Notes under the pieces: model-generated | What the model was told of the DNA's origin: nothing | Seen by the model: the letters and a program-made list of their open reading frames with translations, nothing else | Database searches by the model: none | Source: an uncultured Gemmatimonadales bacterium | GTDB lineage: Bacteria > Gemmatimonadota > Gemmatimonadetes > Gemmatimonadales > GWC2-71-9 | Direction: 5' to 3' | Assembly: GCA_963755425.1 (NCBI GenBank) | Contig: CAVWJI010000004.1 | Coordinates: forward strand, 61,621 to 125,620 | Length of the DNA stretch: 64,000 nucleotides | Made by a program: the position numbers and the translations under genes | In this document: piece after piece, positions 1 through 64,000 of the stretch | Position numbering within the stretch: the stretch's first letter is position 1 | Layout of the letters: every line of letters begins with the position of its first letter

Positions 1-56
1 TCGCGCTCGATGGTGTAGCGGTCGGCGAGGCTTGCCCTGAGGCGGTCGATCGTCAT
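1..56 (-). CDS. Ser/Thr protein kinase, N-terminal codons only (gene continues left of the window)
   Basis: Reverse complement of 1-56 translates as MTIDRLRASLADRYTIER. This is the same N-terminal signature as the full kinases in the window (xxDRYxIERELGxGGMATVY). Confidence 0.6.
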   Translation of the reverse strand, partial: MTIDRLRASLADRYTIER

Positions 57-353
57 GCCGATCCTCGAGCCAGAGAGCCGAGCGGGCTCCGTCGTGGGTC
101 AGGCGGACTGGCGTCGGGGGAAGCGGCTCCGGGAGCGGTTCGCCGCCCACATATTATACCTGTCATCGCGCAGTCCGGCTCCCTCGACCGGCGGCGCGAG
201 CCACACCGCCGGCTGGAGGAAGCCACCGTGACCAGGCACATCGGCGAAGAAGAGCCCGCCGCGGAGCCCTCGCGACGCCGCTTCATGCAGGAGGTCGCGC
301 TCGGCTCCGCCGCCGTGGTGCTCGGCGCCGGCCGGGCGCGGGCGTCGGCGGTC
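1..353. repeat. Left copy of a diverged direct duplication (kinase 5' end + divergent intergenic region + GH116 5' end)
   Basis: Aligns by eye with 3976-4328. Identical runs include a 22-mer (catattatacctgtcatcgcgc) and a 40-mer (tcgcgctcggctccgccgccgtggtgctcggcgccggccg). Confidence 0.8.
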
Positions 354-365
354 GCATGTATCGGT
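228..365 (+). pseudogene. Orphan 5' fragment of a GH116-type glycosidase gene (Tat-like signal peptide only)
   Basis: GTG start preceded by GGAGGAAG. It encodes ..EPSRRRFMQEVALGSAAVVLGAGRARASAV, matching the N-terminus of the 4203..7027 gene. Homology stops near 353, next to the vapC stop. Confidence 0.7.
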
Positions 366-380
366 CATGAACCGGGCACT

Positions 381-824
381 CTATGGCTCGGCTATCATGG
401 GATCGATGACCTCAAGGAACGGAAACCGGTGGAAATCGGTGTCGCGGGTACAGATCCGGTGGATGCCGTGCTCTCGCATGAGACCGGCGGTTTCGGCGTC
501 ATGCCAGATGTTGCCAGCGAGGCCGGGGACCTCGTCCACCAGACCCCCGAGCACCCCGCGATGGCGGTCGGTCGGCACCAGGAGGCCGAGCCCGGGCGCA
601 GCAGCAACCGCTTCGAGGAAATCATCCGCCGCGCGGGCGGACCAGGGATGACGGAGCACCCGGGGATGCGTCACCACCCGCAGAAATTCATAACAGATTC
701 CCCAGGTCAGGTACCATGCGGCGCTCCCCTGGCGCCACTGTCCGACCAGGGCACGGCACCGCGTGTGCTCCGGAGCGCTCGTGTCGGCGGCATACACCAG
801 GACATTGGTATCCACCACGAACAC
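381..824 (-). CDS. vapC: PIN-domain ribonuclease toxin VapC
   Basis: 147 aa starting MFVVDTNVLVYA, with the conserved acidic residues typical of PIN domains. The GTG start overlaps the antitoxin stop by 1 nt (TAGTG). Confidence 0.85.
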   Translation of the reverse strand: MFVVDTNVLVYAADTSAPEHTRCRALVGQWRQGSAAWYLTWGICYEFLRVVTHPRVLRHPWSARAADDFLEAVAAAPGLGLLVPTDRHRGVLGGLVDEVPGLAGNIWHDAETAGLMREHGIHRICTRDTDFHRFPFLEVIDPMIAEP

Positions 825-1051
825 TAGCGGCCTTCCATGGCGCGGTAGAGCGCGTCCCGGTCGGCAATGTCGACCGATGCTCCGCCGCTGTCGAAGGACG
901 GCAACGGCGGCAAGGGTTCGCGGTCACGTCGCGGCCGCAGCAGGTTGCGGAGCGCCGTCTCGACCAGCTCCGACATGGTGCTCCCCGTCCGGGCGGCCTC
1001 GCGGCGGAGGCGGGCCATCACCGTGTCGTCGATGTTGAGAGTCGTTTTCAT
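824..1051 (-). CDS. vapB: VapB-family antitoxin
   Basis: MKTTLNIDDTVMARLRREAARTGSTMSELVETALRNLL is the classic VapB antitoxin N-terminus. I chose the ATG at 1051; the ORF track starts further upstream at 1120. Confidence 0.75.
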   Translation of the reverse strand: MKTTLNIDDTVMARLRREAARTGSTMSELVETALRNLLRPRRDREPLPPLPSFDSGGASVDIADRDALYRAMEGR

Positions 1052-1116
1052 ATGGATAACCATATTGCAGATATGGGAATATGTCAAACTGGGTCCGTTC
1101 GGTTTCCGGCACGGTC

Positions 1117-1308
1117 TCACCTTGGTCGCGACGCGGCAGTCGGTGGTGATTGGGCGAACGGGCGCGGAACGGATGGGGCCGGACCGACCGTACGATCGTG
1201 CTTGCGGTCGTGGGCGAACCAGGCCGTGGCCATGCCGCCGGCGCCGAGTTCGCGCTCGATGCGGTACCGGCTGGTGAGGGCCGCGGTAGGGCGCTCGGCC
1301 TGGCTCAT
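1117..1308 (-). pseudogene. Ser/Thr kinase N-terminal fragment (about 40 homologous codons, then unrelated sequence)
   Basis: MSQAERPTAALTSRYRIERELGAGGMATAWFAHDRKHDR matches the kinase N-terminus and glycine loop. No catalytic core follows. Confidence 0.7.
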
Positions 1309-1370
1309 GCTGCCATTGTGCACCGTGCTCAACCTGGTGCAGTTGTTTGTGGGGGAGACATGAGGCATCG

Positions 1371-4030
1371 CTACTGTCCCTTCCCCGATCCGAGGCGCGA
1401 AGTCCACGCCGTCATCACCCGCACCTCGCGCAGCGGCGGTGACGGAACGTGCCGCTTGAACACGAACCGGTTGCCAGCCATGCCCACGGCGTAGTTGCGT
1501 CCGGGGAAGTCGGCAATGGTCGCGCTGAACAGCTTCTGTGGACTGCCGAACGGTGATGGACTCGAGGGGTCGTAGCTGATCGAATAGAACGTCTGCTCGG
1601 TGACCGCCTGCCCATTGATCGATCGTGACGCGTCGGTTGCCCCGATCAGGGCTGTCCCGCCGGCTTCGACGGCGAACATGGCGAAGTCCTGGGGAGCGAT
1701 CACGATCCGCCGGGCGCTGCCGTCGAGGGCCAACGCTTCCGGTGCGCCATTGGAACTCTCGCCGAGCTCCAGGATCCATCGGCCGTCTCCCGTCGGCGTG
1801 TAGATCGACGTCGCCGACACGCCCACGGCGCTGCCGAGGCGTTGTCCGTCGTGAACCACCCACACCGAATCGCCGGTCTTCGCGAGGTAGTTCCCGCTGT
1901 CCGACAGCGCAAACACCATGTTGCTGATGGCCGTGCCGGGCGGGAGCAACCTCGATGCGGTATTCTGATCCGGGTTACCGATGAACCCGGTATCGCCACG
2001 GGTATAGACGATCTGCCGTCCGTCGGTGGTCCACGACGGGTTTCCCAGCGAACGACCGGCCAGCCAGGGCGTCACCTTTCCGGTGGCCACGTCGATGATC
2101 TCGATCCGGTCGCCGCCGCCCGTGCTCACGTGGACGGCGAGGCGACGGCCGTCGGGGCTGAGCGCGAGACCATCGTAGTCGTCGGGGGGCGCCGGGATGG
2201 TGTCGATCCGCCCCGAGCGATCGGCGCGCAGCAGGATTCCGACGTCGGCGACATCGCCGGGGGCGTAGGCCAGCACGCCGGATGCGCTGACCGCGAACTG
2301 TGCCCCGCCTCGACCGGTCTCGACCCGGACACTGTCCGCGATCGCGACGGCCGGACCGGTCACGCGAAACCGGACAGCGTCGAACGGGGCAGCGTACAGG
2401 CGTCCGTCGAGCGTTGCGTACACGAGATGACCGTCGCCGTCCACGTCGCCCGCGACGGCCTGGAGCACCTCCTCGCCTCCGCTCGCTGCCGGCTGCATGA
2501 CGACCGAGCTCTTGCCGGTCTCCACGTCGATCACCCAGAGCGCGCCTCGGCTGCTGGCCAGCACGTGTCGTCCGTCCGACAACGCCTTCGGGAAGCCGCA
2601 CTCGGTCACGCAGGTGATGGTCCGCACGGAGTCGCCGGCCGGCGTGAGGACGAGCAGGTGGCCGGCGAAGCTCTCCGAGAGGACCACGCGCCCGTCGGCC
2701 ATCGCGGTGCCGCCCCACGCCTCTCCCGCGAACCGGGCTGGCGGAGGTCGGCGCACCAGTGTCACGTGGCCGTCGGCCAGCGTGATCCGCATGAGACCCT
2801 GCGGCCCGAAGAAGTACACCATGTCGCCCGACGCCGAGAAGAACGGTGCTTCCGCGCCGGCGGTGCCGTCGAGTGGGCGCGGATCGAACTGCGACAATGT
2901 CCGCAGGTACAGCTGCGACCCGTCACCGCGGCGGGCGACGAAGACGAGTTGTCGCCCGTCGGGTGACAGCGCCAGCGTTTCCGTTCCCTCCGACATCTGA
3001 AGTTCCGGCGCCAGTTCCAGCGAGTCGGGAAGCAGCACGCTGGTGCTCAGGGCCGCTTCGGCATGGCCTGGTGCGCGGCCGGCTCGGCCAAGCAGCCAGC
3101 CACCGGCCAGCCCTGCGGCGGCGAGGAGGAGACCGGCCGCCGCCAGGAGGCGCCGGCGTCCCGCCGTGCCCGAGGCCATCGTGGAAGCCGCGGTGTTGAA
3201 CGACGGATTGCCCAGCGCCTCGGCAAATTCCTTCGCGGTGGCAAACCGATCCGCCGGCAGCTTCTCCAGCGCCTTGGCCACCGCCGCCGCGACATTCGGC
3301 GGCACGCTCTTCCTGAACTTCGTGACCGGTTGCTGCGTCCTCGGCCACGATCTTCATGATGACCTGCTGCGCCGAGGCGCCGGTGTGTGGCGGCTCGCCG
3401 GCGAGCATTTCGTAGAGCACGCTGCGCCAGTGAATAGATGTCGCTCCGCCCGGTGATCTCCTTGTCGGCGGTCGCCTGCTCGGGGCTCATGTAGTGCGGC
3501 GTGCCGAGACAGAGCCCGGTCTCGGTCATCCGTCCGCCGGCGGCGGCACTCACCGCCAGCGCGATCCCGAAGTCCATCACCATCGGGCGGCCGTCGTGCA
3601 GCAGGATGTTCTCGGGCTTGATGTCGCGGTGGATCACGCCGTGGCGGTGGGCGTAGTCGAGCGCGTCGGCGACCTCGGTGGTGATCCTCACGGCCTCGTC
3701 GATGCCGAACTGCGTCTCGCGGTTGAGCTTCTCGCGGACCGTCTCGCCCTCGATGTAGGGCATGACGTAGTAGAGCTGGCCGTCGGCGGAACCGGAGTCA
3801 AACAGCGGCAGGATGTGCGGATGACTCAGCGCCGCGGTGGTCTTGATCTCCTGCACGAACCGCTCGGCGCCGAGGACCGCGGCGAGTTCGGGCTTGAGGA
3901 CCTTGATGGCGACCTGGCGGTCGTGCTTGAGGTCGTGCGCGAGGTAGACGGTGGCCATGCCGCCGGCGCCGAGTTCGCGCTCGATGGTGTAGCGGTCGGA
4001 CAATGCCACCCTGAGGCGGTCGATGGTCAT
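1371..4030 (-). pseudogene. Ser/Thr kinase - TM - TolB-like (PD40) beta-propeller, broken by two frameshifts (or assembly indels)
   Basis: The kinase domain (HRDIKPENILL, DFG, SPEQ) lies in frame 4030->~3428. Residues VLYEMLAGEPPH..KIVAEDAA lie in a second frame. From ~3331 a third frame carries PVTKFRKSVPPNV.., the TM segment and SPDG repeats. The intact paralog 16738..19461 reads straight through both junctions. Confidence 0.85.
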
Positions 4031-4328
4031 GCCGCGATCCTCGAGCAAAAGGGCCGAACGGGCTCGGTCGTGCATCAAGCGGATCGGTTGCCGGGGAGAC
4101 GGCACCGGGAGCGGTCGGCCGCCCTCATATTATACCTGTCATCGCGCTCTCCGGCTCCCTCGTCCGACGGCGCGGGCCCACCGCAGGCTGGAGGAAGAGA
4201 CCATGACCAAGCGCACCGACGAAGACGAACTCGCCACAGAACCTTCCCGACGCCGCTTCATGCAGGAAATCGCGCTCGGCTCCGCCGCCGTGGTGCTCGG
4301 CGCCGGCCGCGCGCGGGCGTCGGCAGTC
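3976..4328. repeat. Right copy of the diverged direct duplication (see 1-353)
   Basis: Covers the 5' end of kinase 1371..4030, the divergent intergenic region and the first ~42 codons of GH116. Confidence 0.8.
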
Positions 4329-7027
4329 ACCGAAACCGGGCTCGCGGTCGATGCCCCGTCACAGGCGCCGGAACCGGTGGCCGTGGCACCCGTGCCGGCG
4401 CGGGCCAGGACGTTCCCCGTCGCGGCCATCAGCGGCGTGCCGCTGGGCGGCATCGGCACCGGATCGGTCGAGGTCCGCTCCGACGGCTACTTCCACGAGT
4501 GGATGATCTTCAACCTGGGGCCGTGGGCACAGTCCGGAAGCCGGATCCAACTCGGCACGCCGCCCCAGATGGATCCGGGTGCGCTGGCGTTCTTCCTTCG
4601 CACCGAGTCGCAAGGCGAGGCGCCGATCGTGCGCCGGCTCGGCACGCGCGGCGACCAGGACGAGCTGTATTCGCTGAGCTGGTGCAAGAACGTCGAGTCG
4701 ATCGAACATGACGCCGCGTTTCCGTCGGTCACGCTCAAGTACATCGATTCGACGCTGCCGGTGCAGGTGTCTGCACTGATGTTCTCACCGTTCCTCCCCC
4801 ACGACGCGCGCACCAGCGGCACGCCGGGGTTCAACGCCGCGTTCACGGTCAGGAACACGAGTCGCAAGAAGGTCACGATTGCGTTGATGGCGAAGCTCAC
4901 CAACCCGCTGGCGTGGGGGGCAGCAGACCGCGCGCTCACGCTCGACGTGACGCGGGACGGCCCGGCGACATTTCTCACCATGCGCACCGATGCCGACATG
5001 GCGCAACCGTCGACGGTCGGCAGTCTCGGTCTCTCGGTCACCGGCGGTGAGGCGAGCTGGATTGCCGGAGATTTTTCGCAATACGTCAGCAACGGCTTCT
5101 GGGGCGGGATCTACGCGTCGTTCCTCAACGAGTTCCGCGCCAACGGACGCCTGCCCAGCCTCGATCCGCAATCGACGCCGGCGGCACTGCTGCAGCTCAC
5201 CGACGACCAGATCACCGCGTTGCCGCTCGGCCGAGAAGCAGGCGATCGCGAAGCAGCTCCGCGGCTACGCGTCGTTCGCGGCCCTGTACGCGGCGTTTCA
5301 ACGGGTCGAAGGCGCCGGCATCGACAGTGACGCGGCCCTCGGGCGCTATCTGATGCAGGCGCGGCGTTGGCTCGACAGTCTCGCCGGCCGCGACCGGAAG
5401 CGGGCGCGGTGGGGCGACGCGGCGCTAGCGTCGACGGTTGATCTCGCTCCGGGAGAGGAGCGTGACATCCGGTTCACGCTGGGATGGTACTTCCCGCATC
5501 ACCTCAGTCCCCTCGGTTCCGACATGGGGCACGCCTACGAGGCGTGGTTCAAGGATGCCGAGGACGTCAACCGGTACCTGGCGGCGAACTACACGCACGC
5601 ATCGCGACGCCACGCTGGGTTTCTCCAGTGCGTTGGCCAACACCACGCTGGGCCCGGAGCTGGGCGAGGCATGGTCCGCGCAGCTCAGCACGCTGGCCAA
5701 GTGCACCTGGTGGAACCGCGACGGCGAGTTCGCGGTGTGGGAAGGACTCGGCTGCTGCGGCTTCCAGACGATGGACGTGTCGTATCAGGGGTCGGGGAGC
5801 ATCATGGCGCTCTTTCCCGAATTGCAACAGCGCCAGATGGAGATGAGTGCCAGGTTCCAGCGCGACGACGGCCGGGTGCCGCACTTCTTCACGCCGGATC
5901 TTTCTCGTGTCGACAGCTCGTTCGCCCGCGTCGACATGAATCCGCAGTTCGTGTTGATGGTCTGCCGCGACTGGCTCTGGCGCGGCGACAAGGACTACCT
6001 TGGCACGATGTGGCCGCACGTGCAGCGCGCCATCGAGAACACCGCGCTGCTCGACACCGACGGCGACGGACTGCCCGACAAGGACACCCGGCTCAACACC
6101 TACGACAACTGGGACTTCTTCGGCACCCCGGCCTACATCTCCAGTCTCTGGCTGGCGGGTCTCAAGGCGGGGGTTCACCTCGCCGAGGCGGTGAACGACA
6201 CGGCGACGGCGGAGAAGTGGCGCGCGACGCTGCGTTTGGGGGCGACGTCGTTCGACAAGCTGCTCTGGAACGGCGAGTACTACAGTCTGTGGGTGGACGG
6301 CCCGCGGCGCGACGAGTGCTGCATGAGCGATCAGCTTTCGGGCGAGTGGTACACGCAACTGATGGGCCTGGGTCAGGGCCTGCCGCGGGAACGGATCGTG
6401 GCGGCACTGCAGGCGATCGTGCGTCACAACTTCTCGCCCGAGCAGGGGTTGATCAACGCGTCGTATCCGGCCAACGCGCAGCCGCGCTTCCCGACCTTTG
6501 AGAATCCGCAGGCGGCGGGGAACTGGACCGGGATCGAATACGCCTTCGCGTCGATGCTGTTCGAGTTCGGGCTGGTGGAAGACGCGGTGGCGCTGGTGCG
6601 TGCGGTGGGCGATCGCTACGCGCGCGCCGGCCGGATCTGGAATCACGTCGAGTGCGGCGATCATTACTATCGCGCGATGTGCAGCTGGACCACGCTGCTG
6701 GGGGCGACGGGATTCAAGGTCGACATGCCGGCGGGCGTGCTCACCGTCGCACCGGTGATCAAGGTGGCCGATGTGAAGGCGCCGTGGGTGGCCGCCACGG
6801 CGTGGGGCGAGATGGAACAGAGCGGGCGTCGGCTCTCGCTCGACTGCCGCACCGGAGCGATCACTTTCAGGCAGCTGCGGGTGAATCTTGCCGGGCGGTC
6901 CTTGCGGGCACAGCTCGCCGGGCGGGGCGTGGCGTGCACGACGACGGAAGAGAACGGTTACCGGGTGCTGACCTTCGCCTCGCCGGTGACGCTCGCTGCG
7001 GGACAGGCGCTGGTGGTATCGGCGTAG
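4203..7027 (+). pseudogene. Exported GH116-family beta-glucosidase / glucosylceramidase-like protein, two frameshifts (or assembly indels)
   Basis: Tat-like signal SRRRFMQEIALGSAAVVLGAG. The N-terminal GBA2-type region (GGIGTGSVEVRSDGYFHEWMIFN) and the (alpha/alpha)6 catalytic region (TYDNWDFFG.., EYAFASMLFEFG) are both present. The reading frame changes near 5234 and 5600. Confidence 0.8.
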
Positions 7028-7036
7028 GGGCGCCCA

Positions 7037-7978
7037 TCAGCCGACGTCGTCCGTTCCCTCGTTGATGCCTTCGAAAAGGTACGTGGAGAGATAGCGCTCG
7101 CCGGTGTCGGGGAGCATCGCCAGCACGACCGTCCCTTCGGGTGACCGTTCGGCGACCCGTCTCGCCGCCGCGAACGTCCCGCCCGACGAAACTCCGCAGA
7201 AGATCCCTTCCTGCGTGGCCAGGCTGCGTGCCGCGTCGCGGGCCTCCAGGTCGCTGACCTTGACGATCTCGTCGGCGATCGTCCGGTCGAGTACTTCCGG
7301 AACGAAGTCCGGCGTCCATCCCTGGATCTTGTGCGGATTCCACGCGTCGCCCGACAGCAGCGCCGCCACGTCCGGTTCGGCCACGACAATCCGGATATCG
7401 GGGCGGGCAGCCTTGAGCATTTCGCCGGCTCCGGTGAGAGTGCCGCCGGTGCCCCAGCCGGTAACCCATACATCGAGCCGCTGTGCGGCGAAATCGCGCA
7501 GGATCTCGGGTCCGGTCGTCTGGCGATGATAGGCGGGATTGGCCGGATTCTCGAATTGGCGCGCCAGGAACCAGCCGTGTTGCGCGGCGAGTTCGGCGGC
7601 CTTCCGCACCATGCCGGTGCCTTTCTCGGCGGCCGGGGTGAGCACCACCCTGGCGCCTAGGAATCGCATCAGCTTGCGGCGTTCCACCGAGAAGCTCTCG
7701 GCCATCACCGCCACGAACGGATAGCCCTTGACCGCGCAGACCATCGCCAGCGCAATGCCGGTGTTGCCCGATGTCGCCTCGACCACGGTCTGCCCGGGCC
7801 GGAGCGTGCCGCGCTGTTCGGCGTCAGTGATGATGGCGAACGCAAGCCGGTCCTTGACGGACGACATCGGATTGAATGCCTCGCACTTCACATACATGGT
7901 GGTGTGCGACGGCGCGAGCGTGTTGATGCGGACGATCGGCGTGCTGCCGATGGTGCCGAGTATCGAGTCATGAATCAT
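7037..7978 (-). CDS. cysK: Cysteine synthase A (O-acetylserine sulfhydrylase)
   Basis: 313 aa with the PLP-lysine motif (NPMSSVKDR), TSGNTG, and the GTGGT loop of the CysK/CysM family. Confidence 0.9.
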   Translation of the reverse strand: MIHDSILGTIGSTPIVRINTLAPSHTTMYVKCEAFNPMSSVKDRLAFAIITDAEQRGTLRPGQTVVEATSGNTGIALAMVCAVKGYPFVAVMAESFSVERRKLMRFLGARVVLTPAAEKGTGMVRKAAELAAQHGWFLARQFENPANPAYHRQTTGPEILRDFAAQRLDVWVTGWGTGGTLTGAGEMLKAARPDIRIVVAEPDVAALLSGDAWNPHKIQGWTPDFVPEVLDRTIADEIVKVSDLEARDAARSLATQEGIFCGVSSGGTFAAARRVAERSPEGTVVLAMLPDTGERYLSTYLFEGINEGTDDVG

Positions 7979-8000
7979 GGCAGTTCCACCGTGGTGCGAG

Positions 8001-8039
8001 GTTCATCCAACGGAATGAACGTTACCAGGGCAGGTAACG
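8001..8039 (-). terminator. Two adjacent short hairpins downstream of kinase 8063..10722
   Basis: gttcat-N8-atgaac (8001-8020) and cgttacc-N6-ggtaacg (8020-8039). They lie between the kinase stop and the cysK start. Confidence 0.35.
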
Positions 8040-8062
8040 GATGGGTTACGAGGCAGCCCGGT

Positions 8063-10722
8063 TCAGGGCGTCAGCTTCGCACGCAGGTCGGCGAACCAAT
8101 TGTCGACCTCGACCAGGCGGATCGGCTCGCCCGCGACCGGTCCGATCGGGCCGAGGAAGACGAATTGTCCGTCCTTCGTCACCTCGAAAGCCTGGTGAAA
8201 GTCTGAGTACGAGAAGCGGGTCGCGTCGAAAAGCGGCTTGAGTGCGGTCACATTGAACGCCGGGCCGGCTCCGAGCTGCGCTGCGATCAGGTGGTTTGCC
8301 GGGTCGATGAAGTACAGTTCCTTCCCGTCTGGCGACCAGACTGGCGAGCCGCCGCCGCCGTTGGAGACCTGCCAGCGCCCAGCCTCGGCGTTCGGGAACG
8401 GACGGACGTAAACCTCATTGGTGACCGCCTCGTTCGAGACGTACGCCACCCATCGCCCATCGGGAGAAAGCGCCGGCTGCAACTCGGTATAGCTGCTGGT
8501 CGCCAATGGCACGGTGCTGGTATCGCCCGAGGTACTCACGGCGAGGATATCGCCGTTCCCCGCGGCCCCGGTCTCGGTGCGTACCACGATCCAGTGGCCA
8601 TCGTGCGACCATTCGACTTCCTGAATCGGCCGGCCGATGTGAGCCAGACGGCGTTCCTTGCCGCTGCCGTCGACCGCGCGGGCGTAGACATCGCCGCCAC
8701 TGCCGCTGTCCCGAACGAACGCGATTTCGTGGCCGTCGGGTGACCAGGTGGGGCGGCGGTCGCGTCCGCTGAAGGTGATCCGGAGGAAGGGACCGCGATC
8801 GAGCTGCTTGACCCAGATGTCGAGCCCCCCGCCAGGCGTGCTGACCCCGACCGCGACGCGTTGTCCATCGGGGGAAAGCGAAAAGGAATTGAACTGGCCG
8901 GTCCACGAGGGATCATAGACGGTCACCTTGCCGGTGCGATCGGCACGCTGCAGCGCGACGATGTCGTTGCCAGCAAGGCCGTTGCCGTATACCAGCGCGC
9001 CGGACGGCGACCATGCCAGGTCTGCTATCGCCAGGTTCAATCCGACACCCTGCAGGACCGGGATGGCGGCGCCATGCGTCTCCAGCGTACCGAGGTCGAA
9101 CGGAACGGCCAGCGCCACGCCGTCACGTCGCACATACAGCAACTGCCCGGTCGGGAGATACCACCCCATGGCGACGTCCTTGACGACGAGCTTCTCGCGA
9201 TGCGTCCTGAAATCGAGGACATGGAGCTCCATCGTCACGCAGCCGGACGCGCAGACTTCGAAAAGGATGCCCCGTGCGCGCGGCAGCGGCGTCGGCAGTA
9301 GCGGCGCGAGTCCCTTGAACACCGAATCGGCAATGAGCACGCTGACCGACCCTCCCGACGCGCTTACGCGGCGGAGCCCGAGCAGCGACCTCGCCGGATA
9401 GACCAGGGTGCCGTCGTCGAGCCACGCCAGGCCGAATCCATTACCCGCCGAGTCGGCGACGGTGATGCTCGCGCCGCCATCGGCGCGCACCTTCTTGACG
9501 TGATTGTCGGCGACATACGCGATCCACTCGCCGTCAGGCGAAAACACGGGGCTGCTGGCGCCGTCGGTACCGGGGAGGAGCACCGGTTCGAGGGTATCGC
9601 GACGCTTGATCCAGATCCGGCCCAGCGTGTCGCCGATGAAGGCGAGGCGGCTTCCGTCGGGCGAGAGTGCCAGTGGCGGCCCCAGCGAGACCAGCGTCTG
9701 GAGCTGCGCGCTGTCGCCGAGCGAGAGATAGTGCCGGTCGATCGGTCGCTCGGCGGCGGTGCGTGCGCGAATCCACTGCCACCCGCCGAACGCGACCGCC
9801 GTCAACGCGAGCAGCCACGGCGCCACCGCCACCCATCGGCGTCCTGAAACAGCTGACATCGGCGCGGTGGATCGGCGTGCCGTCGTCATGCGTGCATCGG
9901 AAAGCGCGGTGGCAAACTCCGCCGCCGACGCGAACCGGTCGGCGGGAAGCTTCTGGAGTGCCTGCAGGATCGCCGCTTCGACGTGCGGCGGGATCGTCTT
10001 CCGCTGCACGGACAGCGAGCGCGGCTCCTCTGTCATGACGCCGGGCGATGATCGCCTGCGCCGTGGGGCCGTTGAACGGCGGGCTCGCCGACCATCATTT
10101 CGTACGCGATGCAGCCAAGCGCGTAGACGTCGCTGCGGGCGGTGATCTCCCGTTCGCCCATCGCCTGCTCGGGCGACATGTAATGCGGCGTGCCGAGGCT
10201 CATGCCGGTCTCGGTCATTCGGGTGCCGGCGGTGCTGGCGGCGAGGGCGATGCCGAAGTCGGCGACCAGGGCGCTGCCGTCGTGCAGCAGGATGTTCTCG
10301 GGCTTGATGTCGCGGTGGATCACGCCGTGGCGGTGGGCGTAGTCGAGCGCGCTGGCGGCTTCGGTCGCGATGCGGATGGCGTCGGGAATCGGCAGCTGCT
10401 TCTCGCGCTGCAGCCGGTCGCGCAGCGATTCCCCCTCGACGAACGGCATCGCGTACCAGAGCAGCCCCTCGGCACTGCCCGAGTCGATCAGTCCCAGGAT
10501 ATGCGGGTGCTGCAGGTTGGCGGTGGTCTTGATCTCCTTGAGGAACCGCTCCGCGCCGATGACGGCGGCGAGCTCGGGGCGCAGGACCTTGATGGCGACC
10601 TTGCGGTCGTGCCTCAGATCGTGCGCGAGGTAGACCGTGGCCATGCCGCCGCGCCCGAGCTCGCCTTGAATCGCGTAGCGATCGGCCAGTGCGATCCGGA
10701 TGGAGTCGATCGGATCCGTCAC
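8063..10722 (-). pseudogene. Ser/Thr kinase - TM - TolB-like beta-propeller, frameshifted between kinase subdomains X and XI
   Basis: The kinase domain MTDPIDSIRIALADRYAIQGELGRGGMATVY..HRDIKPENILL is in frame from 10722. The frame is lost around 10040-10078, where GEPAVQRPHG appears instead of the expected GEPPFNGPTAQAII. The downstream frame carries MTEEPRSLSVQRKTIPPHV.., a TM segment and many SPDG repeats. Confidence 0.85.
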
Positions 10723-10807
10723 AACGTCTGCATGTCAGGGCCTGCCGATCGAACAAGGAAGGACGTTAGTGATACAAATATCGTTGTCCGGCCCGCAGGG
10801 TACCAGC

Positions 10808-10830
10808 GGCGAGCGTTCCGGACGCTCGCC
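10808..10830 (-). terminator. GC-rich hairpin downstream of kinase 10863..13184
   Basis: ggcgagcg-ttccgga-cgctcgcc, an 8-bp perfect stem. Confidence 0.45.
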
Positions 10831-10862
10831 GACCGCGGCGCATGTCGGCGGGGCTGTTGCAT

Positions 10863-13184
10863 TCAAAGCAGGTTGCTCTGCCGTAGCAACTGCTGCATCC
10901 AGGGTCGTGAGCGGTACGGCCTGAAGACCAGATCCGCCCGAAGCTGGTACAACTGCCAGTCATTCTCCTTCAGCGCCTCTTGCAGCCAGCGGCGTGTGCC
11001 GGTCTCGTCGCCGAGACAGGCGAAAATCCGGGCCACCGGAAAGGCGTCGATATACTCGCCCGCCTGCTGGCGGGCTTCGATTGTCCGGAGATAGGCGCGG
11101 GCATCCGCCTGGCGCCCGCAAAGGGCGTTTGTCGACTCGACAAACCCCATCAGCAGCTGATTGTCCACCGGTGCGGTCGTCGGAGCGAGCGCACGCGCGG
11201 CGTCGCACTGCCCCTCCCGCGCCAATTCCGCAGCGAACTCGCTACGCGCGGACAATCCCCGATCCAATGCGATGGCCTCGTGGAACGCCTGCTTCGCAGC
11301 CGGCAGGCTGTCCGTCAGGAGCAGGATGGTTCCGAGTCGCGTGGCGATGACAACGGACAGCGGATCGAGGGCATGCGCCCGGCGGATCGCGGCCACGGCC
11401 GAATCGAGATGTCCCGAACCCACATCATACCAGGCGCGGAAGAGCCATGTTTCCGCCCGCCCGGGCTCGAGTTCCACCGCCCTGGAGAACTCCGTGGCCG
11501 CGGCGTGCCAGTCGCGGTAGTACATCACCTCGATGAAACCCAGGGTCGCGTGCGCTTCCGCCAGGTCGGGGTTCTCGCTGATTGCTCGCCGGACATCGAC
11601 TTCCGCCGTGCGAAACTGCTCCGCCCCCGCCGCGTCGAAGGGCACCAGCAGGCTTCGGGCAGTCGCTCGGCCGGCCCAGGCCACGGCGTAATCTGGCGCG
11701 CGCAAAATGGCGTCGGAAAGCAGCGCAATCGCGCGGTTGAGCTGCACCGGATCGCGGCTGTCGATTTCGTGACGCGCGCGAAGTACTTCATCGTGGGCGG
11801 TGGAGTCCGGCTGATATGCCGTGCCTGCCGAATTCCGTACGTCCGCCGGGCGCACCTGCAGTCGGCGGGCGACCGAGTCGGCGATGTCGGCGTACAGACG
11901 GTAGAGGTCCCGCGTGACGTCGGGCTGATAGGTGGTGGACCAGATCTCGGACTTGGTGGGCACGTCGTGCAGTGCGACCGAGACGACCAGTGTGTTGCCC
12001 AATTTTTCCAGGCGCCCGGTGATGATATCGGTGACGTGGAGCGTCCTGGCGATAGCGTCGAGATCGGGATCGGGATCCTTGAATCGCATGGACGCCGCCG
12101 GGTCTCGCACGTCGATGCTCCGCAGATTCGAGAGCTTGTCCACCAGGTCGCGGCTGATGCCGTCGCTGAGATAGGCATTCGCGGTGTCGCGCGTGCTATT
12201 GACGAACGGCAGCACCGCGAGCGCGTGGCGCGTCGGGGTGCCGACGGCGGGCGCGCGATGCCGGAGCAGAGCGAACAGAACTGCGCCAGCCACGACGACG
12301 AGAAGCACCCGCCAACCGATCGTGTTCGCCGGCGAACGAGGCTCGGCGGTCGCTCCACCGTCACGAAGCGTTGACTCGAGCGCGCCGGCGGTCCGGAAAC
12401 GACTCGACGGATCCTTGGCGATGGCGGTGAGGACGGTCCGGTTGAGCGACGCCGGGAGATCGGTCCGGAGGGACGCTGGCGGGACCGGCTGCTCCGAGAT
12501 CACCCGGGCGAGGACATGGTGCGAGCTGCCGCCGGTGAATGGCGTGACGCCGGTCAGCATTTCGTAGAGCGTGACGCCGAGGGAATAGATGTCAGTACGG
12601 GCATCCAGCTCGCGCTCGCCGAGCGCCTGTTCCGGACTCATGTACTCGGGTGTTCCGAGCGAGAGTCCTGCCTGTGTGATCCGTGATTCCGTGGGAACGA
12701 CCGCAAGGGCGATCCCGAAGTCTGCAACCAGCGCCTGTCCGTCCTGGAGCAGGATATTCTCGGGTTTGATGTCGCGATGGATCACCCCTTGCCGGTGGGC
12801 GTAGTGGAGAGCCCCGGCGACCTCACCGGCGAGTCGCACCGCGTCAGCGATCGGCAACCGCGGTTCGCGCTCGAGCCGCCCGCGTAGTGACTCGCCGTCC
12901 ACGACCGGCATGACGTAGAAGACGGTGCCCGCGACGGCACCCGAGTCGAACAGTGGCACGATGTGGGGATGATGCAGGTTCGCCGTCGTCCGGATCTCGG
13001 CCAGGAATCGTTCGGCGCCGATCGTGTCGGCAAAGTCCGGGTGCAGGACCTTGACGGCGACTTTCCGCTGGTGCTTCAGATCCTCTGCCAGATACACCGT
13101 CGCCATACCGCCCCGGCCGAGTTCGCGCTCGATGCGGTAGCGGTCGGCGAGGGCGGCCGCGAGGCGGTCGAACGCATCAGTCAA
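10863..13184 (-). CDS. Ser/Thr kinase - TM - periplasmic TolB_N-like domain - TPR repeats
   Basis: 773 aa, intact. It has the Hanks motifs, a TM segment (WRVLLVVVAGAVLFALL), an LAVLPF..YLSDG module and C-terminal TPR-like helices. Confidence 0.9.
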   Translation of the reverse strand: MTDAFDRLAAALADRYRIERELGRGGMATVYLAEDLKHQRKVAVKVLHPDFADTIGAERFLAEIRTTANLHHPHIVPLFDSGAVAGTVFYVMPVVDGESLRGRLEREPRLPIADAVRLAGEVAGALHYAHRQGVIHRDIKPENILLQDGQALVADFGIALAVVPTESRITQAGLSLGTPEYMSPEQALGERELDARTDIYSLGVTLYEMLTGVTPFTGGSSHHVLARVISEQPVPPASLRTDLPASLNRTVLTAIAKDPSSRFRTAGALESTLRDGGATAEPRSPANTIGWRVLLVVVAGAVLFALLRHRAPAVGTPTRHALAVLPFVNSTRDTANAYLSDGISRDLVDKLSNLRSIDVRDPAASMRFKDPDPDLDAIARTLHVTDIITGRLEKLGNTLVVSVALHDVPTKSEIWSTTYQPDVTRDLYRLYADIADSVARRLQVRPADVRNSAGTAYQPDSTAHDEVLRARHEIDSRDPVQLNRAIALLSDAILRAPDYAVAWAGRATARSLLVPFDAAGAEQFRTAEVDVRRAISENPDLAEAHATLGFIEVMYYRDWHAAATEFSRAVELEPGRAETWLFRAWYDVGSGHLDSAVAAIRRAHALDPLSVVIATRLGTILLLTDSLPAAKQAFHEAIALDRGLSARSEFAAELAREGQCDAARALAPTTAPVDNQLLMGFVESTNALCGRQADARAYLRTIEARQQAGEYIDAFPVARIFACLGDETGTRRWLQEALKENDWQLYQLRADLVFRPYRSRPWMQQLLRQSNLL

Positions 13185-13205
13185 GCGGATTCTCTCCGCA
13201 GAGGG

Positions 13206-13730
13206 CTATTCCTCACCAGTGTGCCGCCGGTGAGAGCGGCCGGGTGCGTACCGCGAGCGCGCTCCCCGCAACGCCAGCAGTGCTTCGAGCTCGATGAGCT
13301 GCTCAACATCCTTGGGGCGCCGCACCGCCTGCTTGGAAGCGATCAGTGCCTCCAGCGTCAGGGCACGAAATTCTACTTTCCCGATCGTCACCGGCTCCGA
13401 GGCGGCCAGCGCGGCGGGATAATCGCCCACGCCGGGCACCCGGTCCAGCAGGTCGAGATCGCCGACGTCGGTGCTGAGCGTCATGATGGGAGTGGTCCTC
13501 AGGGCACGGGTGTCGAGCACAAAGGGAAGGTCTGGCTCCACCCCTCGCAAGCAGGCGTGCCAGCCGGTGAGCAACGCCACCAGCCGCTCCAGGTTGTCCG
13601 CTGCCGTATCGTAACAGATATCAAGGTCATTGGTCAGGCGCGCCGAACCGTGAATGGTTGCCGCCACTCCACCAATCACGACGAATCGGATGTTGCGCCG
13701 TACCAGCGCGGCGAGGATCGCCTCGAACAT
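13206..13730 (-). CDS. Minimal nucleotidyltransferase-fold protein (possible TA/Abi component)
   Basis: GGVAATIHGSARLTNDLDI fits the G[GS]x9-13Dx[DE] NTase signature. It lies 3 nt downstream of an HTH gene. Confidence 0.6.
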   Translation of the reverse strand: MFEAILAALVRRNIRFVVIGGVAATIHGSARLTNDLDICYDTAADNLERLVALLTGWHACLRGVEPDLPFVLDTRALRTTPIMTLSTDVGDLDLLDRVPGVGDYPAALAASEPVTIGKVEFRALTLEALIASKQAVRRPKDVEQLIELEALLALRGARSRYAPGRSHRRHTGEE

Positions 13731-13733
13731 CGG

Positions 13734-14246
13734 TTACGCCCCGGCCGGCAATCGATGGCCGCGGCGCACCCGATGGCGGAAGTCCTGCATGGCATCGAGC
13801 TGCGCCAGCCGCTGTTTCGGTGATCGTCGCAGGTTGGCTCGGAGCAGTGAGAGATCCAGGCCGTGCGCCGTCGCCCTCACCAGCGGGTCGGCCGGTTCCG
13901 CTCGCCGACCTCGGCGCCGGGGCACATACATGGTCCGGAGCTGCGAAAGCCGCACGTTGACTGCCGCCAGAATCCGGTAGACATCCACCTGAACCGCCAC
14001 CACGGCGGCCGGGTCGCCGGTGATCGTCACCAACCCGCCCTCCGTCCCGAACCGCTGGAGCGCTTCTGCCGCCATGTCCCAGGCCCGTGGCAGCGGAACA
14101 CCAGCTTCCTGCTGGATCGCCAGCGCGACCGCCAGCCGGCGCGCCAGCGGCAGGGTGTAGCGTGCGGGCGTCTCCAGCACCGCCGCGGCGTTGAGCAGCG
14201 TCTTGGGGGGCACCCCCACCAGCAGCGCCAGCTCGGCGAGCGTCAT
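13734..14246 (-). CDS. Helix-turn-helix protein, partner of the nucleotidyltransferase
   Basis: N-terminal MTLAELALLVGVPPKTLLNAA is HTH-like. The gene is tightly linked to 13206..13730. Confidence 0.55.
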   Translation of the reverse strand: MTLAELALLVGVPPKTLLNAAAVLETPARYTLPLARRLAVALAIQQEAGVPLPRAWDMAAEALQRFGTEGGLVTITGDPAAVVAVQVDVYRILAAVNVRLSQLRTMYVPRRRGRRAEPADPLVRATAHGLDLSLLRANLRRSPKQRLAQLDAMQDFRHRVRRGHRLPAGA

Positions 14247-14259
14247 TCTACAAATATAG

Positions 14260-14280
14260 TCTGATTGTCAGAGTATTATA
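14260..14280 (-). promoter_or_regulatory. Perfect TATAAT (-10, minus strand, 14275-14280) next to a TCTGA-N3-TCAGA inverted repeat (14260-14272)
   Basis: An AT-rich patch in otherwise GC-rich DNA, 14-34 nt upstream of the HTH gene start. The layout resembles an autoregulated TA promoter-operator. Confidence 0.4.
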
Positions 14281-14323
14281 AATGTCCAGCGGTCTGCGAG
14301 GGCTCCCGTGAGGCGTTCCAGGC

Positions 14324-16696
14324 TCATCGTGGACCATTCCCGAAATCCTGCGGGCGCGGATAGCGCAGTTGTACCAGAATGTCCTGAACCCGGGGATCCG
14401 CCCGGAGTTTCGGGCCCAACCCGGCGTACAAGGCCGGTGCGCCGATCGATTCGCGCTCGGGGCTCTTCTCCAGCCTGGTGAGGTAGGCGATGACGCTGTC
14501 ATCACCGTCGATGACCCGGCGCAGGACCACGCCAAAGACCGGCCCGGCAGTCGCTTCGACCTGTCGCAGCACAGCCGCCCGATCGGTCGGACCATGCAGC
14601 CGGCGCGCGATTGCTGTCGCTTGCGCGCTGTCGGTTCCGGTGATGCGGAGGTATCTGAGGTAGTCGGACACCGCCGCGTCGAATCGCCCCAGGAGCAGGT
14701 CGTGGCTGAACAGCACCTGCTGCGTGAGCGGATTGTCCGGGTTCAGGGACTCCGCTTGTTCGATCAGTGGCAGGGCCTCCGATTCGCGGTCCCCGCCGTC
14801 GTAGGTGGCGGCGAGTGACACCACAATGACGTACGACAACGGGTCCAGCTCCCGGGCGCGCTCCATCTCCTTGATTGCCTCGTCCCAGCGATTCCAGACC
14901 ATCAGGTCGTATGAATACCATTGATGGCCGGTTGCGTATCGTGGGCTGAGCTGAATCCCCTGCTGGAACGCCTCGGCGGCTTCCTGCCAACGGTTGCGGT
15001 ACTCCAGGATCTCCGCAAGGGACGTACGAGCCTCACCGAGTCCCGGCGCGATGGCGATGGCGCGCCTCGCGGCGCGCTCCGCCAAGGTGAGGATCGAGTC
15101 CTGGTTGATACCCGGGACGGCGTACTCGGCGGGGCCGAAGAGCACATACGAATCTGCGAGGCCCGACCAGGCCTGAGCGTAGGTCGAGTCCGCCAGCAGC
15201 GCTTTCTCGAAATATTCGGCGGCCCGCACCATGCCGGTCGTGGTGCGCTTGTTCCAGTAGAAGCGGCCCAGGAGATACGCATCGTAAGCCGCCGGATTCC
15301 GCGTTCCTTCGACCACCACCGTCGTGTCCGACCGAGCGATCAGCTTCCCCTGAAGTGCCGTCACGACCGCCTGGGCCACCTCGTCCTGCACCGCGAAGAT
15401 GTCGCTCGCGCTCCGATCGAAGCTCTGCGACCAGAGGTGCAGGCCGTCGGAGGTCTTGATCAGCTGCGCGGTCACCCGCAGGCGATCTCCCGATTTCTGC
15501 ACGCTTCCCTCGAGCACCGTGGCGACGCCGAGTTGCTTGCCGATCTCGCGAACATCCTCGCGCTTGTCGCGGAACGAGAACGCCGACGTGCGCGCCGCGA
15601 CGCTCAGGCCAGGGACGTTCGTCAACGCATTGATCAGCGTCTCGGCCATGCCGTCGCCGAGGTAGGCGCTCTCTCGCTCGGGGCTCAAATCGACGAACGG
15701 AAGCACCGCCACCGAGGCCGCAATCGTCGAGGCGGCGGATGGGCGCCGGCGCCACACAAGGGCTCCGGCCAGCACGGCGAGCACGAGCAGGACACCCATC
15801 GCAACGGGCATTCGTCTCGTGTCCCGCGCCGGTCGCAACGGTGTTGCCGTCGCCGGTGACGCTTCGGCGGCGCGGAGCGCTTCCGAGAATTGCGCGACGG
15901 GATTGAACCGGTCCGCCGGCACCTTCGCCAGCGCCCGCTGCAACGCCGCCGCCACCGGCGCAGGCACAGCGGGTCGGTAGTTCGTCACCGGCGGTGCATC
16001 CACCACCATGTGCTGTCGCACCAGCGCTTCGGCGGTGGCGCCGGTGAACGGCGGCTGGCCGGCGAGCATCTCGTAGAGCACGCATGCCAGCGCGTAGAGA
16101 TCGCTGCGGCCGTCCAGGGCCTGCTCGCCGGCTGCCTGCTCAGGGCTCATGTAGGCTGGAGTCCCGAGTGCCATGCCGGTCTGGGTGAGCGACTCGCCGC
16201 CGGCGGCCCGCACGGCCTTGGCGATCCCGAAGTCGGCGACCACCGCGTGACCGCTTTCCAGCAGGATGTTCTCCGGCTTGATGTCGCGATGAATCACCCC
16301 GCGGGAATGCGCGTAACTGAGTGCGTCCGCGACTTCGCGGGCGATCTGGAGTGCGGAGTCGACCGGAAGCTGCTTCTCCCGGTTGAGCCGGTCGCGGAGC
16401 GTCTCGCCCTCGATATACGGCATCACGTAGAAGAGCTGGCCGTCCGCGCTGCCGGAATCGAAGAGCGGCAGGATGTGCGGATGACTCAGTGCCGCGGTGG
16501 TCTTGATTTCCTGAATGAACCGGTCGGCCCCGAGGACCGCGGCGAGCTCCGGCTTGAGCACCTTGATCGCGACCTGGCGATCGTGCTTCAGGTCACGAGC
16601 GAGATAGACCGTCGCCATCCCGCCCTGCCCGAGCTCGCGCTCGACGGTGTAGCGGTCGGCGAGCCCTGCCCTGAGGCGATCGGTGATGTCGGTCAC
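14324..16696 (-). CDS. Ser/Thr kinase - TM - TolB_N-like domain - TPR repeats
   Basis: 790 aa, intact, with the same architecture as 10863..13184. Confidence 0.9.
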   Translation of the reverse strand: MTDITDRLRAGLADRYTVERELGQGGMATVYLARDLKHDRQVAIKVLKPELAAVLGADRFIQEIKTTAALSHPHILPLFDSGSADGQLFYVMPYIEGETLRDRLNREKQLPVDSALQIAREVADALSYAHSRGVIHRDIKPENILLESGHAVVADFGIAKAVRAAGGESLTQTGMALGTPAYMSPEQAAGEQALDGRSDLYALACVLYEMLAGQPPFTGATAEALVRQHMVVDAPPVTNYRPAVPAPVAAALQRALAKVPADRFNPVAQFSEALRAAEASPATATPLRPARDTRRMPVAMGVLLVLAVLAGALVWRRRPSAASTIAASVAVLPFVDLSPERESAYLGDGMAETLINALTNVPGLSVAARTSAFSFRDKREDVREIGKQLGVATVLEGSVQKSGDRLRVTAQLIKTSDGLHLWSQSFDRSASDIFAVQDEVAQAVVTALQGKLIARSDTTVVVEGTRNPAAYDAYLLGRFYWNKRTTTGMVRAAEYFEKALLADSTYAQAWSGLADSYVLFGPAEYAVPGINQDSILTLAERAARRAIAIAPGLGEARTSLAEILEYRNRWQEAAEAFQQGIQLSPRYATGHQWYSYDLMVWNRWDEAIKEMERARELDPLSYVIVVSLAATYDGGDRESEALPLIEQAESLNPDNPLTQQVLFSHDLLLGRFDAAVSDYLRYLRITGTDSAQATAIARRLHGPTDRAAVLRQVEATAGPVFGVVLRRVIDGDDSVIAYLTRLEKSPERESIGAPALYAGLGPKLRADPRVQDILVQLRYPRPQDFGNGPR

Positions 16697-16737
16697 GTGG
16701 TCACCTTACTCCGGTTCCTGGTAAGCGAGCGGCAAGC

Positions 16738-19461
<2,724 letters not shown>

Positions 19462-19663
19462 TTGCCTGGTGTCAAGGTAGACCCTAACCTATCGCCCGGA
19501 AGATCGCGTGGCCAGCGCGCGACTGGCGGCCGCGCCGCGCCACGCCCGGCTTTCATCGGTCGGGCCGCTGCCGTGCATTTGCCGTGCGAAGGCAGGGGAG
19601 GTATCGTCTCCAGCGCATGCCTTTCCGCTGGACCTGCCTTCGATTCGATCAGAGGTATTTCCG

Positions 19664-21534
19664 ATGAGACACCGCCCGCGCACCCTGCTGGTCATGGCAA
19701 CCGCAGTTGTCACCCTGCCGGTGGCCCGCCTTTCCGCCCAGAAACCGGTGATTACCAAAGCCAGCGAGCTTCCGGTGCACAGCTACCGGGTCAGTGAGCC
19801 GGCCTCGAAGATCGTGCAGGACAGCGTTGCCATGGACCGGCTGGCGACGGCACTCGGCCGCGACATCAGCGGCGACATGAGTCGGTACGACATCCGGGAC
19901 CAGACGACCCGACGCGACGACTACGCCACTCTGTCGAACATCGCGCTGTTGCGTGGCCAATACGATGCCGCGCTCACCTGGTCCGACAGCGCCCGCACCC
20001 TGCAGAGCAAACCGGCTGAGCGGCTGCTCAATGGCGTGATGCTCCGGGCCATCGTGGCGGCGGCGAGAGCGCCAGCCGCCGGTGCCAGCTCGGCCTTTTC
20101 CACCACCCTCGCGCGGGAGCTCGACGCGCTGCCCTACGACACGGTGCAGGCGGAACTCAAGTCGACCAGCGGCGGACTTGCGACGCTGGCGCCCGGTCTC
20201 GTGATCGGCATGGTCCAGGCCAGCAACGACTCGGCGTCGATGAGCGGTTCGATTTCGGAGGATATCGCCACCAGCCTGGTGAGTTCCGCGGTCGCGCTGC
20301 GGCGGCTCTATCCCTACCGCGACGCGGCGATGGCGGAACTCAACCGGATCATCGATGCGCATCATGTCGAGAAGGCCGACATCTGGGCGGCGCGGGACGT
20401 ATCGCTCGACGGCCGGTCCGGACTGACGCCGGTGATCGTGGCCATCAGTGACGTGGGAACCGACGTGAGCCTCTTTCCGGGCCGGGTCTGGACCAACCCG
20501 AAGGAGATTCCGGGCAACGGCAAGGACGACGATCATGACGGATATGTCGACGACGTCCACGGCATCGGGTGGACGTGGGACGGCAAGGAAGTGCTGGGCG
20601 TGCTGCGTCCACTGGCGCCGTACACCCAGGCCGACATGGACACCGCCGCGACGCAAATCGAGGGATTCGACGACTTGCAGGCCCACCTCGATACGCCGGC
20701 GGCGCGGGCGGTGCAGGCGACGATCGCGTCCCTGGCGCCGGCCGCCGTGAAGTCGTTCTACGAGCGCGTCGAGTTCTACACGAACTACGCGCACGGCACC
20801 CACGTGGCGGGGATCTCGTCGCGCGGCAACCCGGCCGTCCGGCTCCAGGTCGACCGCCTCGAGTTCCCGTACCAGATGATTCCGCCGCCGCCGACGCAGG
20901 GGTTTGCGGACGGCTATGCGGCAGCGATGCGACATGATGTCGAGTATTACAAGCGGACCGGCGTGCGGGTGGTCAACATGAGCTGGGCCATCAGCCAGGA
21001 CGACATTCAGCAGATGCTCGAGGCCAATCGAGTCGGGAAGTCGGACGAGGAGCGGAAGGCGATGGCGGTGAAGTACTTCGCCATTGTCGCCGACACCTTC
21101 CGGAGTGCGATGGCCAGCGCGCCGGGCGTGCTTTTCGTCTCCGCCGCCGGGAACAGCGACAACAACAACGCCTTCACGGCGACCCTCCCGGCGTCGTTCG
21201 ACCTCCCCAACACCATCACCGTGGGGGCGGTGGACCAGGCCGGCGACCAGGCGGCGTTCACGTCGTTCGGCAAGGTGGACGTCTATGCCGACGGCTACGA
21301 AGTGGAAAGCGTGTTGCCCGGCGGGCAGAAGCAGAAGTGGAGCGGCACCAGCATGGCCTCGCCGCAGGTGGTGAACCTGGCGGCCAAGCTGCTGGCGCTG
21401 CACCCGAAGCTCACGCCGGTCGAGCTCAAGCGGCATCATCGTGCGAGGGCGCGGACGCCAAGGAAGTGGGCGGACGAACCATCCGCCTGCTGAACGAGAA
21501 GAAGTCCATTCAACTGGCGCGGGAGGTTCCGTGA
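19664..21534 (+). CDS. Secreted subtilisin-like serine peptidase (S8); the last ~30 codons are reached only after correcting two 1-nt insertions near 21434/21444
   Basis: Signal peptide MRHRPRTLLVMATAVVTLPVARLSAQ, with catalytic motifs SDVGTD, HGTHVAG and GTSMASP. A conserved C-terminus (..ADAKEVGGRTIRLLNEKKSIQLAREVP*) lies in another frame and ends in a GTGA overlap with the next gene. Confidence 0.8.
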
Positions 21535-22954
21535 AGGCTGTCTCGCTGTTCGCCGTACTGCTGTTTGGCGGCCTCACGCCCGCACCCGCCCAACGGGCGG
21601 CGAAGCCGTCCGTGCCGCGGATACCGGTCGAATCCTACCAGCTGCCGAACGGGCTGACGGTGTTGCTCTCGGTGGACCATTCGGCGCCGGTGGTGGCCGT
21701 CGACGTCGAGCATCACGTCGGGTCGAAGAACGAGGAGGTGGGCCGCACCGGCTTTGCCCACCTCTTCGAGCACGTGATGTTCACCGGCTCCGGTCACGTG
21801 CCCTACGGCATGCACGACAAGTACACCGAGGGCGTGGGCGGGTCGAACAACGGCTCGACCAACAACGACAAGACCAACTTCTTCGAGTCGGTGCCATCCA
21901 ACTACCTCGAGACCGAGCTCTGGCTCGAGTCCGACCGGATGGGCTGGCTGCTCGACGCGCTCGACATCGCCAAGCTCAACGCCCAGCGCGACGTGGTGAA
22001 GAACGAGCGGCGGCAGAGCTACGACAACCGTCCCTACGGGCGCGTCGGCGAGATCATGGACGCCGCAGCTCTATCCCGCCGGGCCATCCGTACCACTGGC
22101 CGGTGATCGGGTCGATGACCGACCTCACCGCGCGCGTCGGAAGCCGACGTGAAGGCGTTCTACAACAAGTGGTACGGGCCCAACAACGCCGTGCTGGTGA
22201 TCGCCGGCGACTTCAATCCGGTGCAGGCGAAGGCCTGGGTCCAGCAGTACTTCGGCGCCGATCCCGCGCGGCCCGGCGATCACCCGGCCGGTGGTGCCGG
22301 CGGCGCACCTCGACGCGCCGAAGCGCTTCGTCTACGAAGACAACGTCGCGCTGCCGGAGCTCTTCATCGAGTGGCCCGGCGTGGGCGTCCGGTCCGCCGA
22401 TCGCGCTGCGCTCAGCGTCATGGGCTCGATCATCAGCGGCGACCGGACCCAGTGGCTCACCCAGGAGTTCGTCTACGACCGCCGGTGGGCGTCGTCGATC
22501 TCGCTGCGGCCGAGCATGAACGAGAACGCCGGCTACGGTCGACCTGAGGGTGGTGCCGATCCCCGGCATCGACCTCACCAGCCTGGAGAGCGCGATCGAT
22601 TCGGTGATCGACCGCTTCAAGCGCCGAGGGACCGACCGCCGAGGAGATGAAGAAGGCCACAGCCGGCATCGAGTTCGGTTCGTACAACCGGCTGCAGTCG
22701 ATGCTCGGCAAGGCGATGACGCTGGCCAGCGGCTGGATCTACCACAACGACCCGTCGTGGTACGCCAGGGACCTCACCGAGACGCTGCGCCGTGACCGCG
22801 GCCGACGTCAAGCGCGTGGCCGAACGCGTATCTCGGCCCCGATCGCATCGTCCTCTCGGCGGTGCCGATGGGGAAGCGCAACCTGGCGTCGCACGCCGAC
22901 CAGTCCACGCCGATCACGTCGCCGTTCGCATCCACGCAGGAGGTGGGCCAGTGA
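21531..22954 (+). pseudogene. M16 (pitrilysin-family) zinc peptidase, HxxEH subunit, at least 8 frame changes
   Basis: Signal peptide followed by the HLFEH motif. The coding sense hops between frames near 22066, 22085, 22140, 22262, 22535, 22630, 22785 and 22825, and every segment still reads as conserved M16 sequence. Confidence 0.75.
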
Positions 22955-24402
22955 AACACCGCAGCCAGGTTCTCGCGGTCGTCACCCTTGTGGGTCGCTG
23001 CCCGGCGCGGTCGTGGCGCAGGGCACATTCGCTGGACCGCACCCAGGCCGCCGCCGGTGGCGCCGACGCCCGTCTTCACGGTGCCGTCGTGGACGGTGGA
23101 TACGCTCTCGAACGGCGCACGCCTCGTCGTGGTCGAGAAGCGGGACCTGCCGATCGTGTCGTTGGCTCGATCCACTTCGAGGGCGGTCACCAACCAGCTC
23201 GGCACCAAGGAAGGGCGTGGCGCCGTTCGTCGGGTGCGATGATGCGGGAAGGGACCGCGACCCGCAGCGCCGACGAACTCAACAACGAGCTGGCGCTGCT
23301 GGGGACGAACGTCGGATTCGGCATCGGCGACGAATCGGGGATCGCGTCATTCTCGTCGCTGTCGCGCACGTTCGACCGACGCTGGCCATCATGATGGACA
23401 TGATGCTGCACTCGACATTCCCCGCGGCGGCGCTGGAACGCCTCCGGGCGCAGGCGCTGGCCTCGTACACCCGGGCGCAGGATGTGGTCGGGACCGTCGC
23501 CGTCGGAGATCACGCCGAAGCTGCTCTACGGTGACCAGCCCTACGGCCGGGTGACCGATGATGCCGACCTCAAGGCGGTCACGCGCGACGACGTGGCCAA
23601 CCTGGCGAAGGCGCTCTTCGTGCCCGCCAACGCCACGATCTACGTGGTAGGTGACATGACGCGAGCGGAGGCGAAGGCGAAGCTCGAGCGCGCGTTCGGC
23701 ATCTGGCCCGCCAGCGGCGGGAAGCTGGCCGTCAGTTATCCCGCGCCGCCGGCGCTCGGGCCCACCACGATCTACCTGGTGGACATGCCCGAGAAGCCCC
23801 AGTCGGAGATCATCCTGGCGCGGACGATTCCGCCGGAATACTCGCCCGACATGGCCCGGATCGACGTCATGGACGCCATTCTGGGCGGGATGTTCCAGTC
23901 GCGCCTCAATTCGGACATTCGCGAACTGCACGGGTGGAGCTACGGCTTCAATTCGTACTCGGCGTGGATGAAGGGCCCCGGATCGGAACGGGCGCTGGGC
24001 GCGGTGACGCGGGAGAAGACCGACTCGTCGCTGATCGAGGCGATGAAGCAGGTCCGCGGGATGACCGGGCCGATGCCGATCACGTCGGACGAACTGACCG
24101 CAGCGAAGAACTCGCTGACCCTGTCGTTACCGGCGGAGCTGCAGTCCAATGCCGGCACGATGTCGGTGGTTTCCGAGATCGTCGACAATGACCTGCCGAG
24201 GAGCTGGTGGTCGAACTATATCGCGGCGGTGCGGGCCACGACCGCGGCCGACGTCGCGGCGATGACGTTGAAGTACATGGATCCCGATCACCTGACGATC
24301 CTGGTGGTGGGCGACGGGGCAAAGATCGCGGATGCCGTCAAGGCGACGGGGATTGCGCCCGTGGTCCTGCTGGACAAGGCGGGCAAGCGGGTGACGCCGT
24401 AG
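22951..24402 (+). pseudogene. M16-family peptidase, second (non-HxxEH) subunit, at least 9 frame changes in its first 550 nt
   Basis: GTGA overlap with the upstream gene. Frame hops occur near 22996, 23028, 23050, 23165, 23187, 23212, 23236, 23378 and 23500. From 23500 to 24402 a single frame is clean. Confidence 0.75.
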
Positions 24403-24495
24403 CGGCGAGCGGTGGCGGCGGAGAGGCGGGTGAGGGCGTTCGCGCTCGTCGCTGACGCGACCGGTGCGCGCCAACGGGTCAGCGGTCGATATCGC

Positions 24496-25281
24496 CTACC
24501 ATTGCCCGGCGGGATTGTCCGCCCCGAGCACCGAGAGGTCGCCCCGGTCCCGGATAGCCGTGGCGGCGCGAACCATCGCATCGGCGGCAACCCAGGTGAG
24601 TGCGCCGCCGACGCTGATCCGCCGGGCGCCGGCATCGCCGAGCTGAATCATGGTGAATTGCCGGCGCGCCAGGACGTTCACGGGCTTCGTCACCGACTGG
24701 CAGACGCGTCGAATGGCCGAGATGCTCGTCAGCCCCGGCGCAAAGAGGACATCGGCACCGGCGCCTCCATATGCCTGCAACCGGGTGATGGTGTCGTCGA
24801 GATCATCGCGGTCATGGACGTGGTTTTCGGCCCGCGCGGTGAGGGTGAATGGGAAACCGAGCGACCGCGAGGTTTCGACCGCGGCGGCGATCCGCTCCAC
24901 GGCCTGCGGAATGTCGTAGATGAATTCGCCATCACGATCCCAGTCCTCGATCGAGCCGCCCACCGCGCCTGCGGCGGCGATGCGGGCGATGGCCCGGGCA
25001 GCCGCTTCCGGCGTGGCGCCGTAGCCGTTTTCGAGGTCGGCCGACACCGGCAGGTCAGTCGCTCCGGCGAGCAACGCGACGTGGGCCGCCATCTCGTCGA
25101 GGGTGGCCCCGCCATCGCGGCGGCCCAGCGTGAACGCGAACCCCGACGACGTAGTCGCCAGCGCCTTGAACCCGAGCGACGCGAGGAGCTTGGCGCTCCC
25201 GGCGTCCCACGGATTGGGAATGATGAACGGTGGGCCGTCGTGCAATGCACGGAACAGCCAACCCTTGTCAAGCTGATTCAT
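24496..25281 (-). CDS. Isocitrate lyase / PEP mutase superfamily protein (2-methylisocitrate-lyase-like)
   Basis: 261 aa with PNPWDAGSAKLL, SSGFAF, ADLENGYG and GGSIEDW motifs. Confidence 0.8.
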   Translation of the reverse strand: MNQLDKGWLFRALHDGPPFIIPNPWDAGSAKLLASLGFKALATTSSGFAFTLGRRDGGATLDEMAAHVALLAGATDLPVSADLENGYGATPEAAARAIARIAAAGAVGGSIEDWDRDGEFIYDIPQAVERIAAAVETSRSLGFPFTLTARAENHVHDRDDLDDTITRLQAYGGAGADVLFAPGLTSISAIRRVCQSVTKPVNVLARRQFTMIQLGDAGARRISVGGALTWVAADAMVRAATAIRDRGDLSVLGADNPAGQW

Positions 25282-25423
25282 CGGACACCTCGAGGATCAC
25301 CGTCGCGCGGCAGATCTCCGTCTCGCCGAAAAGATAGTTATCGTAAGGGTATCGGAGCGCTCTCACTGACTTGTGCCGAGCGTCAGGGCTCGATCGAGCC
25401 GTCAGGCGAAAGGGGTAGGCGAG

Positions 25424-26662
25424 ATGATGCGCAACCGCGCCGTTACGCTGCTGGTTGTCGCGAGCTTCGGGGCGCAGCTGGTGCTGACCGGAACGGCCCG
25501 CGCCCAGAGCCGCCATTGGGTCGGCACCTGGGCGGCGAGCGTCGAAGGTGGACCGTCGTCAGATACGCCGTCGCTGAAGTCGTTCGCGGACCAGACGATC
25601 CGCCAGGTGGTGCGCGTCAGCATGGGCGGCGACACGGTCCGGATCCGGCTGACGAACGAGTTCGGCGGCGCATCGCTCCGGATCGTCGCGGCGCGCCTCG
25701 CGCTCTCGGCCGGTGACGCGAACATCGTTGCCGGCAGCAGCCGGACGCTCACCTTCGCCGGCGACTCGACCGTCCGCATCCCCGCCGGTGCGCCGATCCT
25801 GAGCGATCCCGTCGTGATGCATCTCGCCCCCCTGTCCGACCTGGCGATCTCGCTCTTTCTGCCCGACTCGACCCCGGCGTCGAGCTATCACGAACTGGCC
25901 ATGGCGACATCGTACGTCTCGGCCAGCAATCACACGGCTGACGACGTGTTCCCCGTCGAAACCACGAGTCGAAGCTGGTACTTCCTGAGTGGCGTCAGTG
26001 TGCGCGCTGCGGGAAACGCCGCCGCGATCGTGACACTGGGCAATTCGATCACGGATGGCTATGCGTCGTCCGTCGACTCCAACGCACGCTGGCCGAACGA
26101 ACTCGCGCGCCACCTGAGGGCGTCACATCTTCTCGATCGCCTGGCGGTACTGAACGAGGGGATCAGCGGCAACCGCATCCTGCACGACGAATCGGGCCCG
26201 GATGCGCTCGCCAGGTTCGATCGCGACGTGCTGGCGCAGCCGGGGGTGAAGTACGTCATCGTGATGGAAGGGATCAACGACATCGGCTTTTCGTCGTTCA
26301 GCGACTTCAAGGCGCAGGACGTCAGTGCGGCGGAGATCATCGCCGGCCAGAAGCAGCTCATCGCACGTGCGCACGAACACGGACTGCAGATCTATGGTGC
26401 CACGCTCACGCCGTTCGAAGGCTGCAACTACTTCAGCGCCGCCGGCGAAGCGAAGCGCGAAGCGATCAACCACTGGATCCGGACCAGCGGTGCCTATGAC
26501 GGCGTCATCGACTTCGATGCCCTGGTGCGCGACCCGGCGCACCCGACCCGCTTCCTGCCGAAGTACGACAGCGGCGATCATCTGCATCCCGGCGATGCCG
26601 GGTACCGGGCGATGGGGGAGGCGATCGACCCCACGCTCTTCGGCGAGACCGCGCGGCACTGA
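25424..26662 (+). CDS. Secreted SGNH/GDSL hydrolase
   Basis: Signal peptide MMRNRAVTLLVVASFGAQLVLTGTARAQ, with GNSITDG, GINDIG and DHLHP blocks. Confidence 0.8.
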   Translation: MMRNRAVTLLVVASFGAQLVLTGTARAQSRHWVGTWAASVEGGPSSDTPSLKSFADQTIRQVVRVSMGGDTVRIRLTNEFGGASLRIVAARLALSAGDANIVAGSSRTLTFAGDSTVRIPAGAPILSDPVVMHLAPLSDLAISLFLPDSTPASSYHELAMATSYVSASNHTADDVFPVETTSRSWYFLSGVSVRAAGNAAAIVTLGNSITDGYASSVDSNARWPNELARHLRASHLLDRLAVLNEGISGNRILHDESGPDALARFDRDVLAQPGVKYVIVMEGINDIGFSSFSDFKAQDVSAAEIIAGQKQLIARAHEHGLQIYGATLTPFEGCNYFSAAGEAKREAINHWIRTSGAYDGVIDFDALVRDPAHPTRFLPKYDSGDHLHPGDAGYRAMGEAIDPTLFGETARH

Positions 26663-26668
26663 CCGCCG

Positions 26669-28626
26669 TCAGGCCGCCGCGACCGCTCCGCGTTGCAGCA
26701 TCCAGCGGTAGAGCCATACGATCGCCGCCGACGAAGCCGAGCACCCCGAGCCACGGTGCGGCGGCGAACGACGCCGGCACCAGCCCGATCGGCGCCTCCT
26801 TCGATGTCGCGACGATCAGTCCTGCGTTGATCACGCCCCAGAGGCTTTCGCCCACGATCAGCCCCGATGCCACCAGCGTGCCGAGCCGCCGGGTACGGCC
26901 CGGATCCGGCGTCGCGCCGGCTTTGCGATCGAACCAGTGCGAGATGATGGCGCCCACGATTACCGCGAACGTTGCCGACATCGGCAGGTAGATGCCGATG
27001 CCGACGGCCAGCGGCGGGATGCGGAGCTTGTGCATCCGGCCGAGGAGCGTATCGAGCAGAATCAGCCCGACCCCGACGAGCGCGCCGATGCCGATCATCT
27101 TCCAGTCGAGCTTGCCGCCGATGACGCCCTGGGCCAGCGCGGCGATGAGCGTGGCCTGCGGCGCTGGCAGCGGATTGGGCGCCACCACGCCGACGTTCGC
27201 GGCGCCGGCAAACCCGTAGGCCCTGGCGAGCAGGTTGAGGACCACCGGAATGACCAGCGCGCCGGCGCCGACGCCCACGATCAGCGCGATCTGCTGGCGT
27301 CGGCGGTGACGCGCCGACCAGCTGGCCGGTCTTGAGGTCCTGCAGGTTGTCGTTGGAGATCGTGGCACAGGCAAAGACGATCGCCGTGACGAAGAGCGCG
27401 AACGCCACCAGCGCCGGCCGTGTCGTGGCCGTGGGCGCCACGACCAGCACCAGTAGCGATGCGCAGAGCACGATCGAGAGGATACCGACACCGGAGATCG
27501 GGCTGTTCGAGGCGCCGATGAGCCCCGCCATGTACCCGCAGATGCCGGCGATCAGGAAGCCCACCAGCAGCACGAACGGAACGGCCAGCAGCGTCAGCCG
27601 CCAGGCATCGGGCGCCAGAGCAGTGGACCGGGCGAACGTGAATGCAAGCCAGCCGGCGACGGCCGCACAGCCCACCGTCAAGACGAGAATCCACGGCGGG
27701 GAGATATCGCGGTCGCGCTCGTCGCTCGACGCCGTCGCGCGGGAAGCGGCAAGGGTGCTCACCAGGCCGCCGAGGACCGGCTTGGCGAGCGTGGCGAGGG
27801 TGTAGATCGCGGCAATGCCGATGGCGCCGGCGCCGAGGAAGCGGACCTGCGTGCTCCAGATCGCGGCCGTGTGCTGTGCGAGCGTCACGCCGGCAGCCGC
27901 GGGCTGGCTCGCCGTCAGGATCGGCACGGCAACGACCCATGAAATGATCTGCCCGACGAGCATCGCCATTCCGACCGACAGCCCGACCAGTTGTCCCACG
28001 CCGAGTAGCGCCAGCGACCAGGCAACGTCGTACCCGGTGGATGCGCCGCCGCCGAGCCCGACGAAGCCGGTGACTTCAGCGGCGGCAATGCGGGTCGACG
28101 TGAGAATGGCGAGTCCGCCCGACGCGACTGTGCCCAGGATCACGGCGAGGAGTCCTTCGCGCGCTTCGCCGGTGTCGTCCTTCACTTCGCCGCGGGTGCC
28201 GGATCCGACCTTGAGCACTTCGGCGGCGGCCACGCCCTCCGGGTAGGGAAGGTCGGAGTTGGTGACCAGGGCGCGCCGGAGCGGAATGGTGAACAGCACA
28301 CCGAGCACGCCACCGCTGACGCAGATCAGGAACGACTGCCAGAACGGGAATCCGGTCCACCATCCGACGATGACGAGCCCGGGCAGCACGAAGATGATGG
28401 CCGAGAGGGTGCCCGCGGCGGACGCGACCGTCTGGACGATGTTGTTTTCGAGGATCGACGAATCCTTCACCGCGCTCAGCACCGCCATCGACATCACTGC
28501 GGCGGGAATGGAGGAGGCGAAGGTGAGGCCGACCTTGAGCCCGAGATAGACGTTGGCGGCGGTAAAGACGGTGGTCAGCAGGGCGCCGAGAATCAGCCCG
28601 CGGATGGTCAGCTCTTTGGGTTTCAT
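26669..28626 (-). pseudogene. OPT-family oligopeptide transporter, two frameshifts (or assembly indels)
   Basis: Polytopic membrane protein with the NDNLQDLKTGQLVGA motif. The frame is lost near 27305 and again near 26735. The corrected C-terminus would read ..AIVWLYRWMLQRGAVAAA*. Confidence 0.8.
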
Positions 28627-28682
28627 GCGTGCGAACCTACGTCGTCAGGCGATATCCGGCGAGAGGCGGCGGCGGTCGGCTG

Positions 28683-31094
28683 TCATGGTCCGCCAGGCCT
28701 CGGCGGGATCGGCCATGTCACGGTGCCGGAACAGACGGACTGTCCGGCGGCTTTCAGGATCCCGGCGAACCGCGGCTGATCATGAAGGCTGGACAGGATC
28801 GGATCGCACCCGAAGGACGACTCGGCGACATAGAACGACCGTGCCGCGATCGCCCGTTCGAGGGCATCGAGCGCCGCCTGCTTGTTGCCGAGCGCGGCGT
28901 TCGCGATCGCGAGGTCGACGTCGCGCGAGCCGGCGGAGGTGTTCTGCGCAATGATGCTCGATTCGTGTTCCGCCCTGGCCCAGTCACCGTCGAGCGCAAG
29001 ACCCCAGGCATGCATCGCGCGAATGTTCGGTCCCGTCGAGTCGGCCCGGAAGAGGCGTTCGATCACCACGCGGGCGCTGTCGGTCTGGCCATCGAACGCC
29101 AGCGCTTCGCCCAGATAGAGGCGGCTGTAGGTAAACGCAGGATCGAGCTCCAGCGCGCGTCGCGCGGCGGTCTCGGCGTCGGCGAAGCGGTGAGCGCAGA
29201 GGAGCGAGTAGCTCAGGTCGTTGAATGCCACCGCGGAGAGCGGATCGAGCTCGACGGCGGTCTGATTCTCACGGATCGCTTCGTCGGAGCGGCCGAGGAT
29301 GTTGAGGTTGTCGCCGTGCCACTGTCGTGCGGTGACATTGCGTGGATCGATCGCAATTGCCGCGCGAAACTCGGGCTCGGCCTCGGCGGGGTGAAGTTGT
29401 GCGGACAGCGCGTCGGCCAGGGCGAGGTGGGCCTCGGCGAGCGTCGAGTCGATCGCGAGGGCGTGCCGGGCCTGTTGCTCGGCGTCGACCAGAATCGAGT
29501 CACCGCTCACCTGGACGTAGCCCGGGAGAATCCCCTCCGTCGCCGAAAGTCCCGCGTAGGCGCGGGCGAAGCCCGGGTCGCGGGCAATGGCCTGCTTGAA
29601 GTAGCCGATGGCACGATAGAGGTTGTCGGGGCCACGCTTGGCGAAGAAGAACTGCCCCTTGAGATAGAGATCGTACGCCTCGAGATCCGTTGTGCCGCGC
29701 TGCGCGGCGGCGCTCTGCACGCCGCGAGCGCTCCCGAGTCCGAGCGCCTTCTCCACGGCCGTGGTAATGGAATCCTGCGCCGCCGCGAAGTTGCCGTCGG
29801 CCGGCAGCGTGAAATCGTGGCTCCAGAGCGCCGTCTCGTCGGCGACCTTGACGAGGTCGACGGTGACCGTCACCTGACTGGCCGTGCGGTGGAATTCGCC
29901 CTGCAGCAGCACGGGAACGTCGAGCAGCGCGCCGGCGTCACGCACCGACTTGCCCCTGGCCGCCGCCGAGGAAGTGCGTGCCTTGACGGCCAGACCGGGA
30001 AGCTTCATCAGCCCGTCGCGCACGTCATTCGCGATGCCGTCGGCGAGATAATCGTCCGCGGTATCGTGGCTCACGTTGTCGAAGGGGAGCACCGCGATGG
30101 CGCGGACCGCGCTGGCGCCGTGCCCCGTGCCGAACCGCCACCACGCGAGTGCCGCGACGACCAGCACGATGGCAACGATCACCATCCATCGCATCGGCCG
30201 CCAGATGGCAACGGCACGGATCGGGGCGGTATTCGTGGGCGTGATCCCGACCGACGGCGTGCCGAACGGTTCGAGGGCCGCGTGCAGTTCGGCCGCTGTC
30301 TGCCAGCGGTCGGCCGGTCGCTTGGCGAGACAGCGCATCACCACCGCTTCGAGTGGCGCCGGGATGGCCTGCCGGCGCCTGGTGACCGGTTCGGGTGCTT
30401 CGGTCACGTGGGCGGCGAGCACCTGCTGCGGCGTGGCGCCGACGAACGGCGGCCGCCCGGTGAGCAGCTCGTACGCCAGCGCGCCCACCGCATAGATGTC
30501 GCTGCGGTGATCGATGTGCGGATCGGCAGCAGCCTGCTCGGGTGACATGTAGGCCGGCGTGCCCACCGCGACGCCGAGGGTGGTGACGGTGTTGCGACCG
30601 GTGGCCTCGCTGATGGCCTTGGCGACGCCGAAGTCGGCCACCAGCGCGTGCCGGCCCGAGAGCATCACGTTGTCGGGCTTGATGTCGCGGTGCACCACGC
30701 CATGGGCGTGCGCTTCGACGAGCGCGTCGACCACTTCGCCGATGAGGCGGGCGGCCTCGTGCACCGGCAGCTCGCCTTCCTTGTCGATCCGCTCGCGCAG
30801 CGACTGGCCGGCGACGTAGGGCATGACATAGTAGAGCAGGCCGTCGGCATCGCCCGAGTCGAGCAGCGGCAGAATGTTGGGGTGCTGCAGCTGGGCGGCG
30901 ATCTCGATTTCGCGCAGGAACCGCGCGGCGCCCATCGACGCGGCGAGGTCCTCACGCAGCACCTTGATGGCCACCTTGCGATGGTGCTTGATGTCTTCGG
31001 CGAGATAGACGGTGGCCATGCCGCCGGCACCGAGCTCGCGCTCGACGGTGTAGCGGTCGGCGAGGCTCGCGTTGAGGCGGTCGAGGATGGTCAC
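28683..31094 (-). CDS. Ser/Thr kinase - TM - TolB_N-like domain - TPR repeats
   Basis: 803 aa, intact. Confidence 0.9.
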   Translation of the reverse strand: MTILDRLNASLADRYTVERELGAGGMATVYLAEDIKHHRKVAIKVLREDLAASMGAARFLREIEIAAQLQHPNILPLLDSGDADGLLYYVMPYVAGQSLRERIDKEGELPVHEAARLIGEVVDALVEAHAHGVVHRDIKPDNVMLSGRHALVADFGVAKAISEATGRNTVTTLGVAVGTPAYMSPEQAAADPHIDHRSDIYAVGALAYELLTGRPPFVGATPQQVLAAHVTEAPEPVTRRRQAIPAPLEAVVMRCLAKRPADRWQTAAELHAALEPFGTPSVGITPTNTAPIRAVAIWRPMRWMVIVAIVLVVAALAWWRFGTGHGASAVRAIAVLPFDNVSHDTADDYLADGIANDVRDGLMKLPGLAVKARTSSAAARGKSVRDAGALLDVPVLLQGEFHRTASQVTVTVDLVKVADETALWSHDFTLPADGNFAAAQDSITTAVEKALGLGSARGVQSAAAQRGTTDLEAYDLYLKGQFFFAKRGPDNLYRAIGYFKQAIARDPGFARAYAGLSATEGILPGYVQVSGDSILVDAEQQARHALAIDSTLAEAHLALADALSAQLHPAEAEPEFRAAIAIDPRNVTARQWHGDNLNILGRSDEAIRENQTAVELDPLSAVAFNDLSYSLLCAHRFADAETAARRALELDPAFTYSRLYLGEALAFDGQTDSARVVIERLFRADSTGPNIRAMHAWGLALDGDWARAEHESSIIAQNTSAGSRDVDLAIANAALGNKQAALDALERAIAARSFYVAESSFGCDPILSSLHDQPRFAGILKAAGQSVCSGTVTWPIPPRPGGP

Positions 31095-31101
31095 GATCGG
31101 T

Positions 31102-33780
<2,679 letters not shown>

Positions 33781-33804
33781 ATGACCCCCGACGTCCGGCT
33801 TGCC

Positions 33805-34611
33805 TCACCCCAGCGGCCTGGAGATGGCCAGCCTGTAGCCGTCGAGATCCCTGATCCGGAACATCCGGACCCCCCACGGCATGTCGGCCGGCTCCGAGTC
33901 GAGCACGCCGCCGCGCGCCCTGATCCCCGCCGCGAGTTGATCGATGTCCTGCTCGGTGTTGATCGAGATGGAGAACCCCTCTGCCTTCTGGCGCTCCCAT
34001 CCGCGCGCGCCGTCGTCCTGATTGAGCAGGATCCGGACCTGGCCCGCCGATACCGCCACCGAACGGAGCGCGCCGTCGCGCTCGTAACGCCGGCCTTCGA
34101 CGAAGCCGAGGACGTCGCAGTACCACGTGACGCTTCGGGGCAGGTCGTTGACCGTGAGCGAGAGCTGCAACGAGGTGGCGACGAATCCCGCCGTTGCCGC
34201 CGCCGCTGGCGCAGCGCCGGCAGCGGGCTCCGGCTTGGGCGTTGCCAGTCCCTCGGTGATCCACTCCTTGGCCCGGGCCAGTTCGGCGTTGCGGAACTCG
34301 CGAACGTGCCCGGGCATGGCCAGCCCGAACAATTTGACGGCCGCGCGGAGCCAGTCGACATCGGTAACGAAGGCCACCCGTTCCCAGCCCGCGAGATGCT
34401 TGAACCCCAGCAAGGCGTCGTCCCACATCGCCGCCGGTTCGAAGGCGGTGAATTCCGCTCCGACGTGATAGAGAAAGCGGACGTGTCGCTGTTGCGCGAA
34501 GAGCGCCTCGACGGCGGGAATGACGACGTCCTGGTAATCGCGGGCGGTGACCTTGCCCTTCGCGGTGAAGCCGAGGACGTTGTCGGGGAGATCCTGCATG
34601 CGTTCGATCAT
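33805..34611 (-). CDS. Fusion protein: STAS/SpoIIAA-like (DUF3478-type) domain + VOC/glyoxalase-fold domain
   Basis: N-terminal MIERMQDLPDNVLGFTAKGKVTARDY.., an Ala/Pro linker, then ..VNDLPRSVTWYCDVLGF..RIRDLDGYRL. The start could also be 34623 or 34599. Confidence 0.65.
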   Translation of the reverse strand: MIERMQDLPDNVLGFTAKGKVTARDYQDVVIPAVEALFAQQRHVRFLYHVGAEFTAFEPAAMWDDALLGFKHLAGWERVAFVTDVDWLRAAVKLFGLAMPGHVREFRNAELARAKEWITEGLATPKPEPAAGAAPAAAATAGFVATSLQLSLTVNDLPRSVTWYCDVLGFVEGRRYERDGALRSVAVSAGQVRILLNQDDGARGWERQKAEGFSISINTEQDIDQLAAGIRARGGVLDSEPADMPWGVRMFRIRDLDGYRLAISRPLG

Positions 34612-34657
34612 GGTGGGGCCCATTCCTTTGCGCTCGCCACGAGCGTCGCAGCCAAAG

Positions 34658-35119
34658 CTAACGCCGCCGGGGCCGCTGCATCGGCGAGATGCCCCGGATG
34701 ATCACCTTGCCGCGCCCCGAGGCAGCGAACGGCCTGGTCCGACGGGCCGCTTCGGCCAGGAGCGCCTCCACCTCGGGCCGGCGCAGCGCATCGGCGGATT
34801 CGAGGCGGATTGATCGCACCAGGTTTCCCGATCCGACCAGGACGCCGGCCGGGTCCGGGAGCCGCGCGCCGTAGAGAAAGCAGAGCGCGATCGAACCGGC
34901 CCGGGCGGCGATCGACACGATGGCGTCCGACGGCCGCTCGGTGGGACCGTATCCGATCACGAAGAAGTTGTAGTTGTCCCAGACCAGTTCGTTCGCGGTG
35001 GGAAAGCGACGGCGCAGCGCGGCCCGCACCGCGCGGATCCGGCGCTGGTCTGCCGGCGAGAACTTGGCGATGAATCCGGCGAGCTGCGCCGACGCCGGTG
35101 CGGCGGGCGGCGGCAACAT
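34658..35119 (-). CDS. DUF1801-like protein
   Basis: ..FIAKFSPADQRRIRAVRAALRRRFP..NFFVIGYG.. resembles the YdhG/DUF1801 family. The start is ambiguous (35119, 35152 or 35242). Confidence 0.5.
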   Translation of the reverse strand: MLPPPAAPASAQLAGFIAKFSPADQRRIRAVRAALRRRFPTANELVWDNYNFFVIGYGPTERPSDAIVSIAARAGSIALCFLYGARLPDPAGVLVGSGNLVRSIRLESADALRRPEVEALLAEAARRTRPFAASGRGKVIIRGISPMQRPRRR

Positions 35120-35416
35120 CGACCGTCTCGGCCGGGCTGACCGTTCATCCATCCGGGATCGACCCGTCGTGGTCCGGTCCGGCATCTCGTCCTCTCCGGT
35201 CAGTGAGCCCGGCGGCGCGCGCCAGGAACATCGCGTCGGCACCGGCCCCGGCCCCGATTTCGGTCACGTTGAAGATACCGCCGCGGCGCCGGCCGGCAGT
35301 GGCTGCATGACCGTCGACCGCCGGTTCATTGACAGCCAGCGCCCGGCGCGGGAAGTTTTCCGGCATAGTCGGCGGAGCCGTCCCGTCCGTCCGGTAGCAC
35401 TCCTCCGGGGAATCTC

Positions 35417-35818
35417 ATGTTGAACAGCGTGCTGGCCGTTGTCGTCGGATACGTCGCGATGGCGATCGTGGTGATGATCACCACGGTGCTCGCCGTGCGA
35501 TTCCTGCTGCACCAGCCGTTGACGGCGCTGCGGTCGCTGCCGACGCAGCAGCTGCCACCGGCGTATCTCGTAGCCAACGTCACCGGCAGCGCCGTTGCCG
35601 CGCTCGCTGGCGGGGCAGTCGCCGCGGCGGTCGCCGCCGATCACCCCGTGGCACACGGCCTCGTCCTCGCCGGTTTCATGCTGCTCATGGCCGTGCTGTC
35701 GATGCGCCAGATGGGCTCGGCGCAACCACGCTGGTATCGCGCCCTGCTTGTCACGGCCATGCCGGCGCTTGCCGCGGGCGGTGCCGCGCTCTGGGCGGTG
35801 CTGAGTTCCGCGCCATGA
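35417..35818 (+). CDS. Small integral membrane protein (about 4 TM helices)
   Basis: 133 aa, strongly hydrophobic. I recognise no family. Confidence 0.55.
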   Translation: MLNSVLAVVVGYVAMAIVVMITTVLAVRFLLHQPLTALRSLPTQQLPPAYLVANVTGSAVAALAGGAVAAAVAADHPVAHGLVLAGFMLLMAVLSMRQMGSAQPRWYRALLVTAMPALAAGGAALWAVLSSAP

Positions 35819-35867
35819 TCCGCTTCGGCCGGCGCGGACGAGCGGGTGACAGGCGAGAGCGGGAAGG

Positions 35868-35895
35868 CGTTTCACCCTTCCGGACCGGTGAAACG
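35868..35895 (+). terminator. Hairpin downstream of the membrane-protein gene
   Basis: cgtttcacc-N10-ggtgaaacg, a 9-bp perfect stem 50 nt after the stop. Confidence 0.45.
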
Positions 35896-36065
35896 TTCTG
35901 CACCAATCGGAATATCGATCGCCACAGCCGCATTGCTCGTCGCCCCGATGTGACATAGATATCCCGCCTCATCGCGACAGAAAACGTCCGATGGCTGCAC
36001 CCATCACGCCACCGCCTGCCGGGCGGCGGACGGGCGCGCGCGTCCGGAACACCCTCAGCTCGAGG

Positions 36066-38408
36066 ATGACTCAAATGGTCAGGCGACTGTGCGCCTCGTT
36101 CCTTCTCTTCCTGCCGCTCTCGCTGCACGCGCAGGTTGCCGTACACGGCACGGTGGTCGATCAGCAGACCGGCGCGCCGATATCGGGGGCGACCGTCGTC
36201 GTGACCGGCAGCGCCACCGGCGTCACGACGAACGACGCCGGGACCTTCACGTTGACCTCATTGTCGAGCATCAGCAGCGTGACCGCAACGAGCCTCGGCT
36301 ACCTCCCGGCCACGGTAACGGTCACAAATCCCGACCAGACGATCAGCATCCGGCTGGCGCCGACCCCGGTCAAGTTGGCGGGAATCGAGGTATCCGCGCA
36401 GCGGCCCACGTCGTCGGTGGCGACGCTCACCAAGTCCGACCTCGATCGTGCCAGCGGGCTCTCGCTGGAGAATTCGGTCAACCTCGTGCCGGGTGTGCTG
36501 ATGCAGTCGCGCACCCCGTGGGGCGGGGCCCGGATCACCATCCGGGGCTATTACCCGAGCACCAGCGGCAACAGCCCCAACTCCAACGGCCTCGGCTACC
36601 AGGTGTTCCTCAACGACATTCCGGTCACCGACGCCACCGGTAGCACCGTGCTCGACGACATCGACTATTCGACGCTGGGGCGGGTGGAGGTCATCAAGGG
36701 CCCGTCGTCCAGCCGCTACGGCAGCGCCATCGGGGGAACCGTGGTGCTCACCACCGAGCGGCCGGTTCCCGACCAGACCAGCGTAGGCCAGCAAGTGCTG
36801 GCCGGCAGCGACGGGTTGTTCCGCAGCAACACCAATTTCCAGACTGCCACGAACACGTCGTCGATCGAGCTGAATTATGGTCACCAGGAATACAGCTCGT
36901 TCCGTCCGCACAGTGCGTCGACCAAGGACTACGTCCGCGCGTCCGGGGATTTCGACGTCGGCGACAACCAGATCCTGTCGACCTATTTCTCGTACACCAA
37001 TTCGCGTGAACAGCTGGCCGGTGAAATCGACAGCGCGGCCTTCTACGATCGCGAGGCGCAGAGCAATCCGGCGTATCTCGCCAATGACTCGCACATCAAC
37101 CTGCAGGGCGTGCTGGCCGGCGTGACCGACCACTACCACTTCAGTGACCTGTTCTCGAATCAGACCACGCTTTTCGTGGGCGGCCACGTCTCCAACCAGC
37201 CGTTTGCCCACGGCTTCACCGACGTGAACCAATTCAACGTCGGCGCCCGGTCGGAATTCGATTACGACGGTCAGGCCGGCAACGTCGGCATCACCGGTTC
37301 GCTGGGCACCATCGTGCAGCGCTCCAATCTGACGTCGAACGGCGTGTTCATCATCCCGGCACCGCCGTACGTCGAGCGGCCCACCGACCAGGAGAACTAC
37401 GCGACCGCGGTGTCAGTGTACAGTGAGTGGAGTTTCTCGTTCGCCGATCAACTGACCCTTACCGCCGGGGCCAGTCTCAATGACAACACCTTTGCCATCC
37501 ACAACGTGCTGGGCTCGAACAACCAGCTCTTCGATACCACCAGGGTGCAGGAGCGGGCGTTCAAGGCGGTCGTCACGCCGCGGGTCGCGCTGACCAAGGG
37601 CCTCGGGTCGCACGCGTCGGTCTACGCCGGCGTGAGCACCGGGTTCACCCCGCCGCTGTTGAGCAACACCATCGCCAACAACGGTACCGTGGACCTGTCG
37701 CTCAAGCCGGAGAAGGCCGTGCAGTACGAGTTGGGCACCCAGGGGAGCTTCATGGCCAACCGGCTCGACGGCCAGGTGTCGATCTATGACGTCGAGAACA
37801 CCGACAAGCTGGTCAGCGAAACGGCCAATTCGGTGACGTTCACCACCAACGCCGGCAAGCAGCGCAATCAGGGTGTCGAAGCGGCGCTGAGCTACCGGCT
37901 GGTCGATGACAAGTCGAAGGCCGTCTCGCGGGTGCAGCCATGGATCACGTACACGTACACCAGGGCCCGATTCGTCGACTTCAAGAGCGACAACAACGAC
38001 AACGCCGGTACGGTCGACTTCTCGGGCAACGCAGTGCCGCGCGTTCCGCCGAATGTCTACGCCGCGGGCCTCGATATCGGGACCAGCAGCGGCGTCTACC
38101 TCAACGGCTCATATCAATACGTCGACAGGGTGCCGGTGACGTTCGACAATTCCACCTACGTTCGCGGGTATCATCTGCTCGCTGCGAAGGTGGGTTACGA
38201 GGCCAGAGTGAGCCCGCACTGGCTGCTCAATGTCTTTGCGGGAGGCGACAACCTGACCAACAGCACCTATTACAGCTTCCTCTTCGTCGGTCCGAACTAC
38301 AAGGGACTGGCGCAGGCGGCCGATGGCGGCACCGGCGACGGCTATATCATCCCGGGGCCGTACAAGGCGACGCTCTACGCCAGCGGAACGCTGCAGTACG
38401 TGTTCTGA
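36066..38408 (+). CDS. TonB-dependent outer-membrane receptor with N-terminal carboxypeptidase-regulatory-like domain
   Basis: Signal peptide, a GTVVDQQTGAPISGATVVV CarbopepD_reg-like segment, a plug domain, and a barrel ending ..GTLQYVF (terminal aromatic residue). Confidence 0.85.
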   Translation: MTQMVRRLCASFLLFLPLSLHAQVAVHGTVVDQQTGAPISGATVVVTGSATGVTTNDAGTFTLTSLSSISSVTATSLGYLPATVTVTNPDQTISIRLAPTPVKLAGIEVSAQRPTSSVATLTKSDLDRASGLSLENSVNLVPGVLMQSRTPWGGARITIRGYYPSTSGNSPNSNGLGYQVFLNDIPVTDATGSTVLDDIDYSTLGRVEVIKGPSSSRYGSAIGGTVVLTTERPVPDQTSVGQQVLAGSDGLFRSNTNFQTATNTSSIELNYGHQEYSSFRPHSASTKDYVRASGDFDVGDNQILSTYFSYTNSREQLAGEIDSAAFYDREAQSNPAYLANDSHINLQGVLAGVTDHYHFSDLFSNQTTLFVGGHVSNQPFAHGFTDVNQFNVGARSEFDYDGQAGNVGITGSLGTIVQRSNLTSNGVFIIPAPPYVERPTDQENYATAVSVYSEWSFSFADQLTLTAGASLNDNTFAIHNVLGSNNQLFDTTRVQERAFKAVVTPRVALTKGLGSHASVYAGVSTGFTPPLLSNTIANNGTVDLSLKPEKAVQYELGTQGSFMANRLDGQVSIYDVENTDKLVSETANSVTFTTNAGKQRNQGVEAALSYRLVDDKSKAVSRVQPWITYTYTRARFVDFKSDNNDNAGTVDFSGNAVPRVPPNVYAAGLDIGTSSGVYLNGSYQYVDRVPVTFDNSTYVRGYHLLAAKVGYEARVSPHWLLNVFAGGDNLTNSTYYSFLFVGPNYKGLAQAADGGTGDGYIIPGPYKATLYASGTLQYVF

Positions 38409-38430
38409 GTGACCGGGGTCGAGTGAAGCA

Positions 38431-38464
38431 CCGCGGGGCCGGACGGCGATGTCCGGCCCCGCGG
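38431..38464 (+). terminator. Strong GC hairpin after the TonB-dependent receptor gene
   Basis: ccgcggggccggac-ggcgat-gtccggccccgcgg, a 14-bp perfect stem. Confidence 0.6.
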
Positions 38465-38573
38465 CCTGCCGGGGGTCAGGAAAGGGGCGGATCCGACAGC
38501 CGCTCCCCGACGTTTCCAGAGCGCAGAACCGCGCCACGAGGGCCCATCACCCTCCGGGCGTTAGTTTTCCGAG

Positions 38574-40940
38574 ATGCCCGACGACATTCAGGCCAGGCTG
38601 CAGCGCACCCTCACCGGCGCGTATACCCTCGAACGCGAACTGGGTGGCGGCGGAATGTCGCGAGTGTTCCTGGCCACTGACATCGCCCTCGGCCGCGAGG
38701 TCGTGGTCAAGGTGCTGCCGACCGAGATGTCCGGCGAGCTCGCCATCGAACGGTTCCGTCGCGAGATCTCCATCGCCGCCCGACTGCAGCATCCGCACGT
38801 GGTGCCGCTGCTCGCCGCGGGCGACGTGGACGGACTCCCCTTCTTCACCATGCCGTTCGTCGCCGGTGAATCGCTGCGCGTCCGACTGGCCCGCGAAGGC
38901 GAACTCCCCATCCCCGAGGCGGTGCGAATCCTCCGCGAGGTGGCGAGTGCACTGGCCTATGCGCATGCGCACAACGTCGTCCACCGCGACATCAAACCGG
39001 AGAATATCCTCCTCTCCGGCGGTGCCGCGATGGTCACCGATTTCGGCGTCGCGAAAGCGGTCGACGCCGCGACGACCAACGCCGGGGGCGGCATCACGTC
39101 GGTCGGTGTGGCGCTGGGCACGCCGGCCTACATGGCGCCGGAACAGGCCAGCGCCGACCCGGCGCTGGATCAACGCGCCGACATCTACGCCTGGGGCGTG
39201 CTGGCCTACGAGATGATCTGCGGGCAGGCACCCTTCGCCGGCCGCACGTCTCAGGCCATGATCGCCGCCCACATCGCCGAGGCGCCGGAAGACCTTTCCC
39301 GCCGCCGTCCCGGCGCGCCACAGGCGCTGACCGACCTCGTGATGCGCTGTCTCGCCAAGCGCCCCGCGGATCGTCCGCAGACCGCCGACGAGCTGGTCCG
39401 GGCACTCGACACGATTGCCATCACCGGCCGTGGGCACGCCGTCGCCGCCACGCGTCGCTCCGTCGGCCGCATCGCGGTGCTGGTGGTGGTGGCGCTGGCG
39501 CTGACGGCGGCCGCGGTCTGGTACGTCCGGCGGGGATCGTCGTTGTCGGCGCCGTCGGGGGTCCGATCGCTCGCAGTGCTTCCCATCGACAACGTCGGCG
39601 GCGACTCCACCAAGGAGTATCTCGCCGATGGCATGACCACCGAAATGGCGAGTGCGCTCCGGCAGACTCCCGGCCTGCAGGTAGTGGGTGATCTCAGCAC
39701 GTTCCGCTACAAGCACACCGGGCTTCCGCCCGATCAGATCGCACGAGCACTGCATGTGGCGATGCTGCTGACCGGCCGGATGCAGTCGCAGGGCGGCAGA
39801 ATCCGGCTGCAGATGCAGCTCAACGACGCCGCCGGCAAGCTCCTCTGGTCGAATCAGTACGATCGCGAAAACAAGGACAATTTCGCGTTGCAGGACGAGA
39901 TCACCCGCTCCGTCGCCAACGAATTGCGCCTGGTGCTCTCGCCCTCGGCGGAGGCGGTCGTGCGCGCCGGCCGCACCGACAATCCCGAAGCCCACGACCT
40001 CTATCTCCGCGGAATGTTCGAGAAGAACAAGCTGAGCGAATTGGGGCTGACGCGGGCGATCGCCCTCTTCCAACAGGCACTCGACCTCGACCCCGACTAC
40101 GCGCAGGCGGCGGCAGCGATGGGGTTTTCCCACGACATGCTCGCCGACGCCTATCGGCCGTCGCATCCGGAACACGAACTCGCCATGGAGGCGGCCAGAC
40201 GGGCGCTCAAGAGCGACAGCATGCTGGCCGAAGCGCATGTTCTCTACGGCTTCGAACTCGCCGCGGCCCGGTGGGACATGGCCGGGGGCCTGGCGGAGAT
40301 GCAGCGTGGACTGGCGTTGAATCCCAATTCGCCGGACGGCCTGTTCATGTACGGCTCGTTCCTCGGCATCACGGGCGAGACGGATGAGGCGGTAAAAGTC
40401 GCTGACCGGCTGATCAAGGTCGATCCGCTCTCGGCGATGGCGTCGATGGCGCGCGAGTTGGCCCTGGCCTTCGGCGGTCGCCCGGCCGAAGCGCTGCGGC
40501 AGGACAGTATTACCAAGTCGCTCGACCCGACGGTGGTGTATGGTGACGCCTGGGACGGAATGGCGCTGCGGGACCTTGGGCGGCTGGACGAATCTGTCGA
40601 CGCCTACCGCCGGTTCGAATCGCTGACCGGGCAACCACCGTTCGGCCTGGCGATGACCTGGGCCCGGATGGGAAAGCGGACCGAGGCGCTGCAGATCATC
40701 ACGCAATTGGAGCAGATCGCCCGCACCCAGTGGGTCGATCCCTGCTTCATCGCCGCCGCCTGGGCCAGTGTCGGCGAGAACGACCGCGCCATGACGTGGC
40801 TGCAGCAGGCTTTCCGCGACAAGGACTGGGTGCTCCGCTTCCTGATGAACTACGATTCGGAATGGCTGCGACCGCTCAAGGACGATCCGCGGTTCGCCGG
40901 CCTGCGGAATCAGGTGCTCGCGGCACGGTTCTCGGACTAG
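38574..40940 (+). CDS. Ser/Thr kinase - TM - TolB_N-like domain - TPR repeats (the only kinase on the plus strand)
   Basis: 788 aa, intact, with HRDIKPENILL, a TM segment and LAVLPIDN..YLADG followed by TPR. Confidence 0.9.
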   Translation: MPDDIQARLQRTLTGAYTLERELGGGGMSRVFLATDIALGREVVVKVLPTEMSGELAIERFRREISIAARLQHPHVVPLLAAGDVDGLPFFTMPFVAGESLRVRLAREGELPIPEAVRILREVASALAYAHAHNVVHRDIKPENILLSGGAAMVTDFGVAKAVDAATTNAGGGITSVGVALGTPAYMAPEQASADPALDQRADIYAWGVLAYEMICGQAPFAGRTSQAMIAAHIAEAPEDLSRRRPGAPQALTDLVMRCLAKRPADRPQTADELVRALDTIAITGRGHAVAATRRSVGRIAVLVVVALALTAAAVWYVRRGSSLSAPSGVRSLAVLPIDNVGGDSTKEYLADGMTTEMASALRQTPGLQVVGDLSTFRYKHTGLPPDQIARALHVAMLLTGRMQSQGGRIRLQMQLNDAAGKLLWSNQYDRENKDNFALQDEITRSVANELRLVLSPSAEAVVRAGRTDNPEAHDLYLRGMFEKNKLSELGLTRAIALFQQALDLDPDYAQAAAAMGFSHDMLADAYRPSHPEHELAMEAARRALKSDSMLAEAHVLYGFELAAARWDMAGGLAEMQRGLALNPNSPDGLFMYGSFLGITGETDEAVKVADRLIKVDPLSAMASMARELALAFGGRPAEALRQDSITKSLDPTVVYGDAWDGMALRDLGRLDESVDAYRRFESLTGQPPFGLAMTWARMGKRTEALQIITQLEQIARTQWVDPCFIAAAWASVGENDRAMTWLQQAFRDKDWVLRFLMNYDSEWLRPLKDDPRFAGLRNQVLAARFSD

Positions 40941-40958
40941 TCGGACCAGGGCGCTCCG

Positions 40959-41402
40959 TCACACCCGCTTGGTACGCACCCCACGCCGGGCCCGCCACGC
41001 CCGCCACGCCACCGCGGCTGCGAAACCCACGATCGGCCCGACCAGCACCTGATTCAGGAACTGCGCCCCGAGGATTCCGCCGATGGCCGTGCCCACGATC
41101 GCGGTCACCAGAATCCTCCAGAGCGGAATGCGTCGCAGCGCCGTGAACCCGGCCAGCGGCATCAGTACCGCGCCGAACGCGGCGCCGAGCAACGTCACGT
41201 CGACCAATACGCTGGGCAACACCCCCAACCACGCGCGCTGGAACACGAGTAACCAGGTTGCCGCCGACAGGATCCCGGCGATGGCACCGCCCGCCGCGCC
41301 GAGCGCCGCGACTTCGACTGCGACCAGCGCCAGGCGAACTGGCGACCGTCGTTCCAGGCGCATGCCGCCGGTGTGCTCCAGCGCCACATCGTGATTCGTC
41401 AT
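40959..41402 (-). CDS. Small membrane protein
   Basis: MTNHDVALEHTGGMRLERRSP.. followed by four hydrophobic segments. I chose the start at 41402. Confidence 0.5.
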   Translation of the reverse strand: MTNHDVALEHTGGMRLERRSPVRLALVAVEVAALGAAGGAIAGILSAATWLLVFQRAWLGVLPSVLVDVTLLGAAFGAVLMPLAGFTALRRIPLWRILVTAIVGTAIGGILGAQFLNQVLVGPIVGFAAAVAWRAWRARRGVRTKRV

Positions 41403-41536
41403 GCGTCCTCCACTCACGTTCGGGGCAGGATCCGGGCCGCACTCCCGACGGCACGCGCCGTCTGCGCTTTCCAAAGTTCTCGCATTGCGGGATTGATGTC
41501 CATCCTGGTGCCGCAGGCGCAGCCAGCGGATAGCAA

Positions 41537-41554
41537 GTGTTTCACTCGTGAAAC
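41537..41554. promoter_or_regulatory. 18-bp perfect palindrome TGTTTCAC-TC-GTGAAACA
   Basis: It lies in the intergenic region between 41402 and 41589. The 2-nt spacer is too short for a hairpin loop, so a dimeric protein-binding site is more likely than a terminator. Confidence 0.4.
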
Positions 41555-41588
41555 AGGAATCGCTGATGAACGCGGTCCACAAGTGCTA

Positions 41589-42209
41589 TCAGGCAGCGGC
41601 GTCGAGCTTCCGGATTTCGCGATCCTGGAGCCATGGCAAACAGGACATCGCCGCCAGCGCGCCGATCAGCGCCATGCCCATGTCCGTCTGCGTGTCCCAC
41701 GGATCGCCCTGGGTGCCAAGGAATGCATCGGCGCCCTGGCCGAACGCCACCGCCGCGCCCCATTCCACCAGTTCGTAAAGCAGGCTCACCGACAGGGCGA
41801 TGGCAATCGACAACGTGGTAGTCCACCCGCCCGGCTTGACGATCCGTTTGCGCAGGAAGACTTCGCGCGCGATCAGCGCCGGCACCAGCCCCTGCGCAAA
41901 GTGTCCCAGCTTGTCGTACGGATTGCGGTGCAGGTGCAGCACCGACTCCATCCAGAATCCGAGCGGTACCCGGGCGTAGGTATAGGCGCCGCCGACGAGC
42001 AGGATCGTTGCCTGACAGGCGATCAGCACGTAGACCAGCGGTGTCAGCGGAAACCGGTACCAGCTCCAGATCAGGAACGGCGCCGCGAGGAATATCGGCG
42101 CCACCTCCATGTACCATGTCCCGCGGTCGTACGGGTGGAGGCCGGAGACAACGAGCAACGCGACCACCACCAGCGCCAGGATCAGGATCCAGCGGGGCCT
42201 GCTCGTCAT
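41589..42209 (-). CDS. DUF2238/YjdF-like membrane protein
   Basis: 206 aa with ..NPYDKLGHFAQG..LYELVEW.. motifs. Confidence 0.7.
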   Translation of the reverse strand: MTSRPRWILILALVVVALLVVSGLHPYDRGTWYMEVAPIFLAAPFLIWSWYRFPLTPLVYVLIACQATILLVGGAYTYARVPLGFWMESVLHLHRNPYDKLGHFAQGLVPALIAREVFLRKRIVKPGGWTTTLSIAIALSVSLLYELVEWGAAVAFGQGADAFLGTQGDPWDTQTDMGMALIGALAAMSCLPWLQDREIRKLDAAA

Positions 42210-42238
42210 GTTGCCTCCGGTGCGTCGTCCGGTGCGGC

Positions 42239-43219
42239 CTACCAGCCCAGGATCATCGCGAACATCAGCGGTGCCACGATGCTCGCGTCGCTCTCCACGA
42301 TGAACTTCGGCGTGTCCGCTTCGAGCTTGCCCCAGGTGATCTTCTCGTTCGGCACCGCCCCTGAATAGCTGCCGTAGCTGGTGGTCGAGTCGGAGATCTG
42401 GCAGAAGTAACTCCACACCGGCACGTCGGGGCGCTGGAGGTCCTGGTGCAGCATCGGCACGACGCAGATCGGGAAATCGCCGGCGATACCGCCGCCGATC
42501 TGGAAGAACCCGAGTCCCGCGCCACCGCTGTTCGCCGTGTACCAGTCGGCCAGCCCCATCATGTATTCGATGCCGGTCCGCACCGTGTGCACATGCTTGA
42601 CGTCGCCGCTGATGCAGTGCCCGGCGTACATGTTGCCCAGCGTCGAGTCTTCCCACCCCGGCACCCAGATGGGCAGGTTCTTCTCGCACGCCGCCAGCAT
42701 CCACGAATCCTTCGGGTCGATCTGGTAGTACTGCTTCAGCTTGCCGCCGCGCAGCACCCGGTAGAAGAACTCGTGCGGGAAATACCGCTCGCCCGCCTGG
42801 TCGGCGGCCATCCACTCGTCGAGTACCGCCCCCTCCAGCCGCCGCATCGCCTCCATTTCGGGGATGCAGGTGTCGGTGACCCGGTTCATGTGCCGGGCGA
42901 GCAGGTCGGCTTCGTCGCGGGGGGTCAGATCGCGGTAGTGCGGCACGCGTTCGTAGTAGTCGTGCGCCACCAGGTTGAAGATGTCCTCTTCCAGGTTGGC
43001 GCCGGTGCAGGTGATCGTCTGCACCTTGTCGCGACGGATCATCTCGGCCAGCGACAACCCCAGCTCCGCGGTACTCATTGCCCCCGCGAGCGTGATCATC
43101 ATCCGGCCGCCCTGGTCGAGATGCGCGGCATACGCATCGGCGGCATCGATCAGGGTGGCGGCGTTGAAGTGCCGGTAATGATGGCGGACGAACGTTGAAA
43201 TCGGGCCGGCCTTCGACAT
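42239..43219 (-). CDS. Deoxyhypusine-synthase-family protein
   Basis: 326 aa, MSKAGPISTF..MMITLAGAMSTAELG..CTGANLEEDIF..IGGGIAGDF.., typical of the bacterial DHS-like family. Confidence 0.8.
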   Translation of the reverse strand: MSKAGPISTFVRHHYRHFNAATLIDAADAYAAHLDQGGRMMITLAGAMSTAELGLSLAEMIRRDKVQTITCTGANLEEDIFNLVAHDYYERVPHYRDLTPRDEADLLARHMNRVTDTCIPEMEAMRRLEGAVLDEWMAADQAGERYFPHEFFYRVLRGGKLKQYYQIDPKDSWMLAACEKNLPIWVPGWEDSTLGNMYAGHCISGDVKHVHTVRTGIEYMMGLADWYTANSGGAGLGFFQIGGGIAGDFPICVVPMLHQDLQRPDVPVWSYFCQISDSTTSYGSYSGAVPNEKITWGKLEADTPKFIVESDASIVAPLMFAMILGW

Positions 43220-43311
43220 GGTGCGACTCCCCGGGGGTGACGGCGAACGGAACGAGCGCGAAAAACATAGGACCACGACCAGTCCGCCGCCACGCGGCAT
43301 TACCTTCGGGC

Positions 43312-44466
43312 GTGTCTTCCCGATCACCGCACGAATGCTGGGCGACGGTTGCCCCCGGACTCGAAGCATTGGCCGCCGCGGAACTCTCGTCACTCGGCGC
43401 ACCGGCCCCGGCCTCCGAGCCGGGCGGCGTTGCCTTCCGCGCCGACGCGGCGTTCCTGGCGGGAGCGCTGCTGCAGCTCCGCATTCCCAACAGCATCCTG
43501 GTGCGCCTGGCCACGTTTCGCGCCAATGCCTTCGGCGAACTGGAGCGGAACGCCGGCCGGATCGACTGGGGACGTGTCGTGGCACCCGGGGCAGCTGTTC
43601 ACTTTCGCGTCACGTCGAAGAAGTCGCGCCTCTATCATCAGGACGCCATCGCCGAGCGGCTCGAGCGGTCGGTCGTGGCGGCGGTGAAGGGCGTGACGGC
43701 GGTCCGCGCACCGTCTGACGCCGTGGCGCTGGAAGACGATGTCAGCGTGCTCCCGCGGGTGCAGCGTATCGTGGTCCGGGTCTTCCGCGATGAGTTCCTG
43801 ATCTCCGCCGACGCATCCGGCCCGCTGCTGCACCGCCGCGGGTGGCGCCAGGTCACCGCCAAGGCGCCGGTGCGCGAGACCCTGGCCGCGGCACTCCTGG
43901 CGGCCGCACCCTGGGCCGGCGAGACGCCGTTGCTCGATCCGTTCTGCGGGGCGGGCACCATCGCCATCGAAGCGGCGCAGATCGCGCGGGGCATGGCGGC
44001 CGGGCGCGATCGCCGCTTTGCCGCCGAATCATGGCCGATGCTCGACGACAAGGTGATGGCGGCGGCACGCCGGCAGCTGCGCGCGGCGGAGCGCCCGGCC
44101 GCGGGCGTCCTGATTGCGGCGCGCGATCGCGACGCCGGCGCCGTTGCGGCGGCGCGTGCCAACGCCGAACGGGCCGGGGTCGCAGCCGACCTGTCGATCG
44201 AGCGAGCGGCGATTTCGACGCTCACGGACGACGCCGGAACCGGATGGATCGTCACCAACCCGCCCTACGGTGCGCGCCTCGGCGACCAGCGCGCGCTGCG
44301 CGACCTCTACGCGGCGCTTGGCAACGTGATCCGCCGGCGCCGTCCCGCGTGGCACATTGCCATGCTCAGCAGCTCCCGCATGCTCGACCAGCAGACCGGA
44401 ATGGCCTGGACCGAATGCGCCGCCACGACCAACGGGGGGATTCCGGTGCGGCTGCTGCGCGCCTGA
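43312..44466 (+). CDS. THUMP-domain class I SAM-dependent RNA methyltransferase (RlmL/COG0116-like)
   Basis: The THUMP-like N-terminus is followed by DPFCGAGTIAIEAA (SAM motif I) and NPPYG. The GTG start at 43312 is uncertain. Confidence 0.75.
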   Translation: MSSRSPHECWATVAPGLEALAAAELSSLGAPAPASEPGGVAFRADAAFLAGALLQLRIPNSILVRLATFRANAFGELERNAGRIDWGRVVAPGAAVHFRVTSKKSRLYHQDAIAERLERSVVAAVKGVTAVRAPSDAVALEDDVSVLPRVQRIVVRVFRDEFLISADASGPLLHRRGWRQVTAKAPVRETLAAALLAAAPWAGETPLLDPFCGAGTIAIEAAQIARGMAAGRDRRFAAESWPMLDDKVMAAARRQLRAAERPAAGVLIAARDRDAGAVAAARANAERAGVAADLSIERAAISTLTDDAGTGWIVTNPPYGARLGDQRALRDLYAALGNVIRRRRPAWHIAMLSSSRMLDQQTGMAWTECAATTNGGIPVRLLRA

Positions 44467-44471
44467 GCGCG

Positions 44472-45002
44472 CTACGATCCCTGCGTCAGGCGCGCCATCC
44501 GCTCACTCCAGATCCGCGTCAGTTCCCAGCGCATGCCGTGCAGGGTGAAGGTGTAGATGCCGGCCTGGTCGGGCGGCACGCCGAGGGGGTGAATGGAGAC
44601 GTCGACGCGGACCGGCGAGCGGTAGGCATAGTGCGTCGTGGGCACCAGGCCGGGACCGTCGTCCGAGCCGGCGGCGCCTGAGGGGTCCGCACTGAACGAC
44701 GCCACGAGCTGTTCCAGCCCCTGCGGCGTCGCCATCGAGTCGACCAGCATCGAGACCAGCGCGGCCGTGTGGGCCGGATCACGTTGCCCGCCGCGCGAAA
44801 GCACCGCGCCGAAATCGCGGCTGAAGTTGGCCCGCAGCGCCGGAAAATCGACCGACCGATCGACCGCCGCCACGTCGTTGGTGGCCACGCCGTGCAGAAA
44901 CGTTCCGAACGCCCGGCGCGGCATGACCACGTACCACCCGGCGGCCACCAGTACCGTGAATCCCACCAGCCAGAACAGCGGTGACGAACGCAGCCTCATC
45001 AT
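44472..45002 (-). CDS. DUF2939-like membrane-anchored protein
   Basis: N-terminal TM segment followed by VATNDVAAVDRSVDFPALRANF... Confidence 0.6.
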   Translation of the reverse strand: MMRLRSSPLFWLVGFTVLVAAGWYVVMPRRAFGTFLHGVATNDVAAVDRSVDFPALRANFSRDFGAVLSRGGQRDPAHTAALVSMLVDSMATPQGLEQLVASFSADPSGAAGSDDGPGLVPTTHYAYRSPVRVDVSIHPLGVPPDQAGIYTFTLHGMRWELTRIWSERMARLTQGS

Positions 45003-45012
45003 CGCTCCACCG

Positions 45013-47841
45013 TCACGGCGCCGGCGTTTCCGGCAACAGGATGAATCGCGCCGTTCGCGCCGGATCGAAGAACTGGCGCGCCGCCGCCTGGACCCCCGCC
45101 GCCGTCACCGCGTCGAGCCGCCTGCTCCAGTCGAGGATACCGCTCAGCGGCTGGCCGGCGTCGTGTCCGTCGGGCGACGTGTATTCCGACAGCTCCTGGA
45201 GCCACCAGTCGTTGGTCTTGACCGCCACTTCGGTGGACTGCCTGACCTGCGCCATGACCTTCTCCAGTTCGTCCGCCGTCGGGCCGGTGCGTTGCAGCGA
45301 ATCGATCAGCTGCCGTGCGGCGGCCCACATCGTGTCGGCCTTGTCCGGCGCCGAGGTGAACGCGATCACCGCGGTGTAAGCCGGGTGTGGCGCCAGGGCG
45401 ACGTCGACGTTCACGGTGACGCTGTACGTCGCCCCCATCGCCTCCCGCAGCCGGTCCAGCAGGCGTTGCTGCAACACCTGGCCGGCGATTGCGGCGTTCA
45501 GGCGGGTCGCGACGTCCGTCGCCGCCGGCGTGCCGGTGAAGGCCACCACCTCGTGCGCCACCGGTTCCTTTCCCTTGTGCACCGTCCGCTCCACCACCGA
45601 GTCGGGCGGTCGCGGCTCGATGTCCCGCCAGGTGCGATGCTGTGGCGTGGCCGGGAGCCCCCCCAGCCAGTGCGCCACCAGCGGCCGGAGCGAATCGACG
45701 TTCACCGCGCCGACGATCACGAACGTCGCGTCGCCGAAATCGGAAAAGAAGCCGCGATAGAGCGCCAATGCCTGGCGGGGATCGACCTGGTTGAACCGCT
45801 CGACCGAGAGTGGCTGTGCCCGCGGAGAATGATCGGCCATCACCACCTCGACGGTGTCCTGCATCGCCGTCGTCGGCGCCAGATCGCGATTGGCCAGCTG
45901 GGTGCGGACCGCGCTCTGCAACGCGGCCGCGGCCGTCGAGTCGTAGCGCGGTGCCGTCACCCGGAGCCAGAGCAGTTCGAGTGCACTCTCCAGATCCTTC
46001 GGCGCGGTGATCGCCACCAGGTCGCTGCTGGTCTCATCGGCGGTGGGGAACACCTGCGCGAGCTTTCCCGCCATTCGCCGGTTCAGCGACGGTGCGTCGA
46101 ACGCTCCGGCGCCGCCCGCCATGGCAAACGGCACCGCCAGCTGCGCGTCGAGCAGCAGGCTGTCGGGAATGGTCGAATAGCCCCCGGGAATGTCGGCGGC
46201 GATCAGGATCTGGTCGGCCTTGAAATCGGTCGGTTTGACCAGCACCCTGACGCCGTTCGACAGTTTCCAGTCGGTCACGCCGACGTCGCGGTCCATCGTT
46301 GCCGACACGATCCGTCCGGGTGCCGGCGGTTGGGCGACGAGCTGTGCCGCCAACGCCGTTTCGGTCCATGGCGCGGTGGTCAGGGTGTCGGTCTCGCGCA
46401 CGATCGCCCGGAGCGAATCGGCGCTCGGCAATGTGCCGCTGCTCCGGGCCGGCGCGGTGAGCGCGATGAACCGGTCATTGCCCTGCGATGCGTCGTGGAT
46501 CGCGGCGTTCATCTCATCGACGGTGATGGTGGGCAGCATGCGACGCGTCAGGGCCAGTTCCTCCGCAGCCGAGATGGTGATGTCACCGTTGAGGAACGCG
46601 TTGATGTAGTCGCCGACGAGCGCGCCGGATTCGGTGTGATTCTCCTCCGCGGCGGCGTCTTCCACGTCCCGCTCGATGGTGGCCTTGGCGCGGTCGAGTT
46701 CGGCGGGGAGCACGCCGTGCTGGTCGAAACGGCGCAGTTCGGTGAGGGCAGCCCGGAACGCCTCGGCGCTCCGGCCGTCCTTGGCCGACACGCCGAGAGC
46801 GAAGACGCTGATGTCCCGGATCAGGCGCGAGGGTCCGAACGACATCCCGGTGTACGGCACCGCCGGATTCTGCACCAGCGTCGCGATGCGCTGCCCGGCG
46901 ATATCGGCGAACAGCTGGTAGATCAGGTCGCGTCGCTCGTCGGCTTCGGTCTGGAACACCACCGTCGGACGCCGGATCAGGAGCTGGACGCTGGTGCCGG
47001 TGAGTTCCGAATCCGTGATCACGGCCACGCGCGTGCCGGCGATGTCCGGCACCGAGGCGTCGGTACGTGCCCGCTCGTTGGCGGGATTGCGCATCCCGGC
47101 AAAGTGGGACTCGATCAGCGCGCGGATCGAGTCGACCGGGAAGTCGCCCACCGCCACGATCCCCATCAGGTCGGGCCGGTACCAGTCGTGATAGAACCGC
47201 TTCAATTGCGACGGCTCGGCGTGCGCAATGATCGCGGTGTCGCCGATCGGGAGACGCGATGCGTAGCGCGAACCCTGAAAGAGCAAGGGAAACTCGCGGT
47301 CGCGCACCCGGCTGCCGGCGCCCAGACCGCTGCGCCATTCACCCAATACCACGCCACGTTCCGCCGCCACTTCACTGGAATCGAACTGGTCGCCCATCGC
47401 CCAGTCCTGCAGCACGTCGAACGCCCGGGGCACCACGCCGGCGCTGTCGGTCGGTACCGGCAGGATGTAGATCGTCTGGTCGAACGACGTTTCGGCATTG
47501 AGGTCGGCCCCGAAACGCACGCCGATCGATTCGAGGTACTGCACCAGGTCGTTCCGGGCGAAGTGCGTGGTGCCGTTGAACGCCATGTGCTCGATGAAGT
47601 GCGCCAGGCCGCGCTGGTCGTCGCTCTCGAGAATCGAGCCCGCGTGGACCACCAGCCGCAGCTCCAGCCGGTGCGCCGGATAGCTGTTGTGCCGGATCCA
47701 GTACCGGAGGCCGTTGGGGAGCTTGCCAGCATGGACGGCACTGTCGCGTTGCAGAATGGGACTCTGGGCGGCGGCGGGATCGGCAGAGAGCCGCCAACGC
47801 CACCAGGCCGCAGCCCGCGGCGGCGCGAAGCGCACGGCCAA
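45013..47841 (-). CDS. Large (double-length) M16 insulinase-family zinc peptidase
   Basis: HFIEHMAFNGT (HxxEH) motif across four M16 half-domains. The TTG-initiated N-terminus lacks a signal peptide, but a good one sits in another frame starting at 47881 (see findings). Confidence 0.85.
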   Translation of the reverse strand: MAVRFAPPRAAAWWRWRLSADPAAAQSPILQRDSAVHAGKLPNGLRYWIRHNSYPAHRLELRLVVHAGSILESDDQRGLAHFIEHMAFNGTTHFARNDLVQYLESIGVRFGADLNAETSFDQTIYILPVPTDSAGVVPRAFDVLQDWAMGDQFDSSEVAAERGVVLGEWRSGLGAGSRVRDREFPLLFQGSRYASRLPIGDTAIIAHAEPSQLKRFYHDWYRPDLMGIVAVGDFPVDSIRALIESHFAGMRNPANERARTDASVPDIAGTRVAVITDSELTGTSVQLLIRRPTVVFQTEADERRDLIYQLFADIAGQRIATLVQNPAVPYTGMSFGPSRLIRDISVFALGVSAKDGRSAEAFRAALTELRRFDQHGVLPAELDRAKATIERDVEDAAAEENHTESGALVGDYINAFLNGDITISAAEELALTRRMLPTITVDEMNAAIHDASQGNDRFIALTAPARSSGTLPSADSLRAIVRETDTLTTAPWTETALAAQLVAQPPAPGRIVSATMDRDVGVTDWKLSNGVRVLVKPTDFKADQILIAADIPGGYSTIPDSLLLDAQLAVPFAMAGGAGAFDAPSLNRRMAGKLAQVFPTADETSSDLVAITAPKDLESALELLWLRVTAPRYDSTAAAALQSAVRTQLANRDLAPTTAMQDTVEVVMADHSPRAQPLSVERFNQVDPRQALALYRGFFSDFGDATFVIVGAVNVDSLRPLVAHWLGGLPATPQHRTWRDIEPRPPDSVVERTVHKGKEPVAHEVVAFTGTPAATDVATRLNAAIAGQVLQQRLLDRLREAMGATYSVTVNVDVALAPHPAYTAVIAFTSAPDKADTMWAAARQLIDSLQRTGPTADELEKVMAQVRQSTEVAVKTNDWWLQELSEYTSPDGHDAGQPLSGILDWSRRLDAVTAAGVQAAARQFFDPARTARFILLPETPAP

Positions 47842-47934
47842 GCGGACGCGCCCGGCCGACGGCGATGCAGCGGGATGGCATGATGATGTCCATGATGAGG
47901 TCGATTCAAGCTAGCGCGGCGCCGGACGAGGTCG

Positions 47935-48732
47935 CTATACGGAGAGTTCCGTCACCGCCGGCGAGCCGTACCGCGCGCCCCCCACCATGCAGCGCAGGTT
48001 CGGCGCGATCCGGACCGATGTGGCCACATGGGTGTGCCCGGCGAGGACCGTCACGTCGTGTCCCGGGTGCGCGGCGGCGAAACGGGACAGCACGGCTCCG
48101 GTTGCCCCGCACACCAGGAGGGGGAGCCACTCGGGACCGGCCAGGTGCCCCCGGGCGGGAAGCGCCTCGACGAATGGGGGGACGTGGGTGGCCGCGACGA
48201 TGCGCCGATAGTCGGCGGCAGCTCGCTCGAGGAGCACTCCCAGGCGGGCGGCGTCCGCCTCGGCCAGCACCTTCCTCACGGCCAGCTTCCCCGACCGGTT
48301 CGGTTCGGCCGCCAACTCCGCGATAAGGCGATCGTCGTTGAGCACCAGCGGCGTTCCGAGCGGGTCGCCGAAGGCGCCGTCTGCCCAGCCATCCACCCCG
48401 ATCAGGGCCGTCACGTCATCGAGGGGGACCACACCAGCCGGCGGCAGCCACTTGACCTGATCGGTCAAATCGGTCAAATCGATAACGCTGTCGCGAGTCG
48501 AGGCGACGCTGCCGTGGTAGTGGTCGTGATTCCCGAGCACGAGGTAGACAGGGCGCCGAGCAGCGTCTGCGAGCCAGGTGAGGTCGGCGACCAGGCGAGG
48601 CGCCAGCGACGTGTCCCCGGTCACGATGACCATTTCGGCCCGGCCGTGACGCAATGCGGCGCACAGGGCCTCGCGGCGCTCCTCGGTGGCGTGGTCGAGG
48701 TGCAGGTCGGTGGCCCACGCGATCAGCGGCAT
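47935..48732 (-). CDS. Calcineurin-like metallophosphoesterase
   Basis: DLHLD, GDT.., and GNHDH motifs. I chose the start at MPLIAWATDLHL. Confidence 0.75.
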   Translation of the reverse strand: MPLIAWATDLHLDHATEERREALCAALRHGRAEMVIVTGDTSLAPRLVADLTWLADAARRPVYLVLGNHDHYHGSVASTRDSVIDLTDLTDQVKWLPPAGVVPLDDVTALIGVDGWADGAFGDPLGTPLVLNDDRLIAELAAEPNRSGKLAVRKVLAEADAARLGVLLERAAADYRRIVAATHVPPFVEALPARGHLAGPEWLPLLVCGATGAVLSRFAAAHPGHDVTVLAGHTHVATSVRIAPNLRCMVGGARYGSPAVTELSV

Positions 48733-48797
48733 CCGGGGAAAGTACTGTGCTGAACCACTTTTTCCGGCGCGCTGGGGGCCCTGACCTTGTGCCAATG

Positions 48798-48816
48798 GTC
48801 AATTTATCGTCAATTT
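48798..48816 (+). promoter_or_regulatory. Tandem GTCAATTT direct repeat with 11-bp phasing upstream of the OMP gene
   Basis: GTCAATTTatcGTCAATTT, 55-73 nt upstream of the 48871 start. It is AT-rich in a GC-rich genome. Confidence 0.4.
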
Positions 48817-48870
48817 GTTACCTGACCCGGTTGTCATTTCCAGTCTCACCCATAGGTCGGAGGTCCCTGC

Positions 48871-49422
48871 ATGTCCTTTTCCTACCTGCGTGGTCTCGCC
48901 GCTGGTGCTGCCGCCGCGACGGCGCTCGTCGCCTTCCAACCGTCGACCGCACGCGCCCAGGCCCAGACCTCCGGCACCCGGTTCGGCGTCGAGGCGGCGC
49001 TGGGCACGAACAACAACGTCGGGATCGGCGTCGGCGCGTTCATCAAGTTCCACCTGGCCGAGATCAGCGAGCATCCGATCACCGGCCGGGCCACCTTCGA
49101 CTACTTCTTCCCGAGCAGCAGCAATTTCGGCGGCTACAGCGCGCACTACTGGCAGATCGAGGCCGACGGCCTGTACGACATCGTCAACAAGTCGAGCAAC
49201 ACCAAGCCGTACGTCGGCGCCGGCCTGACCTACTCGAAGTGGTCCTATGGCGGCGGCTACTGCGACCTCTTCGGCATCAGCTGCAGCACCAGCTGGACCG
49301 GGCTCGATGTCGTCGGCGGCCTGAACTTCATGGCGAACTCGAAGTTGATGCCGTTCGTCGAGGCCAAGCTCGACATCAGCGGCGGCAGTGAGTTCCTGAT
49401 TCGCGCCGGCATTCACTTCTAG
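48871..49422 (+). CDS. Small outer-membrane beta-barrel protein (OmpW/OmpA-barrel-like)
   Basis: Signal peptide ..STARAQAQ, an alternating amphipathic strand pattern, and a C-terminal ..LIRAGIHF. Confidence 0.7.
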   Translation: MSFSYLRGLAAGAAAATALVAFQPSTARAQAQTSGTRFGVEAALGTNNNVGIGVGAFIKFHLAEISEHPITGRATFDYFFPSSSNFGGYSAHYWQIEADGLYDIVNKSSNTKPYVGAGLTYSKWSYGGGYCDLFGISCSTSWTGLDVVGGLNFMANSKLMPFVEAKLDISGGSEFLIRAGIHF

Positions 49423-49449
49423 TCTTCGCCGCAAGCTACCTGCAACACC

Positions 49450-49487
49450 ACGAACGGGAGTCGCTCACGCGAGCGGCTCCCGTTCGT
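49450..49487 (+). terminator. Hairpin after the first OMP gene
   Basis: acgaacgggag..(inner cgctc/gagcg)..ctcccgttcgt, an 11-bp outer stem plus a 5-bp inner stem. Confidence 0.6.
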
Positions 49488-49552
49488 CCGGTCACGTCTG
49501 CAACCACTGCCCGTCTCCGCGCGTACCCACGACAATCCTCTCCGGAGTCGAC

Positions 49553-50068
49553 GTGATCAGGACCGTATCACGCGCCGCGGCAGTCATCGCGCTTGCCGCC
49601 GCTCTTCCCCGTGCCGCCAACGCCCAGATCGGCATCATCGCCCAGGCCGACCACGGCAGCAAGGTTTCCGGCGCCCCGGCCTGGGGCGCTGGCGGCGGCA
49701 TCCGCTTTCCCCTCGGCTACTGGTCGCAGCGCAGCGGCTTCTTCGGCGAGATCACCTTCGACTGGTTCGTTCCGGGAAGGACCACGGTCAACGGAGCCAC
49801 GGTCTCGCAGACCTACTGGGAAGCGAACTTCGACGGCGTCATCGATCTCAAGCCGGCGCGCTGGCTCTTCGTGGGAACCGGCCTCGACTTCACCGACCTC
49901 ACGCTCAATACCGGCAACGTCGCCGCGCCGTACGGCGGCAGCGAGCTGGGCGTCAACCTGATCGGCGGCATCACGCTCGGGAATCGTCACGGCGCGCCGT
50001 TCCTGCAGGCGCGCTACGAGCTGGGCGGCGGCAAGCAGTTCGTGGCCAGCGCCGGGTTGCATTTCTAG
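49553..50068 (+). CDS. Paralogous small outer-membrane beta-barrel protein
   Basis: Signal peptide ..PRAANAQ. It shares blocks with 48871..49422 (YWEANFDG/YWQIEADG, and C-terminal FVASAGLHF/LIRAGIHF). Confidence 0.7.
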   Translation: MIRTVSRAAAVIALAAALPRAANAQIGIIAQADHGSKVSGAPAWGAGGGIRFPLGYWSQRSGFFGEITFDWFVPGRTTVNGATVSQTYWEANFDGVIDLKPARWLFVGTGLDFTDLTLNTGNVAAPYGGSELGVNLIGGITLGNRHGAPFLQARYELGGGKQFVASAGLHF

Positions 50069-50811
50069 CCGGCCGCCGCCTCGACGAAGGCCTCGAACAG
50101 CCGCCCCACGCTTGCGGCGCCGGGGGCGAACGATTCCGGATGCCACTGCACCGCCACGGCGAAGTTGTCACCGGGCAGCTCCGCGCCTTCGATCAGGCCA
50201 TCCGCGGCAATCGCCGCCGGGATCAGCCGCCCACCGAGTTCCCGCACGCCCTGATGATGCATCGAGTTGACCGGCAGGTTGCCGGCGCCGAGGGCCTCGG
50301 CGAGGCGCGTGGCGGGACGGACATCGACGTCGTGGGAGAGGTGGTCTCGCGACCATCCGGCGGTGGGGAAGTAGTCGTGCTTGATGGAATCGGGCCGCTC
50401 GGTGGCGATGTCCTGCCAGAGCGTGCCGCCGGCGGCCACCGCGAGAATCTGCAGTCCGCGACAGAGGCCGAGGAACGGTTTGCCGTCTTTCACCGCCCAG
50501 GTGGACAGTTGCAGTTCCACCGCGTCGCGGGCGGGATCGATGCGGCCCAGCGCCGGGTGCGGTGCTTCGCCGTAGCGCGCCGGATCGATATCGACCCCGC
50601 CCGGTACCAGCACGCCATCGAGCCGGTCGTAGATGGCCCGGAGCGTGTCGGGGTCGTCGTCGACCAGCGGAATCAGCACCGGGAGGCCTCCGGCGTGGCG
50701 TACCGCGGTGACGTAGCGCTGGTTCATGACCCACGACGCCGGCAGGTCGCCGGGTATGTGCTCGATGGCGTGGAGCGTCTGCGTGGTGACGCCGATCAGG
50801 GGACGCCTCAT
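50065..50811 (-). CDS. Class I glutamine amidotransferase-like / peptidase C26 (gamma-glutamyl hydrolase, PuuD-like)
   Basis: GLCRG nucleophile elbow, followed by HH and WHPE motifs. It has an ATGA overlap with the upstream ligase gene. Confidence 0.8.
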   Translation of the reverse strand: MRRPLIGVTTQTLHAIEHIPGDLPASWVMNQRYVTAVRHAGGLPVLIPLVDDDPDTLRAIYDRLDGVLVPGGVDIDPARYGEAPHPALGRIDPARDAVELQLSTWAVKDGKPFLGLCRGLQILAVAAGGTLWQDIATERPDSIKHDYFPTAGWSRDHLSHDVDVRPATRLAEALGAGNLPVNSMHHQGVRELGGRLIPAAIAADGLIEGAELPGDNFAVAVQWHPESFAPGAASVGRLFEAFVEAAAG

Positions 50812-51917
50812 GATCGCACGCCTTCGGCGGTCTCGCGCACCAGCTGGTCGACCACGGCCCGGAGGTCACCGGTGGCGCGCCACGTGGCTTCCTGCCGGTC
50901 GGCGCTGGTGCCTTCCTGCAGCAGCCGGAACGCGTAACCCACTTCGGCGGTACTCCCCAGTTCCTCCACCACGTCGCCAATGAACCATTCGAGCAGTTCG
51001 CGGATCAGTTCGCGCGCCGGAAGCTCGACACCCTTGCCGAAATCGATCATCCGTCCGTCCAGTCCGAAGCGAAGCGCCCGCCACTTGTTCTCTTCGATCA
51101 GGCTGGGCGAGTACTGGCGGAACGACATGTTGTCGCGGCGCAGCTTCCACAGCTTGGCGATGATCGCCTGGAAGATCGCCGCGATGCACACCGCCTCGTC
51201 GACCCGGGTGCAGACGTCACAGACCCGGAACTCGAGGGTGGGGAACTTGTGGTGCGGGCGGACGTCCCACCAGAGCTTGCTGGCGTCCGGGATCGACCCG
51301 GTGGCCACCATGACGTCGACGAATTCCTTGTAGTCCGACCAGGAATTCATCGTGCGCGGCACGCCGGTGCGGGGGAACGACCGGAAGACGATGCTGCGAT
51401 ACGACTTGAGTCCGGTGTGGCGTCCCATCCAGAACGGCGACGAGGTCGACAGCGCCAGCACGTGCGGCAGGAAATAGCGGCAGGCATTCATGGCGTCGAT
51501 GCGGAACTCCGGATCTTCGATGCCGATGTGGACGTGGGTGCCGAAGATGAGCAGCGCCTGCGCCAGCTCCTGCAGATCTTCCTTGACGCCGATGTAGCGC
51601 TCCAGCGGTGTGATCTCCTGGTCGATCCACGACGAAAACGGGTGGGTTCCCGCCGCGGCGATCACCAGGCCGTTCTTGGCTGCCACGTCCATCACCATGC
51701 GGCGCAGCCGCACCAGCTCGGCCTTCGCCTCCGCCGGCGTGTGACAGACCTGGGTGCCGATCTCGACCATCGACTGGTGCAGTTCGGGTTTGATCTCGCC
51801 GAGGATGACCGAGTCCTCCTTGAGGATCTCCGTGATGTAGCTGCGCAGTTCCCGGGTGACCGGATCGATGATCTGGTATTCCTCTTCGATGCCGATGGTG
51901 AGCGATGGGGCTTTCAC
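50808..51917 (-). CDS. Carboxylate-amine ligase, glutamate-cysteine ligase family 2 (YbdK-like)
   Basis: SLTIGIEEEYQIID.. plus GTHVHIG motifs. I chose the GTG start at 51917, with GGGAG 7 nt upstream. The ORF track starts at 51962. Confidence 0.8.
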   Translation of the reverse strand: MKAPSLTIGIEEEYQIIDPVTRELRSYITEILKEDSVILGEIKPELHQSMVEIGTQVCHTPAEAKAELVRLRRMVMDVAAKNGLVIAAAGTHPFSSWIDQEITPLERYIGVKEDLQELAQALLIFGTHVHIGIEDPEFRIDAMNACRYFLPHVLALSTSSPFWMGRHTGLKSYRSIVFRSFPRTGVPRTMNSWSDYKEFVDVMVATGSIPDASKLWWDVRPHHKFPTLEFRVCDVCTRVDEAVCIAAIFQAIIAKLWKLRRDNMSFRQYSPSLIEENKWRALRFGLDGRMIDFGKGVELPARELIRELLEWFIGDVVEELGSTAEVGYAFRLLQEGTSADRQEATWRATGDLRAVVDQLVRETAEGVRS

Positions 51918-51975
51918 GAGGACACTCCCGGCTCGGTCGAGCTCGCCGCGGGCAGGACGCATGCGCCGATGCGGC

Positions 51976-52428
51976 TCATGCGAAGATCCGCGGGTCGAAG
52001 GTGAACTTCCGCTGCCGCTTCAATTTCACCTGACCGAACCGCGGATGCACTGGATTGATGAGGAGATTCCACTCTTCCGCCGCCGGCGCCGATGGCACCA
52101 GCAGCGCCAGCGTCTTGCCTGCCGCCCGCCACGCGTCGCCGGCGGTGCGGCAGGTGGCGTGCTCCGGCACCCTCGCCCAGGTGGCGGGAAGCCGCTTGAC
52201 GTCGAGGCGGTCGATGGCGGCGTCAGGCACCGAAACCTCGAGCACGTAGAGGTCCCGCGGCGCATCCTGCACGTCGACATGGACCAGCAGCTCGAGTGCC
52301 GCCAGGGCACGGCTCGACGAGCAGTAGATGACCGGCCGCCCGGCGGTATTCCACCGCCCGCCGTAGAGCCGCGCCCCTTCGCCATCGAGTGCCCGATGGG
52401 CGCGCCGGCAGATGCGATACGCCAGCAT
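51976..52428 (-). CDS. RES-domain toxin (NAD+-targeting RES-Xre/MbcT-ParT family)
   Basis: 150 aa with R..GGRWN..(Y)CS..ALAALE, the spacing typical of RES domains. Confidence 0.8.
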   Translation of the reverse strand: MLAYRICRRAHRALDGEGARLYGGRWNTAGRPVIYCSSSRALAALELLVHVDVQDAPRDLYVLEVSVPDAAIDRLDVKRLPATWARVPEHATCRTAGDAWRAAGKTLALLVPSAPAAEEWNLLINPVHPRFGQVKLKRQRKFTFDPRIFA

Positions 52429-52430
52429 GC

Positions 52431-52868
52431 TCAGCTGTACACGCCGTGCTCGATACGCCCCAGCACGCGCTCCACCGCCTGCGCCCCGGCGTCGCTGTCG
52501 AGCAGATGGAGCGGAATCCGGCCACCCAGGGCACGATTGGCCTTGCCCATCCAGCGATTGGCGGCGTCGCGATCGCCCAGCGCCTCTTGCGCTCGCACGA
52601 CCACCCGGACCAGGCGTGCCAGACGGTCCGACTCTTCCGCCGAGAGCGGTGCGCCGGACGTGCGTTTCCGTTGCAGCGTTCGCGCGCTGCCCACCACGCG
52701 GTAGAGCTCCTGCTGGGTGCCGAGGCCCGGGGTGAACGCCTGCAGGACGTGGTCGAGCGAGCCCGCGGGCAGCCCCTTGCGGACCACGTCGGCAAGTTCG
52801 ATCTCGGAGCTGACCGTGCGGTGCAGCACCGCGTAGCCACCGAGTTGTTCCGCGACGCGCCATGTCAT
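52431..52868 (-). CDS. Xre/MbcA/ParS-type antitoxin (DUF2384)
   Basis: ..LSAEESDRLARLVRVVVRAQEALGDRDAANRWMGKANRALGGRIPLHLLDSDAGAQAV.. matches the DUF2384 C-terminal domain. It lies 2 nt upstream of the RES gene. Confidence 0.8.
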   Translation of the reverse strand: MTWRVAEQLGGYAVLHRTVSSEIELADVVRKGLPAGSLDHVLQAFTPGLGTQQELYRVVGSARTLQRKRTSGAPLSAEESDRLARLVRVVVRAQEALGDRDAANRWMGKANRALGGRIPLHLLDSDAGAQAVERVLGRIEHGVYS

Positions 52869-52972
52869 GCTGCCTCCCCGGGCCGGAGCCGCTGCGCCAT
52901 TTGACGCTTTGATTTTACCCATTTGGCGCGCCGGCGGCAACCCGCGGGCGGCATGCCGGCGCCCGCCGGCCG

Positions 52973-53034
52973 GCTACTCCCGCCGCGCCACCACGAACGT
53001 CGGCACCGTCGAGCCGCCGCCAGCGGTGACGTTC
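52973..53034. repeat. Orphan copy of the last 19 codons + stop of the circularly permuted ATP-grasp gene (left boundary repeat of islet 1)
   Basis: 59 of 62 nt are identical to 57545-57606. Translated on the minus strand it gives the identical peptide NVTAGGGSTVPTFVVARRE*. Confidence 0.9.
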
Positions 53035-53143
53035 CGGGTTGCGGCTAGTCATCTTGCGTGGTAGTTATGACGCGACACCGCCAACGTGCTGGCCCGGTGC
53101 CGCTCGTAACTCGGGGGTCCAAGTTTACATGCGGGAGAAAGCT

Positions 53144-54001
53144 ATGCCGCATCTGGACGGTCCGGGGGCGCCCATACTTGTCATCGTCGACGATGAGGAC
53201 GACCGGAATTCACTCCGGAGTGAACTCGGGTCGCGCTGCCGCGTGCTGACGCCGGCGACCGCCGAAGCGGCCCTGGTAAATGCGCTGATTCCAGCTCCCA
53301 GATGGGTTGTGATGGACACGTTTACCGCGGCCTCGTCGATCCCTGCGGTGCTTCGCTTACACTGCCAATACGGCACGCGCCTCATTCTGCGACCGAGGGC
53401 CGTCAGCAGGTCCTTGATGGCCATCCGGTCGCTGATTGATTCGGGCCTCCCAGTCAGTATTGCACTGCAGCCGGTTCGAGGGGTCGGGGCGGGCATCGCA
53501 GCGCTGCTTGCCGATCCCGATCCCGGGCCCGTTACCGCGATGCTTCGCGTCGCACTCCCGCTGCGCGACGAACGGGTCTGGCAATACGTCGCCGTCGCCG
53601 CCGCCGCTGGGCGGGATGGCGCGAGCGTCACGCGCTATGCGGCATTCTTCGGGGAGGCGGTGCGAACGGTCGAACTCCATTGTCATCGGCTCGGATTGCC
53701 GTCACCCCGACGACTTCTCGATTGGACCAGATGTATCTGGGGTCTCTGGCGCCTTCAGCGTTGGGAGTGGACGCTGAAGCGTGCCTCGGCGATGGCTGGT
53801 TTTCACGACCGGAACGGCCTCAATCGTTGCTTGCGCCGATTGAGGCTCATGCGGTTCGGCGATCGGAATTCACCCGACCCGATCGAACGGGCGCTCACGC
53901 TGTTCGCGATGTCGCTGACGCCTCCGCCTCCCCCCCCAGCCCCCCGGGGGTGGCGCCCGAACCCCGCCCAATGGGCCGACCGCGCTGGGGGCTGCGGATA
54001 A
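53144..54001 (+). CDS. Regulator: degenerate receiver-like N-terminal domain + AraC-type HTH C-terminal domain
   Basis: ILVIVDDEDD and WVVMD resemble REC beta1/beta3 acidic residues, but no lysine is present in the domain. The C-terminus (..ELHCHRLGLPSPRRLL..ASAMAGFHDRNGLNRCLRR) fits the AraC HTH pair. The ATG is preceded by GGGAGAAAG. Confidence 0.6.
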   Translation: MPHLDGPGAPILVIVDDEDDRNSLRSELGSRCRVLTPATAEAALVNALIPAPRWVVMDTFTAASSIPAVLRLHCQYGTRLILRPRAVSRSLMAIRSLIDSGLPVSIALQPVRGVGAGIAALLADPDPGPVTAMLRVALPLRDERVWQYVAVAAAAGRDGASVTRYAAFFGEAVRTVELHCHRLGLPSPRRLLDWTRCIWGLWRLQRWEWTLKRASAMAGFHDRNGLNRCLRRLRLMRFGDRNSPDPIERALTLFAMSLTPPPPPPAPRGWRPNPAQWADRAGGCG

Positions 54002-54185
54002 GTAGCAAACCTTGCGGATTGTGCCGCAGTCCAACGGCGCGGCTCCGGTTGCGGGATCGGCGACCTGACCGTATCGTGTTCAATCGGTCGGGTCGTTCAT
54101 GGTTCCGGCCCGCCGTACGAGCTAACATTGCTTTCACATCCATCTACTCACACGGAGGATTCAATGCGCAACACGTAAGGAGTGG

Positions 54186-54440
54186 GTGCGGGCGCTCGCC
54201 GCTCTCGGTACGGTCGTCGCTCTCGCTGTCATCCTAGACGGGTCCCAGCCGGTTAGCGCGACGCAGGGCGCGTATTGTCAAGACTCGGACTCAGGTCACG
54301 CGTGCGTCACGACGGGCGAGTTTGTGCAAGGCGAATACTGCGACGCTGGCTCTTGCACCACCTGCCACATCATAACGGGTTACCGATGCGATCCGTTCGG
54401 GAGCGGCATTGACGTTGAAGATTGGGCGATGGGCTATTGA
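54186..54440 (+). CDS. Secreted cysteine-rich peptide precursor (signal peptide + ~59-aa mature part with 6 Cys)
   Basis: ALAALGTVVALAVILDGSQPVSA|TQGAYCQDSDSGHACVTTGEFVQGEYCDAGSCTTCHIITGYRCDPFGSGIDVEDWAMGY. The GTG at 54186 follows AAGGAG. The true start may be the ATG at 54164 (see findings). Confidence 0.6.
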   Translation: MRALAALGTVVALAVILDGSQPVSATQGAYCQDSDSGHACVTTGEFVQGEYCDAGSCTTCHIITGYRCDPFGSGIDVEDWAMGY

Positions 54441-54495
54441 CCGTCGCGCATTGACGGCGGTGCCCCGTACAGACGTTGCAGGCATGGGCCACTGC

Positions 54496-55578
54496 ATGTC
54501 GCGCGCTGTGTGGCTAGGGTTGACGGTGGCGGCGGCATGCGGGCGGCCTCATGGTGTGGAGCGTGCTGGATCGGTGCCGGACCCCACGGATCGTGAACCG
54601 CGGCTGGTTGAGTACCGGGTTCCGGTCGAGTCCCTCGTGGGTACCGCCATCATCGCCGATCCGGTGATCGGCCGCCCGTCGAATCTGGCGATCAGCGGGA
54701 GTCAACTTTGGATATCCGATCGATCGGGTAACCCGTTCCTCCATGTCGCCTACCTCGATTCGGCGGCGCTGTCATACTCGGAGGGTAGGGCCGGCGAGGG
54801 TCCGGGAGACTTTCATGTCGTGTCTAGCCTGAGCAAGCGTCCGGGCGACGATCGCGGGGTATGGGCGTTCGATGAGGAATTGCGCCGGATGACCCGGTTG
54901 ACCGCTGATTCCGTGGGAGTTGCCACCAGGGAACTCGGAACTCCATCCGGCCGAATCGTCTTCGATATGCAATGGCTCGTGAAGGACCGTCTGATCGCCG
55001 TCGGCGACCTGGACACCAACCGGTTCATCATCGGCGACACGGCCGGTCGTACCGTGAGGATCATACCGGGGCACCTACTCGGTCCCGATTCCGTCGGCGT
55101 TGAAGCGCGGCGGGCGCTATCCACTGGTGTTCTGCTTTGCACGGCGCCGGCGAGCGGGCGATTCGCCGTGGTATACGTCGGGGCGGGCCGAGTCGAGCTT
55201 CACGACTCGACGGGCGGGCTGATCGCGCTCGCCGATGTCCCGTTTCGGAGCGACGGGGCTTTCTGGCGCGCCCGGTCGGGGCGGTGGGAAATGCGGACGC
55301 CGTGGCGCTTCTACGCCGGCTGTGCCTTCGGCACCAAGTTTCTCTACGCCTTGTTTGCCGGAACACGAACCGACATTCCAGGGTCGGGTATTGCGGTCGA
55401 GGCGCAATATGTTCACGTGTTCGACCGAGACGGTGCTCTGGAGGCCGTGTTACGGCTCGATTTGCCCATGAGTGCGCTCGTGGTAAGCGGCGACACCGTG
55501 CTGTACGCTGCGGGGAGCGATGATGCGAGGGTTTATCGATTCAGGTTGCCGGCGATTCCCGACCGTGCGTCCCGATGA
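54496..55578 (+). CDS. Lipoprotein, predicted 6-bladed (TolB/NHL-like) beta-propeller
   Basis: MSRAVWLGLTVAAAC lipobox-like signal, a GEGPGDF motif and repeated beta-strand-rich blades. The stop overlaps the next start (ATGA). Confidence 0.6.
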   Translation: MSRAVWLGLTVAAACGRPHGVERAGSVPDPTDREPRLVEYRVPVESLVGTAIIADPVIGRPSNLAISGSQLWISDRSGNPFLHVAYLDSAALSYSEGRAGEGPGDFHVVSSLSKRPGDDRGVWAFDEELRRMTRLTADSVGVATRELGTPSGRIVFDMQWLVKDRLIAVGDLDTNRFIIGDTAGRTVRIIPGHLLGPDSVGVEARRALSTGVLLCTAPASGRFAVVYVGAGRVELHDSTGGLIALADVPFRSDGAFWRARSGRWEMRTPWRFYAGCAFGTKFLYALFAGTRTDIPGSGIAVEAQYVHVFDRDGALEAVLRLDLPMSALVVSGDTVLYAAGSDDARVYRFRLPAIPDRASR

Positions 55579-56291
55579 GCATCCGGACCCGGCCGATGAA
55601 ACGTATTCTCGACGGCACGACAGTCGCGCTCTGCCTGGTCGCCGTAGGGCTGGGAGCTATCGCAATTCGTGGGAAGGTCGCTACTCAAGGTACGTCCCGT
55701 CCGGGAAGCAGCGCGGTGCGGCCATCGAGCGCGGCCGTCGGTTCGCTCGACGATGAGGCCTTCAACAGGCTTGCCTCCATCGGCGACCGGATCGGCCCGG
55801 CTGACGCTCCGGTGACGATCGTCGTGTACTCCGACTACTCCTGCGGCCATTGCATGGAGTTCGAACCGGCGCTGGAAGAGCTGCTGACCCGATTTCCACA
55901 GCACGTCGCGATAGTCATGAAGCCATACCTGCCTGTCGTATCACCGATCCCGCTCGTCAACTATCTGGCGGCGGAATGCGCTGCGGAACAGGGGCGCTTT
56001 GCGCCATTCAACCGCGGTCTCTTCCGTGCCGCGCAGGGCGGTCTGGGATTTGATTCGTGGCGGCGTGTGGCTGATTCCATCCGCATGCCGCATTTCGACC
56101 GGTTTCTGTTCTGCGTTCGATCTCGGCACTACCTGGGTCGGGTGAGAAGTGAGACCGAGGAAGGAATGCGGCTCGGGGTGACCGGAACACCGGTCTCATT
56201 CGTCAACGGAATTCGAGTTGTCGGCGCCGTACCCTTCGTCGTTCTCGATTCGATCGTCGCGTCCTTCCTGAATCGCGAGCACCGCAGGTGA
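55575..56291 (+). CDS. Membrane-anchored DsbA/Thioredoxin_4-like thiol:disulfide oxidoreductase with CGHC active site
   Basis: N-terminal TM segment (TTVALCLVAVGLGAIAI), then VTIVVYSDYSCGHCMEFEP..AAECAAEQGRF..GVTGTPVSFVNG, which is the DsbA-family layout. Confidence 0.75.
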   Translation: MSIRTRPMKRILDGTTVALCLVAVGLGAIAIRGKVATQGTSRPGSSAVRPSSAAVGSLDDEAFNRLASIGDRIGPADAPVTIVVYSDYSCGHCMEFEPALEELLTRFPQHVAIVMKPYLPVVSPIPLVNYLAAECAAEQGRFAPFNRGLFRAAQGGLGFDSWRRVADSIRMPHFDRFLFCVRSRHYLGRVRSETEEGMRLGVTGTPVSFVNGIRVVGAVPFVVLDSIVASFLNREHRR

Positions 56292-57526
56292 TGACGTCGC
56301 ACTCACTGGCTACACATCAGTGGTTGCACGCAGTTCTCATTGCAGCCGCGCTCTATCGGCCCGATCTCGCAGCCCAGTCACCCATGGTCCGCGACAGCGA
56401 CGGCGTGCGCATCGTCGAATACCCGTCGTCCGGTCTGCCGCGTTCGCCGCCGTTCACCATCGCCGCCGCCCCTGTCGTGACGATCGGTGATGGCACGACG
56501 AACTCTGTTGATCTCGGCGATGTTCGTGGTGCCGTGCGCTTCCGGGACGGCACGCTCCTCATTGCGGACGGCGAACATTGCCACGTCGATCTCGTTGATA
56601 CCGCCGGCCGGCTCCGCGCTCGGATTGGCTCCAGAGGGCTTGGCACCGAACCAGGGGAATTCAATGGCATCCTGAGTGTATTTCCTCTTCCCGGGGACCT
56701 CGCCGGCGTATGGGATGGCGGCAACCACGAGCTTTCCGTGTTCGATCGGGCCGGCCGGATTGTTCGGTGGCGACGATTCGCCGCGCCACCATATCAGGCA
56801 ATTCCGGGTCAGACCGGGCGGCTGCGACTGATTCGCGCCGTTGAGGGCGCCTTCGACGATGGCACCATGCTGGCCTGGACTTGGTTGCCGTACACAAATG
56901 CCGGGTATACTCACGTATATACCGACTCGGCAACGGTCGAGGCCATTCCTTCACACGGCGCGCCGCGTACGCTGCGCACGGTGGTGCTGGCCGACAATTT
57001 CGTCAGCCGACGTGGGCGCGGCGCGGATGGCGCGTTGCCATTCGGCCGGGTCGGTTGTCTGGCCATCGATCATGCCGCATGGTATTACACTGATGGGAGC
57101 GGCGAAGTCAGGCAGTACGCGTCCGGCGGTCGCCTGCTCGGAATCATCCGATTCGACGAACCGGCGGCCGCCGTGACGCCCTCGGATATCGCCGCGTATC
57201 GAGAGCGTCACCTCTCTCGTCTCGATCCCCGCCTGCGGCAGGCGTATCGCGCGGCGCTCGATTCGTTGCGATATCCCGCTACCAGGCCGCGGTACACGGC
57301 TCTCCGAATGGACCACACCGGAGATCTCTGGGCCCGGCGTTTCAGTTTTGACGGCGATCCGGCGATCTGGGACGTCTTTACCGCAGCGGGCGGATACCTC
57401 GGCAGCGCGACAGTGCCGCCGGATCAGGACGTGCTTGACATCAGCAGCGACTACGTCGTCGCGATGCATGTGGATACCCTCGGCAACGAAAGCCTGCGGG
57501 AGTACCGTATCCAGCGTCCCCGCTGA
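56288..57526 (+). CDS. Secreted predicted 6-bladed beta-propeller protein (paralogous class to 54496..55578)
   Basis: Signal peptide ..AALYRPDLAAQ, a GTEPGEF motif, and a GTGATGA start/stop overlap with the oxidoreductase gene. Confidence 0.6.
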   Translation: MMTSHSLATHQWLHAVLIAAALYRPDLAAQSPMVRDSDGVRIVEYPSSGLPRSPPFTIAAAPVVTIGDGTTNSVDLGDVRGAVRFRDGTLLIADGEHCHVDLVDTAGRLRARIGSRGLGTEPGEFNGILSVFPLPGDLAGVWDGGNHELSVFDRAGRIVRWRRFAAPPYQAIPGQTGRLRLIRAVEGAFDDGTMLAWTWLPYTNAGYTHVYTDSATVEAIPSHGAPRTLRTVVLADNFVSRRGRGADGALPFGRVGCLAIDHAAWYYTDGSGEVRQYASGGRLLGIIRFDEPAAAVTPSDIAAYRERHLSRLDPRLRQAYRAALDSLRYPATRPRYTALRMDHTGDLWARRFSFDGDPAIWDVFTAAGGYLGSATVPPDQDVLDISSDYVVAMHVDTLGNESLREYRIQRPR

Positions 57527-57544
57527 CTGCGCTGTCGGATCGCC

Positions 57545-57606
57545 GCTACTCCCGCCGCGCCACCACGAACGTCGGCACTGTCGAGCCGCCGCCGGCGGTG
57601 ACATTC
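57545..57606. repeat. Right boundary repeat of islet 1 (the functional 3' end of the ATP-grasp gene)
   Basis: See 52973-53034. Confidence 0.9.
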
Positions 57607-58901
57607 ACCAACGTCGACGTCGAGATCCGGCAGAGGAGGCCGTCGGCGAACCCACCGTGCCAGCAGAACGGCGCGGCATCGACGATCCGTTCGTCGAACA
57701 CCAGGCGGCCGTCGGCCACCGCCGGAAACACCTCCCGGGGCAGCGGGATCCGGCGCTGCACCACGTACGGTGCATCCAACGCCGTGCGCAGCGCCGCTTC
57801 CCACACCGGCTGCTCCACTTCCCAGCCCAGCACGATGCCGGCCCCGCCGTAATCGTCGTTCGGCTTGAGCACCAGCGTGCTCCGGTTCGCCGCGACCCAC
57901 GGCACCAGATCGACCGTGGCGCCATCGGCCGTGGTGTTCCGGTGCTCCACCACCCGGGTCCACGGGATGTGGCGCGCGATTGCCTCGCGCTGCGCGGCGG
58001 AGAACATCGCCGCATTCCGTTCGTCACTCAGCACCGCCAGCGACGCCTTCTTGTGGAGCGGCTTGCATGCGAACGGATTCACCAGGCAGGCATTGCCCTC
58101 GAGCACCGCGCGCACCAGCGGCTGGTCGAGGCCGCCTTCGGCAACGAGCTCATGAATGAGCACTCGTTTGTAGATCAGGTCGATGGCGGTACCATCGGCA
58201 TCGCGGAGCACGCCGTGTTGGTAGCATAGTGCCCCGGGCGTGGTGATGCGGCAGGGAAACCCCATGGCGCCGAAATAGTCCCGGGCAAGCCGGAACTCGG
58301 CCGCCGTCGGCACATCGTCCCAGTCGACGATGGCGATCGACGGCCGCGCCCGCGTGCCCCGGAAGTGATACCAGACATCGAGCAACGTGTTGAGCAGGTG
58401 ATGGCGGGCGGGCAGCGGCTGGACCTGCCAGCGCCGAGTGAACTCCCGCATGGCGGGCAGGGCAAGAAAGAGTTCGGCCAGCACGTCGGTATACGCGGTG
58501 CCGGCTGGCGTTTCGGCGTTGTACTCGGTCACCCACGGCGTGCCGGCGGCGTCGATGAACGTGTCCAGCCGTGAAAGCGGCGCCGAGCTCGACAGTGCTG
58601 GCGCCTGCTCCAACAGCGTGATTTCCCAGTCGGCCAGACGGAACTGCCCCCGGAACGCGGCGTCGTCGAGGGCCCGTTGCCCCGCAACGGCGAAGGCGTC
58701 GAGCAGGGCGTCACTCGTGCCGCAGAGCCGGCGGTATGTCTCCGGGGAAAGGAAGCGCGGCCGGATCACCGTGCAGAGGGGCCGGTCGCCGAAGGTCAGG
58801 CCGCGTTCCTGCTGGCGAGTGGTGAGCCACGCCGCCGATTCCGCGGCGATTTCGTCGTCGAGGCCGTCGTGCCACGCCCGGGCGGCATCACCGGCCATCA
58901 T
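57546..58901 (-). CDS. Circularly permuted type-2 ATP-grasp protein (glutathionylspermidine-synthase-like amidoligase)
   Basis: About 450 aa with ..VTEYNAETPAG..LVLKPNDDYGGAGIVLGWE.., typical of the family. I chose the start at MMAGDAARAW. Confidence 0.75.
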   Translation of the reverse strand: MMAGDAARAWHDGLDDEIAAESAAWLTTRQQERGLTFGDRPLCTVIRPRFLSPETYRRLCGTSDALLDAFAVAGQRALDDAAFRGQFRLADWEITLLEQAPALSSSAPLSRLDTFIDAAGTPWVTEYNAETPAGTAYTDVLAELFLALPAMREFTRRWQVQPLPARHHLLNTLLDVWYHFRGTRARPSIAIVDWDDVPTAAEFRLARDYFGAMGFPCRITTPGALCYQHGVLRDADGTAIDLIYKRVLIHELVAEGGLDQPLVRAVLEGNACLVNPFACKPLHKKASLAVLSDERNAAMFSAAQREAIARHIPWTRVVEHRNTTADGATVDLVPWVAANRSTLVLKPNDDYGGAGIVLGWEVEQPVWEAALRTALDAPYVVQRRIPLPREVFPAVADGRLVFDERIVDAAPFCWHGGFADGLLCRISTSTLVNVTAGGGSTVPTFVVARRE

Positions 58902-58902
58902 G

Positions 58903-59853
58903 TCACCGGGTGCCGCCGAACAGCGCCCGCACCTCGGGCGGCGGCGGGGCGTGAGGCCTGAACGCCCGGGCAATCGCCATGTCGGCCATCTGCTTCACCG
59001 CCCAGTCGAAGTACTTCGGCGTCAGCGAATTGACGTCGAAATCGGGCGCCGGATTCATGAAGTCGATGGCGTAGGGCACGCCGCCACGGATGGCCCATTC
59101 GATGGAATTCATGTCGTAGCCCAATGCCCGCACCAGGGTGCGCGACTTGGTGATGATCTCCTCGCGGAGCGGGCCAGGCAGGAAGTCGTCGGCGTCGTGG
59201 TACTTCTTCTCCCGCGGGTCGTACTTGATGGGGAGAATCTCCTCCCGTCCGATGCAGAGGCACCGCACGAACTCGTCCCAGGCGATGAATTCCTGCACGA
59301 TCATCGTGAGCAGCCCGCTCTGGTCGTAATGGTGGATCAGTTCCTCGAGGGTACGACAGACATAGACATCGCGCCACCCGCCGCCGTGCGCATCCTTGAG
59401 GATGCAGGGCATGCCGACATAATCGGCGACGGCACTCCAGTCGAGGGGATAGACCAGGTTGCGCAGCGACTCGTCGTGCCTGATGCCGGGGACGTACGCC
59501 TTGTTGGGCAGCGCCATGGTCTTCGGCGAAGCGATGCCGTTGGCCTCGGCCAGCGTCGCCTCGAAGAACTTGTCGTCAGCGGTCCACATGAAGGGGTTGT
59601 TGATGACGGTGGTGCCGCGGAGCACGGCGTGCTTGAGCCAGATGCGGTAGAAGGGCACCTCGTGCGAGATGCGGTCGATCACCACGTCGTAGATCAGCCG
59701 CTCGTCGGCGGGCGGCGCGCCAAGACGGACGTACTCGGCCGTGACTCCGGCGTCGCGACGGTTCACCTCTTCGATGAACGCCGGCGGCCAGGACCATTCC
59801 CGGCCCACCAGCAGGCCGATGCGCCGCGCCGGAAAGTGCGTGTTCACGGTCAT
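58903..59853 (-). CDS. ATP-grasp family ligase (RimK/glutathione-synthetase-like)
   Basis: 316 aa with ..PCILKDAHGGGWRDVY..IVQEFI..IDFMNPAPD.. ATP-grasp blocks. Confidence 0.75.
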   Translation of the reverse strand: MTVNTHFPARRIGLLVGREWSWPPAFIEEVNRRDAGVTAEYVRLGAPPADERLIYDVVIDRISHEVPFYRIWLKHAVLRGTTVINNPFMWTADDKFFEATLAEANGIASPKTMALPNKAYVPGIRHDESLRNLVYPLDWSAVADYVGMPCILKDAHGGGWRDVYVCRTLEELIHHYDQSGLLTMIVQEFIAWDEFVRCLCIGREEILPIKYDPREKKYHDADDFLPGPLREEIITKSRTLVRALGYDMNSIEWAIRGGVPYAIDFMNPAPDFDVNSLTPKYFDWAVKQMADMAIARAFRPHAPPPPEVRALFGGTR

Positions 59854-59865
59854 GGGTTCCGTTCC

Positions 59866-60591
59866 TCAGTCGTGTCCACTGATGTACCGCCGCACCATCC
59901 GCTGCCACCACGGCCAGTCGTGCGCCCAGCCGTCCCAGACCCGCAGCGCGTTGCCGATCCCGCGGTCGACCAGCGTCGCGGAGAACTCCTCGTTGTAGCG
60001 GCAGAGCGCGTCGTCGCGCCCCACCGCCAGGATGATGTCCATCTGCCGGAACGCCGCGAGGCGGGCCGGATCGTGCTCGTGCCGCATGAAGTCGGCAGGA
60101 TTGAAGAAGTACACCAGGTCGTCGGAGAAGCCGCCGGTCAGCCGCTTGATGTCGGGCAGGCCGCTCATCGACAGCACGCGACCGACCCGCTCGGGGTGGC
60201 GACAGGCAAACGACAGCGCGTGATAGCCGCCGAACGACGTGCCGGTGAGGATCAGGAAGGGATTGCCGTTGACCGACTCGGTATACGGCAGCACCTCCTG
60301 CAGCAGCGCCAGGTCATAGCGCTGCTGCCATTCGGCGCGCTTGTGGATCGCCACCGATTCGTTGTACCACGAGAGGTCGTCGACGCTGGACACGCAGAAC
60401 AGCTGCAGCAGGCCGGCCTCGAGCTGGTCGCCCAGCGCCGCGCACATGCCGCAGTCCTCCCACTGGCGCCAACTCCCCTGGCTGGTGGGAAAGACGATGG
60501 CGCGAGCGCCGGCGTGGCCGTGCACCGCCAGCTCGACACGACGGCCGTCGAGGGCCGGTGAATCCCACGCGTGATGACTGCGCTGCCACAT
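59866..60591 (-). CDS. Esterase-family alpha/beta hydrolase
   Basis: GTSFGG nucleophile elbow. I chose the start at MWQRSHHAW. Confidence 0.7.
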   Translation of the reverse strand: MWQRSHHAWDSPALDGRRVELAVHGHAGARAIVFPTSQGSWRQWEDCGMCAALGDQLEAGLLQLFCVSSVDDLSWYNESVAIHKRAEWQQRYDLALLQEVLPYTESVNGNPFLILTGTSFGGYHALSFACRHPERVGRVLSMSGLPDIKRLTGGFSDDLVYFFNPADFMRHEHDPARLAAFRQMDIILAVGRDDALCRYNEEFSATLVDRGIGNALRVWDGWAHDWPWWQRMVRRYISGHD

Positions 60592-60635
60592 GCGGGGTCG
60601 TTCCGTTGCGGGAGGGGTGCTGGAAAGTAGCAAAC

Positions 60636-60669
60636 GGCGGGCGGGAAGGCTTGTCACTTCCCGTCCGCC
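60636..60669 (-). terminator. 13-bp-stem hairpin between the DUF2442 gene and the esterase gene
   Basis: ggcgggcgggaag-gcttgtca-cttcccgtccgcc, with one G-U pair. Confidence 0.55.
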
Positions 60670-60717
60670 GATCGTCACACCGGGCCCGCCGGCCCGCCGC
60701 CGCCCGCGTCGTCGCGA

Positions 60718-60999
60718 TCAGCGCCGAGGATACCCCGGGCGTCGTCGCCCGCCCGCCGGCTTCGCGGCGCGCTTCGCTTCTTCGTAGAGCGCCTCCGGCG
60801 CCACGTCCGCTCCGTTGGGCCAACTCACCGTGTCGCCGTCGATCAGGAAGCGGGTGAAATACGTCTTGTCCCTGAGCGGCGCAAAGACCGGCCCCATCCC
60901 CAGGTAGGGATGGAAGTCCACCGTCCCGGCGGTGCCGTCGCGGAAGACCAGGCGGATGCGGTAGCCGCCCCGATACTTCGCATCGACGACGCTGGGCAT
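60718..60999 (-). CDS. DUF2442-domain protein
   Basis: MPSVVDAKYRGGYRIRLVFRDGTAGTVDF..FLIDGDTVSWPNGADVAPEALY matches DUF2442. Confidence 0.75.
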   Translation of the reverse strand: MPSVVDAKYRGGYRIRLVFRDGTAGTVDFHPYLGMGPVFAPLRDKTYFTRFLIDGDTVSWPNGADVAPEALYEEAKRAAKPAGGRRRPGYPRR

Positions 61000-61007
61000 C
61001 GCCGGGT

Positions 61008-61268
61008 TTATCGGTGCGGCTCGACCCGCCCGAGCGCGTTGCCCCCCCTTGCGTGCTGCCACAGTGCCTCCAGTTCGCCCCGATGAAGTTCGAGCCATTC
61101 GGCGATGCGCCGGCGCGCGGTACCCGACCGGATTTGCCCGGCGATCACCTCTCCAGTCAACGTATACTTGGCAAACTCCCCGCGATACTCGGCATGGACG
61201 TGCGGCGGCGCATGGTCGCCATAGTACATGCGGATGGTAATCCCCCGGAAAGATGCGATAATCGGCAT
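61008..61268 (-). CDS. DUF4160-domain protein
   Basis: MPIIASFRGITIRMYYGDHAPPHVHAEY.. is the DUF4160 signature. It lies 8 nt upstream of the DUF2442 gene. Confidence 0.75.
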   Translation of the reverse strand: MPIIASFRGITIRMYYGDHAPPHVHAEYRGEFAKYTLTGEVIAGQIRSGTARRRIAEWLELHRGELEALWQHARGGNALGRVEPHR

Positions 61269-61368
61269 CGTGGCAATGGATTGCACGATGCCGATTGGCG
61301 GGTCTCGATCCGCCGCAGGGGTGGCCACATTAACGCGAGTTGACTGTTGAAGGCGGTGAAGCGACGAT

Positions 61369-61696
61369 CCTACTCCGCCCGCATCACCTCCACCGGGTCC
61401 ACCCGCAGCGCGCGGCGGGCGGGCACCAATGTCGCGACCGCGGCGGCGAGCAGCAGCAGTACCGGCACTGCCACGAACGTCGCCGGGTCGTGGATGCCGA
61501 CGCCGTAGATCAGCGACGACAGCACCCGTGCCAGCGCCCAGGCGCCGGCCAGCCCCGCCCCGATTCCGATCACCGCCACCAGCGCCATCTCCCGCGACAG
61601 CAACCTCAACAGGTTCGACCCGGACGCGCCGAGGGCCGCGCGAATGCCGAGTTCGCGATGGCGCTGGGTGACGCCATAGCTCACCACTGCGGCGAC
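61369..61696. repeat. Left boundary repeat of islet 2 (orphan copy of the FtsX/ADOP permease 3' end)
   Basis: 328 nt aligning with 63308-63636, with about 15 substitutions and one 1-nt indel by hand alignment. Confidence 0.9.
61370..61687 (-). pseudogene. Orphan C-terminal fragment (last ~105 codons) of an ABC-transporter FtsX-like permease
   Basis: ..RHRELGIRAALGASGSNLLRLLSREMALVAVIGIGAGLAGAW..RRALRVDPVEVMRAE*. There is no upstream permease sequence. Confidence 0.85.
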
Positions 61697-61709
61697 CGGA
61701 GGGTAGTCG

Positions 61710-61738
61710 TTGACAATATCCGTAACACTACGTATGTT
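61710..61738 (+). promoter_or_regulatory. Sigma70-like promoter TTGACA-N17-TATGTT at the islet 2 left edge
   Basis: A perfect -35 hexamer and a 17-nt spacer. Caveat: it overlaps the only ATG/TTG start candidates of the downstream ORF, so either the promoter or the start call is wrong. Confidence 0.35.

Positions 61739-64000: not shown

Follow-up and report, generated by a model that had tools for sequence, protein, structure and literature searches.

The window analysed here, a 64,000-nucleotide stretch of DNA from a soil-dwelling Gemmatimonadales bacterium, contains an operon that is conserved across phyla and encodes an esterase, an ATP-grasp-like protein, a circularly permuted ATP-grasp protein, YbdK and a peptidase C26. 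Its third gene (57546..58901, minus strand; 451 amino acids) had been labelled as ATP-grasp in an earlier, sequence-only reading of this DNA. Taken alone, the window protein matches no Pfam model above threshold; however, 13 of the 14 members of its family match CP_ATPgrasp_2 (PF14403), and the family profile matches PDB entry 3n6x (7e-09) and YgiC/YjfC. The family assignment thus identifies the gene product as a circularly permuted ATP-grasp family ligase. A 62-nt block at the end of this gene is present in two directly oriented copies, at 52973-53034 and 57545-57606, which are identical at 59 of 62 positions, as reported previously. These are the only matches to the block in the whole window at up to three mismatches, and none of 100 dinucleotide-preserving shuffles produced a second one. 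Read on the minus strand, each copy comprises one nucleotide, the stop codon TAG, the last 19 codons and one further nucleotide, and both translate into the same terminal peptide, NVTAGGGSTVPTFVVARRE. In the right copy, the block forms the actual terminus of the intact open reading frame and encodes the conserved C-terminal motif NVTAGGGSTVPTF of the protein family. The left copy is an orphan 3' fragment that adjoins the native intergenic DNA separating the former gene end from Xre (52869..52972, minus strand), which aligns with the corresponding region of the related genome L001 and contains a promoter-like site (52912-52940, TTGCCG-17-TAAAAT) predicted to serve the Xre-RES toxin-antitoxin pair.

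The two copies bracket an islet of 4510 bp (53035..57544) with five plus-strand genes, which are convergent with the target gene. Gene 1 (53144..54001) encodes a 285-residue AraC-type HTH regulator with a receiver-like N-terminal domain. The protein alone has no Pfam match; a full HMMER search yielded a family of 157 representatives, with HTH_18 detected in 30 of the 40 members that were aligned and scanned, and the family profile matches AdpA and VirS as well as, weakly, receiver domains. This assignment rules out gene 1 as a recombinase gene. The products of the remaining genes look extracytoplasmic. Gene 2 (54186..54440) is predicted to specify a small secreted Cys-rich protein of 84 amino acids, with a hydrophobic N-terminus followed by seven cysteines and no family match in profile scans. 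Gene 3 (54484..55578; 364 amino acids) encodes a probable lipoprotein, based on its signal and lipobox-like N-terminus, with a weak match to the TolB-like six-blade propeller family PF15869 (E=0.0013, below the gathering score). Gene 4 (55575..56291; 238 amino acids) encodes a membrane-anchored DsbA/thioredoxin-like oxidoreductase with a CGHC motif (Thioredoxin_4, 4.8e-14; DSBA, 2.3e-11), and gene 5 (56288..57526; 412 amino acids from a GTG, or 380 from position 56384 in the database version) a secreted protein of no assigned family that is a weak paralogue of the gene 3 product. A collection of 5.8 billion proteins contains almost no relatives of the islet products, with gene 5 retrieving only itself and two homologues at 28-30% identity; the one homologue with retrievable genomic context stands alone in an unrelated neighbourhood. 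The description of this cargo as a module of lower G+C content proved accurate, with 64.1% in the islet versus 67.3% in the rest of the window, as did the placement of its last stop codon (57524-57526) 18 nt from the right copy. The islet is the lowest-G+C stretch of 4.5 kb in the window, and GC3 is 0.69-0.72 in its five genes versus 0.84-0.89 in the flanking genes.

A comparison with related genomes, which the earlier reading had proposed as a check, revealed the corresponding empty sites. The clade is represented by only three genomes in sequence collections, and the sole close relatives, the Gemmatimonadales MAGs L001 and L002, share the gene order (ATP-grasp, Xre, RES, YbdK, C26) but lack the five islet genes and contain one copy of the 62-mer rather than two, with an intergenic region of 111-158 bp. 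The alignment to these genomes runs through the orphan copy, which is directly contiguous with native intergenic DNA matching L001, and stops exactly at position 53034. Together with the contrast in GC3, the empty sites and the continuity of the orphan with native DNA establish that the islet is a real insertion of foreign DNA. The insertion and the attL/attR-like layout suggested previously are thus borne out.

On either side of the islet, the flanking DNA (57556-57780 and 52660-52955) is L001-like, indicating that no foreign flanking DNA arrived with it. The locus as a whole alternates finely between L001-like and L002-like tracts, which shows that homologous exchange is frequent in the population. 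This highly recombinogenic background would suit a one-sided event during the uptake of linear DNA, in which a donor segment comprising the gene and, behind it, the islet underwent homologous recombination within the gene, while an illegitimate join of its far end, 62 nt ahead of the recipient's stop codon, stranded the recipient's own gene end. Such a process requires no element-encoded enzyme, is documented in transformable bacteria (PMC3240628), and would account for orphans of different length, as seen in this islet and a second one described below (62 and 328 nt). However, the shared L001-like ancestry of the gene-side and far-side flanks leaves no detectable donor tract, and the scenario presupposes a donor in which the islet already abutted the stop codon, which only moves the problem one step back. 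We therefore consider this route quite unlikely.

The three differences between the 62-nt copies (AAT/AAC, GCC/GCT and ACA/ACG) are all synonymous third-position changes, as had been noted. From this pattern, the sequence-only reading had concluded that the element carried its own, independently evolved gene end and that random duplication did not fit. Neither conclusion is established. The argument is statistically weak (P about 0.03-0.3), given that the chance of three synonymous differences is 0.03 if all of them arose on an unconstrained orphan and 0.31 if only one did. Moreover, polarisation against L001 and L002 assigns one change uniquely to the gene copy and one to the orphan, with the third being polymorphic, so that the pattern is also compatible with in-situ divergence of an initially identical duplication. 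Such a duplication could have arisen at the target site upon insertion, for instance through the fill-in of a staggered break during end-joining. In the second islet, 6 of the 14 differences between the repeats are non-synonymous, which is likewise in line with divergence after insertion. Against this explanation, the first orphan is free of indels and non-synonymous changes despite a divergence of 4.8%, neither terminal inverted repeats nor a transposase are present, and we know of no bacterial mechanism that generates duplications of 62-328 nt. Overall, it appears highly improbable.

A second integrase-less islet of the same architecture, overlooked in the earlier reading, lies only 4 kb away. 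It spans 1.6 kb (61697..63307, plus strand; G+C about 57%), comprises a strong promoter-like site and two genes without family matches, one for a Cys-rich lipoprotein (ORF 61710-62795) and the other, ending at 63277, for a small membrane protein, and is bracketed by two copies of a 328-nt segment from an FtsX-type permease gene's 3' end. The displaced fragment (61369..61696, minus strand) contains 108 codons, the stop codon and one nucleotide, and the regenerated end (63308..63636, minus strand) belongs to a gene that runs off the end of the window and carries one extra G near 63379, causing a frameshift. The second islet is absent from L002 but present at 95.6% identity in L001, where the orphan is decaying and has suffered an internal deletion of 141 nt. 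The recurrence of the architecture at this locus, shared by an independent assembly, supports an integrase-mediated origin. A reticulate pattern among the four copies of the permease end suggests conversion between the repeats.

This neighbouring locus also bears on the question of whether the first islet could be an assembly artefact, produced by a metagenome assembler that merged strain variants into a false duplication. The window stems from a 294-kb MAG contig, the first islet is known from a single assembly, and the 1-nt indel in the permease repeat hints at consensus errors. However, both junctions are clean, and the 62-nt copies differ at three sites and can thus have been neither collapsed nor copied by the assembler. 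In addition, the twin architecture 4 kb away recurs with identical junctions in L001, an independently assembled complete chromosome, making an artefact barely conceivable.

A third case came from the cargo of the second islet. A homologue of its lipoprotein (37% identity) is encoded in L020/L021 within a low-GC islet of 2.1 kb that is flanked by a perfect 43-nt repeat of tRNA-Arg(TCT), which begins at position 33, within the anticodon loop, and reaches the 3' end. Crossover in the anticodon loop represents the commonest class for tyrosine integrases (PMC4383910), and neither Campbell-type nor one-sided recombination explains why the tRNA repeat starts there. The identity blocks of the three islets measure 43, 62 and 328 nt, and all of them terminate precisely 1 nt beyond the stop codon or the end of the tRNA, which argues against a target-site duplication and is also left unexplained by Campbell-type insertion. 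Finding one lipoprotein family at a permease end in one genome and at a tRNA-Arg gene in another hints at a shuffling of cargo.

The absence of an integrase, transposase or relaxase from the first islet, already pointed out in the earlier reading, was confirmed by scans against Pfam, NCBIfam, PHROGs and PADLOC as well as by the gene 1 family search. No recombinase was found in any of the three islets or detected among the 40 other window ORFs scanned, which speaks against an integrase-mediated origin. Phage structural, replication and packaging genes likewise produced no PHROG match below E=0.04; blastn yielded no match to plasmid or phage collections, and no relatives of the islet were detected in viral contigs, arguing against a prophage or phage satellite. 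The islet does not fit a DDE or other transposon either, since its ends have no inverted repeats, no transposase is encoded and the duplications of 62 and 328 nt are not short and of fixed length. An integrase-bearing element using the 62-nt att-like block was not found, as viral contigs gave 0 matches and the relatives' loci retrieved by genome and metagenome scans lacked a second gene end; nor was an ICE or IME at this site detected in the window, the relatives' loci, the viral contigs or the metagenome loci. The lack of such an element also counts against an integrase, as do the absence of end motifs common to the three islets and the 328-nt block of the second islet, which is long for an att identity segment. 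Furthermore, the non-coding gaps within the first islet do not exceed 184 nt and cannot accommodate an integrase remnant, so that simple decay must have been very tidy, three times over.

An alternative is an integrase-free, Campbell-type insertion, in which a circular molecule with the cargo and a short piece of gene 3' end would have entered by a single RecA-mediated crossover that duplicated the shared segment, with excision and re-insertion potentially driven by host recombination alone. Consistent with this idea, all three islets lack a recombinase, the block lengths vary as expected if they were set by the homology carried, the L001-like/L002-like mosaic points to frequent homologous exchange, and conversion appears to have occurred between the permease repeats. 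However, two of the blocks, at 43 and 62 nt, are close to the minimum length for efficient RecA recombination, and the initial capture of a gene end would have required a separate illegitimate event in each of the three cases. We thus regard this explanation as unlikely.

Collectively, the empty sites, the continuity of the orphan with native DNA, the deviating composition, the second islet, the tRNA case and the precedents of e14 and CIMEs make an integrase the most likely maker of the junctions. We infer its involvement, as well as the identity of the incoming copy, from these features, and consider it somewhat more probable than not that the islet was made by an integrase, acquired horizontally and is now cargo-only, being either CIME-like or mobilised in trans. 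Entry would have occurred through a reciprocal exchange of the Campbell type in the final 62 nt of the ATP-grasp gene, with a site-specific tyrosine-type integrase as the likeliest catalyst. The incoming DNA would have brought its own copy of the last 19 codons, so that the gene stayed intact on integration. Because the identity block falls within the best-conserved motif of this protein family, its restoration is needed for function. The gene-proximal copy would now serve as the working end of the gene, whereas the original end, displaced by 4.5 kb, would persist as a dead fragment still joined to native intergenic DNA and the Xre-RES promoter. The present cargo comprises the AraC-type regulator and four predicted extracytoplasmic proteins (the Cys-rich peptide, two propeller-like proteins and the DsbA-like oxidoreductase), and the integration module may either have been lost or its recombinase be supplied from elsewhere.

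The locus provides a base-pair-resolved view, from a soil phylum that has barely been studied, of genes gained by insertion at the end of a coding motif that looks essential; the site can be seen both empty and occupied, along with a displaced fragment in decay. The layout is the known footprint of a site-specific genomic island, except that the usual recombinase gene is absent; new are the second islet and the tRNA-Arg relative of its cargo, bringing the compact islets with this footprint but no integrase to three. Since tools such as Islander demand an integrase gene, this class of islet would be missed. If these are simply decayed islands, the finding is an ordinary one; if they are mobilised in trans or by host recombination, it would bear on the spread of small accessory cassettes for secreted proteins among soil bacteria. 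It is tempting to speculate, although we rate it as rather doubtful, that Gemmatimonadales harbour a class of compact, promoter-bearing, cargo-only cassettes, each with a mimic of the 3' end of its protein-coding or tRNA target gene, which move without a recombinase of their own, using host RecA in a Campbell-type manner or hijacked integrases, and whose cargo is shuffled among carriers with different target sites.

Regenerated targets and displaced fragments are the textbook signature of site-specific islands and of e14 at icd/icdC (PMC4383910, PMC13626634). Like phage 21, the cryptic prophage e14 is integrated in icd, the isocitrate dehydrogenase gene of E. coli, with the icdC pseudogene as the displaced fragment; it supplies a replacement gene end that leaves the protein functional, and most differences between the two copies are silent or conservative (PMC13626634). 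As with the islet, the target is a protein-coding gene, entered within its 3' end, whose original end is left as a C-terminal fragment on the far side. However, e14 is 15 kb long, has an integrase gene of its own and excises upon SOS induction, whereas the islet, found in a Gemmatimonadales host, measures 4.5 kb and has neither a recombinase nor phage genes (0 PHROG hits). CIMEs, exemplified by an element at the 3' end of fda in Streptococcus thermophilus, retain attL and attR but have lost their integration genes, and are considered to stem from integrase-bearing elements at the same site or to be mobilised by them (PMC5704250). The islet resembles them in lacking integration and transfer genes; its two repeats, which may correspond to attL and attR, are intact at 95% identity. 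However, CIMEs are recognised by their kinship to, and tandem accretion with, a known ICE or IME family, and no helper, related integrase-bearing element, derivation from a same-site ICE or IME, or tandem array was found for the islet in the loci and contigs scanned. Comparable to CIMEs are the ccr-less pseudo-SCC cassettes at rlmH in staphylococci. Homology-facilitated illegitimate recombination and Campbell-type plasmid integration also place foreign DNA beside a homologous anchor without an element-encoded enzyme, with a single crossover duplicating the anchor, but these processes are laboratory-defined, have random end points and predict neither gene-end-exact blocks nor a start in the anticodon loop. 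In the tRNA and tmRNA islands identified by Islander, finally, an integrase gene is present by definition, whereas the window islets lack one and have protein-coding targets. Their ends are nevertheless marked in the same way, by a regenerated target and a displaced 3' fragment on the same strand in direct orientation, with relatives whose site is empty, and the tRNA-Arg islet of L020 reproduces exactly the Islander signature, including its start in the anticodon loop (PMC4383910).

The DNA at 52973-53034 and 57545-57606, which brackets the first islet (53035-57544), is identical at 59 of 62 positions. On the minus strand, each copy comprises one nucleotide, a TAG stop codon, 19 codons and one further nucleotide, and both translate to NVTAGGGSTVPTFVVARRE followed by the stop. 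A search for the 62-mer allowing up to three mismatches found no copy in the 64 kb beyond these two, and a second match arose in none of 100 dinucleotide-preserving shuffles. The right copy forms the end of a 451-aa open reading frame (57546..58901, minus strand) and lies 18 nt away from the stop of the last islet gene. The left copy is an orphan, since a stop codon and unrelated sequence come before it. The three mismatches between the copies (AAT/AAC, GCC/GCT and ACA/ACG) all fall on third codon positions and are silent. On rechecking the repeat, its translation, the silent mismatches and the 18-nt spacing, all factual statements of the sequence-only reading proved correct. Its conclusion that exclusively synonymous differences imply independent evolution of the two copies had to be weakened, because the probability of all three being silent ranges from 0.03 to 0.31, depending on the number that arose in the unconstrained copy, and because comparison with the two closest genomes, the Gemmatimonadales MAGs L001 and L002, polarises the changes: one occurs in the gene copy alone, one in the orphan alone, and one is polymorphic.

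The affected gene occupies the third position of a five-gene operon that encodes an esterase, an ATP-grasp-like protein, the target itself, a YbdK-type carboxylate-amine ligase and a C26 peptidase. The relatives that the 451-aa protein has in the genome collection come from Gemmatimonadales MAGs, and the same operon gene set is found in relatives from several phyla at about 39-54% identity. No Pfam model matched the window protein itself; PF14403, the model for circularly permuted ATP-grasp proteins, was matched by 13 of 14 family members, and the family profile matches PDB 3n6x as well as the acid-amine ligases YgiC and YjfC. A conserved motif of this family, NVTAGGGSTVPTF, is encoded within the last 19 codons, so that a target gene with a disrupted end would very probably be non-functional. 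A metagenome scan with the ATP-grasp protein yielded only relatives of at most 53% identity, all with the plain operon and without orphan fragments.

The proposed insertion is borne out by empty sites in both closest genomes. In L002 and in L001, the latter a complete 3.33-Mb chromosome, the gene order is esterase, both ATP-grasp genes, Xre, RES, YbdK and C26, with an intergenic gap of 111-158 bp after the ATP-grasp gene. Both loci lack all five islet genes, and each genome has one copy of the 62-mer. The alignment with L001 runs from YbdK through Xre and the intergenic DNA into the orphan and halts exactly at 53034, identifying the orphan as the ancestral gene end, still joined to its native downstream DNA, which includes a promoter-like site for Xre; the L001 segment concerned (11296-11357) aligns with both 62-nt copies in the window. 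In more distant relatives, YbdK directly follows the ATP-grasp gene, indicating that the Xre-RES pair was itself inserted at this site earlier, and its own promoter may make further insertion here tolerable. The clade is represented in the collections by only three genomes. The lower G+C content originally noted for the islet was likewise confirmed: GC3 is 0.69-0.72 in its five genes versus 0.84-0.89 in the flanking genes, and no other 4.5-kb stretch of the window is as low in G+C. Both flanks of the islet show the same L001-like ancestry, which argues against its acquisition by one-sided homologous plus illegitimate recombination. As this route would also require a donor whose islet already lay directly against the stop codon, we consider it quite unlikely. 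Over window positions 50000-61400, identity to L001 and L002 shifts in short tracts, with values of 99-100% to L001 for the esterase gene, about 78% for the ATP-grasp gene, 94-97% at the start of Xre and 93-98% to L002 in YbdK, a pattern indicating that homologous exchange is frequent in this population.

The cargo of the islet is predicted to be a regulator-controlled envelope or secreted module, encoded entirely on the plus strand. Gene 1 (53144-54001) has no direct family match and is assigned as a regulator through its HMMER family of 157 representatives, whose profile matches AdpA and VirS, with an N-terminus weakly resembling receiver domains. An AraC-type HTH_18 domain was detected in 30 of the 40 members scanned, and this family membership rules out that gene 1 is a hidden recombinase; its single-sequence AlphaFold model was unusable (pLDDT 44.6). 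Gene 2 (54186-54440) encodes an 84-aa protein that has seven cysteines and starts with a signal-like segment, gene 3 (54484-55578) a probable lipoprotein with a sub-threshold match to TolB-like propellers, gene 4 (55575-56291) a membrane-anchored DsbA/thioredoxin-like protein, and gene 5 (56288-57526) a weak paralogue of the gene 3 product. Genes 1 and 5 were essentially unique in searches for islet relatives elsewhere: for gene 5, only two distant homologues (28-30% identity) were found among 5.8 billion proteins, and the one with a retrievable context stands alone in an unrelated neighbourhood. Comparison of the islet with PHROG and PADLOC gave no matches, and a defence-system reading was dropped for lack of PADLOC matches. 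Similarly, blastn searches of plasmid and phage collections with the islet, an Rfam search of window positions 50-64 kb and a search for tRNAs within the window returned nothing. Exact-protein look-ups for genes of the window gave no record either.

The statement that the islet carries no integrase also stood, given the lack of PHROG matches and the assignment of gene 1 as an AraC-type regulator. Its non-coding stretches measure at most 184 nt, leaving no space for a degraded integrase. A scan of 40 further open reading frames in the window revealed kinases, peptidases, a TonB-dependent receptor and similar proteins, and no recombinase or transposase. Elsewhere in the window, positions 1-34000 contain seven to nine paralogous segments of ~300 nt (60-90% identity) spread over 34 kb; the large open reading frames bearing them include at least three Ser/Thr protein kinases with TPR repeats, and two further ones match PD40 repeats.

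At a distance of 4 kb to the right, a whole-window search uncovered a second, longer direct repeat (61369-61696 and 63308-63636; 328/329 nt, about 95% identical), which comprises the final 108 codons of a minus-strand FtsX-type permease gene together with its stop codon and one further nucleotide. The enclosed second islet (61697-63307), at about 57% G+C the lowest-GC stretch of the window, contains a strong promoter-like site, a gene for a Cys-rich lipoprotein and a gene for a small membrane protein, both on the plus strand and convergent with the target, and again lacks a recombinase. It is absent from L002, whose permease end is uninterrupted, and present in L001, where it is 95.6% identical and has the same junctions, so that the architecture is real in an independent assembly and the insertion predates the split between L001 and the window genome. 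With clean junctions and this independently assembled twin, an assembly artefact is extremely improbable. The displaced permease fragment of L001 has suffered a 141-nt internal deletion and is thus decaying, as expected for dead DNA. Six of the 14 differences between the copies of this second repeat alter an amino acid, which, together with the polarisation of the three mismatches in the 62-nt repeat and the chance of their all being silent, is consistent with a long duplication of the target whose copies then diverged in place, an alternative that we regard as very unlikely.

Several further features of the two sites deserve mention. The gene-attached permease copy has three unique amino-acid changes near the repeat start and, at ~63379, one extra G relative to the orphan, L001 and L002, which puts the last ~23 codons out of frame, the orphan copy being in frame; this reflects either a consensus error or degeneration of the "working" copy. 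A toxin-antitoxin-like pair comes after each displaced fragment, Xre-RES (51976-52868) for the first and DUF4160-DUF2442 (60718-61330) for the second; L002 has a lipoprotein gene at the position of the latter pair, which the window and L001 share. Both repeats end in GGAGTAG plus one nucleotide (52973-52980, 61369-61376), such that both target genes end in Glu-TAG, and start, in gene sense, at or near GTCRCCGC (53027-53034, 61689-61696), a resemblance probably due to chance in DNA of 67% G+C.

Homologues of the islet-2 lipoprotein (61710-62795) are rare, numbering 14 among 5.8 billion proteins. They form a small, uncharacterised family (P0004-P0017) in which HxGDSE and KHANY motifs and numerous cysteines are conserved; the window protein has no match in Pfam, PHROG or PADLOC, and its AlphaFold model (mean pLDDT 66.5) gave no significant Foldseek match in the PDB. 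One homologue (37% identity) resides in a 2.1-kb low-GC islet in another genome (L020 5710-7898; same in L021), flanked by a perfect 43-nt direct repeat of tRNA-Arg(TCT) that begins at position 33, within the anticodon loop, and extends one nucleotide past the 3' end. Its cargo is convergent with the target, and the lipoprotein gene is followed by a small membrane-protein gene with marginal similarity to that of the window. No integrase was found in this islet or within 11 kb, and open reading frames in its 455-nt non-coding tail, judged by eye, revealed no obvious integrase remnants. Other homologues occur in unrelated contexts without flanking repeats. In another genome, a 98-aa fragment (L017 7073-7369), probably a transposase remnant, comes after a lipoprotein homologue and contains an IS3-type HTH_21 domain. 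At L033 (4696-7632), another homologue lies divergently next to an ETF beta/alpha operon, as does, in a different genome, a distant homologue of gene 5 from the first islet (L011 8087-11218); the neighbourhood of this operon may be another hot spot for secreted-protein accessory genes.

On balance, we consider it somewhat more likely than not that the first islet arose by site-specific integration. On the 3' side of its crossover point, the element would carry a copy of the gene end, a notion that fits the start of the L020 repeat in the anticodon loop, the termination of all three blocks one nucleotide past the gene and the start of the 62-nt block inside a conserved coding motif. While integrated, this copy would serve as the functional gene end and be maintained by selection, which would explain the silent-only differences. 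The islet, now without a recombinase, may be a decayed CIME-like element, for which there is precedent (PMC5704250), or depend on an integrase encoded elsewhere. Against site-specific integration, three separate islets are pure cargo without remnants, neither a helper nor an integrase-bearing relative was found in the metagenome scan or viral contigs, and, for an att identity segment, 328 nt is long. In particular, degenerate patterns of the 62-mer, the tRNA 43-mer and the permease end had no matches in viral contigs, and the ends of the three islets share no motif or terminal inverted repeats above shuffled controls. RecA-mediated Campbell insertion of a circle bearing a piece of the gene end would instead suit the lack of a recombinase, the differing lengths of the blocks and the conspicuous alternation of L001-like and L002-like tracts across this locus. 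However, this process leaves the precise block boundaries and the anticodon-loop start unexplained and is unlikely, if the strongest competitor of site-specific integration. It is tempting to speculate that the islets are compact cassettes that mimic gene ends and move without a recombinase of their own, although we consider this rather unlikely.

Collectively, the first islet is real and well resolved, and its architecture is already known. A regenerated target and a displaced fragment at the ends are the defining footprint of integrase-mediated islands, among which anticodon-centred attP sites form the commonest class (PMC4383910). The unusual point is the missing integrase, with precedents in CIMEs and recombinase-less cassettes at other gene ends. 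What is new is a member of this known architecture in a poorly studied phylum. The classic example at a protein-coding target is the prophage e14 in icd, which supplies the working gene end and leaves the icdC fragment at its far side (PMC13626634): like e14, the first islet occupies a protein-coding target, with a regenerated end on one side and a displaced fragment on the other.
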